64,000 bases of DNA from Phallusia mammillata (taxonomy: Eukaryota): contig OZ281494.1 of NCBI GenBank assembly GCA_965637545.1, positions 16,554,001 through 16,618,000 of the forward strand. The letters run 5' to 3'. The translations under genes were made by a program, and so were the position numbers. The notes under the pieces are model-generated. The model saw only the letters and a list, made by a program, of their open reading frames with translations, was not told where the DNA came from and did not search any database. This document shows positions 1 to 64,000 of the stretch, piece by piece (positions within the stretch are counted from its first letter, which is position 1; every line of letters begins with the position of its first letter).

Positions 1-2217
1 AAAGCAACCGCAGGGCGACTGCACAGGCGACAGAGGCGACGCTTAATGCACTTGGGCAGCAACCGCAAGCCATTGAGAGGCAAAAAATGTCGTCGCGTCG
101 GCCGCGTGCCGGATCGAACTAGACGCGATCAAAAGTGTTTTGTTTGTCGTTCTTCGGCATGATGTAGGGAGTGGGAGTTTAACACGTGTCATGACGGGGC
201 TGTTTGTTGAACTCTATGCGCTTCCCTAGTGCGCGTTCACCCCGAAAATCTATGTGCTCCCGTCGGGCTTTTTGAAAATCGGTAAAGCGCACATTAAAGA
301 CATTTTTAACGCGCGACTCACAGTTTTATGTTGAGGAACTTCACTTTCAACAAAAAAGTCTAGGGTTGTAAAGGATGCAAGATAATGTCTAATTTGGGGC
401 TTAATTCCATTTCTTATTTTCATATGGTTCATACACTGAGAACATAACAAGAAATAAATAATCCAGGTTTTAATAGAAAAAAAACTTTTATACGCAAAAG
501 AAAGTTTTTTAATTACATTTAAAAAATTTGTAGTTTAAACTTGAGCATTGGGCGTTATATCGTTTTACAAAAATACTTGTCGTATTTTTCCGACATAGTT
601 AAACATTGCACAAAAATAGGGTCACGCTCTGAAAGTACGTCTGTCATCAAATACGCTAAAAATGAACACGGAAGGTTGAACATTTAACGCCTTTCGCTGT
701 CACAAAACCAATGACCTTGTCCGTCGCTCCACCAAGTGCTGTAGTGTCACATAAGAGCGTGAAACAGGTGCTTTTTGCGTTTTTGCCTAAAAACCAGGTG
801 TTTCTTGTCGCTATAAGTTTGATATCAAGCAGTACGGGATGAAGAGCGTTGAGAGATGTGAACCAAAAGATCTCGACAAGCCGTCAGTCTTACTCAATCA
901 CCCAAAACACCTCACTTATCGCGTCTCCCGCGCCCATGCCTTGTTGAAACTATTTCCTGATGCTTGACGGCGGACGGTATCGATTTCGCTGCCATTCTGG
1001 GACGTGCGCTAGCGGTTTGTGATGTAAGTAAGCGTCGAACGTTCTAAGCTATCGCAAGTCATCCCGGTTGCAAAAGGCCGTGTCGAAAAATGCTAAATGG
1101 ATGTTGTCCGTTAGTAAGTAAGTTTTTTTGCGTGAATGTTCACTAAAAATACACAAAGATTTGTTTCCCAAAAAGTCTATTTACGTTTGTCGCTGTAAAT
1201 AAAAACATGTCAGTGAAATTTTTCTCCGAAAACTAAACACTAAATAACTAGTTTAGGCGGGAGATTTTTCATTACCCCGAAAAGCGGAAACATTTTTTTT
1301 GAAAAATAACATTGCAAAACAGTGGCAGGTTATATTATAAGCAGAGACGCCATGGCAAAATGTCGAAACGTCAAAAAACATGGGGCAGCTACGTCAAAAG
1401 TATCATGTGAATGCAGTAGCTTTGTCAAGGGTTTCCCCGTGAAACCAGTCGAAACAATTGACACATTGGCACTTGACAATGGTTTGCAGCAGCCTCATGC
1501 CAATGTGTACAGGATACGTATATCTGAAGTGGCAGAAACTCACAGCCAAGCGTCCATGGGCCAGTGGGGCTCTTAAGCCTGTAGTTTTGTGCGCAACTTG
1601 ATTGGATAATCATTTGTTCGTGGCGTGAAGAGTCGCGACCTGGTGTTGTCAGTCGGATTCCCACGACACTTGACAGGCAAATTCATTAAACACGTCAATC
1701 TCGATGATTGACAGCTCCCTGCTTTACGTCATACACCGGTATTCGAATGCGATCCATTGTCCTATTTGTCGTAATCGTTCAGCTGATCGACAACAGCGAA
1801 GTGGGCGCCACTGAGAAAAACTCGTATGGACTGCTTACACGCTGCTTATTGTAGAAGTTAATTACAGGATAATGAAGCCGCTCTTGAGACATAACAACAC
1901 AAAGTACCATGATTGCGACAAGTGGCGTATGTAAAAACGTTGATATACCAAAACTTCTTGTTAAATTCAACGCTGTTCATGTGAGATTAAAAGATCGACC
2001 AGTTCAATAATGTTTCGTGTTTAATACCACAATAGAAATATCTTTAATGTAGTTCTTTGGGAAGTTATAAAGACCCCAACCTATTAGGCGTATACTCTAC
2101 TCAAAATGACTTGGATCGAAAAATGTTTGGTAAAATACCGCTATCCGTCAGCACTTATCTAATCATCCCATGTCCTACAACTTCCGGGCGTTGAAACTAC
2201 GGTAAATATTTGCTTAC

Positions 2218-2284
2218 CTGCACCCCAGCGATGTCGGACCGCATCAGCAATCGTGTAGAGGAGAACAAAGGCCAATAGCCGCAT
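2218..2284 (-). CDS. Possible first coding exon (signal peptide) of an unidentified secreted protein
   Basis: ATG at 2284 reads MRLLAFVLLYTIADAVRHRWGA and ends at a strong phase-1 donor CAG|GTAAGC. Upstream minus-strand exon-like blocks with good splice sites but no long ORF: donor at 4318, exon 3291-3157, acceptor at 2745. No convincing downstream coding exon was found. Confidence 0.3.
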
Positions 2285-4569
2285 GACGTCTACTTGTCCC
2301 AACAGTGCGACGCTTATCTATTTCAACTGCTGCTGATAGTTGAGTCTTTGATTTCGTTCCTCACAGCCGACGAATAGCGTGATAGTTCAAGGTCACCAGG
2401 CACTTTTGAGAGTTTACAAGAAAAACTAAATTACTCCTTTGCCCAGCGTCTGGTGTCAACAGTGCCATTCGTCACTGAACGCCGGGAAATCTTGTAGAAG
2501 TCTGGCCGCAGCGCACTCACTAAAAACTGGCGGCTTCGACCCGGGCTGGCTGTTGTTTAGGATTCGCTTGTTGCGTCAATCAACGCGATCGTTCTGGCAA
2601 AGACACCACGGACAGTGTCGTGTCACAACAGATAGAGCGATGAGCGAATCAAAATAGAAAATACCGTCGCTTGTGTTACTACTTTTGTTTCGGTGAATGT
2701 CTACTTGAATCGTTGTCAACGGTTTTCTGCTCAAATTGTCATCACCTAAAAAATAGAAAATTAAATCTAGCTGAAAAATGTCGACAAAATAGGCTAACGC
2801 AAACACGAACGTCAATCGTTACATACAGCGTCCTTCCATAAACAAGTAACAAACAACCCATTTTTAAGGTAAATGGCAATTTTCGAACCCCCGCCGAAGG
2901 TACTATTTCTGTATCTGCACACAAGAATTTTATTCTGACAAGTTTCGAAATTTCGCTTTTATGCACGATTCGTGTATTACTAAATTTATGGGTTTAACCT
3001 TTCACATGGTTTAGAATCTGTTTTCTAGAGTTTATAAAAGAGAGAAATGTTACGTTTGATAGCTTCGTTTCTCCCAAATTAGCGGATGTACTGCACTGAC
3101 AAGGCAACACAACGGAAATGACAAAATAAGCTTAAGGTCTTCATCAATCACCTCACCTAGCTGTGAAACAACAAACAAGACAGAAGAAAAGTCCTTCGAG
3201 TACTTTCTTTATCCTGAAAACTCGAGAGCAACCGTCGGACGTTGTGGAGTTCTGGTTCCGTTGCTTTACTAGTGTAAACCTCAGAAACTATCTGTTGTAG
3301 TAGGAAAAAAAACAATAACCACTGCCGCAGTGGCGCGAAGAAACAAGGGCTCGCAAATTTGCTTGTGTGACCGCCTGCTTTGTACACTGTTTAACTTGCC
3401 GGTTTCGGTAAATGATTCATTTTCAAAGACACCGCGCTCTTTATATATAAGTCAGCGTTGTGTCACTACAGAAAAAAGAAAAAGAAAAACTTATATTAGC
3501 GGCTGTGTATATATAAGAGCGTCTGAAGCTAAAGTAGTTTGCAGCACTTCTGATGTGCGTTTGTACAACGGTCAGAAACTCAGAAAGCAAGAACGTGCTA
3601 AGCCTGTGTCTGTCGCCTCGACGTGTGTTTGCGAGCTCGGCGTGGCTTGACAAGAGCCGCGGTCGCCCTAAAACCGACTTTGTTTATGTGAGCAAACACG
3701 AGAGCGGACGGTGATTGACAAATATATTCAATGGTTTCAAGTCAACGTGGGCGAGAATCGGGGATTGGTAATGGCGGTTGTGATTTGTAATAATGGCCAC
3801 CCATCGACAATGTCGTCTAGCATAGTGACGTCAACGTCTGTGTTGGTCATGGAGTAATGCGTATAGGAGATGTCGAACGTGGGAAAACCGGGAACGCCTG
3901 ATCACCCAGAACACAAACAACTGACGTCACTGGGGTTGATGCCTTTGTTTGGAGCTCAGTGTTCCTTATGCCGACGCGCCATACTCAGTAAGGCAGTGAC
4001 CCGAGTATATATTGAACTCACAGCAATCTTTTGTGCGTTATCTCGGCAGCTTGAGTCCACCTTCTTAAGTGGGCTTATCGAGCTTTGTAAACTCACTAAC
4101 GATGCTACTGTTTAAGCCTTAGCGAAATTCAGGCTCGCTCAACAAAAATCCTAAACTTAACAAACAAGAACAAAATAAAAAAAAACATTCGTAACAAAGG
4201 ACATAGACCTTAAGCTTTTATGATTTTATGGTACTTAAACACAAAATCGGCAACAACATTTACTATAAACGCGCATTTTATTAGTGATTGCTACATAACA
4301 CTTGAAGATAAGCTTACCCTAGGGCAAATGTTGAACAATTGCTAGCTTGGGAATATCAAAATCAAGACAAAGCAGCTAATACACGGTGAAAAACTCTGCA
4401 AATCTTAATAATTTTCTCGAAACTCTTGGTTGTTATTGTTTCGTTGTACGTTCGAAATTACAACATGTCAACGAACTTCCGCTTCTACGTGTTAAAAACT
4501 GACGATCCGTTGGCGATCGTCATTTTGTCAGTCAACGCGAAACGTCGACTTATTAAAAAAGTTCCATTC

Positions 4570-4610
4570 TCAGCCAATAAAGGCTTACCCCACGTCACCT
4601 TACGTCACTT
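4570..4610. promoter_or_regulatory. CCAAT box plus two CRE-like half sites; candidate promoter
   Basis: CCAAT at 4574-4578, CACGTCA at 4591-4597 and TTACGTCA at 4600-4607, just upstream of the most 5' minus-strand exon-like block (donor at 4318). Confidence 0.35.
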
Positions 4611-6194
4611 GTTGAACTTGTGGCTTTGAACAAAACGCCTGTTTCTCACGAGGCAATTGAAATTCACCTCAATGCGCAATAAGGCGCTTTAATGGGGTCA
4701 GCGGTTAACGATATTTCGCTGTTCGACAAGCTCTTGGAGTTAAGGCGAAAAGGCCACGCAGTCTGAACTAACTTGTAAAACAGCGGGTGAAATTTAACTA
4801 CGTTTCAACTTCAAAAGTGCTCAAAGGTCGGACCAACAAGGTGTCATAGGATGTTGACACAAGTGCAGGTCGAGATCTGCGCTTTAGTAAACTCATTAAG
4901 TAAACAGGCGTTGACCTAGATGCGTATTACCACCGGTTCAGATCCATTATAGTTACGCAACTACGAGTACCACCGGCACGCCAGGGAAAGACCCTTGATT
5001 GCCTAGCCAAGGCCTAATGGAGATAACACTTATTATTTTTGGTCGAAGTTATACGGTGCCTTGGTAACAACTGTATACTGATATTGATTGCTAACATTTG
5101 CTTTGTATTCTTTACACAGATTGAGACGCCAATGACTCACAGATTTTTGAGAAGTCTTATCAAACGTTGCAAAATGTTATGTTGGCATAGGCTATTCTTT
5201 TCTTCACCATGTTAGCGATTTGAATTTAGATAACGTCTCCAACCGAATAATCTAACATACAAGAGTTTTAATAGCAGGTACATAGACGTGCTAATTTTTA
5301 CCTTCACCTGTTTGGCGCGACTAAATGACATACATGCTAAACCGTGCGAACCCCAAGGATTGGCACAGGGGGGCATCGATCTATACCTATTGAGTCTGCA
5401 GTTATCTAGAAAGCTGAAGCAAAGTGATTGAAAATTTGGGTTATTGAACACAAATCTTCAGGATTAGGTGTAAGAGGCAATTTTGGCAGCTAGCTGAAAT
5501 CATAGCAGCTTAGAGAATAACTATTATGATTTTGATCCGAACAAAGGCTTTAGAGGTGGCCGATGGCTGGGGACCACAGACCATGAAGGATTACTTCATA
5601 CAAATTCATTTTTGTTGCAGACTTTAGTTTTAGTCATTTTTGTGAATATGCAAATTATGAAATATTAGGACGCTCAAACTGCATTTGCACACACCGTAAT
5701 CTACTCACCTTATGAGTAAATCAATTTGCTCTCTTTATGCTGTCTTTCCTGTAGGCCTATCTCTTGATCGCCATCGAGTGTCCACAAAACACACACAGGT
5801 TTTCCAACCATTTTAAACGTGCAACAACGAAACAGTTATATTATATTACTTTATATTACTGTGCAATACAACAAAAAAATTAAGGAACTTGTCGAATATA
5901 GCATTACTTGAAAATTGGATACCAAGGCTCTTTTCATAGCGACTTTGGAGAGAAAATATTGGTGTAACAATTTGTTTAAATTTTACAACTCAACACAGTA
6001 AACTGCACAAAGTTAGCTAGATATTTGCAATTTGTCACATCAGGATCCTGGTATCACACCCCAAAACGACCAATACCAAACATTGTTAAACCAAAAATGC
6101 AAACAAATTTCCAAGCCCCATATTAAAGTACACGAAGTTTTCCAAGCAGTGATATTGCCTATGACACAAGAAGATTTGTCAGGAAAAAAGATTT

Positions 6195-9100
6195 TCACAA
6201 CAGCCCAAGTCTCATCGGATTTTCCATATTCCTCTTAAAACTCGTCAAAAACTTCGATGCTGTTTCGTCATCAACCACTCGCGCGTCACTGCTCATCGTC
6301 ACCGTCATCACCTGTTGAACTTCCGGTGACGAGGTAGTGACGTCATCGGCCTGCTGCTCTGAGGAAGTTAGTTTAAGACGCGTTGCACCTACAGCCATGA
6401 TGCAGGCCTGAGGTGGGTTGATAACAGCAGTGAATTCGCGAATCCCAAACATCCCGAGGTTGGAGATTCTGTAAAAGACAAGGTAATGATTGACAGCGGA
6501 TGCAACTTACACTGAAAAACCTAGCTACTTTGAAAAACGAAATGCTAGTTTCAGTATGATTTTCCAAGTCGCGCTCGGGACAAACAGATGTAATCAAATT
6601 GGGTAGAATCGTAAAGCTATGGGTGTTTTATGTCAGTCTGATTGATGCTGACTTATATTTTAAATAATATAACTCTGATACGCATATTTCCCTTGTTATT
6701 TACATTCGAACCTCCCGCGTATTCAGTGATAACTGTCTTCATATTGCAATTTAAGATACACAATTCACGGTTTTGAAGATTCTTACAAGAAATATTTCAT
6801 GCAAATATACTGGCTTGTTTGTTTCTTGTAGCAATTTAAGATATTTTATAACATAAATCGTCAGCTTATTGCCACGAATATCAGTAATAAAAGGTTTTAA
6901 AAATAAAAGCACAGAAAGAGTGCCCGTAAAGTTAAAGGCGATTTCAGTGTCTAAAACTCACGTAAATGTGCCTCCCTGAAATTCCTGAGGTTTTAATCTC
7001 CCTTCCCTGGCTCTTCCAGCCAACTCTCGAACCTCCTCCGAAATTTCGGTTAAGCCTTTCGATCCAGCGTCCTGGAAAAAGGGTATATACACGATTTACC
7101 AAATTTCCTTTGAGCAAAATGTACTTGATTGTTTTTCAAAATGGCAAAGCCTTGGTTGAAATACCAAATTGCGTCTTAAATAAGTCGTTTTGCCTGGTTC
7201 CACCCCAAAACGAAACTAATCCGACTGTTTTTATCGATGTTTGGGGCTTTACTTTATGTTTACTAGAAACAAGTACCCCACCTTGACAATGGGCGTAATT
7301 AGCCCACCGTCGGTTGCTACGGCAACGGACACATCAGCTTTTGTGGCAGTTTTAACTTCTTGTCCATTCCACACACAGTTCACTTCAGGATTTTGTCGCA
7401 GCGAAACTGCAGCGGCTTTGATAATGAAATCGTTCACCGATACTTTTATACCATCTGTGATAAAAGCAATAAAGAACATACGAAATCAGTGGTTACCGAC
7501 ATATTCCTTGAACATAAGCCTTCTATGATATAATGACTATAGAAACAACAACGATTTTTTTTCTCCTTTTTCTACACGCAAAGTTGTACGTTTTCTTAAA
7601 ATAAGAGTGTGAATAAAAAACGAAAAAAATCTGTATCCACATTGTAACAGAGTTTGCTTTCGTAAGGTGTGTGAAAAACTCTTTGTTAAATCCTAAGAAT
7701 CTCGCTTTTTTTCATTTTTACAAGACTTGGGACCAATTCATGCGGGTCGTGATGGAAGTCACTGCACTTTACCTTGTCGTAATTCTTTCCGGAGTTTCAA
7801 GATCTTGTCCAAACAACAGTCGATTGATGAGTAAGCGTGTGGAATGCTCTGTTTGGACTCGGTCAAGCGTTTGGCGATAACTTTCCTTACATTACTCATA
7901 TCCACGTCCACGAAAGTCTGTTCCTATTTAAAGAACAACGGGTGTTACTTAAGACGGTAATTGGGTGACATGTCACACATTTCAAAAAGCAGACCACCCA
8001 AACTGGTATTTACTTGGAATGAATAATACATTTTTTACTTTTCCCAACAAGGCAGCCATTTCAAAAAGTTGCAAGCATCCTGAAATCACGGTTGTGTGGT
8101 TTTGGTATTACCGTTTTGCTGGTTGAAGCTGGTGCTGATACTTCTTTGTCACTTTTCAATGCTGTGGAAGTTACTTTGGGAGTTTTGTCTGTTTGAGTGG
8201 GGGAAGAGATGGATGGAACCTCTGATGTAATCTTCACAGGGCTTATGTTGTTTTGAGCAACATATTTAAGGACGTCCCTACAAAAACAATTGTAATGTAG
8301 AATGCTGAGAAGAGTGACGCATTATAAGTGGAGTGGAGCATTGTTATGCTTACTTTAACATAAAATTACAAAAAATGCACAAACCCTTTAAGCAGTATTC
8401 CTTTAGGGCCCGTTGCTTCTACTTTGTTGCCATCTATGCTGTATTGTAGCAATGCTTGCCTGACAGCAGGTGAAAGTAAAGAGCTGGAAAAAAATGGTAA
8501 TAAACTACTAGCAACCGAAAGTACTCAATTCGAATGGGGAAAGTATTTTCTCATTGTTGCAATTTTCCTGTCTAGTAAACTAAAAATAACTTTTTTAATT
8601 TTTACAGTTTTTGAGATATAATTAAAAGTAGGAATGATACCTTCTTTCAGATGAAGGTAGTGATATGTCTGGTGAACTGTCTGCTTCCGTAACGGAAACA
8701 GGGTCACTAGTTGAAGGAAGTTGATCGATCTTCATTGAAGCTGCTGCCTCAATGTTCTCATCTTCTTCAGCCAATATTGCGATTGGTACATTAATCTTTA
8801 CATTTTTGGATCCTTCTGGTATCTAGTAATATTTTGTACAGTATTATTTATTTGGGTAAATTTTAAATACAGCAAGATGGTTCAACTTTAAAAAAAGAAT
8901 AAAAAACAAATATCATTCATATATACCTATAATACAAACACCAAAATGCCAGTTATAAATAGTAAAAGTGCCTGCACTATTACATGGAAACCATGTTAAA
9001 ATGCTAATTGCATAATCTTCAGATGGTGGAAATCGAAAACACAGCCTTGAAGACTTGAGATATTTTGGCAAAATTTGAAGTAAGCTTATAGTAGCGCTAT

Positions 9101-9551
9101 TAGCCAGTACAAATAGTTTTTGCAGTCATTTATATTTCTTTCTTAAACAAACCAAAATTTTAGCCAAAGTTCCCTCTTCATTCGCCTCCATGGTTACCAC
9201 AGCTTTATCAGTTTCCACTTCACACATGGCATCACCAACCTCCACTTGGTCACCTGGTGATATTACAATTGAGGTATTTTCTTACAAACAAAAAGTCTGA
9301 CAAAATTTCAGATGTAGTACCAACTGCTATAAGCCATTTCACAATGGTGCCTTCCTCCATGGTTGGTGACAATGCCGGCATCTGTACTTGTATTGGGGCT
9401 GCACATAAAAATCAGATTTGTTTTTACCTTATACATTCCCAATTATAAATGTGCACATTTTAAACCTACAGCATACTGATGTTGCAGTAAATAGCTGCCT
9501 CCTTCTTAAGGCAAAAGTAAAGCAAGCTCGCAGCAGTCGAGTAGCTGACAT
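6195..9551 (-). CDS. PDHX: Pyruvate dehydrogenase complex component X (E3-binding protein), 10 exons
   Basis: Phase-consistent exons 9551-9470, 9398-9321, 9253-9153, 8822-8641, 8483-8385, 8277-8112, 7923-7773, 7454-7282, 7071-6962, 6468-6195. Contains a mitochondrial transit peptide ([21 protein letters not shown]), lipoyl domain ([11 protein letters not shown]...ETDKAVV), E3-binding domain (LSPAVR...[12 protein letters not shown]) and C-terminal [23 protein letters not shown]...ENPMRLGLL, which lacks the catalytic DHR His motif of E2. Confidence 0.95.
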
Positions 9552-9600
9552 ATCAAGATTTACATTTAGTTTTCAAACACAGTAGAATGTCATGATGTAA

Positions 9601-9625
9601 CCTGTAATGCAAACAATAATGTGCA
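9601..9625 (-). other. Probable trans-splice acceptor between VCPKMT and PDHX
   Basis: Minus strand reads cacattattgtttgcattacAG|gttac, 50 nt upstream of the PDHX ATG and within the 275-bp gap after the VCPKMT stop. Confidence 0.5.
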
Positions 9626-9826
9626 TAATCCTTTGGGCAGTAATGGTAAAAGTAAAGCAAACATGTTTCAAACAAGAATAAAGGCAATCTCAGACAAGTT
9701 TTCGTATTGCTAAAGGTTACACATAAACGAGGAAATGTTAAATAATACACAAACCACAATATCAGACACTGGACAAGTATGTGCTGTGTACAGGCTTGTC
9801 ATTTTCAATGGAAGCCCACAATAAAG

Positions 9827-10594
9827 CTACTGAGAAATACATATGATTGAAATATCATTGCTGCGATATACTTCATGCATTTCACAAATAGGAATATAGG
9901 TTATGACCAAATTATGCACATTTTTAAGCAAATTTAAAAACATTTCCAGCAACTCCTTTTTGTTTCCAGTCTCCCTGTGTTCAAAGGAACACAAAATTTC
10001 AACTTCTGATAAAGACTTGAACAAGTGCACAATTGTGTCAACCAATAATTTAACACCATCCTCATAATAAACACAATCGGCTATGAGAATACAGACTGGT
10101 GTAGGTGCAAATTGAGCCAAATAATTAACTGTTTTTGCCATGTCTTTTTGATTGCCCCATTCCAGTGTCATAGCTCCCACTGATCCCTTTTCAAAAGAAA
10201 ATATTTTGGCGTCCAATATTTCTTTGTACTTTTGAGAAATGTGATTGACGGCACTGTCTACTGCAGTTAGATTGCACTTAATGTTTTGCCTAATGTTTTC
10301 AACTAAAAGAGGTATATATTTTTGCAAATCTGTCAACAAAACCATTTCCGCCCCAACAGTCTTTGCAGCTAACCCAACAGCCCCTGTTCCAGCACCAAGT
10401 TCAATCACATGTTTTCCCATTACATGCTTTCTTCCTTTTGTGGTAATCAAGTATTTGAGAAGAACGATCCCTGCATCCCATAAAACACAACCACATTCTC
10501 CTTCTTCCAGTTGTAGAATGGACAACGTTGTGTTTTTCCCAGACGGCCCGAGTTCAATTTCAACCTCTCTTATAAACGTATTATCAATTTCCAT
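9827..10594 (-). CDS. VCPKMT: VCP lysine methyltransferase (METTL21D), intronless
   Basis: 255-aa ORF with GCVLWDAGIVLLKYL, SAM-binding VIELGAGTGAVG, ILIADCVYYE and C-terminal HEVYRSNDISII, all characteristic of VCPKMT/METTL21D. Acceptor cccttgcAG lies 2 nt before the ATG. Confidence 0.92.
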   Translation of the reverse strand: MEIDNTFIREVEIELGPSGKNTTLSILQLEEGECGCVLWDAGIVLLKYLITTKGRKHVMGKHVIELGAGTGAVGLAAKTVGAEMVLLTDLQKYIPLLVENIRQNIKCNLTAVDSAVNHISQKYKEILDAKIFSFEKGSVGAMTLEWGNQKDMAKTVNYLAQFAPTPVCILIADCVYYEDGVKLLVDTIVHLFKSLSEVEILCSFEHRETGNKKELLEMFLNLLKNVHNLVITYIPICEMHEVYRSNDISIICISQ

Positions 10595-10598
10595 TGCT

Positions 10599-11210
10599 GC
10601 AAGGGTTCATAAATTAAAGCAAGGCGTTTATATAACGAATCGGCTGTTCAGGGTTTTCTGCTACAAGTTCAAGCTAATTCATTAGTATCTCTGTCATTCT
10701 GAAATTACACTGTACAATTCCGGCAATCTGAAACCTGAGGTCATCGTATATTGTGTCCTCTGTTGACAGCGTTATTTTACGTACAGGGTTTCAAAATTAC
10801 TTTGAAATTCCGCAAAGTGAAATCATTATTATTCGTCCTTTTAATTGTAACCAACCATGGAGTTGATGAGCATTAGTCAAATGTTTACATGAAAATGATT
10901 TTTTTGTTACATGTGTTAGTCGCGCAGGTATTTTTTGCCTAAAGTATACATATGATTTTAGACGTGGTTCTGTTGCAATTTCTAGACCTCATCGGAACAA
11001 AATAGATTCGTCACGCTCAGCTTCACACACTCATACAACTTTACATTTCAAGTAGAAAGTGAAAAAATGCCACTTTTTTTACCGTATGTTATGTAAATTG
11101 TCAACCGCTTGTTCGGCATCTTCTTCTGTGTTATCTAATTTTTTTTTAAATAATTGGCGTACTGTTAACCAAACTTTTAGCATTAATTTTTAGAGTTGTT
11201 TTTTTTTTAG
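10599..11210. promoter_or_regulatory. Bidirectional promoter region (VCPKMT/PDHX vs DHX8)
   Basis: Head-to-head ATGs at 10594 (-) and 11231 (+), about 640 bp apart, each preceded by a pyrimidine tract and AG (10598-10597 and 11209-11210). Confidence 0.55.
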
Positions 11211-11230
11211 CCACGAATTTGTGAAAAAAC

Positions 11231-14200
11231 ATGGATGAATTAAAGCAACTAGAATATCTGTCACTTGTGTCTAAAGTATGTACTGAACTGGACAACCATC
11301 TGGGTTTAAACGACAAGGACTTAGCAGAATTTATAATTCGGTTGGCTGAAAAATATCCTAATATTAAAAAGTTCTCCAAAGCCCTAAAGAAAAAGGGAGC
11401 AGATTTTTCTGATTCTCTGATGGAAAACTTACTGTCTTTGATTAAACGAATGAGACCATCTGATAAAAATAATGAAGTGGAAGAAGCTCCAAGTATGGTT
11501 ACCGAAGATGGAAAGAAAAACTACAAAGCTATGTTTCCAGCATTGTGTCAGCCTGATGATGTTGAAAATGCTAAGGCAGAAATTGAAGAATTGGAAAAAT
11601 CTCTGATGGCAATAAAACAAGATTCGAAAGAAGTGGAAGAAAGAAAAGCAACATCACCTCCTCGATCTTCTCGAGATCATTCAGATAGAAGAGACAAACA
11701 TTCAACGAACAAGCGACGATCAGATCGGAGACATGATGATGAAGAGAAAAGAGATCGCCACAGATCTAGAAGAAGATCACGTGATGGTTCATATGACAGC
11801 AAGCGAAGCCGTGGAGATCATGAATCAAGGAGGTCGTATGATTCTCATGATAATAGAAGAAATCGTGATAGTCGTGACTCTAGGAGGTATGATGAAGAAA
11901 GAAATGGACAACAGCACACACAGCGGGAAATCACCCCTGGTGATATATATGATGGAAAAGTATCTTCTATAATGCAGTTTGGTTGCTTCGTGCAGTTGCA
12001 GGGCATGCATAAGCGTTGCGAAGGACTGGTCCACATATCTGAGCTCAGAAGTGAAGGTCGTGTTTCAAGTGTGGCTGATGTTGTTTCCCGTGGACAAATG
12101 TGCAAAGTGAAAGTTCTAAGCCACACGGGTACAAAGACAAGTCTGTCAATGAAAGACGTAGACCAACGGACTGGGGAAGATCTGAACCCAAACAGAACCC
12201 GGCGCATGCAAAACATTGAGACTAGCAAAGATGAAGTTGCTTGCCGAAATCCTGATCGGCCTAGTGACCTGGTGCTGGGTGGGACTTCTGATAGTAGCTC
12301 GATGTCAAATCAGAAACGCATTAATAAAGTGTCTGATATGGAGTTATGGGAGATCAAACAAATGGTATCAGCTGGTTGCATGGATCCTACAGAGCTTCCA
12401 GAGTTTGATGAAGAAACTGGGGTACTGCCCAAAGCGGAAAGTGATACAGAAGACCTCGAGATTGATTTGTTGGAGGAGGAACCACCTTTTCTGCGGGGAC
12501 ACACAAAACAAAGTATTGATCTCAGTCCAGTTAGAATTGTTAAAAACCCTGATGGATCCTTGTCCAAAGCTGCTATGATGCAAAATGCCTTGTCAAAGGA
12601 AAGGCGAGAGATTAAACAGCAGCAGCGTGAGGCTGAACTGGAGTCAGCTTCCACTTCTCAAACAAAAAGTTGGAGTGATCCGATGCCCAAAACAGCAACA
12701 CCTGCAAATTTTGCTGGGGCAAAAGGTGGACTTTTGTCAGGGGATATTCCAGAGTGGAAAAAACAGGCATTTGGTGGCCAAAAAGCTTCATATGGAAAGA
12801 AAACTGAGCTCTCAATAATTGAACAAAGACAAAGTTTGCCAATCTACAAACTAAAAGATCAGCTTGTGCAAGCTGTAGAAGATAATCAGGTACTAATAGT
12901 TATTGGAGAAACTGGATCTGGAAAGACAACACAGATTACACAGTACATTGCTGAGGCTGGTTACACCATTCGAGGTAAAATTGGATGTACCCAACCAAGA
13001 AGAGTAGCTGCAATGTCTGTTGCTAAGCGCGTGTCTGAAGAATTTGGTTGTCGTCTTGGTCAGGAAGTTGGTTACACTATTCGATTTGAGGATTGCACCA
13101 GTCAAGAAACTAAAATCAAGTACATGACAGACGGTATGATGCTTCGGGAGTGTCTTATTGACTTCGACCTGTCTCAATACTCAGTAATTATGTTGGATGA
13201 AGCCCATGAAAGGACAATTCACACAGATGTGTTGTTTGGCTTGCTGAAAAAGTGTGTTCAAAAGCGCAAGGACCTAAAGTTGATTGTTACCTCTGCAACT
13301 TTAGATGCTGTGAAATTCTCTGAGTACTTTTTTGGTGCTCCTATTTTTACCATTCCGGGCCGAACATTTCCAGTGGAGATTATGTACACAAAAGATCCAG
13401 AGCCTGACTATTTGGATGCCTCACTGATCACTGTGATGCAAATTCATCTTACAGAACCCCCTGGTGATGTTCTTCTCTTTCTTACTGGTCAGGAGGAAAT
13501 TGACACTGCCTGTGAAATTCTATTTGAAAGGATGAAGTCACTTGGAGGAGATGTACCAGAACTTATTATTTTACCAGTGTATTCAGCATTGCCATCTGAA
13601 ATGCAGACTCGCATTTTTGACCCTGCTCCGCCAGGAAGTCGCAAAGTTGTTATTGCTACCAACATTGCGGAAACGTCATTAACAATTGACGGCATTCATT
13701 ATGTTGTAGACCCTGGATTTGTCAAACAAAATGTTTACAACAGCAAAACTGGCATTGATCAGCTGGTTGTAACTCCTATATCACAGGCCCAGGCTAAACA
13801 AAGGGCTGGAAGAGGAGGCAGGACTGGTCCTGGAAAATGTTACAGGCTGTATACTGAAAGAGCCTACAGGGATGAGATGTTGGCAACTGCTGTTCCGGAA
13901 CTGCAGCGAACGAATCTTGCATCCACAGTTCTTTCTCTAAAGGCCATGGGTATCAATGATCTGCTTTCATTTGACTTCATGGACCCTCCCCCAATGGAAA
14001 CTCTAGTAACAGCCATGGAACAACTTTACCAATTAAGTGCACTTGATGATGAAGGTCTATTAACTAGACTTGGAAGAAGAATGGCAGAGTTTCCACTTGA
14101 TCCAATGCTGTGCAAAATGCTGATCATGTCAGTACATTTGTCATGCAGTGAGGAAATCTTGACTGTAGTGTCCATGCTTTCTGTACAAAATGTGTTTTAC

Positions 14201-14806
14201 AGGCCAAAAGAAAAGCAAACCTTGGCTGATCAGAAAAAGGCCAAATTTCACCAAAACGAGGGTGACCATTTGACATTACTATCTGTGTACAATTCCTGGA
14301 AAAACAACAAGTTTAGCAACCCTTGGTGCTTTGAGAACTTCATCCAGGCAAGGACACTTCGTCGAGCTCAAGACGTTAGAAAACAGATGTTGGGAATTAT
14401 GGATCGCCACAAACTAGATGTAGTTACCTGTGGAAAGAAGATCACCATGATACAGAAGGCTATTTTGAGTGGATTTTTTCGAAATGCTGCCAAGAAGGAT
14501 CCTCAGGAAGGATACAGAACATTGGTTGACCAACAAGTGGTGTACATTCATCCAAGCAGTGCTTTGTTTAACAGGCAACCAGAATGGGTTGTTTATCATG
14601 AACTTGTGCTCACTACCAAGGAGTACATGAGGGAGGTAACAGCTATTGATCCCAAATGGCTGGTTGAGTTTGCACCCAAGTTTTTCAAGATGGGTGACCC
14701 GACCAAGCTGAGTAAGCAAAAGAAACAAATGCGCTTGGAGCCGTTGTACAACCGATACGAAGAACCGAACTCCTGGCGTATTTCCAGGGCGTATCGTAGG
14801 AGATAG
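11231..14806 (+). CDS. DHX8: Pre-mRNA splicing DEAH-box helicase DHX8/Prp22, intronless
   Basis: 1191-aa ORF with N-terminal [19 protein letters not shown], an RS/RD-rich region, S1 domain, [27 protein letters not shown] and C-terminal [10 protein letters not shown]. Confidence 0.98.
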
Positions 14807-16377
14807 ATTGTGGTTGACTTTCTGCGCTTTTATATCTTTTGCTCCCATCATGATGGCATTTTTGTAGAAGCTTACCAAACACACATTAACCACAAATCCA
14901 ATTTGGTCGTTGCAAAGTCCTATTTTCGCAATACACTAATGTGTTTTTGGGTGTTTGTGCTTTCGTAGCATTTGTTTCTTTTATCAATTTCGTGTAAAAA
15001 GTTCACCCTTTGCGACTTGTGCCCCTCTCTTGGTTCAGTGCAGATTCAAAAAAGCTTGGTCCCGTACGTTGTTGTTTTCGAATTAATAGCTTCCAACGAG
15101 TTTGATTTTTCTTCAACTGGCCAGATTTAATCAGGATGTGTTACGGGGTTTTGGTGCAATAAGTCACTTTTTACGCACACCTTTTTAAAGCGCAAAACGT
15201 AGACTGTCTTTATCGCCTATAACTTCGTACAACAGAATCTTTCAAAATGCGCACAAAGTGAAATCTTGTTAATTGGCATAAGTTTTAATTCATTATCTTT
15301 TTTTAGCAATCCAGAAAAGGATCTGCAATGCGTTTGCAGGCTGTTAACGAAGACTATGGTAACCCTTTAACCGAAGTAGTTGGATAAAATATTCTGGTGT
15401 AGGTACACCACTGTTTGCCTGTCAGCTGAGCGTAAGTGATCATGTCAAAAGCGTAGCGCTCACTTTACGGCTTACGTCATAAGCGATTCGTTTTTTGGTG
15501 CGAACCCAATTAAGGCGATAAGGCGCATCAGTATTTCAGCGTTTCGGTTTCCATTGGGAAATTTGAATAAATTTCATTTAAAGCCTGAGCTTTGCATTGA
15601 TGCCGCGTTTTATAAGGATACATTCCGTTAATTGCATGGTTTGACTGGCAGAGTTTGTATTTTAGAGGAGCCTCGACCTACACATTGAAACTTCTGTGGT
15701 TTATAGAACCAGCATGGGTACGTGGTGTAACTTGATTGTATGACGCGAATACCTATATCCAGCCTTCGACGGGAAATTAACTGTTTTCCGTAATGGATGG
15801 TTTTGTAAAAGTTCTGAAAAAACTCCATGACTAGCCTAATCAAATATTTCCGTTGCTGTCGTATTTGGAAGCAATCGGTTGTGGCTTTCAACTTCAAACT
15901 GATAAACCCGATAACTTTTTGACAGTTTTCCGATATTTCATGAAATGCTGACGGGATCATATCGGCCTACCCTACTTTTGGTCTATGTACAATATCGTGT
16001 ATGCAATTACTGTCATATCAAAGCGGTGGGTAGAGCTACTAACAACTTAACGAGAATCTACCCCCAAATTTGATTGGTTAGTGCTGATCTTCAAGCTTTT
16101 AACTAAAACGACCCCCCAATGAGATTATAATTTTGCATGGAAGTTCTTTAATTGTCTCTTAAGCATAGGTGGGCAATAAGTTTCACCCATGAACACGAAA
16201 GCTTCAGCTAACAGTCAAAAACCAATTTAATTGCTGACATATACAATTAATATGTTAAATATAGTTCCATAGGATTACAACGCTCTTTGAAGTGTCAATT
16301 GTGCGCGAACAATTGCCTTCATTTGTTGCTTGTGACGTGATTTAGAAGCTTAGCAGGTAAGATCGGACTGACTATAT

Positions 16378-16655
16378 CAGGGGTTCTTAACCTGGGGTGC
16401 ACGCACCCCCAAGGGGTGCGAGAACTGTTCCTAGGGGGTGCGGGGATGCTGAATCATTAAGGTTGGTTAGGTCTATTCTATTCAAGCAATTACAGAAAGG
16501 GGAGCGAAAATTGGTTGGTGATTTGAAAGGGGTGCGAAAATTGGTTAGTGATTTGAAAGGGGGTGCGAAAATTGGTTGGTGATTTGAAAGGGGGTGCGAA
16601 AATTGGTTGGTGATTTGAAAGGGGTGCAGCAAGGAAAAAAGGTTAAGAACCACTG
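16378..16655 (+). mobile_element. hAT-type MITE (family 1, copy 1)
   Basis: TIRs CAGGGGTTCTTAACCT and AGGTTAAGAACCACTG; perfect 8-bp TSD GACTATAT (16370-16377 and 16656-16663); no transposase ORF. Confidence 0.92.
16495..16627 (+). repeat. Minisatellite of about 30-31 bp x4 inside the MITE
   Basis: Unit GAAAGGGG(G)TGCGAAAATTGGTTGGTGATTT repeated four times. Confidence 0.9.
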
Positions 16656-17160
16656 GACTATATAGTAACGTAATACCAGACTTCAAACAGGATTGTACGA
16701 GAGGCCATGAAAATCGTATGGTCCAAAGAACAAAGCTGTGACCAAATCAAATAAGTGTAACAAATGCTAATATAACGTCCAGAAAACTCAACAGTACTAT
16801 GTAGTCAGCACAATTGTGCACTTTAACACCACTCCCTATGCTTATCAAAATTACATTATAATAGCTGTTATATGCCAATTTACAACATACCTTACACAAC
16901 TTAGCCTACTGCAATAAATGTTACCGTTGACATTACTAATCCTTACCAAACAACGGACACAACTGTGGTACAAGAAATAGGAACATCAAAAAGAGATCTC
17001 GCTACAATTCGCGCATGTACCGACGTAACAATCATGAAATAGTTGCACTACTTACAAATCAAACTCCATATTCGGCAATCAGCATTAAAAATTTTCATTT
17101 TTAAAACAATTTTAAAAGTACATACATATTTGCCCCTGTAATTTTTAACCGAATAATTAT

Positions 17161-17227
17161 GCCCCCCCTGGACTCTCATGGGCCCCGGTGCGGCGCACCG
17201 GCTGCACCCCCCCTCTTGTGAGGCCTG
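17161..17227. mobile_element. GC-rich hairpin fragment, possibly the end of a non-autonomous DNA transposon
   Basis: Inverted repeat CCGGTGCGGCGCACCGG (17185-17201) flanked by C-runs in AT-rich context; no partner end or TSD found. Confidence 0.3.
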
Positions 17228-17591
17228 TTGTTAACAGATACTAAAAACTTTGCCAGTGCGTCATTATTTAAAATGCGTGTTACATCATAAGGTATTGCGT
17301 CATAATATTCCGTTTCTTTCTACAACTCGTTTGTTCATTTGCTTACAGACAATGCACTCCAACTTGCAAAATACTGATTAAGATGTCGCCCCGTTGAAGA
17401 ACCCTCTTCTAAATTGATCCCCTCGTTATAGACATTTATTTTCTTCAAAAGCAAGACATTTTAACCAAATTGATGCTTTCTGGTTTGGATTACCGTTTTT
17501 GTTGTTTTATTTGCGAAAAATGCATTTCTCGCTTTTGATTTTTATGTTTGTCGACAACAAGAAATCACCAAGAAGGCAAGAGCCGGTGGTG

Positions 17592-17988
17592 CAGGTCTGC
17601 CACATGTCTAGATGTAAAATTGGGGATCTAGATGATGGCTATAAATCTAGATATTGTTTTTAACGTTTGTAAAGACTATAGGAACAGTACGAGCCTGTAC
17701 AAACGTCCCACCCAGATAACCACAAAAGCCTCCAGGTTGTGATGATATAACTGTAACAGAAAAAATAGAGTGATAATAAGGACGAAGGAAGCTTCTTTAA
17801 CATATAATATAGAGCAATTTATATTAAAAACTTTCAAATGTGTTGTTGTTTGGCTAATATACGACATTAAATTGGATTGTTTTATGCTTAAATACGTGTT
17901 TGGGTGTTGTGTTTTTCAATCTAGATGTTTCTAGATATTTTTTGAGGCAAAACTAGATGTTTTCATTCTAACAAAAGTGGCAGCCCTG
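17592..17988. mobile_element. MITE with 12-bp TIRs and repeated CTAGAT subterminal motifs
   Basis: CAGGTCTGCCAC ... GTGGCAGCCCTG (11/12 inverted match); CTAGATGT/CTAGATAT motifs recur near both ends; no clear TSD. Confidence 0.55.
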
Positions 17989-18553
17989 CGCAGGTGCAAG
18001 ACCCATTCCTGTACCTGTCTATTAAATCAAACAGTGATATTTTTTTGAATAATGTGTGTGTAATGTTAAAAAACTACTATCAATAAGTGACAGTTGCTAA
18101 AAATCTTGCCGTATAAATGCCAGAAACATAACTTTTTGGGGTGTAGTGTAGTGCTAATGCAAATGCTTACCGGTATACCGGTAACACGTATATGTGTTGT
18201 GAACAGCGTTTGTTTGGAGCTGAGCAGACAAACGTGTTCTTTCTTGGTGAGAACATCTAATTTCTCACGGTAATAATGATAAAACTATTTGTAGCTTTGA
18301 AATAATAATATCAAGAGTTGGAGCATAAGGGAAATTAATAAACATGTTTGTTTATTTTGAGTCAGATCTTGGATAAATTAGTAGCTTGGTTTCTGTAAGG
18401 GTGCAGTCGATTTGTCAGATTTTTGCAAACTACACCACAACTGGGATTTTTTGGAAATAAAAAATTCATTCGAACACTAAAAACCATATGAATTATTACT
18501 TTTTTTCAAGAAATAAGTTTGTTTAATGTAAAACTTGACTGATTTGCCAAGAA

Positions 18554-19147
18554 ATGGACAGTTTTGAGAGTAATGTTGCCTCTGGAGACTTTGGTTCCAG
18601 TTCTAAATCTGTAAAGTCTAACTTTAAAAGTTGGCGAGAGATCATTGTTGTAGCAAGCAAGCTGCTTAAATGGGAAAAGCCATTTTACCCAGGCATCGTA
18701 ATTGGTGTTATCACACTTAAATTCTTGGTTATTTGGTATCTTGATCCCTCCCTAATTACTGGCCTATCCATGATGATGATGATGATATGTATTCTTGATT
18801 ATGTAATGCCCTTTGTTTCACCATTAATCTTTCCTGAGACCTACTGGAATGGGGAAAAGGAAAAAGAATACAGCAATGCTTGCAAGGCGATTGGTGAAGC
18901 TCGTTCCACTGTGAGAAACTCACTTGGAAGTCTGTTTAAGCTGAAGGACACAAATCCATGGCTGTATGTTGCTGTCTCCACTGTGGCTCTGAGCACACTT
19001 GCATGGCTTGGGAACCAAATGCACAATCTCATGTTGACCTATTTTATTGTTCTCATCATAGCATCTCTGCCTGGATTGGCACACCATGGGTTATTAGCAA
19101 AAGGTGCAAATGCAGTTGGCCGATTTGGCAAAAAGAGGCGAGATTAA
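18554..19147 (+). CDS. ARL6IP1: ARL6-interacting protein 1 (reticulon-like ER-shaping protein), intronless
   Basis: 197 aa with LLKWEKPFYP, IWYLDPSLITGLS, ILDYVMP and LAWLGNQMHNLMLTYFIV, multiple hydrophobic segments and a basic C-terminus. Confidence 0.92.
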   Translation: MDSFESNVASGDFGSSSKSVKSNFKSWREIIVVASKLLKWEKPFYPGIVIGVITLKFLVIWYLDPSLITGLSMMMMMICILDYVMPFVSPLIFPETYWNGEKEKEYSNACKAIGEARSTVRNSLGSLFKLKDTNPWLYVAVSTVALSTLAWLGNQMHNLMLTYFIVLIIASLPGLAHHGLLAKGANAVGRFGKKRRD

Positions 19148-20307
19148 AATGATTTTAAAGGGAAACCTGTCATACACAAAAAATGATAAAGGATTGCATG
19201 CATTTCCTTTATGGTGTACTTCATGTGGTTATCATTCATGTTTTATGTTTGCTGTGGTTTGGCATTGAGTCGAAATATTTAAAACACATGTAAAAATCAG
19301 ATAGTTTTCTGTACAAACTCACTTCTAATTTGTGTCATGTAAACTTTATTGCCTGTTTCAGTCCCAAACCAACTGTTTTTCCAGTGTTATGTGTAAAATG
19401 TACATGTGTTTGTTACCAGCTTATTTGTACGTAGTTCAGTAGCTTGCCATGTTTTTATATATATTTGCATTTAAATCACAGTCTAGCAAGTCTGCAAGAG
19501 CTGAAGTAGTGAAGACTTTGCATACAAATTATAGATGACTACCAATGTTGCAGTTTTTGATTATTTTGTGTGATGTTTCATGACTTGTTTTACAAGTTTT
19601 CATTTATCCAATTTTTTGTCTGACCAGATGCCTTCATAATTTAAAAGAAGAAGATTTATGATTACTGGGCTTATATGCATTATGGCAGATTAAGTAAAAT
19701 GGATATGTATACCACTGTTTTTCCTTTGAAAGATTTAAAAATGCAACTATTTTCATTACCCTTACTTGTGGCCCTTGCAAGACATGATATTTTGGTATTG
19801 TTGATGTTTTATCATTGGCAGGAACTTAAAAAATAACTTTCACTTTTGGTCTTTTAGTTGTAAATTTGTTTGAAACAAAGATATTTGACTGTTTTATACG
19901 TTGCAAAGCTTTTAATCTCTTGCGACAATATTTAGAATCACGTCATTGCAAGATAAATATTTAATGCTTTTCTGAGCCTGTTTGAAACGGAAAATTCAGT
20001 AAAGCATTTATTATCATATGCTGTCAAACCCATTAATTTCTCTTATTGTTCATGTTTAAAAGTCGTTTTCAGTAAGTTCCACTCAGTTTTGGTATAACTT
20101 GCATGTTTTTTATTGTACAATATTTTACACAGTTAGTGGCCTGTTAAACAACTAATGAAATTTATCGAAGTTCCAAACTGAAACCTATAAGATACAAATG
20201 ACGTTGTTGCACAGTTACTTGCTTTGAATGGCGAATGTGTGTTTGTGTTGTAGTTGTAACTATTTTGTAGTTGACATTATTTCCTTTGCTGTTGGTATAT
20301 TTAGAAA

Positions 20308-22739
20308 ATGGCTAGTAGTGAAATATACGAAGAACTCAAAGATAGGTTACGATATGTATTAGATGAACTGAAACTGCTTACCAAGCAACCAGATTACAGA
20401 AATGCAAATGGAGGTAAATGCTACATGTTGTTATTAAACTTATATGGTGAAAATGCAATTTTAGACTAAAATGCCAGACAAAGAAATAAATTTGCCGTAA
20501 AGCTGCTAAGATGGTCCTTGCACGGACAAGACACTATTCATAAAATTTGTCATACAGCTGCATGTTTTGGCAGATGAATGAGTAATGTCACACATTCTTC
20601 ATATTTGCAAGCAGTGCAAAATGTCATTAGTGGTTTTGTAAACATATGACTAATATGGATGATGAAACTCACTAACTTCGAATAATTTGTGACCCAAACT
20701 CAATTTGTATTTGAATCTGCAATTCTGAATTTAAGACAGAACATATTCTGTAATTACATAATCAAATGTTTTCTTGTATGGGACCTTTAACAATATTTTG
20801 AAAGCAATTTATATATTTTTTTATGCAGAAACTTTGCAGGAACATGACAAATCAACACAAAGACTATGCTCACAAGCTCATGCTTTGGTAAGTTTATTTC
20901 ACTGAATAGCTGATGTATCAAAGAGTAAGCACTGTGCTTATATTTAAATAAATGTCATAAAGTAGTCACAGTTCAGCTTAGCATTGCACTTGAGGCTTTA
21001 TACTTATCTGATACCTCCAAACTAATTTTTTTTAGATTAAAGATCTTGAAAATGAAGTATACCAAGCACCTATGTCATTTCGTGCTGGAATGAACAGAGA
21101 AATTAAACGATTCAAATACGATCTGGACAGTATTGAACGAAATCTAGAGGTTTGTGCAATACTCATGTGCTGTGTTTTGATTTGCAATTGAAATCAGTGT
21201 AAGGTTTTTTTTGAGTTTACAATAATCTCTTTAAACAAAAAAAAAACTTTGATTGGGATCGATTTCTTTATCTTTTTAATTGATTCTGCTTTGGCTAATG
21301 TGAGGCAAAATAGTCTCAAAAACTAAAAATAACAAACAGTGCATATTTTAAGATGTCAGTATTTTAGTACTTCAGTGTATTGATTGGTGTTCATTTATCA
21401 ACATCAGCCCTTTTAAATGTGCTCGATAACTTTAGTCCATTGAGTTACATATGCAGGAAATCATTGGGTGAATTTCAATTGGCATCAATTTTGTTATTGT
21501 AGATGCATTAAAAAAAACAGGTTTCATCCTACTTTGGTTAAAGTTGATTTGGTTCTCATTTCTAGCAGAGAAATCCAATTCACATGCGACAAGCTACTTT
21601 TGGCAGAGGAAGCTCTTCGTCATATTCAGCCAGTCCACAAGTAATAAAACAAAATTTGCTGATTAAGAACCAACGTAAATATGATTAACCTGCAACTGTT
21701 TTGAGATTAGACAACCTACTTTTAAATGGAAATAACCCAATTTACATGACACACAATGATTTATGGAAAAAATGATGGATAGTTTTTGTGCCATCCCTTA
21801 TTTTAGAAAAATCCCAAGCTTCAAAATGCTTTATGAGGTACTGAATGCTTGGTACTTAAACCATTTGGCCTATCAAATTGACCATAGTATATGACCCAAT
21901 TTTATTTATTCGTGATTGGGGATGTTGAAAGTAAAACAAAACAACCTTGCACAGTAGGTGAATTTGTTTGCTTGAGGGAAATTTACTCTATTTTTGAACA
22001 GGAAGATTTATTGTTTCATTGTGCTAAAATTTCTGTGAATTATGGCACAGGAAGTGAGTGAACAGTCGACCGTGCTCCTTGGCCACAAAAGCCTCAAACG
22101 TGCGACTGACAGCATAGCTCGATCACAAATGGTGTCATCAGAGAATGAAGCAATAGGCAACAACATCCTAAATGACCTTGATACACAGCGTGAACAACTG
22201 CATCGGACAAGAGACAGGGTAAATAACAATATTGATTTCATGTTTTTTTTCCCAAAATGCATTTATAACGCATAAAATTACTGTATGGGTTACCTTAAAA
22301 TGCTTTTGGGCTCACAATGCTTTTAAAAGTGTTTTGGGCATCATTGCATTGAATGCCTACACTCCAAGTGCATTAATTATTTAAAAAGAATCGTTCCTGT
22401 CTGAAATTGCCTGTGGATAATGCTGTTTGTGTTTAAGCTGTACAGGCATGCAAGTTTACAGTGGAAGGATATATTTGCTTTGCATCCGGCCAGCTGTAGT
22501 ATTGTAATACAGTTGGTCTAGTATAAAAAGTATAAGCATACATAAGTTATGCTATTATACCACAAAATGTCTGTTTTTAGCTTGAAGACACCAATGTTGA
22601 ACTGACCCGCTCACAGAAACTGCTACGAAGTATTAACAGAAATGTGATTACGAATCGAATTGTTCTGATAGGCATTATATTTCTTGAACTGGTTATTTTG
22701 GGATGTGTTGTTTATTTAAGATTTTTTCGCAACAAATAG
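20308..22739 (+). CDS. VTI1B: Qb-SNARE Vti1b, 6 exons
   Basis: Phase-consistent exons 20308-20413, 20829-20887, 21036-21149, 21566-21640, 22051-22218, 22581-22739. Habc region (IKDLENEVYQAPMSFR), SNARE motif (SLKRATDSIARSQ...DLDTQREQLHRTRDRL) and C-terminal TM (NRIVLIGIIFLELVILGCVVYLRFF). Confidence 0.93.
20657..20730 (+). ncRNA. Candidate intronic box C/D snoRNA (possibly SNORD96-like)
   Basis: C box ATGATGA (20659-20665) and CTGCAATT-CTGA D box (20717-20728) in VTI1B intron 1, about 100 nt from the 3' splice site. The guide is short and the terminal stem is weak. Confidence 0.3.
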
Positions 22740-24436
22740 TGTTACTTATTTGCGTAGTGTGGTTTATTTTTCACTACAAGTTTCTTCTATGCTATGCAAT
22801 TTGAAAAGTTTTCATGTTTTTGGCATGTAGCTGACCGGTTAAAAAATATTTATTCAACAAGCTGACTGTTGTTTTCAGCAAGAACTTCTCAACATTATTT
22901 TAATTTAATGACTCATGAGTGCCATTGCATGTACATGAAAATGTATGTTTAAATTATTGATTTTGTAATTTGATGAAGTGGTGCTCATGAACCTGAAAGA
23001 TCTTTGCTGTGCAAGCATTACACAATATTATTTGGTACTCACTTGATAACTATCGCTTGCCTTCTTTTTACATTTTACTGTTCGTGTTTGATTATTATCG
23101 TCAACCAATGAAAAAAGTTTTAATCCTGCTCAGCACATAACTTCTATAGTACAGATTGTTTTCCTTTGATTGTTAAATGTTATTTTCAGCTGTTTCATTT
23201 TCGTAATGATGTGCAATTTTTATTACCATTACACCGTTTTCGCCGACAATAAAGCTCATGATGTGATGTTACCGTAATGTTAGATTTTTGAATTTAAAGG
23301 CGTATTTTAACGAAACATTTTAGTGATCCCAGTGGATAGAATTATTTTTCGTTGGGGAGCAAAATTTTTTAGGACACTAGCGGCGCTGGGGAATCGCCAG
23401 GCACGGCACGCTGCACATTGGCAACAACGTATCGGGCGAGTTCAAACGAACGGCGCGCGTCCTTGGTGATACAAAGAGGCACTGTGTCAACAATGCTTTT
23501 ATTCTGGCGATGTACAGTGGCTACACAGGCCGAAGAAACAGTTGTTTCGCCGTAATTTAACATTGTGAATGAAGCAAACACTCATAAAAGGCAAGTTTCA
23601 ACTTTAGTCTTGCAGATAGTACAGCAAACAGCAAAATCTTCATGACCTAACGTTTTAGTTGTTCAAAATACAGAGGCAGGACAATTTAGCTAAGAGTAGG
23701 TAAGGCCAATAATATTTTATCATCAGAACTTTAATTGAAATGTTTATTTTGGGTTTGATTTTAAACAAAATGCAGGTTTGCTGATTTGTTTAGGAAACTA
23801 TTAAGAATCAGGCTAGTGGTAAAGCTTTACAGATATTTTTGTTGTGGAAGATCATTTAACAAAAAAACTTATTTTACATGCTTTGCTTTTATAATATATC
23901 ATATGATTATAAGTTGAGGACAAACAATAATCCAAATGAAACTGTTGCTTGTCAGAAATTTAACCTGAATGATCTACTACTATAAAAGCGACATTGTCAA
24001 ACAGTGTTTTTGACTAACATGGTTGTTTGCTTTGGGGCACTTTACGGCAGTCGTTGTTTGCTATGGATTTCATGTGCATAAGTGGAGTGATTTTCATGAG
24101 GATATTCAATTTAACAATTGAGCATTGCAAACTGTGCTAATATTTATGCCATTTTAAGAAAGTTTGTATCAAAATAAGTTGGTTTGAGGTACAGTGGTAA
24201 ATTAATTCCCTTATTATTGTGCTTTGTATGACCACAGTATCTATCAGTGTGTGATTAGAATTGTTGGTTTATTTGTAGTGTTTATTGTGAGAAGAAAGCA
24301 TTTATTTATTGTGGAATTGTTGTTGTGTAGAATTTATTCAACATAGGGTTTCACTAACAATTGTAAATGTCAATCGCTTATTTGATGAAACATGTGCAAC
24401 TAGTTTTGGGATTTATTCACATCAAGTTCTGACACC

Positions 24437-27400
24437 ATGTCAAGACAATCACTGGCTGTGGAGAAAGATGAGGTAAATAGAGTTTATTGAAAACTTTGTA
24501 ACATGTAGTATCTATGTTGGTACTAAGAATGTACACAAAAAGTTTTGACTAGCTTGTCTCTGAAAGATATTGGAGATCAATGTTATAAATTTATTTGCAT
24601 GTATGTTCTCATGAAAAAACTCTTTTATAAAATACATGTGCATTTTTTTCCAAAACTTTTTGTTGTCATACTATTATTGTTTTTAATATACAATAAAGGT
24701 AAGCTTCTTCTATATATGAAAGAAACTTTACATTAAATTGCATTAAATTATAATCGAGACTTTTATTAAAGCCTGCATAGTTAAATTGTAGAAATTGAAC
24801 ATTTTTTAATGCAGCTTCGACCTCCACGGAAGAAGCAGCCTTCTGTCAATCTTGGAAGGCCTTCATACAACTACACGAAGACAGTTCAGGACCTTCAAAG
24901 TATGTAACATTTTTTAAATATGGACCAGGGTTTAATAATCATAATTCCTGGTTTTGGAAATCAACTATACATAGCATTTTCAGTGATCTTGTAAAAACAT
25001 GTAGGCACACATTCAGCTTCTAATTGGTTAGCTGCAAAATTGACAAACAGAAGGTACTAACAAAATGTAGATGATTCTAATATATGTGTGGCTCCTATAA
25101 CAGCGATATGTGTTGTAATACAAGTTTTATTGTCTTAAAAGATTACTTTTGTCATTGATTTAACAAACTCCTTATCAAAGTATCAATCTTATCCCAAAAG
25201 TGCTCAGAAAACTGTGAGATTTATGAATTTCGGTAGGCATTACATTGTTTAGTTTCTTTGACTGTGTAAAATAACATAAGTAGTGCATCTACCTTTTATA
25301 ACACAACCCTAATAATAATTTTGGTGGTTGGTTATCATTTGTGGGGATACAATAACGCAACACTGCGTCGCCCAGATCAGCCTTCGTATTGTTATCAAGC
25401 TCGCGAGGGCCCGCGATCTTTTGTGGTCACCATTCTTTGCCTATTGACTGGGCAGCAAAAAGTCAACACTCAAACCACTATGCAACTCTTTAGCCCAACC
25501 GGGGGCATGTTGAAACTTGTCACGTTCTGCCACTTGGCTGGGATTAGAGGCATCTTGTCCGCTTGGGTCATTAAACGCGCTGGACGCCAACTAACAACTG
25601 GTTACATGTCGATACGTGTTTGCTTACATTAAAGCCGATGGACCGTACTCGTTTGGAGTGGTAGCTCTTGATACAAAGGAGTATCTTGGAATCCATGTGC
25701 ACCCAGTGGGAAAATACAACTAATTAAATTTTCCTGCACTGAAAAAACCCACTTTATTGTTATCTAAATAGGCGAACGTTTAAATTTTGCTTGTGAATAA
25801 TTCAATACAAACACCCGGACCTTATGTGTGTTCATACTTTACGTATGTTTTATTTCATATTACTTTTAGCCGTTTTATTCTTGCCATTACTCAAGTTGCT
25901 GCACTTGTCAGTGATTTGATCCAGAAAAAGTTAGTTTAGGTCAAGGGCACTTAGACGATTTTCGGTTAACAATCTTAACAAAACTGAGATTTTCCAAAAG
26001 TATAGACAGAAGCTTTAAATCAGAACGCACTGATTGTTTTATAAGTGCCATAAAACAAACTTGTTGCCAGGGGCTTATGCATTTTGGAGAAAAAAAACAT
26101 ACTCTGTGGTTCATTGTAACAATAAACATAAGCTATTTAAACACACCTTTCATTGATACCAAAAATATCAATAAATGTTTCTATAAATCACGCCATTTAA
26201 GCACATTCCATGAAACTCTCTCTTTTCACATGTTTGTTTCAATTCGATTCAAACTCGCCGCCACAATTTTGTTAATCATTCACTTAAGAGTATACGTAAA
26301 GAGCAAACGTCTTCAAACATATTTTGTTTGCTGAGATAAGGAGGTCAGCCTCCGTGGTCCTGGCGGGATTGCAGACGCGTTTAAAGCCAATTTCAGGCAC
26401 GCTTAAAACGTTTACTGTAAACAGATTTTAACTGTATTTTTCGCACCTGCTATACTTCAGTTTAGACGTTTTGTACGTGGCCTTCCTTAACATAGGCGTA
26501 AAAGCTAAATTACTTTGAACCAAGTATTGCTTTAAAATAGACACGCTTGTCCTGAATTTGACGTAAATATGAAACGTTTTAGGTTATTTCATTCGTTTCT
26601 ATCGTTAATTTTTGTCCACCTTTATTTATTAGACATGGTAAACTACGTGTTAAATAGGTAAGCTAATGATAAATGGAATTTATGGAAACATTAGAAAACA
26701 TATCCTATATGGTCAAAACTATTTCCTGCAATTTTAAATCATTTAACACTTTCCCCCGAAATCATTTAACGATCGAACTGCAAAAAGTTTGAATTAAGCA
26801 TGTGTCATGTTACGAAATAAAACAATTGGAATTCGAACAATTTTTTTCGCCTCGCTGGTTTATCAACATCTACTCCCATCTATTGTCGCAAAGGCACACT
26901 CTCCGACTCTTCAAATCTTTTGTCCGTAAGCTCTGTTGTGGGTGCTATTTTTTCTCTTCTTGTTATCACTACTCACGATAGCTGTTCTAGTAGCTTTGCG
27001 CTGTTTATCCTCGTTGTGTTAATGCCGGCACCAGTCAATTGTTGGCACACTACAAATGGTAAAAAATATCACACATTTTCACGCTAATTGCCGCACATCC
27101 CCAAACACTGTAGAACATTTTAACGCCTGGTGGTTTTGATGATCCTGAGGTCATTTGTGGTAATTTCTAATGGGTCATTAGCTTTATTGTGCTTTTATGG
27201 GTGACTGTGTTGAGGCTATAATTGTTTGGTTTAGCAACGCGTATATAAACCGCTATAAAAATTGATGACTCATACTTTACATTATTTTATTGCCGATAGT
27301 TCGCAATGGTGTCCGGTACTAATCGTGATTTATACAGCATTTGTTCACAACATAAGATTTTAAATTTTTCTGCGGATTTATGTTTGAACTCAGCCCTGCG

Positions 27401-30400
27401 CTGTACTGTTTATGTAGCGCAATGTATGGTTTAAATTCGAACAACGGTATCACGCTTTAGCCAACTTCTCAAACATTGCCCCTTCCAAAACGGTATCACG
27501 TTACTTCTTTGTTGTCAAAATTACCAGAATTTTATCGTCATTTTCAGCTTCGGACGCCTAATGGTTTATTTTTGTTTTTCAGATGAACAAATGAACGTTC
27601 AGAAACGGACCTTTACAAGATGGATGAACGCTTACCTATGCAAAGTCAGCTACTATAAAATCACAACAATATCATTTATTTTAAGTTTTCGTTTTTGCGA
27701 TAAGCAATTTACCACCAAAAATCTTTCAAATATGCGAATGCCTAGATATCACTGTTGGTTTTTGTAATAAAATGATCGCTTTTATGAAAATGGATACCAA
27801 TGCCGTTTTAAGGACATTTTTTTTGCAAACGCCTGACCGTGGTTGATTAATGCTCGCACATGTTTTGCATCACGAAATACATCGTGACACTTATTGTTTT
27901 GTTACGGTGTTTGAGCGCCTGCCAACCGACTTTTTTACTGGATTTGAAGCCAGGACTTTTTCGTGTACGAATCTCGGCCACGATTGTTATGTCTGTACCA
28001 TTCGCCCAGTTCCTGCCAATTTTAAAACTTTGGATCTAATGCTTGTGAATAAATTGTTTCAGTGGCGCCCTCCAATGGAAGTTACTGATCTCTTCAAGGA
28101 CATCAAGGATGGAACGAAACTTATTGCGTTACTTCAACTTCTCTCTGGACACAGACTGGTATTATTCGATGTGAAACTAAACATGCTAATATGCATTCTT
28201 GCAAAAATGTAACATTTCTAACATCAGATTCCCCCCTTTCCTTGTTAAATCGTTTCTTTCTTAAGCTTATTTCATGCAAGCAAGTTTTTGATGTTTTTTA
28301 GCATGCTGAATCGGGAAGAAAGTTGAAAAGGATTCATCACATCAGCAACGTACAGAAAGCCCTTGAATTTTTGGAGTCCAAAAAGGTAAGGGCAAAAACA
28401 TAGCAATGAAATAACAATTAAAACGTAAATTAGGGAAGACCATAAGCAACTTTTGCTCATGAAAAACAAACAAACAAACAAAAAAAGGTTGGTAAATGCA
28501 TCATGAATGGTCTTTGTAAATCTTGTTAATATGCATCTTATTGTAATTTTAGTTGAAATTGGTCAACATAAACCCCACTGACATCGTAGACGGCAAACCT
28601 TCGATCGTTCTCGGACTTTTGTGGACTATCATTCTTTATTTCCAGGTAATTGTGCAACTGTCAGTGTCCAATTTCTGTTTAAGATTACATAATCCCAGTC
28701 TAAACAGTAACAATTTGTATGCAAAAGTTTGTTTGTGAAAAGTTGACATTTTAAGTTGCAAAATATATACTATAAGTATGGAGGAACCTGCTTGCGAATG
28801 TTTGATGTTATCGCATGTAAACTTTGTTGTTGTTGTATGTTGTCTGTGCTGCTTTTAACTCCCACCGCTACTTCGTTGCTTTCGGATCTGCCATCTGTAA
28901 GAAGTTCAAATCTTCTTACAGCCCACTACTACCAACACAACTAACGGGTCGCCATTCTTATCATATGTTTCCCCATTATAATATTATATCTAATAGGGCA
29001 AAACTGGTTTCGGTAAAATGTACAAATTATCAACGGTTCTAAAGGTTAAAACTATAGATTAACGATTTGCTGCGTTATAAGCCCCTTTTTGCTAGCAGGT
29101 GCCAATCCTATTTAGTTAAACTTTTGTACTCCTAAACTTTAATGAAAAGCTACTGTTGATATAAAACGGCCTTCATCTTTTGTGTTTGTAAATGAAGATT
29201 CGCCAGACCCTCCTCCCAATGTTACCGGTAAGTGCCACGTCATCACTGCATGTTGCTATGACGTCACCCTTAATTGCACGTCACTTATCAAATAAAAAGA
29301 GCAGCTGAAACAATTGCTCATTAAGCCGTATCACATTGTAAAATGATGTCGTTAAAGCACCGTATGTACTGTGTATGCATATTTCGTGTTTGATGTGGCT
29401 CACTAATCATATCCTTTTTGGTGTATTTTGGAGTTTCCAGAAGTTTTTTGCGTCTAGTGGTAAGCTTTTATTTGACACACATTCTTGACACCAACTGTTA
29501 AATCAAGTACCCAAACGATCGTTTTATATCCTAAAGACGTTTAACTTGTAATTGCACTAACCTACCATTGTTGTAAGTTTGTAACAGCATGCTTTCTGTA
29601 ATTGTGTCATACCTGGCGTTCAAACATGGAAAGCAATCATGATATTTTCTATAAACGCTAAGCAAAACAACATACAAAACTTACACGTTTTTTAATTATT
29701 CACTTTCATTCCAAACAACATTGTTATTCCAAATATTACGTTTTCATTTTAAGTAAAACATTAAATAGCATAGTCATTTCGATGAACTCTTCAGTATAAT
29801 ATTGCCTAAAACCCATATTTGGTAACGTTTTATGTACGGTTTTATGCGCTGGTCAAATAATTTGCGAAATTTGTAAAACGAATTTTTTTTTGGCGAAATT
29901 CGTTTTTCGTTCTAGATTACGGTTAACATGTTAGCTAATGCCTTTTTTATTCGTTTTGTCATATTTTAGTGTACTAGGACACAGACTCATAAACAGTTTT
30001 GGAAATGTGAAGAAACTCACGAAGTTTTTATTACTTTTACTTAGTTGTAATCTTTGTACAAAAACTATCAATTACTAGATTGAGGAAATCACCAACAACT
30101 TGGCGTTATCCGGCGAACTTTCTGGAAGCACATCCAGTCTGGATAGTTGTGTTGGTGCGGATGATGGTGCTCCTCCTCCCAAACAGAGAAAGGGAGCAAA
30201 AGCGAAGTGGCAAGGAGCGGCAAAAAAGGCTCTTCTTGCCTGGGTTAAAAGGAAAACGAAAAAGTAAGTTTGACAAACGTATTGAAAAAGCAATTATGCC
30301 CGAGAATTTAGGATGTGTTTCTAAAATCTTAATAAATCTTCACACTCTGTGAAGATTTGTCAAATTATAAACGTAGGAGGACTGACTTGTTTAGGCCATT

Positions 30401-33400
30401 TTTTTCAACGATGAACTGAATTTATAATTCAGTCTTAAAGCATATCTTTCATTTATACTTTATCGAATAAAAAGTTTTGTGCTGTTGTGGCACTAAACAT
30501 TTCTATTAACATTCGTCGTTTTATTGGTAGGAAGTGAACTATATTTCATGTAAAATGCAAATGAAATTGCCCTTCACCGCATCGAACGCGTTTACAAGTA
30601 GAATAAAGTAGCTGATAACTTTCAAACAGATGGATCCGTTGGGTTTATACAATTACCTTTAAGCTAAATTTGCCAATTAGATACACAATCACCAAGCTAT
30701 GAAAACAAAACAAACCACTTTTCTTTTGATTTGCCAGCAAACCACCAGAGTTGGATGTAGCTGTTCGTGACTTTGGTCCATCATGGCGAGACGGCCGTGC
30801 TTTCCACAGTATGATCCACACCATCGATCCAAACCTGGTGGATGTCGATCGAATACGACGCGTTACGAACCGAGAGAACTTAGAAAATGCGTTCGACACC
30901 GCCCAGCAACACCTAGGAATACCCAGACTTTTGGATCCTGACGGTAAAGTTGTTATCTCGATATTACTGTAATGTTAGGTAGTTTTTTTAAGCGCAATTG
31001 TGTTGGTACGTTGAAAGCATTTGTCTCGCGTTTTAAATAAATCAATTGTATGTTTAGGCTAAATTAAAATTAACAAGCAACAAAATAAAATAGAGAACGT
31101 AGGACTCGAATCCTAAAGCAAAGTATTCAACATAGAATTCCGAGTCTAGGATTCGAATCCAAACGCAAACTATTCGAGTCCTGGGTTGTATCATGTTTCG
31201 CAAAATACACTTATTTTCGGTTTGAAATAAATGGCCGTTTTCTGATGACTGCGTTTTCGCGTGATAAACACACGCACACAGACATTATTTTGTTGATCTG
31301 TCGTGTTTAAAAAGAATTGCCAGTAGCAGTTCCCGTTGCTAAAACAATGGCTTTAAAATGCATGTATACCTGCCACTTCAGCATCCTGCTTATTAAGCGC
31401 GGGTTAAAGGTCACAAACTTGCGTTCTTGGAAATCGGGCAAACATGTAGAAAGTCTGAACACTGCAATGTAAATTTGTAAACAAATTATATGATATTGGT
31501 TGGTTCACTTTGTGGAAAGGTAAAAAATATAGAATATGGTTCGTTGTCCTGGATTAGCTGTTTTTAATCTTTGTGGGAAAATTTTGTCGAATCACTGTAA
31601 CGATTTATTCACAGTATATTCTAGAATAGTACAGCACCATTCTGAACTGCCCATCCTTGCACCCCTGCACAGCGCGTTTTGACAAAAATTTCTCATATAT
31701 ACACAAAAAAACCAATCTGGGCGAATTGGGTAGGCGAAATAAAGTTACTAGCGATTGCCGGGATGTCAAACGTGTTATCGATTGATTGTCATAAAACACT
31801 TGACTATTTATATTCCCACCAATAGTCATTCAATCCTACTCGCGTTATCTACTTAACTGTCAAGCAAAATATGTAAACATAGTAACCTATATAGCGTGAT
31901 TGCAGCATCGTTTTTGCGAATGTTTTTCAATGCAGGTTTTAAAGAAAACCATTTGCGACTTTAAACTTAGGTCTTGCGTTTACTGTTCTTGTCACAATGA
32001 GACAAAATGTTGCATGAGTTGTTTCTGTTTTTCTGCGTGTCTTTAAATATCAAATTGGGGTGTAACCAAGTTGTGAAAAATGTCTTTTTAACCGGGCCAT
32101 GACTTTTTGACCAGTTTTTCCGCAAGGATAGCTTATTGTGGAGAATAATCCTGAACATTTAGTTTTTCACCAAGGAATTGAAACACATTCTTTTTTTACT
32201 TAATGAAAAAATACTGCCACTTTTCCCGCAAGTGCATGTAAAAACAATGTAACAAAATTAACCTTCGAAAGAGTACCATATGTGACTTCATTTGTTGACG
32301 TTGCGATGTTGCCATTTTCTGTCAAAAAGTTGATCAATCACTTTTTGCCTTGATATGTTGATAACCAATTAAAAATACCTGTTGTAACTGGTGGGGTAAA
32401 CAGTTACTTGGATCAGGCAAATTTACTTTGAAAACTTTGCTCAAAATATTGTTTGATAATTAAATCGTCAATCGCGGTTTAATTTAATTTGTAATGTTTG
32501 TATTTAAATTGTTTAAGCACTTAAACTGTTAGGTATTTAGGATTTTGTTACTAGAAATATCGATTAAAGCAAGTCAATTTCGGAGCTCCCTATTGTCCAG
32601 TTGAATTAAGTACTCCGGTTTCCTTGAATCGCTTCAGAAATTGGCGTTCAGCGTGGTATGGATTTACACATTGAATATTAAGTCCAATCTGGTATAAAGT
32701 GACACAGACGTAATTTAATTCACAATTCAGAATCGGTCGGTGCTGATATTTAAGCCCTTTTATATTAAAGCGTTGTTTTGTATTGTGTTTGTAATCGTTC
32801 GTTGTAGCCTTTGCCGAAAGAGCACAACAGACAACAACGGTAAAATCTACAAAGTCAAACCAATTCAAGTTGAAATACTAGCATATTAAGCATAACCTAA
32901 ACTTCAAGATTGCACATCAATGATTTTGACTTCCCAAATAAAAATACGGTTTTTACCCTCATCGAAATATTCTTGGGAAGAACTTTGTGATAGGTTTGCG
33001 GAACGTCAACACGCATTGGATGATCTTAAAGTTTTATTTCGTAATTAAAAAAGTCAATTTAAATTTAGGTTGATTTTTTGCACTTTTTGTTGCAAGTTAA
33101 TAAATGTAAGGTAATTTCACACTCGTCGTTTAAAGGCTTATTGGCGTAATATTGCATGATATTATTTCCATTCACTTGCTTGTTCTACTGAAGTGTATAA
33201 AAACCGCCAAAGCAAACCGCACGTACAGAGTAGAAATACTCGCGTAGGTAGTTTACTCTCGTCGTTGCGACTTAACAATACAATGAATTGTCGCCCGTCA
33301 AATCAACTTGGTTACCGGATAAGCTTTGTTACGTTGATAATGGATCAATCGCAGCTATTGTCAATTTCCGCGTGGTTTTGATCACGTGACTCGCCGAGCT

Positions 33401-36400
33401 ATTGTGCAAAGTCGGAGAAACTTGTGTTTTCAATTGTTGCGCTATACGAGTTGTGGTTGAAACAATTCTACTTTGCCATAACGTTGAACGTAGAATTTCG
33501 GAGTAAAAAGAGTTTTGGAATGTTGTACAAGTTTTGTGCCTTGAAAAAACATCGATAAAATAATGTTTGACGCCTTTTGTTCAGTGTATTTTGGTAGATC
33601 ATTCGGAATTTGTCAGAATGGCACTATGGCACTGAATTCTTGTAAACCAGTGGTTCTTAACCTTTTTCCTTGCTGCACCACTTTTAAATCACCAACCAAT
33701 TTTCGCACCCTCTTCTGTTATTGCTCAAATAACAAAACCATTGTAATTCAATTTTTATACAAGCATCCTCGCATCCCCTACGAACAGTTCTCGCACCACT
33801 TGGGGGTGCGTGCACCTCTGGTTAAGAACCCCTGTTGTAACGTTGAAATACACAAATTGAAACATAAATTACTCGTTGAAGGCCTAAATGCTAAACAACA
33901 CCAACTTTACATTGTAGTTGTTTTATTCAAATGTTGAGTTGCCTAGTTTAGAGTTTTGCCGTTTAATTACATAAACTTGTGACAACTTATTTATGTTGTA
34001 ATTGTGACAGATGTTGATGTGGATCGACCTGACGAGAAGTCAATTATGACGTACGTGGCTCAGTTCGTCAAACAATATGGAACTGTTGGAGAGGAAGGTC
34101 ACGAAACTCCTCAGGTAAGTTTTTTTGGACATGAATCAATATTACTTCTGGATTGTGACAAATAGCCCAGTATATGTCATATTCAAATCAGTTGTTTCAT
34201 TTCATTTCAAGCCCAAGTTAGTGTTTGGTGTTCACAAAAACTTATTGCTACAAAATTAATACATGACTCCCAGCTTGACTAACAAAAAAGCTCAAGGATT
34301 GTTACAAAACTTTACCAATCAAAACTTGTTAGAAAAACGGGGAAAATATGTACAAAAGCACAAGTCAAACTGGTTTAAATCTGTCGGGGAAGGCACTCTT
34401 ATTATTTTGACTTTCGGGGAAGGCAGTCTTATTGTTTTGGGTCAGAAAATTTTAAGGATTGTTACAACTCTTTAACAACTGTAACCTAGTAGAAAAACAG
34501 GAAAAATACGTACAGAAGCAAAATAATCAAACTGGTATGGAGAATTTGTGGGAAGCTTGTAACCAATGGTAGTTTTATTGTTTTGGGTCTGAAAGAAAGT
34601 TTTCTAGTATTATGTCTTGAAGCCTGTGTCCATGTATGCCGACACCAGGATACTGGTTTCGTTAAATTTATTATAGTTCTGTTGTGTACACTAACATCTT
34701 TGTTTTGTACCAGGTTGATGAGGACGTGATACAATACGAGGATTTGATGTCGTGGCTTTCTGATGCCGACTCGACTTTACGTGACGTTCACAGGAAGCAC
34801 AAATACCGTCAACAAGATTATCTTCATCATCGAAGTTTTAAAACAGAGCTTGAACACAAAAAGGATCTGGTATGTTACAAATCATGTGAACCCTAAGTAA
34901 ACGCACTTGGCCATAAAAGCTGTAAAACAACACTGTTTGTACTTTGAATTTAACGCCATGCCAAACAAAAATAGGCTTACTTAAGCAAGACCGTACAGGT
35001 GGCATTTCTTCCTTAAGATCACTGATTTAAGAAAATGCAACACAGTTTTATTTTGTTCAGGTTGTGTTGCGTCGAAATTACGTGCTTACTTTTGTTTTAG
35101 ATAAAGGCGCTTCACGAGAAATGGTCGGCAGGTGGCGCTGCAAACGTTTCTGAGGAGCAAATGAACGCCATGGGAGAATTACTGCAGAAAATTGACGATA
35201 TGTCAAAGGTTGGTTATTGGTTTGTGCAAAGGCACGCAGGGAGAGTGTATGTTCTTGCAGCAGTCGTAAAGGACTCCTGATTTTTAACCGTTTAGTTCAG
35301 TATTACAAACTAATTTTGGGTTTTTTTTACTTATGTTCATTTTCATCGTCCATAAACTCGTTTTTTATTTTAAACAGAAATGGCATCGTGAGTTGGACAG
35401 CGTCCTTCCCGGTCAACTCGGCGAGGTTGGAGCTTGGCTTCACAAGGCTGAAGCTGCTGTTGCTGAGGCCGAGTATGATGATGACCATAGTGATGACGAG
35501 TTAATTGCTGACATCATCAAGCAACAGTTGGACGACCATCGGGTCAGTCACTAAAACTCTTTATTTTAGTTCACGTTTGTTCACGGGTTTTTGTCATCAA
35601 TAAAAGTTTACTAACTTGCCTGTGTGCATTATTTGGTTCTGTAACCTTTGGTGTTTCACACTTACCTAACTTTATAACTACTTGCTTTTAGGCGATTTTC
35701 AAGGACATGAACGGAATGGTTCAGGCGTTTCAGCGGATGAGACGTGCGCACAGGTTTTCTGGACATTCCATTCCTCTCGAACAACTCGAAGATATGTCCA
35801 ACCGCTTTGCAGGTGTGTTGAAATACATGACTGTTTCAAACTACCTACCTTTAAAATTCATTAGTAACCAAGTCAAAATTTCAGCACTTACTACCGTTTC
35901 CACGCAACGAGCAGCACAACTCGAATTCGCACAAACTAAACACCGACTCCTGGCTCAGTTAAACAACGCCGATCAAATGGTGGCAGGGTGGACTGTGCGA
36001 TATGGAGACAGAGAAAATGTTGATGAACTGCTTCAAAACTACGTGGTATGAATTCAAAGCGAAAAAAGAATTTTCTTTCTGTATTGGACCTGTATGTCGT
36101 ATTTTCGATTACAAGTACACAATTGGTTAGAGCAGTGTTTCCCAACCTATGGGTCGCGACCTAAAGTTGGGTCGCCTGTAAATTCTGTTGGGTCGCCAGT
36201 TTTTGTGACAAACGTGAGGCAATTTTGAGGGGACCGCGAGGCGATTGAAGTAATTCTATAATCTTATTTGGCGTCAGTTTGTGCCACTAAATAAGTTTAA
36301 ATCAAAGTAGAATTGAGAATCGACTGTCTTCATTGCTAAACAATGGCCTTTATTGAATGACAACTATAATAAATGCAATTGTTCGCGCACAATCGTAAGG

Positions 36401-39400
36401 TTTTCGTCCTGTTTGTGATGTCACATGCTGTCTTTGGATGATTGTTATGCGCCTGGCTAAAATCCTGCAATCAACTTTTGTTTTTATGAAATACACATTT
36501 AGGCTTAAGGACCGCGAGCCCTCGAAATAATGGCAAGGGGACCGTTTAGAAAAAAATATGAAAAAGTTTGGGAACCACTGGGTTAGAGCATGCTTAGCAT
36601 TGTGCCAAACCCTATATGTTTTGGCGGTCATTCGAAGTTTTATTTTCCTGCTTCATTTCTTCGCATGTAAACTGCTTAATAACCGCTAAAAAGGTATTTA
36701 GTGAACATTTTTCAAAACCGTATTTGTTTTGTTTTAGTTAAACACCCATTCCGATTAAACACGTTTTAGGTTGTAAAATTGACATTGCGCGACTGTGTGT
36801 TCACAATCTCCACTGCTTAGGATTTAGCTAATAATTTTATTTCATGTATTTCCAGGACAACGTCGAAAAGCGTCGTGTGGTTGACCGATTAGAATTTGCC
36901 GCTTCTAAGGCGCGTAAGGATGGTGACGCTTATCTTCTTTGTGACGAAACAATGTCTGACGTCGGCAGAGAGGCTGTACGAAAATTTCTTTCCGACAAGG
37001 AGGAACAGGTACAAAAATTATCAAATTTCCAAATCAATCAATTTTATTTCAATGATTTGTGTTTAGTTGTATTCACTATTACCTTATTCACTTGTTTTAA
37101 TTGCATAACGCCTTCAGACAAAAGCTGTGTGTTCCGAGATCTTAGAAGCACGAAAACAACTGGAAGAGGCAGCGGAGAAATGGAGGGAATATGAAGAAAG
37201 TAAAGAGAGTTTTCAACCGTGGCTGTTGAAAGCAGAAAGTGTTCTTCTTGCTCCGGAACAGGAAAGAATTGTAAGTCGTTCACCTCATACAAAGTTCTCT
37301 GTAACGAATTATGTCCCATGTTATTGAAAAACGTGAACCAAGCGAATAATGTTTGGACATACATTTGTGTTTTATGCGCGTATTATTTTTAAACTCAGAC
37401 ATCATTTTTGCTGGCTTGTTACGGTTTTACAGAAATTATGCGAAGAAAGGTATTCGATGAAGGGTATTTAGATTTAACAGAGTATAAGAGGCCATGTATT
37501 ATCGAATTAAAGGTGTGCTCTTACTAAACTGGAGTATAAAATATTGAAGCTTTTTTCTGTTTTAAAGGCATTCTTTAAGGACTGGAAACGCTGGAACGAG
37601 GTTTACAATATTATGAATGAAAGTGGAGAATATCTCGCCGAAATTTGCGACGACGAAGTAGCAGAGGCGATCGACCATGATATGGATGTACTTGCATCAC
37701 CTGCATCCCGGGTTCTAGAGGAGTGCGGAAAGATGATGAAAAGGGAAGAGGTTGCTAAGCGACAGGGGGATTTTGAAGCTGGAGTGGAAAGCCTCCATGA
37801 ATGGCTGAATAACGTTGAAGGAGAATTAAAGCAATCTCTTCCAGCTGAATATAGCTCAATTAAGGGACATTTACAGGACTTGGAGGTAGTTGGTCGTTTT
37901 GTACTTTGATGGAATAAAGCAAATTCTCAAACTTAGGACACCAATAGGTTTTAAGAGTCTTTCAAAAAATCCTTTTTTGCAGAGGTCAACACAAATGTGT
38001 ATGATCATGAAATGCTTGTTGGCATTACAACGCCAAAACACAACCTTGACCTTGCCTGTTACCAAAAACAGCCACTACATAACGTTGCAGACTAATTTAT
38101 TTGAACTGTTTGTGTATTAGCCTGCAAAGCGCGCTGCCGAAAGTTAGTTTGTTAGTGTGGCACTAGCCTAAAAAGTTTGACACCATAATGTTGCATGTTT
38201 TAAAATGAACTTAATTTGGAATAATTTTGTTACACAACTGTACTAGTATTTTTGTCAATTTCAAAAATGTTTAATTTTTTACCATCAACCAAACAAGGAA
38301 CACTTTAGTAAAAAATGAAAGTAATTAAGTTTTTTTTTAATAAATTGTATTTCGTGCTTAGGAAATCAATGAGGAGACGACTCGAGTTGAGGACCAGTTT
38401 AAGGATTTGAGTAAAATCGCTCAAACTCTCGTAAAAGACACACCTGCTGAAGATGTGGATGTAATGTTGAAGACGATGACGGACGTCAAAGATCGGCTTT
38501 TGCAGGTCAGAAATTGTATCCACAACGTTAAACCATGAGCTCAACATATAAAATAGTTACCTGATGTGATTTACAATTCTCCTGCATGATTCTGAACAGC
38601 TGTTTTGTTGTTGTGACACAAGCGCATTTTACCTGTGATATGTATTTTATATTAGTGTTAGTAGCAAGTTTCTTTCCTCAGTACGAAATTTCATTTTACA
38701 TCATTCATGATGTTATGTTACCGTCTGATTGACTTACAATATTTCCCGCCCTAATCCTGCTATCCGATTTGGCGATTTTTTTTTATTCTTCTTGTTTTGT
38801 ACTGCTCAGGTGGTCAGGTATGCCCATTATTAGTCACATGAAATTTTTATCATGTGAAACTGGTTTTGCCGTTTGTATTCCTGGATGAATTCTGTGTTAA
38901 AAGTTTAAAAGCAAATCCCTTTTGGCCAACTGTGTGATCAGTCTCATTGAGTTGAAAGCAAATGTATTATAATGTTTTCAGGTTCGTCGCACTGTCACCA
39001 AACACTCCAACAATTACGGCGACATGCTGGAGCCTGTTCAGACGGTTGATGTTGATCTTGAATCACTCAACGATTGGTTGGATGAAGCCGATCGCCTGCT
39101 GACGTCATACGCCAACCCAGAGACCGACGTGGAATCCCAATTCCAATCACACCAAGTTAGTTTTAAGCTGCTAATAAGTCTTTCTGTTTTGTTGGACAAT
39201 GTTTGCGAAAAAATAAACATGTATTATATTTTTAGTTACTAACGTTTCTATGTTGTGCAGAAATTCTTTGCTGGCACTGACCAACAACTGCAAAAGCTTG
39301 GTCGGATAAGCACAAACCTTGCTCGCATCCGAAAACTTAGTACCCCAGGTGCGATATCTTGTATTTAGTCCACTTTTAATCAAAATTTATTCGTTTGACT

Positions 39401-42400
39401 TTTTGTCGTAACTCGCATTGCACGTTTAAGAAAAATGAACGTTACGAACAATGATATTTGTTTTTAGGTCTTGCTGTTGACGAAGTCCAGGACAAGATAA
39501 CTGAGTCGACTGCTCGTCTGCAGTTGGCCGCTAAGCAGGCTGCTGAATGGAAACCAAAACTAAAAACCGGAACTGAAGCGTTGCGTAGATACCGGGCGAC
39601 CTTGGGCGCTATGCAACGGTGGATGGAGAAGTCGGATGGGGTTATGGACGAGGAAAGGTCAACTAAAGAGCGACTTACAGTTCATCAGGTACATTTTGTA
39701 CATGTTCAACCTTAAAAAGTTTAGAAGCAATGTATTTTGTAAGGATCTTTGAGAGAGAGTTTAAGGTAATACTCAATTTGTTGCCAATCGAGAATCGTTT
39801 CCTTCTATCGTTGCTTGCTTTATTGTTTGATTTAAGTCATGTTTTATATAGAGTAGGTTTCTGTTGAACTCTCTATTTTTCACATTACCTTACTTAATAC
39901 CTTGCAGTGACGTTTGAAACCCAGCATTGTGTTTTTGTTAGGAATTTTTCTCGGACTTGGAACAGACGCCGATCACGGGATTTCTTCAGGCCAGCGATCA
40001 ATTGCGCAAAGTGCAGACGTCACAGGTCGAACGCGCATCAGTTTATGACGTCACCAAGCAGATGCAGCAGCAGTATCAGGCGATCTTGAAAAAAGCGTCG
40101 ACCAAATTAAAGCAACTAAAGTGAGTAGGATTTCGAAGTATATTTCTGTTAAACTTGGGCTTACTTATAATTTCTAAGTAAACTCCATGTGAGCACATTT
40201 GTACTCCTCACTTTAGAACAAAACGTGCAAATTAACCTTATTTGTTGCTGGTGAACATTCTAACTAGCTATCGATTGAAATTCAGTCACGATAAATTAGC
40301 AAAAACAACTGATAGACATTAGCTGAAACTTTGGCAAAAATAATGTATATTAGCACTTAGCAGATATATTTACCTAATATGTACAGTGTTTTGATTTTGC
40401 GTTTAAATACTTGCCATCTATGCCTAGGTACAATGAGGCAGAAGAGGAATTTTCAAGTTTACTGAATGAATGTCGAGAAAGGTTGGCGGACGAGGAAAAA
40501 CGGTTAAATAACAAATCAATATCACCTGAAGAGCTGGTGGAAGAACACAAGGTAATAAGGCAATGGCAATCGGCCATAGATACGAAATCTCTCCAAACAC
40601 TTCAGGTAAAAGCACAAAGTTGTCATCAGTTCTCACGTTTACATAAAACAGAAACCAAATATGAATGCTCACAGAAAAAATGTTTCGTCCAATTTAAAGC
40701 AAAAACGGTATTTTTAATCTAAAGTGCTACAATAATCTCGAATTTGTAGAACTGTGCTGTTCTTGTAATGGAGTTAATATATAAGTTTCAACTTTCTTCG
40801 TTTTAGATTCAACTACAGGCTCCTCTTGACCGACTCAGTGAACTTCTTCAGCAGTTGGAAGAATTGGGCACGAACCTCTCTAGTGATGATGCTGACCACC
40901 AGGTGGTGCCGTTAAGCGAGCTGAGAGAAGAATACGAGAGCTTACTAGCGACAGAAGAGAGAACGCACAAGTAAATACACCACATTTTTTTGCCTTTTGC
41001 TGGTTCACCCTCCTGACATAATAAGATGTTATCATAGCTAAGCAATACCTTTATATGTTCTGGAGGCCTGGCCGATTATTATGAGTAATATGACTTGAAC
41101 AAGATTTTGGGCGGGAACTTGGCCGAATAGCCTGGCGCGCCTGACCCATATACAAAACCTGATCGGGATTCGTCCCCGGGAGTGTCCTGCGGGTTCGAAC
41201 CCCGTGAACGACAAAGGGCAATTTTCAGTTCTCGGACTGTCGCCTGATTGTCGAAAAATACAATAAAAAAACAAAACAAGATTGTCATTACAAAAAACAA
41301 AAATCTTAAAAAACACTTTTTAGAACGGACAGTGCTGTTTTATTTTGTTTGCTGCTTTGAGTGAAATCAAATTGTCATGTAAAATTGTCATGTGTTTTCC
41401 AAAGTGGTTTTCTTACGTTTTTAATGCTTCACATTTAATATTATCGTGGACTTTCTAAACTCTAACAACTTTTTAGCAAACTTACACAAGTACCCGAGAA
41501 ACAACGTGAGTTCCAGCTTACTCTGGCAAAGGTACAGGACTGGGTAAAAGACGCCGAAGATATTATTGAAGTCATTCACAAACCCATGGACGCTGATCCC
41601 GTTCGTTTCAAGGTCGGTAGTCAACAAATTTCTTGTGTGTTTTACAAAATGTATACGATACAAATTTGTTGCTTACTAAAATTTAATCTTTGTATAATCT
41701 GCTCACACAAGTCATGTAAAAAAGGAAAAACAACAAGGTTTACGTATGACATCCAAAGAGCTAATGACAGTTATGTATATTAATGGACACTATAGTTATG
41801 GACAAAATGCTATTTTAAATGTGCCGATTGGTTGTTCATGCTTTTCATGTCTAGCGTACATAAAAATCGTTTTGATTTTTCGAAGCTTTTAATGTTCTAG
41901 TCTTAATGTAAAATTACTTGGTTTTCAGGAAATGACAGATAAGTTCGGTGACGTCACGCGGGGAAAAGAAGAGCACTTGGACGCCCTCGAGTGGCTGAGT
42001 TCAACTCTTAATCATCTGGCAAAGTATCTTCCTGAAGAAGAAATCGAAAAAGACTTGGTATTAGGAAATTTTTGTACTAATAAAATATAAGCGTACCCTT
42101 TTTTGCTGGAATGTTCTGGTAATGATATGTGTACTTTTTCAATTTTTTGCTAATGTTTTACCGAAAAACTGTAACTATCTTCACACAGGAATCGTTAAAA
42201 GCTTGGAACGCAAGCAGTTTGTCGATTATCAACGCGTTTGACGTTACGGAACGACGACTTGCGGCAGCAGAAAGATGTCACAAGTACAGGGATGACATAC
42301 AGGTATGTTATGTGTTATATATTAAACTTATAAAAAGCTTCGCACAGACGAACTAAAAGTTTTAACATTTTTGTAAAACCCAGGTTTAATACAGAACAAC

Positions 42401-45400
42401 CGTCAAAGCGTTTTACAACAAGATCCGCACGTATTGTTATTTTTGCCGCTGCATTGCTGTTAGTATATGAATGGGTCTTTATATACATATAAATGGGTTT
42501 GCTAACCAATCAATTAGGCATATTTTTCCTTAAATACCTACTATAAATGTGCTTCTGTAAGCAACGAGTCAATGTACACAATATGTGCATGTACATTCGT
42601 GTAAAAATATCGCGAAATTTAACAGTTTAATTTCAGTCTAGATTTTTTATTCCATGCCCCTTCCCAGACCTTATACGCTTGTGTAGTGACTTATTTCTGT
42701 TGTGTGATGAACGTATTTTCCTGTTGTACTTTAGGAAACAAAAAATCTTATTGAGGAAGAAATAAAATCCCTGGAAAGTTTCAGCCAACAAGCCGAAAGT
42801 GCCACAATCGATTCTGAACAAGAAGCAAAGCAACTGTACGAAGCTTGTCAGGTGTGTGTACAGTCAACAAATGATGCAGTACGTTTTTAAGTATTGTAGA
42901 TTTTTCTTTGGAACACTATATACATATCCTAACACTATATACATATCCTATACATATACGCCGTTTTCGGTTCTATTCCACAACAAGCTATTTTTTACAA
43001 TAAATGCTCAGAAAAAAGTAAAAAATGTGCATCAACCATATAAAAAGCGAAATAGATTTCTCGATAGCTCTACTTTACTGCTGCCAATGCTTATACGATG
43101 TGTCATGTCCTTTAAGTCAAAAATTTTCCCTAAAAAAAGTTCTTTCTTGTGCAATGTATATGTAGTCACAGATCATTGTGATAACAACGCAGCATGGCAA
43201 ATTTTTTTTAAGTATCTTTAGCATCTCGAAACTTTCAAAGGGCCTTTCCGTTAATCCGCACCTTTTGACAAACCGGCGCACGTTCTGCTATTAGCCCTAT
43301 CGGATAGCCGCTCAACTAAGCGTCGCAATGTCGATGACCCTTGCCAAGGGTCCTGAAAATATCGGTAAACAAACACTAGAGCCCCGGACTCGGCTGTCAC
43401 ATTGCCAGGCTAGTAGTGTGTATTCTAAGCGCAAAACCGCATCAACTTCTAGCCCTACTTAATCTTGTCCTCAATGGCCCACTCGTATTTTTGGCCCCGA
43501 ACGTGGACACTTTTGCCATTGCTGCTGCTAGGGCTTTAGGGGTACCCGTCTACCTCTTTGTTACTTTGAGCAGTTTGTTAGCTAAAGGCAATCGTAAAAT
43601 CGTGGTTTGAAGATTAGCGTCGTGCTACAAGTGGAGTCGTATTTATTTGATATTGGCGAATTTTATATGCGACATAATGAATTTTAAAACCAACGTTACC
43701 TAGTCGGCCTTTGATTTTGTTTTACGCTTGTAGCTATGTGCTTGAGTGAATTTATGTCAAGATCAGCAGACTATTTTCTCTATTCTCTATATATATTTTT
43801 TTATTTTCTCTATTTTAGTTTGTTTAAGAAACGTATTTTGTAACTGAAAGGATGTTTGCAAATCAGCAAGTCTACGTAAGTTTTCTCAAATTCCCAATTT
43901 TGGATTGTTATCATTATTTTATTTGCCTGTAAAGTATTAATTCATTTCATAAAACTGTTGTACACCCTAGTTTCACGTTTGAAATATCGTAGACAATATG
44001 TTTGTAGCTTAGCTCAAACGTAACAGGAAAACGTAGTTGTACTTCAATACGCTGCACATCCTACCGTTTTCAAATCTCCGCAAGCCAACAACGCGAAGTC
44101 GTCTATGTGTACCCAACGTACAATGTAACCATTACAACGCCACATTGCTATTTAATACCAATCTTTTACTACAGACGGCAGTTAGCGGTCTTGAGACTCT
44201 TTACCAGAGGGTGACAACAGACGTAGGAGCTGGACAGGAGCTTCATGCTGATGAGCAAGTGCCAGCTTTTCTGTACACTGACGTTTCTAACCTGGAAATG
44301 CAGTGGGATAACTTGCAACAGGCTGCCACAGCAAAATGTGAACAGATCAAGGTATTTCATTGCGTTAGTGGCGTAGATTTTCTGGGAATGTTTGCTTTGT
44401 TGACGTTGGTATGCTTTAGTGACTTCTGTGCTTCTGTTTAAGATTGGTTTAGTAAAGTGGTAAGTGGAAAAGCTTTGAAAGCTTGATTCGGTAATTGGTT
44501 ATGATTGGATATTTATCGCGAAATGTAACAGACTTGCTAGGTGTTGTGTTTTTATTCACAATTCAAAGGGATACGAAATAGTAACTATTTAATGATATAC
44601 ATGCTGTGTTCAAAAACTGAAAATAAGCAGCACATATATGTGTATGGAATTGATATTTAAAGCAATGTTATTTATATATTTTAGTCAACTGTCGATGCTT
44701 GGGAACAAAACGAATATCTTTGCTCGGAATTATCGGAACTCATTGCACAGACCTTACCTACATTGAATGCAAAACTACGACTTAGCAACCTCAACTCAAT
44801 AAACCAAGAAATAGCGGCAAAGGCAGCTCTACGAAAACGTCTTGGATTAGGCGAGGAGGATTTAAACAAAATCAAGACCGAAGCAAAAACTTTGTCCAAG
44901 AAATGCAGTCCTGCCGGCAAGAAAGCATTAAACGACCAGATAAAAACATTGGAATCTGGCTTGTCTGAGGTTTGTAGTGTAGATTATTTGGTTTATTTGT
45001 CTTTATTTACGTTCTTGAAGAAGTTTGTCTGTAATTTATTTTTGAGTACATAGGAATAATTTTGCTAGTTTAAAATCAGCACAGTTTTTGATGATAGAAG
45101 TTATGTGGGGTTAATATGGGCGTACTAGTGATAATCAAATCTTTTGTTTAGATTCGCGAAAAAATTGATGCAAGCGTGGCGAAGGTGGAAACAATTAAAC
45201 AGGAATGGATTAATTGTGACGAACAGCTGTCAGAGATTGGACAGTGGACACAGGACATTCAAATACAGGTATACTTCGAAACCTCTTTCCAAAAAACTAT
45301 AATTAATTTTCTGCTATACCTTCTAAGAGCACTTTGCATGTTAATGACTGTTGCCTAAATGTAACGGAGCCGTGATTGGCAATATTTGTCAGAAATATGG

Positions 45401-48400
45401 TATTTGTATCAAAAAGGGCATTTTAGTAATAATTTGTCGAAATTTATATTTCTTCTTATGTTTTACCTTTTTTAAAAACCGACGCGACTGTTTCATATAT
45501 CTAACACACAAGGGATTTTAGTTTTTAGTTTGTTTAGTTCATTATTTTTTGCTTAAGTTTTAAATGCTGCAACGCGATCAATGAAGTGCTGGTTAAACCA
45601 ACACTTTATTAGCACTCCAGACCTCAAATCACAAAAAGCACGTTTAAAGGCACTAGCGACCAAGCACGCGGTGTAGAAAGGTGACTTTGAGATTGTAAAT
45701 GCTTACATTACGATTAGAAATTCGACAGTGCAGCGCAAAGGCAAATGATCTAAAACAACAGAGCATAGAAACACGCATAAATATCAAGCTGCTATTTTGA
45801 CAATTGTTTTAGAATCATTTGATTTTGTCAGTTTGGTCTTTACAAAGGCATTCCAGGGGAAAATAGTGCAAAACTTAGGGCAGTGCCAGTTGTATTTAAC
45901 TTAATCTAATCATTTCATGCTTTTGGTTTTGACTTTAAATAGTGATCTGTCAGAGCGAAGAAAAACACCATCAGTGTTAATTTCGGAAAATATCTCAAAT
46001 GACAATTATGTGACCACGTGGTCAGTTGGCATTTAAGGAAAGATTTGAAAGCAGGCAGATGTGTAGCAACGTAGCATATATCCATACTACAGTAGCATAG
46101 TATAATGCCGTATACTACACACAGTAAGCATCGCCTGTTTGGTAGCGTTAAGACGCCCGAACATTGGTATGTGTTTGTGGTTGGGCTTGTTGTATCCAGT
46201 CTGCGCTTGGCAAATATTGACATGAACTTCTCACATCTTTTTGTTTTGAGAGATTTCGTTAGGCAAGCCGCCAACGGACAGGTGTGTACCTAAAGGCGGT
46301 AACTTAACTAACGATTTTGGTTTCGAAATTCAAGGTTTCGGAAAAGATTGTCGCTTGTTTTTGCTCAGATTTTATACCACAATCTCACCAGACCCGTTTT
46401 ACAGCGGTCTGTATATTCCCATGTTGGGCAATGCTCAAAAAATCAAAATACATAAAATATGAAATAGGACCTCCTCTACAACGTATACCATTTGTTTTAG
46501 GTTAAATTTTGACAACACCGATAAGCACTTTTTGCTAAATTCATTTTGTTATCCAGGTTTCGGAAATCGAACAGTCGCAGGAAAGCGCTGAAGTTCAATT
46601 CAGCAAAGCTCAGGAGGCGGCTGGTCTTGTTTACGGCAAAGAACAAGAACTTACGAAACTCGAAGAGCGATGTTCGGCGATAGAAGGACTGGAAAGTCCC
46701 ACCACACTCGACGCTAAACTCGCTACTGTTAGAGGCAAATGGAAGCAGGTTGGTTTCAAATAACTTATTAGTTAAAAAGGTTAAGAAAGTATACAAAATC
46801 CTATGTAAATATAAAAGCTTCGAGCCAATACATGATAAACTGCAGACAGTGCACATAAAAAATAAAATTAAAATTAAATGATGGAAAAAAAGGTCATAAC
46901 AACAGTCAAGCATTTTTGTTAGGCGTTGCAAAGAAAATAACGGTGAATTTAAAAATTAACCATTTTAAGGTCCAAGCCCGTGTGGAAGCGCTTGTAAGCA
47001 GCTTGGGGGAACACCTGAGCCACCAGGACAAGTTTGACGCCACCAAGCGACAAGTGGAAGAATGCTTGACTGTCGCTGAAGAGGAGTTAGATTCGCCACT
47101 GGAGGCGTGCGGAAACTCCGATGACGTCATCGAGAGGAAAAATGATCACTTGGTATGTTTGTTACGCATATCTGTCTCTAGTTTAAACCGATTTGAATAC
47201 TTGATGCCAAAATGCGTTTTGTTTAATTTTCAAACTGCTGTCAGGCCACTTGATTTAATTCCGTTTGTTTGTTTAGAAATTTTCACACGGATTGGAACAA
47301 GTACGACTTGGTTTGACGTCACTACAAGCAGAAGCCAAATTGTTAAAGGATTCGCGATCCGCACAACTTGCGAACAAGGCGTTGCAAAAGAGGTTGGTAA
47401 CGTTTCTTCGCATGCGGAAGAAAGCAAACTCACGATTTCGGACAAAAAGTTTTTAGAAAGCATTTGAGAGGATTCTAAAATGACACAGCTGAAATGGACT
47501 GACAGTTTAACTTTCCTTTCTCCCCTAATTTGTATTTTCGATTTATTGCTTAGATACAACGATGTAACACAGCAAGTAAAAGCGCGTTCTAAGCTGCTTG
47601 ACGAAGCTCTTAACCAATGGCAACGCTACGAAAAAGATGTTAATGTCGTGCGCAACTTTATTGACAAGTAAGTGTGCTGTAAACATTTGCAAGTTGTTGT
47701 TGCTGGTGGAAAATCTTGGTTTGATTATCTCCGTACGGACGCCATGTATTGCTTACAAACATCTTCTTGACTAATATTTATTAAACATATGTTTTAAAAT
47801 TGATAAAAACTTAACACGTTCTTAACTTATCTTATTTTGTATAAGCAGTACATTTGCGAATTTTCTTGTTCAAAGTTTGAATTCATTGTGTTTAAAAAGG
47901 TGCGAAAAAATCGTGAGCGAAGACAGCGGTGGTTTGCCTGGCGATCAACAGAAGTTGAGAAACGAACTTGAAACTGCTGACAAGTTGTGCAAGTCTGTAC
48001 CAATGTACCAGGTGCGGAACACCAGTCTGTGTGTGCCAGGGTTAGGGAGTTGCCGAATTTTGGTCCCCAATACACAAAAAAAACACATAGAACGGATACT
48101 TTTTTCGAATACTGAAAATTACAGATTAATTATTCAATGTTTCCTGCTAAACGATTTTAATATCCCCTTTTAACCTCTTTAATCATTGGTTTTGCGAAAC
48201 TGGTTAATTCTATGAAACAGTAAACTTCTGTTAAACTTCAATTAGTAAAAAAGAGGTTTACTTTATTTACAATCCAGTGGTTCTTAGCCTTTTTTCTTGC
48301 TGCACCCCTTTCGAATCACCAAGCAATTTTCGCACCCCTTCTGTGATTGCTTAAATGACAAAACCATTGTAATTTAATTCCCCTCTGCATCCCCGCACCC

Positions 48401-49316
48401 CTTAGGAGCAGTTCTCGTACCCCTTGGGGGTGCGTGCACCCCTGGTTAAGAACCCTTGATTTACACCGTCTCTTGTCCAGGAATCAACTGCTGCGTTAAA
48501 AGGCCTTGTCGATGAACTTGCTGAGTTGGTTGAAGTTGACAGTGACCTTCTGCTATCACAAATCAGCGCAATGGTAAGTATTTGACTGTTACCTGGCCTG
48601 GTTTCTAGAATAACAGACACGATTCTGCTACACGTGCATGTTCTAATTAGAACACAATAATCGGCATTTGGTTGTTTTACATTAAACCCTTTTTTGCGTG
48701 GGTTTCCAAGGAGCGACATGAGTGGTTGTATATATTTTTTGCGTAACGCCTATACTCAAGCCGAAGACAATTCGTACTTGTTACAACCTAACGAGAATGC
48801 GTCGAATTACGTCAGTGAAGTTCTCTATTTCCAAGCTTCCGATTAACTTAAATGCCAAGAAATCTTGACGGCCTATGTTTTGGAAAACAGGAAATTCTAC
48901 TGAAAAATCTACCTCAACAATTTGCCGACCGAAAAAGAATCGTCGCCGCCGCCCTAAACTCCCACGTGATGTACGCCGACACAGTTGAGCGATTTACCAG
49001 TTGGCTGCTGGCCTTCGAAAAATCCCTTCGCGACACAACTGACGTGTTCCTTGATGACGTGGAACGTGCTGTAACCGTCATCAAAGTAAGATTTGTATGT
49101 GGTGATTGTGAGTGGTTAAGATTGTGGCTGGGATGTTTGGGATTGGACAGTTTGAATGCGAGAGGAATGGCGGGCAGTTGTTTTCTGCTCGGTGTGCGGT
49201 CGTTTGCTTGTGTTTTTAGTGTTTTGTCAGATAGTTTAGTGTTTTTGCAGCATGCCAGATTAGAAAAAAATGGGATTAGAACCTTGCAGGGACACTTGGG
49301 TTTGTCTGGTGAATAA
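24437..49316 (+). CDS. SYNE1: Nesprin-1 (SYNE1/2)-like: two CH domains plus spectrin-like repeats; ~1,840-aa KASH-less model, longer form may continue beyond the window
   Basis: 39 phase-consistent exons: 24437-24472, 24815-24899, 27583-27644, 28063-28158, 28302-28385, 28553-28645, 30079-30263, 30738-30943, 34011-34114, 34714-34869, 35101-35208, 35378-35542, 35692-35812, 35885-36045, 36856-37008, 37118-37270, 37568-37885, 38362-38505, 38982-39155, 39261-39348, 39468-39688, 39942-40120, 40428-40551, 40807-40970, 41477-41612, 41929-42057, 42189-42302, 42735-42851, 44175-44351, 44685-44969, 45152-45268, 46557-46748, 46970-47152, 47277-47392, 47554-47667, 47900-48011, 48481-48573, 48891-49085, 49251-49316. 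Motifs [75 protein letters not shown] and [19 protein letters not shown] are nesprin-type. Confidence 0.92.
27022..27058 (+). CDS. SYNE1: Alternative first coding exon of the nesprin gene
   Basis: ATG...[12 protein letters not shown] + G|GTAAAA phase-1 donor, which joins exon 27583 in frame ([11 protein letters not shown]). Confidence 0.5.
29198..29227 (+). other. 30-nt exon-like block with a consensus donor in the intron after CH1
   Basis: aatgaAG|ATTCGCC...ATG TTA CCG|GTAAGT; phase 0 matches exon 30079; TGACGTCA at 29259. Confidence 0.35.
31101..31182. mobile_element. Small 82-bp inverted-repeat element (MITE remnant)
   Basis: AGGACTCGAAT ... ATTCGAGTCCT perfect 11-bp inverted ends; internal degenerate direct repeat AGGA(C/T)TCGAATCC..A.GCAAA.TATTC. 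Confidence 0.45.
33648..33834 (-). mobile_element. hAT-type MITE (family 1, copy 2)
   Basis: CAGTGGTTCTTAACCT ... GGTTAAGAACCCCTG; reverse-complement homologue of 16378-16655 with a single internal unit; degenerate TSD ttgtaaac/ttgtaacg. Confidence 0.88.
34294..34594 (+). repeat. Degenerate tandem duplication (~160-bp period) in a nesprin intron
   Basis: AAGGATTGTTACAA...TAGAAAAAC.GG.AAAATA.GTACA.AAGCA...TCAAACTGGT...TTATTGTTTTGGGTC recurs at 34294 and 34454; an inner ~29-bp duplication TCGGGGAAGGCA.TCTTATT.TTTTG is also present. Confidence 0.55.
36133..36580. mobile_element. hAT-type MITE (family 2), 448 bp
   Basis: TIRs CAGTGTTTCCCAACCT and AAGTTTGGGAACCACTG; perfect 8-bp TSD GGTTAGAG (36125-36132 and 36581-36588). 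Confidence 0.92.
41113..41213 (+). other. tRNA-derived element (SINE head or pseudo-tRNA)
   Basis: A-box-like TGGCCGAATAG (41120), D-stem-like GCCG/TGGC, GGGA-TTCG-TCCC hairpin, T-arm GCGGG-TTCGAAC-CCCGT (41189-41205); the acceptor stem does not pair. Confidence 0.5.
48275..48458 (-). mobile_element. hAT-type MITE (family 1, copy 3)
   Basis: CAGTGGTTCTTAGCCT ... GGTTAAGAACCCTTG; colinear with copy 2; ends 22 nt before the acceptor of exon 48481. Confidence 0.87.
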
Positions 49317-49350
49317 ATGTGCAATTAACGTGTGTTAAATGTGTTGTGTA
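49312..49350 (+). terminator. Poly(A) signal overlapping the stop of the short nesprin form
   Basis: AATAAA at 49312-49317 contains the TAA stop (49314-49316) and is followed by GT-rich sequence. Confidence 0.55.
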
Positions 49351-49712
49351 TTTTTACGTAGTCATGAAGGCAGATGCAGCAGGACCGTAGTTACACCAGC
49401 AGTTTATATAGCTTGGGCATGTTCTGAAATTCAGCAAAAATTCAGGAAATTGAAGAGCAGTATTTTGTTGTTGTTTTGTGCTGTTTTTTATTTTTGTTTA
49501 TTTTTTTTATGTAAATGCACTTTTTTGTTTTTATTTGTGCTGTAAGTTGTACGTGTCCCGGTAGACAAATATCTATCAATTAGAGATTGTGAGAAGTTTT
49601 TTGTGTTATTTTTTAATCAAGCGACTGTTGTAAAGCTCCAAGTAAAGTATATTATAAAAATGGTAACAATACAGTTCATTTCGTCAAGATATACTTAAAA
49701 CGTACAGACACA

Positions 49713-51818
49713 CTAAAGATCTTTGTTGTACGGTGCGTTGAGGTCAAAGTAGACTGGTTGTTGTTGAGGAATCGGCTGTTCGTAACTATTTTCACTTGAA
49801 GTGGTTGTAATACTTTCTACATCCGGATCACGTCCGCTTGAACCATTGTCATTTTGAACAATATTGTCCAGAATCTGTGCTGAGCTTTTTGGTGCAGATA
49901 CCGTAGACATAGGTTTCAAACCATCTGTAATACTCTGAGGCAGTGATGCCTTAATTTGATCGTAGAAATGTGTCACGTGCTTTCCATCGCCATCCTGATT
50001 GGTTGAGATATCAATATCAATGTATGGCGGTAATGGAATTGAATCGTCAATGGTGTTGGTTTCGCTTTCGAGTCGTGTGTGAGATCCGGTAAACTCATTG
50101 CCGTACCTGGGACAACTTTTTGTTACATAACGTACTAATTGAAATTGGTAGCTTTAATATAGCATTTGAGGTTTGCATAATCTTTAAAAGCGGTGTATTT
50201 ACAAAAGCAGCGTAATTTACTACGAAATTGGTCAAACAAGCTAGCATTGTTCTGTTAAAACTTTGCTTGCCTTTTCCATATTTTTATGAATAGTCCTAAT
50301 GCGAACATAGGTAGTAGAACAGCAATCACGATCAGAACCGTTCGTAACGACTTTGCACCTAAAAAAATATTTTGTTGGAAAAGGCACTTGAGGTTATTTT
50401 ACCAACTCACCTGAACCTGGTATGTATTTATTTTTCAGTGTGTAAATGAGATTGGTTTTTGATAGATCGTGATCGGCAGCGTAATAGAATGAGTTGTTCC
50501 ATCCGCCAGTCACCGCTATACGGACAAATCCTAGCAGTTGGTTCGTTTGGGCTTGTGGCCTGTAAAAAATGTTTTCGTGACCTGATTCGAATTTAAAAAA
50601 ATCCAATATTTGTTTTGGTACAACTTGCCATTTAAATGCTCTTACTTAACGCTTAAAAATTAGGTAGGCAGAAAAAAAATGCCGATTTGTTTGTGAGACT
50701 CCGTACCTTAAGTATCCCATGACAAGGCCGGGTTTGGCCTCAATCAGATGCCGTTTGTTGATGCAGCGATACAAATATTTATTTGGAGCTCTCCACAAAG
50801 TCGACAGGTCGCCCAATGCCCCAAATCCTGTCGGGCATTTCATTCTCCAGACTTGCAGAAAAGTATGCGAGTAAAATATTCGAGTTATTTGTGTCGGTGT
50901 TGCTACGTCATCACCTTCGATGCTGAAAAAAATTCACTTTGACTGTTTGTTTTTGAACTCAGCAGAATATTTGTCTGCCCTACACTTAAAATGTCGGACC
51001 AGTGCGGCGATTTCCAAACTTTTTAATCGGTTGCTCATACCACGCACTGAAAACCTAAAAATATCGATAACCATGTGGCCAAGAGCGATTTTTACAAATA
51101 TGAATACATAGAAGCAAGTAGTACGACTATCTTTATATAGTAGTACCAGCTCCAGTAGCCTTTTGCTCCACCGTTGTAAGCCAAGGACTAGATTGCAGTG
51201 TAAAAAATAATGTACTGGACACCGTACTACGAATGCGATTTTTTTCTGTAGCACTTCTTTTTATCAAACAAACACCTCAGACCCCATCAAAAACTTATTG
51301 TCTGCAAATTCTTCTGGCCTTTTTCAACATAAGCTTGTCTTGAACTGTATTTTTTTAGACTTACCCTGTTACAACTGGCATGAGTAGTTTTGGGTAAGGT
51401 TTATTTTCCTCTAAATGTTGTCCGACGATATAATAGCCTGATGTTCGAACAGGTTCCCAGATTGTAAAATGTTCATTTATGGTTCGTGTTATATTTGACG
51501 CTGGCCTCATCAGCACGCGGAGTTCGCATCGTGATAACGTAAGACCTGCATTAGTTAGGGAATTTATTTTAAGTTTCCGCTTGATTAAGAGGAATCTTCA
51601 AAAGTTTGACTTTTCGTGTGAAGTATAATAAACAAAAACACACCAGCAAGCAGCAACAACATCTGGAATCGACTTTGACTTAAATGTACTACAGTAAAAA
51701 CTTTTTTCTTAAGACTTATAGTGTAAAAATTTGCTTGCCTTATCACACAGCTTGGAAAACATATTTTATGTCATGACTTACCTGCAAAATAACACATGAA
51801 AGTCAACCACGTATGCAT
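49713..51818 (-). CDS. Receptor A: type-I membrane protein with Vps62/DUF946-like ectodomain and Tyr-motif tail (~354 aa)
   Basis: Exons 51818-51782, 51545-51365, 50922-50707, 50559-50411, 50358-50271, 50106-49713 (1065 nt, open frame). Signal MHTWLTFMCYFAGLTLSRC; FTIWEPVRTSGYYIVGQHL; VWRMKCPTGFGALGDL..YRCI; TM TVLIVIAVLLPMFALGLFI; tail with PPYIDI, HFYDQI, PVYFDL. Confidence 0.8.
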
Positions 51819-52644
51819 TTTGCTATATGCTTTACCTGTCTAACATAGACTAAAGCGCATTTGCAACAAACGTGTACATCCCTACCGCCTCACTTGCAGT
51901 CAAATACTTTTCCGCTGTGGCATATACGGAAGTTGTCGTTAGGAGCCATAATGTACATTGGATTGGTGTTTCTTCTGTTGACAATGTAAGACTGATATGA
52001 CAGTTTGTTACATTCAGGTTTATTGTCAGTACAATCATAACAACACACCTAATAACACTTGTTTGTCTTGTAAGCATCACTTTATCGTACGTTGAAAAAA
52101 GATAATAATTGGGTTTAAATACATATGCTCTTAAGTTACATAGTATTTTGTCTCCCAGAGTAAGGGATAAGATCATCTATTGTTTTGGTCTTAACACTAA
52201 AACACCTCTCTGTGACGTAGAATTACGAAGTAATACGTTCATCATACGCTCAAGACTCCGTGTACAACCTACGCATGTATAGGTCATGTGCATGTTTAGA
52301 ACTGTCACGGCCCTTGGTGTTTCAAAGGTTCAACTCAATGACACAGACATGATTTATTTATTGCGTTATACGGTATTTTTTTCCAGCTGTTAGTCAATAC
52401 CAAAAACACTTTTTATATGGATTGAACCCATTCCGATTTGGTCGGGCCGAAAAGGGTTAGAAAAATACAATGTAAAGAACCATTGGGATTGATACAAAAA
52501 TTGCTCTTGCCGTTGCTTTTAAGGAACAAGCAGAAGTAACTGCGTTTCGGTTTCAAAGTCGCTCGACGTCTTACTCTCATTAGAAAAATCGCTCTGCTCA
52601 TTTCACGACTTTTTGCGGGGACTCAAACATCCTTCCAAAATGTT

Positions 52645-55321
52645 TCATACTTGATTCGGCGTAGCGTAGACATTCATATTCTGATAATTAAGCGGGCTCT
52701 CAAGAGCTTCGGGCACGTGATGTGTCGGCAATTCAGCTGCGAAAGCGTAATCGCATTCTCCATTGTCCATGCCATGATACAAAATGTTCGGTTTCATTGC
52801 TCGGTTATCTCGTTGAGGTTCGTATAAGATATTGTCTCGCAGTTCCGCTTCCGGGTTCCCATACAAGTGAGGGCTTCCCACGTCCCGGACCACTTCGTAT
52901 TCGCTCTCATTGTTAAGGGTTACTGTGGTTGTGTTCGTGTTATTTACACTGGCAGGTGCGACCTTCATGACGTGTTTCTTGTGCCTGTGTAAAGTTCGTT
53001 GAAATTAGTTCCTTAGAAACTTGGTTAGACGTATTTTAAACACAATTTAATTGCATCAACGGAAAATGATTTTGTGCCTGAAAATGTTTTTTAAAACTTG
53101 TACACTAAAATGTCTAATTATTTGTTTGTTATTGACAAATAGGGACTGCATTTCACATTACCATTTATTTGGTTTCACCCTTGTTCTTATTTGGTTTAAA
53201 ACCTTTATTTTGAGTTATATGCTAAAGCGACATAAAGATGATGGTATACGATTTACCGTTTGCCAATATAAAAGAAGATGTATTAAAAAACATAACAATT
53301 TGCATAGAAACAACCCACTTACCATATGCAACAAGCAAGTACCATTAACGACAAAAGACTGACGCAAACCAAAACACCAATTGCCACCTTTAAACCAGGA
53401 CCAGTATCTAAAACAAAACATTTTAAGTTGAAGTCAGGTTAAAAAATACGTTGACAAACGTTTTCGTGACGTCACAACGTAACCAGTGACGACTGTCCAC
53501 CTTGTGACGTAGTACGGGTCAGTGTGGTTGTCGTTGATCGATTAGGTGTTGTCGAAGTTGATATTGGATGTAATGCTCTTGGCGAATCCGTTTGGAGAAT
53601 AACTGCATCTACGTATACAATTGAGTGTATTTAAACAGTTTGTAAGTTTGATCACAAAGTGATGTAAAAATTGATATATTTTTCAAAAACCCAACTGCGT
53701 TGACCACAACAGTTTAGCTTCAATTATCACATTAATTTGATATGTAAAAAAAACGTTTATCGCAGTTAACAGTTGTATGTAGACCACTGGTTTACCTTTC
53801 TTAAGAGCGTAAACTCGTTTCTTGGAATGGTATGCGAAGTTGAAAAACGGATTTTTCCATCCATCTACTGCAATAGCACTTCCATAGATCGCATAACCAG
53901 GATTTCCTTCACTAAATGCAGTTTTTCTTCTTTACACGAAAATCAATTCTAATTACCAAACCTTGCTAAAAACTTACCTCAACGAATCTTGTAGCCTTGC
54001 TGGGACTGTGGCCTCCCGTATAACACATCGGTACTTTGACATGTCTGGTTTTCTTCTTGGTCCATCAGTTTGTAATCTTGAGGCAATTGATCCAAGGCTA
54101 ACGTATCCCTTTGGACATTTCATCAACCAAAAAGCAACCGTATCTAACATCACCCATGGTCCGTAAAAGTCCAGTGGTTCAGCCAAGCTTTTGTTCACAG
54201 ACCTAAAGGTGTGAAAATTTAAAGTATTTTGCTTGGTGATTTTTTAGGCCAATAAACGTGCTTAACATGCCCTTTCCGTTTTTTTATTGTGCTATATAAG
54301 TAGGTTTTAAAACTCTAACAATTCGGCACCTCCTTTCTTAAAATCGTATAGACATAATACATATAAGTTTGAAGTAATACCTTCCAACGAACAATTCAGT
54401 GTTGGGAGGAGGATTGCTTTGGCTATTGTGAGCAAACTGTCCAAGCACGTAGCTATCGTTGACAGGTGGTACAGGCTCCCATACTGATGCACTGTTTTCT
54501 CCAATGACTGAAAGATATGTTTTCACAACTATGATCTCCACCTTTGGGTTGCTAGCCAACGTGAACGCTGGAAAATTAAGCGAAGTAGTAAATTTTCTAT
54601 AAATGTCAAATAGCATTGTGACAAAGGAAGCAACGTGTTGAGATTAAAACTATGTAGATTATTTTTGTGAAAATATTACCTCCATGCACGTTTTGCTGTC
54701 TGAAACGTTCGTATTTTTCTTTGTTTATTTTTCTTTATTGGCTCATAAGCTTTTTGTAACTTAAAGCTTCTTTAAGCACTTTGGTATGCCCATTATGTTG
54801 AGACGAGGGTTTTTTAGCCAACAGTTTTTCCCGAAATTGTCATTAAGACGAAGCGAGTTAAGGAAAAACCCATTTACGCGTAATCCAAATATCATCTGGA
54901 TTGCGGAAAGCCGACTTCCCCTTAACTGCGTGTCCAGTCTGCATGTTGTTTAAGCAGTGATGTTTCTCGAAGCAGAAATTTCATGACATTTGTTGAACGC
55001 AAATGAGAGTTTTATTGTTAAATGACACGAATGTGTTTAGCACCTGTATTTCGGTCCAAACTTTAATGTTTTAGCAGTTCTATGCGAGAAGTTCCTTAAA
55101 TTTTAGTTTTGACAGTTTCGAAAACATCAGCCGAATAATTGTAAACCTTTTTTCAAGTTTGAAATCTTGATTATATTTTAAAAGGGCGTAAGTCAATTTG
55201 TCGTACATGTTTAGCGTACTGACTGATTACATCACTTAAATATAGAAACATTTTTCCACCATTTGTATTCGTACTCACCAAGAAATGCAAGTAGATAAAC
55301 TGACGATATATCTAATCTCAT
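52645..55321 (-). CDS. Receptor B: paralogue of A, Vps62-like ectodomain, Thr-rich stalk, TM, Tyr-motif tail (~367 aa)
   Basis: Exons 55321-55279, 54567-54381, 54202-53978, 53911-53796, 53608-53501, 53407-53323, 52984-52645 (1104 nt, open frame). Signal MRLDISSVYLLAFLAFTLA; SVWEPVPPVNDSYVLGQFA; FWLMKCPKGYVSLGSIA..KYRCV; TM VAIGVLVCVSLLSLMVLACCIW; tail with SEYEVV, NYQNM, NVYATP. Confidence 0.85.
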
Positions 55322-57239
55322 TCTTTTACGTACTGTGCACCGAATTTTATTGTTACTTATAAACACGAAATCCGGTATTATTTAGAATTCTATGGGAAAA
55401 TTCAGTGTAAAATGAAGAAATTAGGTCACTGTATGCATATATAATACACAACTTTTTCAACACGGTCCATCCAGGCTACAATGTATTCTAACACGTCATC
55501 GCAAATGCTGAACCGCGCATCAACACAACACACTTCATTGTACACCTTCGAAATACTCTCCAATCATCACATACTAAATTATACTGAAAGACATGTACAT
55601 TACAGCAACCTGTCAGCTTTATAATATCGGCCAATAAAACCCATTACGATCACCGTATTCAAGTGGTGCTGCCTGCTTGCCTCTTCGGCTTCTGTCTGCG
55701 TTTGTTGCGACATACTCACAAACAGCAACACAAGCTCTATGACGTCACAACTGCGCTGTCCGTGTTTCCGATGTAACATATCCTGTAAGGGCCAGTAATA
55801 CAGGTAACACCCTTTTCTGTGTCCTTCTTAATAGATTGCTTGAAATGACAATTTTTCGACACAACTGTGTGCACTTTGAATTAAAGCTCAAAACATGCGC
55901 AGCTTACTACACGAAAAGCAATCTACATGCTATTTTGCCTCAACAGCTTTTTGCATGCTTCTCCGAAATTAGCAGCATATACTACAGATGATATTTTATG
56001 TAATTTGGAACCTGTCATTTTAACATGCCTGAATTCAAACTTGACGTAGCTTTCAGGACACACGATTGCTTGAAATTGACACTACCAGTGTACTATTTAA
56101 TTTTGCTTTTTAGCATGCCAATCCGATTGCAACATGAAAACCACGCCTAAACCCTATTACAGCCTGTAATGATTTCGCCAGTTAATCTTCCAATTCTAAA
56201 ATTACCTCCTAAAAGTGAAGTTTCCAAACTGTTGGTAATTAGATACGGTCCTAAATACGCACAAACGCTCAACTAAATCCCTCAAAACTTTTCATGAACT
56301 CGCTGTAATACTCATTTATCGCTGTTAATTTATCATCAAAAACGCTGTTACATTCCCCGCACGTCATGTGATCAGAAATAGCTGCCAGACAACACGCTTC
56401 TTCAATTAATTTCCCTACGTTTGAGCCCAATTTAGCTTTGTTATCTTTTTTGCTAATTTCTTTCTAAGTATCACCCACCCAGGCTTTTTGGGCACTAATC
56501 GTTAACTTGGACCCAGAAATGTTTTTCTTTGTGTTTCGTCAGAAGCGTTTGTGTTGACGGAAATAGTGATGATGTAATATGGAGGAAATGTGACGTGCAA
56601 TGTTGGTCTTGCAAGCGCCTACATCCAGAAAACATTTGCTGACGTAGCTCACGCGTTATGTGACATAAATGTTTTTCTACCCCCAGCAAGTGTCAACAAC
56701 TATTTAGCCACATTACTACTATAAATTAAAAAAGTCAGAGAGTCAGTGTCGTACTATGGGTCCTTTCGTGGTTGTACTTTATGACAGTTGAATACATACC
56801 CTGCTACGCAACAGACACACAGAACCCAGTGCAATATTTTTGTTTTTTCAAAACAGTTCCACGAGGCATAACTACAGTGCTTGGAGCAGGCATCAGATCA
56901 AGTATTTTGGCTTCTTTCAACATTGAAAAAATCTAAATATTAGTGGAATAAATTAATGACAACGCAAAGGCACGCAAAACACAGTGCATGTTAAGTATTT
57001 GTTCAAGTTTGATGAAACAGTTCTTGGCGGCATTATTACAGTGGTAATGAGAAGACATTGGATTAAGTTCGGTATTTTTAGGGATTGATAAAATACGACA
57101 CGACAAAGCAGCATAAAGAGAAAATATACAACAAATACACTACGGTGCTCATACTAGACCTGATACAGTACACGTATTTGTTTATATGAAGGGTTCATGC
57201 GCAATAGGTGATACAACAACAGAAGACAACCATTTTTGG

Positions 57240-59849
57240 TCAAGTCTCGACGCTCTGTTTCCGCACCTCTTGATATTTATCATCTACTTTATTAAAACGC
57301 TCAAGAGCTCCGTTTTCTTTACTGATGGTGCCGATGATTTCGCCATAAGGGGATATTCCTGATGCCGCTCCGCTTGTTGACACAGTGTTGTTATTTGGCT
57401 CGTGCAAGGTAAAAGTGGGACTACCTGTTGTGCTAGCTGTAGCTTCGGGTTCATCCGGCGCAGGGACGATCAAGCTGTACTCTACTGAATCGTTTTCAAT
57501 CGCTTTTAGTGCCACGATCTCGCTGTATTGGCTCACCGCTTGTGCATTGGAGCCATTTTCGATTTTCTGTATGGCCACTATTTCGCTGTATTCGCTAACT
57601 GTGGCTTTTTCTGGAAGCTTCGGCGGAGGTGGAGAATTGGATCCTCCAGCTTTGTCGCTGTTTTCTGTAGGGTTAGGAACATCAGACGCAACATCATACA
57701 GGAAAAAGTTTCCACGCCCGAAAGATGTTGACGGTGCTCCTTCTGCATCAGGTGTTTTATCCCCAGTTATCTCACAGTACGCCTTGTCTCCGGTAACTGG
57801 TATTGGTTCCAAGTAGTCGTTCTCCTTTAGCCTGACTCCGGGGCGTTTTTGGTTTCCGTCAAGGTCAATCACGTCGTACGGTCGTTCAGGCATTGGTATG
57901 TTACTGTAATCTGCTCGCTGATTGGCTGAACGCAAACTCACGTGAACAGCGTATGGGTTAATGTCATCACTTGGTTTTGGGCGTTTTCTGTAAAACAATA
58001 TTCCTGTGATGAGAGACAGGTCAATTTTAAAATTCATTTGTGTGAGTATTTAAAAAAAAAATGATAAACTTAATGTTTGACCCGAACATATGTAGTGTGA
58101 CATACTGGAAACGGAACAAATTAATCTTCCATCAAGACCCTGGATTGCTGCCCAGTTTGGAGTTAAACAAATTTCGTTTAATGTCCAAGTACTTATCTTT
58201 GACAGAACTGACCTTTGCCGACGTCGATGCATGAAATTAATTACCGTTCCCACGATGATTGCGAGCAGTGCAAGTGACAAGAGCATTATCCATAGCCAAG
58301 AGCCGCTTAACAGCGATGTACCTCCAGCTGCAGAGGACGTAGTTTGTGATGAGATCGTAGTTGCAGTCGCTGCGTTGCGCGTCGCTGAAAGCAAGATCGA
58401 AGTCGCCGTTTGCGCTGTGGATTGCATGCCAAGGGTCGCTGTTTGCGCCGCAGTGGTATTCGCAAGGATAGCAAAAGATGACGCGGGCTGCGCTGTCGTC
58501 ATATGTTGCGCGGGAGCGCCGCTAGTGGTAAGCACAGTGCTGCTTTGCGCGTCGCCTGCAGTCGGGCATAAAGTGGTTGTTGCGATAAAAAATCCTACCG
58601 AGGTCTATAACTTACCTGGATCGCTGGTTGCCGTGTTTGAAACCAGAACAGACACTGGCACCAGACTTGCTGTAAGGTTTACGTTAAAGCCGACAGCCAC
58701 AATGACAACCTGGATTGTTGGTGGCCACGAGGTGGCGCGCTCCCACGGTACGTGACATAAGTTCACCGATTTGGCATCGAATTTGGAGTAGTTTTCGCTT
58801 TGGTATACATAAGGTGAATGATAGACCTGGCACAGATTTCGTCGAGATGAACAAATGCGGTCATCTGTAAAAATATTTTGGCAAAACTGTTCGATTTGTT
58901 TTGTAAGTTATATGTGGCATCAATTAATAGGTACCTACCGTTAGGCATTGTGACATATTCCTGTGATACATCGTAGCACCCTTGACGATTTTGCGGCGAA
59001 TAAATATCCCCTCTCACCATCATGACATAGGTTGTATTGGCTCCTTCTGTTGGAATTGCCCAAGAACAGTTGATTCTCGTGTTGACGTGCAAGTTATACT
59101 CGTTCTTCCGTATTTGTGTTGTTTCGCACTTTGTTCCTGGCATTGAGGCTGCATAAAAATCTAAATTGTATTCATTTTTTCTTTTTTTCAATTTTTTGAA
59201 AAACTTTCATAAACGTGAATCAATAAGCACAGGTTCGATATAGTCTTCATCTAATACCAAGCAACGAGCTGGGATATTGTAGTTTTAAGTTAAAAGTTTA
59301 GAGTATTGCATCTTGTTTAGTATTGCGTATAGTCTATTTCTATGGCCATTTGGAAATACTAGAACGTACATGCGTGGCATTAATAAAGTCCGTGTCATTA
59401 TTTTGTCAGAACAGCATTATTAATATGTAGGAAGCGCACTGGTCGGAAGGGCGCGTGTTTTGAGTGGACAGAGACAATTTGCATCCGGTCGTGTCAGATA
59501 CAAAATTCAAGCGAATATATATTTATACATGGACTTTATGAGTGTTATTTTTATTACAAAACATTTTTAAATTCTTTCAACAGAGTCGGTAAAAATACCA
59601 TACGATTTCCAATTGGATCAGAATGTTTTACGTATCTAACCTTCCAGTGTTTTTTTTTTGTACAAGTAACGGAAATGTTGGTACCAAAGTTGATAGTTTT
59701 TGTGAATTTTTTATCTCTATTTGTTAAGGTTACTTTCCTTTGTATTGCGACACACCATCATTAATATTCGCCCACGTTTTCTTACCTCGTGATGAAACCA
59801 CACACAGTGCAAGTAGTGACGTCACGATTCCGGCAGGTATTTGCATCAT
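57240..59849 (-). CDS. Receptor C: divergent CUB-like domain, Ser/Thr/Ala stalk, TM, multi-ITIM tail (~537 aa)
   Basis: Exons 59849-59786, 59148-58939, 58864-58616, 58555-58213, 57987-57240 (1614 nt, open frame). Signal MMQIPAGIVTSLLALCVVSSRA; Cys-spaced KCETT..INCSWAIP..GCYD..RICSSRRNLC; TM WLWIMLLSLALLAIIVGTVINFM-HRRRQRKRPK; 11 Tyr in the tail. Confidence 0.85.
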
Positions 59850-61655
59850 AATTGCGTCAACAATCGTGAATCATAATTAACTTATTTTCGAAACGTTTTC
59901 CTGAAAATTTTGGCATGTTTTTGGTAAGAGTGACAAATGTTTGCAACTGCCAAAGCACCATGTCACAAACAACCGATACTAATTTATTGCTACTGTAATA
60001 CGTTTGTGGCATTCGGGTATGTAATTTGCACAGATTGTGCTTTTGTTTTCTACCGAAATGCCAGTTGGTAAACGTGTGATAAACTTTTTCGTTGTACATT
60101 CGTATCTTTAAAAATATACATTTCACTATCTGTCTTCCATTCATAAATATCAGTCGAAAATAGGGAACAAATATATACTTTACTTACACTACACTAATTT
60201 CTAAACAACGCAGAATGTTTCTATTCGGTTTTTCTCTATAGTTTCAATTAACTGCTAACTATATCACTGGCTTTCAGTAACTGCACTAATTCATTCTGCC
60301 GTAACTTTTTGCTGAACTAGTCACAATAACAATTATGGAAACCGCCTCCGCTATCTACTCTTGGTTCACACGCAATGATAGCATGGCTCGTATCACGTGA
60401 TCGGAAATTGCGCCTGGTTACGCTGCTTCCGCTTTTAGGATACGTCACTTCGATGTGTCGTTTGTTCTCCTGCGACATCATAAGGATCTTGATTACAAAC
60501 ATTTTGTTTCTACTTTGTCAAAATATTGGTTTTGTTGAATGTGCCTTGCGTACATTTTTGCCCAAAATTCTAATACATTTAAAAAGAAACCTGACCCAGA
60601 GACTTAAACGAAAGATGCAGTTTTATTGTTTTACCTACTCTTCGATGTAATCTTCAAGGCCCAATTTTATTTAAATTTCTTAAAATAACTTACGTGAGGA
60701 TAAATTTACTTGAATTAACACACATTTGCCCAAACCTCCGCGCAGTAGTTTTGTGCAAATTAGAATAGTTTGTGGACGCCCACATTGAAATGATCGTTGC
60801 TATCTATATACTCATGTTGGTGACTCCTGATTAATCATTAGCGTTATTTCCTGGTGTAGAATTGGATCTGAAAACCTAGGTGGCTCAGAAAACTCTTCTT
60901 GTCCCGCTGACGTCAGGTAACTGTATTAATATTGCGATGAATACATGATGTCGTCAGACCAAACTCTGCATCATTTTGAAAGTGTGTATGTGATATAAGT
61001 TCTTTGCTTTGTTTCAAGGTGTTTTTTGTGTTTATTTCATTTATTTTTTTAACAAAATCGTCGGAATCCAAATAAAACAAAACGACGTTTTAAAAAAACA
61101 TAAATGAACACGAAAAAAATATTGTTTTAGAAAAATAACACAAAAGAAGTATACGTTGCAAAGCTGTAATTACCTACCACATAAAATATCAGATAAAAGT
61201 ATAACAGGTCACACTCGTCGAATACTGTACGCAGTGGTTAAAACCAATTTATAGCAACAATTATATGTAGGCCTACGTCGCTGCAAGTATTGAAAACAAA
61301 CTGTGTTAAAAAAACTGTCATTAGAACTTTGCGACATGTTAAAAAAACATTTACAAATAGAAAAGCGCCTTATCGACAAACAGTAAACAAAATTCTTGGA
61401 ATTTCGGCCATTGTTGCAGATATGTTAGATTAGTTTGCAAGCGAGAATGCAATCTTGCACTTTGCCAGTTTGCAAGCACTCTGCAAGGTAGATAATTAAG
61501 TTTTATCAAGTTTTAATTGATTGTATGTGGTATAATTGTACGTAAGCTGGTGGTCACCTTTTTGAGCCCGAACAATTTTTGTTCCTTCACCTACAGTTTT
61601 GATTGGTCTTGGTCCCCTGCCATAGTGTATGCAATCTCTACATCGCCGTTACTGC

Positions 61656-62764
61656 CTAAAGGTTATTAGGGTTGTTATACAGCTCGTTGACGACGGTCTG
61701 TTTTTCGCTATCGCCAATTTCAATTGCTTGGTAGACATTGGAGTTGGGTTTTTTCGTGGACATTGCACCATCCTTAATAGTTTCGTATGTCGGGTCACCG
61801 TCCGTTCCAACCCGATGACGTGCGATTATGCCAGCTTTTGCCCGGTCCAATTTCTTTTGTTTTTTGCTGTTCATAAAAGAGCCTTTAGGGTTCGGCTTGA
61901 AAAAAGACTATAACATTAAAACCTTGAAGTTGACACCAAAATGTAAATGCCAAGGCGTTTCGAGTTTATCACTTTATGCATGTATATTTAAAATCTAAAA
62001 CCTTGTCTATTTCGACCAGACTTACCTGTATAAAAGAAACAGTATCACTCCAGCTCCTGCAATCAGAAGAGCTGCTGCTACAATAAGACCAATGTGTAGA
62101 TCACTAAGTGCTGGGCTTCGACCTTTTATTTCTTCGTCCTTGTTGGTTTCAGAAATTCCTATTTCAGGTCTTGTTGATGGTGAAACTTTCGTACTAGTTG
62201 CGGTTTCGATTGTCCCTGTAAGAATATTTACATAGTATTGTCGTGCGTTTTCAGCGACCAAAGTATGTTTTAACTATACCATATAGAAAAGCTTGAATTG
62301 TGAGTTTTGTGGATTGATTTACTTTAAATCTTATATTGTTCCAGTTTGGCTCATCAAACACCTCGCAAGCTGCTTCATTTTCTTTTTCTTCTGGGTAGAG
62401 CACCACGCATCCAGCTAATGCTGGAATCTCGTTTGGGAGTGGAACTATTGTTCCACTTGTTATGGTAATTACAATCTTACTGTATTGATCGCCTTTTAAC
62501 TTCACGCACTGACTTTCGGGGAAGTCGTATGAAGTGGGAACAGTTTCTAACATCAGTAGTTGGCAGTTGCGGTTCATACCAACTGCAATACAAATGTTTT
62601 AATACGAGATTACCATACACATGTGGATTTTATCATGCAAACAAATGCCTATAGTTGGTTGACTTTTACGACAAAACGATACGTTTAGAGTTCTAATGCT
62701 CACCAGTTGTGGAGATGCATTCCAACAAAATTCCTAAAGCTGTCAAGATGGCAATAAGCAACAT
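61656..62764 (-). CDS. Receptor D: small type-I membrane protein with a 4-Cys ectodomain and short YxxI-bearing tail (~254 aa)
   Basis: Exons 62764-62704, 62582-62280, 62215-62026, 61866-61656 (765 nt, open frame). Signal MLLIAILTALGILLECIST; ~100-aa ectodomain exon (phase 1-1); TM IGLIVAAALLIAGAGVILFLLY-SKKQKK; tail YETI-x14-YQAI...LYNNP. Confidence 0.82.
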
Positions 62765-63366
62765 AATATTTGTCTATTGTAACTAAACTGCAATTGAACG
62801 CTACATTCCAAATGTTTGCTTGTTTTATTTCCTGCTGCTAAACACATAAACCCGCACCTGCACACAAACGTCATCTTGTATCGTAGTGATTAAACAATGC
62901 GTCACCATAACACTATTCACAACATGCGTTTTCATCACATATGAATAGCCATTAAAAGTGTTTCGTTTCTGTTTGTGATTATAATTATTCAACCTGTTTC
63001 TTTACGAGGTTCGTATACGAGTAGCTATCACTTGATGGCTAATTATTTCTCAAATCAATTACGCATTTCTTCACCTTGTTGGTAATGCAGTTTGATATTT
63101 GAGTCAACGCTAAACGCAGAACACCATTATAAGCATATGGGAGTTACAATCTTAACTTTTTAATGTAAAAGCATATAGAGCCAATAAATGATAAAGATTG
63201 TAACTATTACACAAAAACACATAGCAAACTTTTAGCAGTTGATTTGGTGCGTGGAAAAAGTTATATCAAACTAAATATTAGCCTGTATATTTGCATGTAG
63301 TTCAGTTTTTGCAGTGTCTATTACTCTATATACGAATCACAGTAAATTAGCAACATTTTAGCCAGT

Positions 63367-64000
63367 TTAGGAGTCTACTACTACAGTACGAATCAATGCG
63401 TTGTCATACTGGTTAAAATGGATGATTGTAGTTGAGTACCTGTCGCTATGTTTAGCACTTTGATATGAAGTTGTATAAGATGGCTTGGTTGCTAATGTCT
63501 CGCTTTTATCATCAATCCGCTCCAATGTGGTTGTCGAGCCTTGTTCGGACAGCAATAACTCGTCGCTCGTGGTTGCCAATTGTTTGCCAGATGATTTTGA
63601 TTGGTAGTTGTGTCTGACCAGACCGTTCCTAATGTTGATAGGATTACAAAGGTTTCCGGGTGTTTGCTGTTTAAAACTGTAGTGTTGGTAGTTAGATTTC
63701 GATTTCCATCTTTTGGGCTATTGTCCCTCTTGGTATCGTTTGTGGGAGTATTTTGGTAATTTGTGGCCACTACCGCTCCGTGTAAACTTGTGGTTGATAG
63801 ATTGTCGTTTGTTTTATTGTTGGTATTTGTTGCTTGGCTTACGATTGTGGTTACCGGTATTTGGTTTGGGGTAATCGCTGTTAAAGTGTTAGATGCGCCA
63901 ACTTCGGTAGCTAATATCAGGGAGACTATTGTTGTAGCCATTACAAAATATTGGTTGTGGTCGGGTTTTGGGTAAAGTGTCCTGCTTAGAGTAGTCAATA
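63367..64000 (-). pseudogene. Mucin-like Thr/Ser-rich ORF with an apparent frameshift (pseudogene, allele or assembly error); 5' end outside the window
   Basis: ORF 63998-63492 is T/S/N-rich up to ...SDTTTN (~63600). T/S-rich sequence continues in another frame (SKSSGKQLATTSDELL...STTT...) to a stop at 63367. Confidence 0.45.

Follow-up and report, generated by a model that had tools for sequence, protein, structure and literature searches.

We found that two adjacent genes on the minus strand of a 64,000-nt stretch of the Phallusia mammillata genome (hereafter the window), gene A (49713-51818) and gene B (52645-55321), encode tandem paralogues from a family of type-I membrane glycoproteins of ascidians in which the ectodomain is a single divergent beta-tripod with one exon per repeat. 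Each of the two paralogous proteins has a signal peptide, an ectodomain of ~175 aa, a single transmembrane helix and a tail rich in tyrosine, and no third gene of this type was found within the window. The beta-tripod is a three-legged binding module whose other known occurrences are in pore-forming toxins and in Vps62-type proteins of plants and fungi; while the domain is known, the membrane-receptor-like architecture around it is new. The initial annotation, whose coordinates for both genes we confirmed, had named no described example of this architecture, and our literature search likewise found no paper describing a signal peptide, beta-tripod, transmembrane helix and tyrosine-rich tail in this combination. 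The architecture is conserved in Ciona, and one of the Phallusia copies, B, is expressed.

All six introns of gene B were joined in spliced RNA contigs (4 runs from 3 studies). The 5′ UTR extends to at least 55391, and exon 1 (55279-55321) contains the start codon and the signal peptide (MRLDISSVYLLAFL...), with an N-terminal hydropathy of 2.42 and an RNA joint 54567/55279 present in 4 runs. The following three exons, all supported by RNA, encode one beta-tripod repeat each: exon 2 (54381-54567) carries repeat 1 (VWEPVPPVNDSYVLGQ), corresponds to beta-tripod profile positions 16 to ~57 and ends in phase 2; exon 3 (53978-54202) carries repeat 2 (WLMKCPKGYVSLG ... KYRCV), corresponds to profile positions 57-126 with 51.8 bits and also ends in phase 2; and exon 4 (53796-53911) carries repeat 3 (IAVDGWKNPFF ... 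VYALKK), corresponds to positions 123-168 of the family profile and ends in phase 1. The RNA contigs (joint 53911/53978) place the exon 4 acceptor at 53911 rather than at an AG further upstream (53929), which gives a B protein of 367 aa. Exon 5 (53501-53608; gene model and RNA) encodes a stalk that is rich in Ser and Thr (43% S+T), has one N-x-S sequon and is probably O-glycosylated. Exon 6 (53323-53407; RNA) encodes the transmembrane helix (VAIGVLVCVSLLSLMVLACCIW; hydropathy 2.84 at residues 236-254) followed by HKKH, and exon 7 (52645-52984; gene model and RNA) encodes the cytoplasmic tail with seven tyrosines and the stop codon, beyond which the 3′ UTR extends as far as about 52125. The tail motifs are NILYEP (Y309), PNILYHGM (Y324), SEYEVV, YGNP, YQNM and VYATP; they include the SH2-type sites YHGM and YQNM (both YxxM, and YQNM also YxN) and a single ITIM-like site, SEYEVV.

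Gene A is built from six exons. Exon 1 (51782-51818; gene model and hydropathy) contains the start codon and a signal peptide (MHTWLTFMCYFAG) weaker than that of B. Repeats 1, 2 and 3 of the beta-tripod are encoded by exon 2 (51365-51545; IWEPVRTSGYYIVGQ), exon 3 (50707-50922; WRMKCPTGFGALG ... YRCI) and exon 4 (50411-50559; IAVTGGWNNSFY ... IYTLKN), of which exon 3 scores 41.5 bits against the non-tunicate profile described below and the other two are supported by the gene model and a profile match. Exon 5 (50271-50358) encodes the transmembrane helix (hydropathy, residues 201-219), with no separate stalk exon. The donor of intron 5 is either a GC at 50270, with exon 5 ending at 50271, or a weak GT that lies 9 nt beyond it and puts the exon end at 50262, and the frame is kept either way; read-through at exon 5 would give a short tail, KIWKRQAKF. 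Exon 6 (49713-50106), in a frame open for 146 codons, encodes a 130-aa cytoplasmic tail with six tyrosines (YGNE, LPPYIDI, YDQI, YEQP, YFDL, NAPY) and the stop codon, and this tail is unrelated to that of B.

The ectodomains of A and B are 26% identical along 165 aa (E 1e-9), and in both genes the introns that follow exons 1-4 have phases 1,2,2,1, which upholds the earlier proposal that the two are tandem duplicates. The full phase series is 1,2,2,1,1,2 in B and 1,2,2,1,2 in A, one shorter because the stalk exon is missing in A. The motifs quoted in the initial annotation as shared were all located in both proteins (VWEPVPPVNDSYVLGQ, WLMKCPKGYVSLG, YRCV, IAVDGWKNPFF and VYALKK in B; IWEPVRTSGYYIVGQ, WRMKCPTGFGALG, YRCI, IAVTGGWNNSFY and IYTLKN in A), and hydropathy shows an N-terminal hydrophobic stretch and a single strong transmembrane segment in each. 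The proposed order of signal peptide, Vps62-like domain, transmembrane helix and tyrosine-rich tail was thus borne out, for B by spliced RNA and by its retention in Ciona.

No RNA contig of gene A was found in the 4 runs that all contain B, and A sequence words are absent from the indexed RNA runs, so that A may be a decaying or silent duplicate, leaving one functional beta-tripod membrane protein at the locus. The weak signal peptide, the need for a GC or a poor GT donor, the lack of a counterpart within 10 kb of the Ciona gene and the unrelated tail all fit such a loss. However, the reading frame is open through all six A exons, four of the five introns are canonical GT-AG with phases as in B, the ectodomain still scores 68 bits over all three repeats, and the last exon stays open for its 146 codons in a genome of 38% GC. 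Moreover, expression of A may be limited to a tissue or stage, and contigs show presence and not absence. On balance we regard a silent A as a possibility of some substance, although a doubtful one.

To compare the ectodomains with known beta-tripods, we derived a profile from 37 beta-tripod domains, all of them non-tunicate. Spliced B scored 74 bits (E 1.6e-20) and A 68 bits (E 1e-18) against this profile. As controls, 1000 shuffled and 4 reversed sequences reached at most 5.9 bits. The exons meet at profile positions ~57 and ~126, so that each tripod repeat corresponds to one exon. The family profile matched residues 331-494 of the bacterial toxin GNIP1Aa with an E of 1.4e-31. Against the Pfam Vps62 model (PF06101, IPR009291, formerly DUF946), tunicate scores fall on both sides of the cut-off of 22.1: the Ciona savignyi homologue scored 23.5, the C. 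intestinalis one 19.2, and B exon 3 alone 16.5 bits (E 0.0028). The tunicate ectodomain aligns to positions ~38-205 of this model, the part that is described as the beta-tripod in the literature (PMC7613979, PMC10683392), and the remaining ~330 positions (~210-541) are absent from the tunicate proteins. These results show that the ectodomain of A and B is a real but divergent beta-tripod corresponding to the N-terminal part of Vps62, in line with the relationship to Vps62/DUF946 first noted. None of the three repeats in A, B or the two Ciona proteins has the signature DxG[ST]Gx3D; this marks their domain as a divergent member of the family and suggests that the way in which the toxin domains bind may not carry over to it. 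The cysteine pair from which the initial annotation suggested a disulfide is not special to these receptors, since the YRC cysteine occurs in 36 of the 37 non-tunicate beta-tripods, with or without the first cysteine (20 of 37).

The fold was examined on a model of the ectodomain of the Ciona orthologue, whose input alignment was dominated by canonical members. The AF2 model had a pLDDT of 79 and a pTM of 0.81, and Foldseek, the check that had been proposed, returned 6fbm_A (GNIP1Aa) as the best match (E 2.8e-6, TM 0.77) and pleurotolysin B with an E of 4e-4. In an exhaustive VIA-align search of 48,161 chains, 6fbm_A aligned with a Z of 18.7 over 173 of the 177 model residues (rmsd 3.2 Å) and pleurotolysin B with a Z of 11.9 over 151 residues; only these two exceeded Z 5, and nothing else exceeded Z 3. 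The top five matches in the ESM Atlas were all Vps62 clusters (TM 0.77-0.81). As modelled, the ectodomain fold is therefore the beta-tripod of GNIP1Aa, and the MABP beta-prism, which the initial annotation had named for its fold check, was rejected, as the exhaustive search returned no match above Z 5 other than 6FBM and pleurotolysin B.

GNIP1Aa, a MACPF insecticidal protein of Chromobacterium piscinae (PDB 6FBM, residues ~314-517), thus has the fold predicted for the Ciona orthologue and, like A and B, has three tandem sequence repeats with a W..P.GY..LG core. It is a soluble toxin in which the tripod follows the pore-forming domain and the DxG[ST]Gx3D signature is present, whereas in A and B the tripod stands alone as a eukaryotic type-I ectodomain with a transmembrane helix and a tyrosine-rich tail, in B on a Ser/Thr stalk, with the signature lost and an identity to GNIP1Aa of about 16%. 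The other structural match, the C-terminal domain of the Pleurotus MACPF protein pleurotolysin B (PDB 4OEJ, 9DO6; Pfam PlyB_C), did not match A or B at the sequence level; it is a membrane-proximal docking module fused to MACPF and acts on the membrane with the aegerolysin partner OlyA in the solved OlyA/PlyB pore complexes. Other partner domains of beta-tripods in relatives, besides MACPF, are aerolysin/ETX-MTX2, Toxin_10, class-3 lipase, PI-PLC-X and CBM14. About 6000 InterPro entries are known for Vps62, mainly from Viridiplantae and fungi (PMC10683392), and the tripods of plant VPS13M1/M2 are cytosolic inserts in a lipid-transfer protein, unlike the ectodomains of A and B. Among animals, secreted beta-tripods are found in a chordate Vps62+aerolysin/ETX-MTX2 cluster, in Vipera latastei (KAM3841139.1, tripod plus 2 CBM14) and in Heteronotia binoei (XP_060088965.1); these are soluble and fused to pore-forming or chitin-binding domains, with no transmembrane helix or cytoplasmic tail. 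Since other chordates use the beta-tripod extracellularly, no recent import from bacteria is needed to account for the ascidian domain.

B is the orthologue of Ciona intestinalis LOC100176218, with 32% identity across the full length (E 2e-42) and conserved tail motifs. Both genes have seven exons with the same phases, and each is convergent with a giant spectrin-repeat gene. Together with C. savignyi H2YLM4, these orthologues have domain order, exon phases, tail motifs and locus position in common. The Ciona locus holds a single gene with no A-like copy within 10 kb, whereas the Phallusia locus holds A and B. The family is not wholly unseen, as the Ciona orthologues are already in public databases, with no annotation beyond "uncharacterised", and PF06101 is already assigned to the C. 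savignyi entry; no paper on them was found in our literature search.

In PMC8624791 and PMC10683392, both of which cite Zaitseva 2019, the beta-tripod is given as the target-recognition domain of GNIP1Aa. The domain in A and B may serve as it does in such characterised relatives, where it docks pore-forming toxins and membrane-active enzymes onto a target membrane by way of a membrane component or of a partner protein located there. We consider it reasonably probable that A and B are beta-tripod type-I glycoproteins in which the head captures an extracellular ligand and the tail tyrosines signal, internalise, or both. In B, the probably O-glycosylated stalk would hold the beta-tripod off the cell surface, and the conserved tail tyrosines (Y309 and Y324, kept in Ciona as N[IV]LYEP and PN[IV][IL]Y), together with the YxxM and YxN sites, would serve as the read-out of engagement or clustering; once phosphorylated, the tyrosines could be bound by PTB or SH2 adaptors, leading to signalling and/or internalisation. 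Lipid or glycan sensing and phosphotyrosine signalling are putative functions of A and B. Immune-type receptors (ITIM/ITSM; CD28 with its YMNM motif) have a small ectodomain on a stalk, joined by a transmembrane helix to a short tail that carries SH2-type motifs. B resembles them by analogy only (stalk, transmembrane helix, SEYEVV, YHGM, YQNM); an Ig, lectin or LRR ectodomain is lacking in A and B, which are unrelated to them in sequence. There is no ITAM, and the ITIM-like and YxxM sites of B are not kept in Ciona.

NxxY motifs can act purely as endocytic or sorting signals. It is conceivable, though rather unlikely, that A and B are endocytic or cargo receptors, or merely sorted membrane glycoproteins, that do not signal, with a beta-tripod that binds something or only decorates the surface and an unphosphorylated NxxY read by PTB-type clathrin adaptors, like the NPxY of LDL-receptor-type proteins. 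Both tail motifs kept between Phallusia and Ciona are NxxY, the SH2-type sites (YxxM, YxN and SEYEVV) have not been retained in Ciona, and the tail has no signalling domain such as a kinase, death or TIR domain, all of which agrees with sorting; however, the seven tail tyrosines in B and six in A are more than sorting needs. That B-type proteins might instead reside in the secretory or endolysosomal system, with a lumenal beta-tripod acting on lumenal membranes or cargo, is improbable, for although an exoplasmic domain with tyrosine-based tail motifs fits lysosomal targeting equally well and yeast Vps62 behaves as an early secretory pathway resident and as a candidate ER-resident protein retrieved as cargo by the Erv41-Erv46 receptor (PMC4298680), so that a cell-surface location of B is not guaranteed, the mucin-like Ser/Thr stalk of B and its Ciona orthologue is typical of cell-surface proteins, neither C-terminus (...ATPNQV in B, ...YAVAT in Ciona) has a KDEL/KKxx-type retrieval signal, and the part of Vps62 beyond the tripod is absent.

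If B captures ligand and signals or internalises as we favour, then A, which we take for an older copy that has diverged and that has the same head but neither a stalk nor a tail related to that of B, would link a similar recognition to another output, provided that A is expressed at all.

Two neighbouring minus-strand genes, A and B, occupy 49713-55321 of the window, in a genome that is AT-rich and intron-bearing. Gene B (52645-55321) has seven exons (55321-55279, 54567-54381, 54202-53978, 53911-53796, 53608-53501, 53407-53323 and 52984-52645) and encodes 367 amino acids, while gene A (49713-51818) has six exons (51818-51782, 51545-51365, 50922-50707, 50559-50411, 50358-50271 and 50106-49713) and encodes 354 amino acids; intron 5 of A requires either a GC donor or, 9 nt further downstream, a weak GT one. 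Both proteins consist of a hydrophobic N-terminus, a cysteine-poor domain of ~175 amino acids, one strong hydrophobic helix, basic residues and a 110- to 130-residue tail, which contains seven tyrosines in B and six in A. A separate Ser/Thr-rich stalk exon is present in B and absent from A. Topology was judged by hydropathy: the N-terminal stretch scores 2.42 in B and 1.48 (weak) in A, and the transmembrane segment scores 2.84 in B (residues 236-254, followed by HKKH) and 2.82 in A (residues 201-219, followed by KR). By this measure, A and B are predicted to be type-I single-pass membrane proteins, and the Ciona intestinalis orthologue of B, LOC100176218, has the same layout. Over 165 aa, the ectodomains of A and B share 26% identity (E 1e-9); the motifs quoted for them in the initial annotation are all present in both proteins. 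The computed intron phases are 1,2,2,1,1,2 in B and 1,2,2,1,2 in A, which agrees with the earlier claim of identical ectodomain phases, and the simplest reading of this match is that the pair arose by tandem duplication. No third copy of the ectodomain was found in the window.

Twelve Phallusia mammillata runs share 20-29% of the words of the 49713-55321 stretch. In four runs from three studies, one contig of 1.5-1.7 kb per run joins all seven B exons, and its joints lie at CT..AC borders, which are GT-AG on the minus strand. These results show that B is expressed. The RNA contigs also extend the UTRs of B to about 55391 and 52125 and place the exon 4 acceptor at 53911, not at 53929, with the same reading frame either way. 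Runs X1 and X2 also gave two short contigs (216 and 153 nt, depth about 3.5) at 54788-55008, within the 711-nt intron 1 of B; these could stem from intron retention, an alternative exon or a small transcript of unrelated origin. Gene A had no coverage in the four runs whose contigs span B, and a search with words specific to A matched two DNA runs and no RNA run. That A is a silent or decaying copy is possible, if doubtful: its transcription has no support in the runs searched, and the gene is intact on paper.

When exons were searched against Pfam one by one, exon 3 of B matched Vps62 at E 0.0028 (16.5 bits; cut-off 22.1) and the remaining exons had no match; the tails and the stalk had no Pfam match either. 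The Ciona savignyi homologue scored 23.5 bits to PF06101, above the gathering cut-off of 22.1, and the C. intestinalis orthologue 19.2 bits, below it. In a language-model search, three Vps62 clusters ranked first (0.88). A profile of the exon-3 translations of A and B found 84 matches among 1.84 billion representatives, and 17 of the 20 that were run through Pfam exceeded the Vps62 cut-off, always at profile positions ~25-210. Two of the 84 are ascidian proteins laid out like B, namely P0002 (LOC100176218, 387 aa) and P0004 (C. savignyi H2YLM4, partial). Passages of PMC7613979, PMC8624791 and PMC10683392 equate the part of Vps62 matched here with the beta-tripod, a domain originally recognised in GNIP1Aa, an insecticidal MACPF protein. 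A profile of 37 non-tunicate beta-tripods, which had themselves been retrieved with the A/B exon-3 profile, matched spliced B with 74 bits (E 1.6e-20 at Z = 20,000; profile positions 16-128) and spliced A with 68 bits (E 1e-18; positions 16-178, covering all three repeats), while the best of 1000 shuffled and four reversed control sequences reached 5.9 bits. The Vps62/DUF946 homology put forward in the initial annotation is thereby established for both ectodomains. Against the PDB, a narrower two-exon profile matched the GNIP1Aa structure 6FBM weakly (E 0.33) and a broader family profile was needed; the 37 domains together with the two Ciona ectodomains (alignment A3) matched residues 331-494 of 6FBM at E 1.4e-31. 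When the Ciona protein and the family alignment served as queries for word searches, the matches were limited to the two proteins from Ciona and a single weak one from Logan.

The fold was predicted for the Ciona orthologue's ectodomain, on the basis of an alignment of 39 rows, and not for B itself; the model had a pLDDT of 79 and a pTM of 0.81. Carried out on this orthologue, the structure prediction and Foldseek check proposed earlier placed 6FBM first (E 2.8e-6, TM 0.77), with pleurotolysin B next. In an exhaustive alignment of the Ciona model to 48,161 chains, residues 314-517 of 6FBM reached Z 18.7 (173 of 177 residues, rmsd 3.2 A) and pleurotolysin B Z 11.9, and no other chain exceeded Z 3. 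The best five ESM Atlas matches of the model were all Vps62 clusters (TM 0.77-0.81), one of them mainly chordate and fused to aerolysin/ETX-MTX2. An MABP beta-prism, which the initial annotation had also suggested, did not appear in the Foldseek list or among the chains above Z 3, and the suggestion was dropped. As modelled from Ciona, the ectodomain is predicted to be three tandem repeats arranged in a pseudo-threefold beta-tripod.

Three repeats are also seen in the family alignment. In A, B and the Ciona gene, the domain is split between exons at profile positions ~57 and ~126, where one repeat ends and the next begins; thus, each leg of the tripod corresponds to one exon (exons 2, 3 and 4). 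When exon fragments were aligned with MAFFT, exon 2 was placed on repeat 2 and the tails on the ectodomain, which reveals the internal repeat and makes those alignments unfit as profiles. A passage of PMC8624791, citing Zaitseva 2019, gives D-x-G-[ST]-G-x3-D as a signature of beta-tripod repeats. In A, B, P0002 and P0004, no ectodomain had a strict or a relaxed match to this motif; at least one strict motif is present in 27 of 80 other matches, and the squamate members lack it. Since the tunicate proteins lack the signature-bearing loop in every repeat, they are divergent members of the family. The two ectodomain cysteines (C106 and C136 in B) are conserved among the tunicate proteins. By column counts, the first is present in 20 of 37 other beta-tripods and the second in 36 of 37 irrespective of the first; the second is thus family-wide, and the pair is not special to these receptors.

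B and LOC100176218 align from end to end with 32% identity (E 2e-42) and have seven exons each with identical phases, and their tails have the motifs N[IV]LYEP, PN[IV][IL]Y and N[IV]YA in common. Each of the two genes also has a giant spectrin-repeat gene as its tail-to-tail neighbour. No A-like copy was found within 10 kb of the Ciona gene. Two more sources yielded fragments, P0001 (52% identity to B) and P0007, that suggest additional relatives. The nearest relatives are mixed: squamates, MAGs of Bacteroidota and Anaerolineales, and metagenome or transcriptome contigs without a label. The combination of signal peptide, tripod, transmembrane helix and tail was, among the 84 relatives, confined to the ascidian protein. 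Secreted beta-tripod proteins of squamates and other chordates, such as P0053 (Vipera latastei KAM3841139.1), P0074 (Heteronotia binoei XP_060088965.1) and the chordate Atlas cluster, carry as fusion partners either a pair of CBM14 chitin-binding domains or pore-forming domains of the aerolysin/ETX-MTX2 kind, and are annotated as uncharacterised.

The giant many-exon gene of the window (27400-49313, plus strand) is convergent with A and ends about 400 bp from its 3′ end; by eye, it has spectrin repeats and a calponin-homology-like start, and its last ORF has no Pfam match. Between 41.9 and 49.3 kb, eleven exon ORFs of this gene have matches in the C. intestinalis 8927-aa gene that is convergent with LOC100176218, which shows that the neighbourhood is conserved. 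Upstream of B, minus-strand ORFs at 57243-58604, 61659-62598 and 63370-63998 contain Ser/Thr-rich stretches, TM-like segments and Tyr-rich tails, and none has a Pfam match. At the corresponding position in Ciona, directly upstream of LOC100176218, lies a 482-aa gene without a Pfam record (5634-8637 of the Ciona locus L001, plus strand), which has no sequence match to the window genes upstream of B. Further away in the window, a 259-codon open frame at 9830-10606 (minus strand) matches the Pfam lysine methyltransferase family Methyltransf_16 (E 5e-29), and an uninterrupted open frame of 1193 codons at 11225-14803 (plus strand) is unusual for an intron-rich window.

In every characterised or annotated context seen, the beta-tripod is an accessory module on membrane- or surface-acting proteins: MACPF, aerolysin/ETX-MTX2 and Toxin_10 pore formers, a class-3 lipase, a PI-PLC-X protein and a chitin-binding protein. 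Passages of two reviews describe the beta-tripod of GNIP1Aa as its target-recognition domain (PMC8624791, PMC10683392). Given this accessory role at membranes and the target recognition by GNIP1Aa, A and B are probably type-I surface glycoproteins, with a head that would capture a ligand outside the cell. The conserved NxxY tyrosines, together with YxxM and YxN in B, would, if phosphorylated, couple capture to PTB or SH2 adaptors, and the readout could be signalling, uptake or both. There is no conserved ITIM ([SIVL]xYxx[IVL]), as the only ITIM-like site of B, SEYEVV, reads TEYSYA in Ciona, and no ITAM spacing (YxxL/I-x6-12-YxxL/I) occurs in A, B or P0002. A purely endocytic or sorting role for A and B seems rather unlikely to us. 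Residence in the secretory pathway, as for yeast Vps62, we consider very unlikely. As a more ambitious proposal, which in its full form we regard as unlikely, a targeting module of pore-forming toxins may have become the sensing head of a family of ascidian surface receptors, among them A, B and LOC100176218 of Ciona. The tripod head would detect a component of microbial or altered-self membranes, and signalling to PTB or SH2 adaptors would start from the conserved NxxY/YxxM tyrosines. These proteins would then be an undescribed class of invertebrate-chordate pattern-recognition receptor.

The beta-tripod domain is not new, and databases list the Ciona orthologues as uncharacterised proteins. 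A literature search with the Ciona accessions, ascidian plus tripod, and Vps62 plus receptor found no description of these orthologues or of a membrane-anchored beta-tripod receptor, in line with the earlier statement that no example of this architecture had been described. In the portions of the literature consulted, the sole function given to the beta-tripod is that of an aiming device of the bacterial pore-forming toxin GNIP1Aa, and thousands of plant, fungal and animal copies await a ligand. The ascidian form is a tractable handle on binding, since it is membrane-anchored, expressed, conserved among ascidians and equipped with a readable cytoplasmic tail; knock-outs are possible in Ciona, and the ectodomain is small with just two cysteines. 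A new ectodomain type would join the chordate surface-receptor repertoire, and if its ligands are microbial or lipid, it would provide an evolutionary link between toxin targeting modules and host receptors.

Follow-up and report, generated by a model that had tools for sequence, protein, structure and literature searches.

Is the row of minus-strand genes at the end of this 64,000-nucleotide stretch of Phallusia mammillata DNA (the window) a fast-evolving locus of paired immune receptors, as the initial annotation proposed, or a set of different proteins built to one plan? We consider it probable that the row comprises four tunicate-restricted type-I membrane glycoproteins with proposed phosphotyrosine docking at their tails, and that these are four different receptors, not paired ones. 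The minus strand carries four stop-free gene models, A, B, C and D, with GT..AG introns throughout, and a further open frame at the window end:

49713-51662, minus strand: gene A, 389 aa, predicted model with 6 exons (51662-51611, 51545-51365, 50922-50707, 50640-50411, 50358-50262, 50106-49713)
50276-50341, minus strand: transmembrane (TM) segment of gene A
52645-55321, minus strand: gene B, 365 aa, 7 exons (55321-55279, 54567-54381, 54202-53978, 53911-53796, 53602-53501, 53407-53323, 52984-52645)
57240-59849, minus strand: gene C, 537 aa, 5 exons (59849-59786, 59148-58939, 58864-58616, 58555-58213, 57987-57240)
58233-58298, minus strand: TM segment of gene C
58556-58615, minus strand: 60-nt intron between exon 3 and the stalk/TM exon of gene C, joint unconfirmed, retention possible
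61656-62764, minus strand: gene D, 254 aa, predicted model with 4 exons (62764-62704, 62582-62280, 62215-62026, 61866-61656)
62028-62093, minus strand: TM segment of gene D
63495-63998, minus strand: open S/T-rich frame ("mucin-like ORF") still open at the window end

The common plan described in the initial annotation is confirmed. In all of A-D the signal-peptide exon ends in phase 1 and the TM exon in phase 2, a single last exon encodes the entire tail (131, 112, 249 and 69 aa in A, B, C and D, respectively), and each protein possesses one strongly hydrophobic TM segment together with ectodomain cysteines and N-x-S/T sequons. The stalk is indeed optional, being rich in S/T/A/P in B, C and D and missing from A. 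None of the four TM helices contains a mid-membrane K/R/D/E residue. The mucin-like designation of the frame at the window end is not confirmed: its 168 open codons (32% S/T/P, 5 sequons) gave no Pfam or family match, and the frame leaves the window.

For the window genes, the Pfam, homologue and structure searches described here used single exons. Only the ectodomains of A and B are related; those of C and D are unrelated to A/B and to one another. No extra paralogues of A-D were found by tblastn against the whole window, and an Rfam search of 49-64 kb gave no match. A homologous TM/tail module common to the four genes was considered and rejected, because Smith-Waterman comparisons with shuffles detected no similarity between any of the four tails.

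Gene C encodes a signal peptide, an ectodomain with six cysteines, an 81-aa S/T/A stalk, the TM segment and a tail containing 11 tyrosines. It is transcribed: spliced contigs of run X1 join 59786|59148, 58939|58864 and 58213|57987 with GT..AG ends on the minus strand, which accounts for three of the four junctions, the joint between exons 3 and 4 not being seen. That run X1 is "RNA" is a guessed label, although its GT..AG joints argue for cDNA. All of the RNA runs were available as contigs, which were placed on one 6-kb stretch containing C and D, with four runs for D; part of runs X2-X8 matched 52.6-57.2 kb. Contig 3 of X1 spans 58563-58864 without a joint, extending 52 nt into the 60-nt intron. 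Retention of this intron would place a stop directly after ...SDPGKL and would yield a soluble C ectodomain. In the tail of C, the RNA sample and the reference show 5 amino-acid differences, all located between motifs.

The name CUB-like for the ectodomain of C follows a 4-Cys/C-x-W pattern, and neither Pfam nor PDB sequence searches lend support to the name. CUB (PF00431) produced no Pfam match at E<=10 in the C exons and none at E<=1 in the exons of the Ciona counterpart, while neither the C exons nor a profile built from the first ectodomain exon of two species retrieved a meaningful chain from the PDB. A CUB domain would fit the cysteine spacing as well as the C-x-W and C-Y-D...P-N-D motifs. 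C presents a Cys-patterned domain carried on a mucin-like stalk.

The tail of C contains the following tyrosine motifs:

57939-57959, minus strand: membrane-proximal NPYAVHV
57867-57911, minus strand: ITAM-like YSNI-x6-YDVI
57576-57599, minus strand: distal ITIM-type VSEYSEIV
57513-57536, minus strand: distal ITIM-type VSQYSEIV, the extra copy of an internal duplication
57465-57488, minus strand: distal ITIM-type SVEYSLIV
57327-57356, minus strand: distal ITIM-type ISPYGEIIGT

Canonical ITIM-type motifs number 4, compared with 0.48 expected in shuffles (P=0.0009). The wider claim that the tails are rich in Yxx(I/V/L) holds for C (8 observed vs 1.8 expected) but not for A, B and D, where the counts are not significant (in B, 1 observed vs 1.2 expected). 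Orthologues of the C tail were found in P0001 (53% identity), in P0002 and in a Ciona gene at 5634-8637 of locus L003. P0001 keeps 10 of the 11 tyrosines (P=0.008) and has counterparts of 3 of the ITIMs, the duplicated copy being missing there; the 21-aa ITIM duplication has diverged too far for TRF detection. PYAVHV is invariant in three species, and the last motif has the form (S/T/V)xY(G/A)(E/A)I(I/V) in four species, P0001, P0002 and Ciona included. P0001 retains the ITAM-like YSNI-x6-YDVI, whereas P0002 and the Ciona gene lack it.

We hypothesize that the outer domains of A-D bind a ligand and that Src-type kinases would phosphorylate the tail tyrosines, leading to docking of SH2 or PTB proteins. 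The ITIM/ITSM-type motifs of C may recruit an SHP-type phosphatase, in which case C would act as an inhibitory or scaffold receptor, and the N-x-x-Y and N-x-Y motifs of B could dock PTB or other adaptors.

Gene B encodes a signal peptide, a beta-tripod ectodomain, an S/T stalk, the TM segment and a tail with 7 tyrosines. The start of its exon 2 was corrected from 54507 to 54567, because the latter gives a better signal peptide and an N-terminus that agrees with that of the orthologue. B is 34% identical over 324 aa to P0004 (C. intestinalis LOC100176218) and has 6/6 intron phases in common with this RefSeq gene, and by sequence comparison we assign B as the orthologue of this uncharacterised Ciona gene, which also possesses a TM segment and a tyrosine tail. 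A literature search on the LOC100176218 identifiers returned no paper mentioning it. The tail of B carries four tyrosine motifs:

52888-52905, minus strand: SEYEVV
52816-52833, minus strand: NILYEP
52771-52788, minus strand: NILYHG
52657-52674, minus strand: NVYATP

Four of its seven tyrosines are conserved in the orthologue (P=0.08), and N[IV][LI]YEP, PN[IV][LI]Y.G and N[IV]YA are kept there. SEYEVV is the only ITIM of B, and the ITIM form is absent from the Ciona orthologue.

Both A and B had been annotated as Vps62-like, and this proves correct: the term corresponds to the beta-tripod fold, and a profile search and the orthologue model agree on it. The one Pfam match among the single exons is a weak one of B exon 3 to Vps62 (E=0.003, 16.5 bits; cut-off 22.1), while P0004 scores 19.2 bits and P0006 of C. 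savignyi 23.5 bits. A profile built from exon 3 of A and B retrieved 84 proteins when 1.8 billion were searched, with strong members of PF06101 at E values of 1e-14 to 1e-8; scanned against Pfam, 8/8 of its non-Ciona matches are Vps62 (51-143 bits). The fold match itself was obtained with the ectodomain of the B orthologue in Ciona rather than with a window protein. The AF2 model of that ectodomain (pLDDT 80, pTM 0.80) matches the C-terminal domain of GNIP1Aa (6fbm_A, residues 311-518) in Foldseek at E=2e-7, with VIA Z 18.9, 177/187 residues and rmsd 3.3 A, and it matches pleurotolysin B (PlyB) with Z 12. A PDB sequence search with P0004 returned nothing meaningful. The apex motif DxG[ST]GxxxD has zero matches in P0004 and P0006 and is absent at the aligned positions of A and B, which read, e.g., ...SVWEP and ...TIWEP. 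On this modelling, the ectodomain of A and B is a single divergent beta-tripod domain, predicted to lie at the cell surface. Pfam Vps62 is described as a beta-tripod, a target-recognition module, and pore-forming toxins use it for target recognition (PMC7613979, PMC8624791, PMC10683392). In the fold literature that we found, it is described from pore-forming toxins of bacteria and fungi and from plant VPS13, and not as the ectodomain of an animal receptor.

It is rather unlikely, though the best placed of the alternatives, that the row is partly non-functional, with A and/or D being decaying duplicates or mis-joined ORFs and B and C alone real. Gene A (signal peptide, beta-tripod ectodomain, TM segment and a tail with 6 tyrosines and no ITIM motifs) requires two weak donors, GTCAAA and GTTTTA, and its model is therefore of lower confidence. 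Its tail gave nothing in a homologue search, and no counterpart was found in Ciona locus L003, which leaves A as the sole lineage-specific member of the row relative to Ciona intestinalis. If its weak TM-exon donor were unused, the protein would end 7 aa past the TM segment. The last intron of A contains a 17-bp tandem repeat, the only tandem repeat detected (TRF). However, A retains a full-length beta-tripod that is alignable to bona fide Vps62 proteins and homologous to that of B (25% over 106 aa), and its open tail frame of 146 codons would hardly arise by chance (an estimated ~0.1 expected in the region).

Gene D encodes a signal peptide, a one-exon ectodomain of ~100 aa with 4 cysteines, a short stalk, the TM segment and a tail with the motifs PTYETI, NVYQAIE and VVNELY and no ITIM. 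No contigs of D were present in four runs, a homologue search with its ectodomain gave no candidates, and the AF2 single-sequence model of this domain is unusable (pLDDT 37). Nevertheless, all three tyrosine motifs align, albeit weakly, to the tail of the Ciona D-position gene, with 3/3 tyrosines kept (P=0.03). Both A and D are stop-free over 4-6 exons with matching phases, which argues against decay. D is a small orphan.

Tail tyrosines are preferentially kept in the counterparts of C, D and B, significantly so in C and D, which supports the initial annotation. The tails of A-D are disordered; between species, the spacers drift but the tyrosines stay conserved. Tyrosine-based sorting signals also take the consensus forms YxxI/L/V and NxxY. 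A marginally weaker alternative than partial decay is that the row encodes endocytic or sorting receptors, in which YxxPhi and N-x-x-Y are internalisation signals of the AP-2/PTB type and the ectodomains capture cargo. The cargo might be, e.g., a glycan, lipid or toxin-like ligand held by the beta-tripod, and the outcome would be uptake, not phosphotyrosine signalling. YxxPhi motifs could equally serve as AP-2 signals, whole motifs are conserved beyond the tyrosine residues alone, and toxins use the beta-tripod for binding, all of which this explanation accommodates. However, the eleven tyrosines of C exceed sorting needs, and its four (S/V/I)xYxxI/V motifs (P=0.0009, as above) have at position -2 a residue that is typical where SH2 phosphatases dock.

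A bolder and more doubtful proposition is that, in ascidians, a toxin-type beta-tripod was recruited as the outer domain of a signalling receptor (A, B and LOC100176218), which would form one unit with its neighbours in the conserved row, C (ITIM/ITSM) and a small adaptor-like D. If true, this unit would both recognise microbial, lipid or glycan ligands and signal, and it would represent immunoreceptor tyrosine signalling in a pre-vertebrate form without Ig domains. The row could reveal a beta-tripod ligand in an animal, and it could date the joining of SH2-phosphatase docking tails to surface receptors in the chordate lineage. LOC100176218 and its neighbours are uncharacterised and experimentally accessible in a model ascidian.

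Returning to the four different receptors, their gene order bears on the proposed paired locus. In Ciona intestinalis the order is identical: a D-position gene, C, B, then a convergent giant spectrin-repeat-like gene. The conserved D-C-B order beside the giant gene marks a stable syntenic row, in which, judged from sequence, the positions of at least C and B appear conserved; this collinearity contradicts a fast birth-and-death expansion. No member has the short tail and the charged residue within the TM helix that mark activating members of paired families. A haemocyte or epithelial locus of fast-evolving paired immune receptors, with ITIM and activating or adaptor members, is the least likely explanation of all: C does carry one ITAM-like YxxI-x6-YxxI besides its four ITIM-type motifs, the row diverges faster (34-53% identity) than the neighbouring giant gene (37-74% in its main exon matches with Ciona) and Botryllus offers a tunicate precedent in ITIM/hemITAM receptor clusters (PMC12582321), but A and B, at 25%, are no near-identical ectodomain pair, all tails are long and mutually unrelated, the Ciona order is not turning over, the ITAM-like pair of C is absent from Ciona and P0002, and the ITIM of B is not conserved. 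The row is not supported as a paired activating/inhibitory family and comprises four different receptors of one architecture, for which an immune role is a possible candidate.

Several known systems resemble parts of this row. In paired receptor families (KIR, Ly49, PIR/LILR, SIRP), ectodomains that hardly differ occur in two settings, with an ITIM-bearing tail or with a short tail and a charged residue in the TM segment. The window genes are likewise clustered surface receptors, one of which (C) has ITIMs, but the defining pairing is absent from the row. Vertebrate inhibitory receptors of the ITIM/ITSM class (PECAM-1, SIRP-alpha, PD-1, Siglecs) are type-I proteins with at least two (S/I/V/L/T)xYxx(I/V/L) motifs. 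C is similar in being type-I and in carrying four such motifs, the distal one conserved across ascidians, whereas it has no Ig ectodomain or detectable sequence relationship to these receptors. CDCP1 and DCBLD1/2 are single-pass CUB scaffold receptors, the tails of which contain many Src-type and YxxP motifs. They have in common with C the plan claimed for it (a CUB or CUB-like domain, a TM segment and a long multi-tyrosine tail); however, C has no Pfam or PDB CUB match, and sequence similarity was not found.

The fold of the Ciona orthologue of B is shared with GNIP1Aa (PDB 6FBM), pleurotolysin B and PF06101. In contrast to these, one beta-tripod here constitutes the whole ectodomain, is TM-anchored and bears a tyrosine tail, and there is no MACPF or aerolysin module; the DxG[ST]GxxxD apex motifs are lost and Pfam scores lie about the cut-off (16.5-23.5 vs 22.1).

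Within tunicates, the fuhc-linked Fester co-receptors (FcoR) of Botryllus schlosseri are clustered type-I proteins that carry ITIM and hemITAM motifs as well as 'core' YxxI/L/V ones, and their tails are truncated or changed by intron retention (PMC12582321). FcoR and Fester belong to the immunoglobulin superfamily and are polymorphic, copy-number variable and organised in cognate pairs (PMC12582321). The window genes resemble FcoR as clustered tunicate type-I membrane proteins with tyrosine motifs, but they are non-Ig, have unrelated tails, show no canonical hemITAM and keep a conserved single-copy order. ITIM/ITAM signalling is well known from vertebrate receptors of the immunoglobulin type and has recently been described for such receptors in Botryllus as well; the present row adds single-pass ascidian receptors in which conserved motifs of this kind accompany non-Ig ectodomains, one of them a predicted beta-tripod.

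The window DNA is AT-rich and eukaryotic (GC ~0.38, zero N) and carries a row of four single-pass receptor genes (A–D), which is partly transcribed. Models of these genes were built on the minus strand (49.7–62.8 kb) from three-frame views and an exhaustive search of GT..AG combinations that keep one open frame. The row and its neighbors comprise the following features:

41900–49320, plus strand: 3′ exons of a giant gene, convergent with the receptor row; weak spectrin-repeat match (E=0.008)
49713–51662, minus strand: gene A, 6 exons, 389 aa
52645–55321, minus strand: gene B, 7 exons, 365 aa
57240–59849, minus strand: gene C, 5 exons, 537 aa
61656–62764, minus strand: gene D, 4 exons, 254 aa
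63495–63998, minus strand: S/T-rich frame ("mucin-like ORF" of the initial annotation), open to the window end; no family match

The four models are stop-free and bear out the single plan proposed by the initial annotation: the hydrophobic N-terminus comes from exon 1, whose end phase is 1 (4/4); the transmembrane (TM) exon has end phase 2; and one last exon carries the entire cytoplasmic tail (4/4). Each protein has one strongly hydrophobic segment near its C-terminal third and an ectodomain with Cys residues and N-glycosylation sequons; an S/T/A/P-rich stalk is present in B, C and D and absent from A. This common plan is real, yet only weakly diagnostic of common descent, since phase-1 signal exons are generic among secreted proteins and four TM exons would share one end phase by chance in an estimated ~1 in 27 cases.

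Of the new points, the best supported is an animal receptor with a predicted β-tripod ectodomain, represented by A, B and Ciona intestinalis LOC100176218. The ectodomains of A and B are homologous (25% identity over 106 aa). Pfam searches with single exons gave only a sub-threshold Vps62 match to B exon 3 (E=0.003). A two-sequence profile of this exon, run against 1.84 billion representative proteins, retrieved 84 proteins, the best full-length match being P0004 (387 aa), the RefSeq "uncharacterized protein LOC100176218", which no paper mentions in our literature search. It shares 34% identity with B over 324 aa, and both proteins run from a signal peptide through ectodomain, S/T stalk and TM segment to a Tyr tail. 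Its gene has seven exons, as does B, with 6/6 intron phases equal, which independently supports the B model. A partial C. savignyi protein (H2YLM4) passes the Pfam Vps62 cut-off (23.5 vs 22.1), and all eight non-Ciona profile matches scanned are strong Vps62 proteins (51–143 bits). Two relatives are named: a Bacteroidota "Vps62-related protein" and a small secreted protein of the gecko Heteronotia binoei (LOC132567301, 237 aa), which places the fold in vertebrates too. Another protein, P0005 (ENA contig, 973 aa), carries three Vps62 stretches along with trefoil and aerolysin ones and looks like a pore-forming toxin by its domain content.

The Pfam "Vps62" domain is the β-tripod, originally reported from GNIP1Aa, an insecticidal MACPF protein that uses it for target recognition; most of the family is plant and fungal (PMC7613979, PMC8624791, PMC10683392). 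The fold was modeled on the Ciona orthologue of B rather than on the window's own spliced protein: the AF2 model of P0004:26–212 (71-row alignment) reached pLDDT 80 and pTM 0.80. Its top PDB match in Foldseek was GNIP1Aa (6fbm_A, E=2e-7, TM 0.71), and VIA-align superposed it on GNIP1Aa 311–518 with Z 18.9 and an rmsd of 3.3 Å over 177 residues, pleurotolysin B being second (Z 12). Together with the strong Vps62 proteins retrieved by the profile, this match bears out the earlier "Vps62-like" label of A and B, which denotes a β-tripod. The A/B-type domain has a divergent sequence; neither the Ciona sequences scanned nor the aligned positions of A and B carry the DxG[ST]GxxxD apex motif.

Gene A looks like a lineage-specific, strongly diverged duplicate of B. 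A homologue search with its tail was empty, it has no counterpart in the Ciona locus carrying LOC100176218 (L003), and its model needs two weak donors. One of them, the TM-exon donor AA|GTTTTA (50258–50265, minus strand), would give a short-tailed form if unused, with a stop 7 codons past the TM helix (...KRQAKF).

In tblastx the window is collinear with L003, which argues for an old row with a stable order. The 3′ exons of the giant gene (41.9–49.1 kb) match L003 23.0–14.5 kb on the opposite strand, gene B matches 10.5–13.2 kb and gene C 7.0–8.6 kb; by these alignments, the positions of C and B at least are kept in synteny. The main giant-gene exons share 37–74% identity with those of a C. 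intestinalis gene annotated as 8927 aa, whereas the receptor row proteins diverge faster (34–53%). The 8927-aa annotation covers the entire Ciona receptor locus on the opposite strand.

Second among the new points comes the tail of gene C, an ITIM/ITSM-type tail conserved across ascidians. Searches with its exon found P0001 (Logan contig, 53% identity) and P0002 (ENA contig), and the 482-aa Ciona gene lying directly upstream of LOC100176218 matches the tail and the second half of the C ectodomain. The P0001 locus has a TM exon, intron and tail exon laid out as in gene C. At the locus of P0002 (L002), a distant relative of the C tail, no recognizable C-type ectodomain exon precedes the tail exon within 10 kb; transposon-like ORFs lie just upstream of P0002 (L002 5800–8300). 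Conservation is motif-wise, retaining the membrane-adjoining PYAVHV, YLxP, YxEI and a distal (S/T/V)xY(G/A)(E/A)I(I/V).T...G.LER...KY..V.K. Tyrosines are identical at 10/11 positions in P0001 against 53% overall identity (hypergeometric P=0.008) and at 6/11 in Ciona against 24% (P=0.026). The tail holds four canonical ITIM-type motifs (0.48 expected from composition, P=0.0009) and eight Yxx(I/L/V) motifs (1.8 expected). An internal duplication of ~21 codons (57513–57599, minus strand; VSEYSEIV... / VSQYSEIV...) gives it one ITIM more than P0001, and the ITAM-like YSNI-x6-YDVI is kept in P0001 only. The "CUB-like" assignment of the C ectodomain found no backing from sequence searches: no CUB match came from Pfam or PDB sequence searches with C exons or from Pfam searches with the Ciona counterpart exons, and a profile built from the first ectodomain exon of two species retrieved zero PDB chains. 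The ectodomain fits CUB by its Cys pattern and C-x-W / C-(Y/F)-D motifs only.

The tail of B shares N[IV][LI]YEP, PN[IV][LI]Y.G and N[IV]YA with Ciona. The first two are of the N-x-x-Y type; PTB-binding and sorting signals are built around this core, and the two conserved motifs may be linked to them. The sole B ITIM is not an ITIM in the Ciona orthologue. At the position equivalent to D, Ciona has a gene with a TM exon (L003 3884–4075) and a tail (4348–4671, plus strand). Its tail and that of B (52648–52983, minus strand) have DYA.A..P.H.V, VYATP and N[IV]LY in common in a different order (DNILY in B, DNVLY in Ciona; BLASTP E=0.006 in one comparison, shuffle P=0.03), which may be a trace of a common tail vocabulary or of exons exchanged between neighboring genes. 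The same Ciona tail aligns with all three D tyrosines (Y.TI, Y..IE.G, VVN.LY; BLASTP E=0.058, shuffle P=0.02), only suggesting orthology. A homologue search with the D ectodomain exon (100 aa, 4-Cys) was empty, and its single-sequence AF2 model was useless (pLDDT 37).

Ten sequencing runs from three studies were matched, and four were compared with positions 57200–63199 as assembled contigs, taken as RNA. Three contigs of run X1 lie on gene C, and their joints (59786|59148, 58939|58864, 58213|57987) coincide exactly with predicted exon boundaries; the skipped pieces read CT..AC on the plus strand, i.e., GT..AG for a minus-strand gene. Three of the four predicted C junctions are thus seen in RNA; 58616|58555 has no supporting contig, and the stalk region 58459–58562 is uncovered. 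One X1 contig (depth 6) runs 52 nt into the 60-nt intron (58556–58615, minus strand) and ends; read-through meets a stop after ...SDPGKL, so that a retained intron could possibly yield a secreted C ectodomain devoid of stalk, TM segment and tail. X1 contigs end exactly at the tail duplication. Between X1 and the reference there are eight differences, confined to the C tail exon; they cause five amino-acid changes and one synonymous change and leave every tyrosine motif intact. No contig in the four runs covers gene D, though absence among contigs is not proof of silence. Several high-depth X1–X3 contigs, unrelated to each other and with flanks unlike the window, match a 33-nt AATAAA-containing stretch (63162–63194) in both orientations; this stretch is probably a short common 3′-UTR or repeat word.

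The reading of the row as a paired immune receptor locus is not supported, because the defining features of such receptors are missing. The tails of A–D show no mutual similarity in a shuffle-controlled Smith–Waterman comparison that recovers B and C with their Ciona counterparts (z 7.7 and 10.2). A and B, one ectodomain family, are only 25% identical and both long-tailed; no TM helix of A–D contains an internal charged residue, and the B ITIM is unconserved. We infer the signaling mechanism from motifs only. Among tunicates, the closest precedent is Fester/FcoR of Botryllus, an Ig-based, polymorphic system arranged in cognate pairs (PMC12582321).
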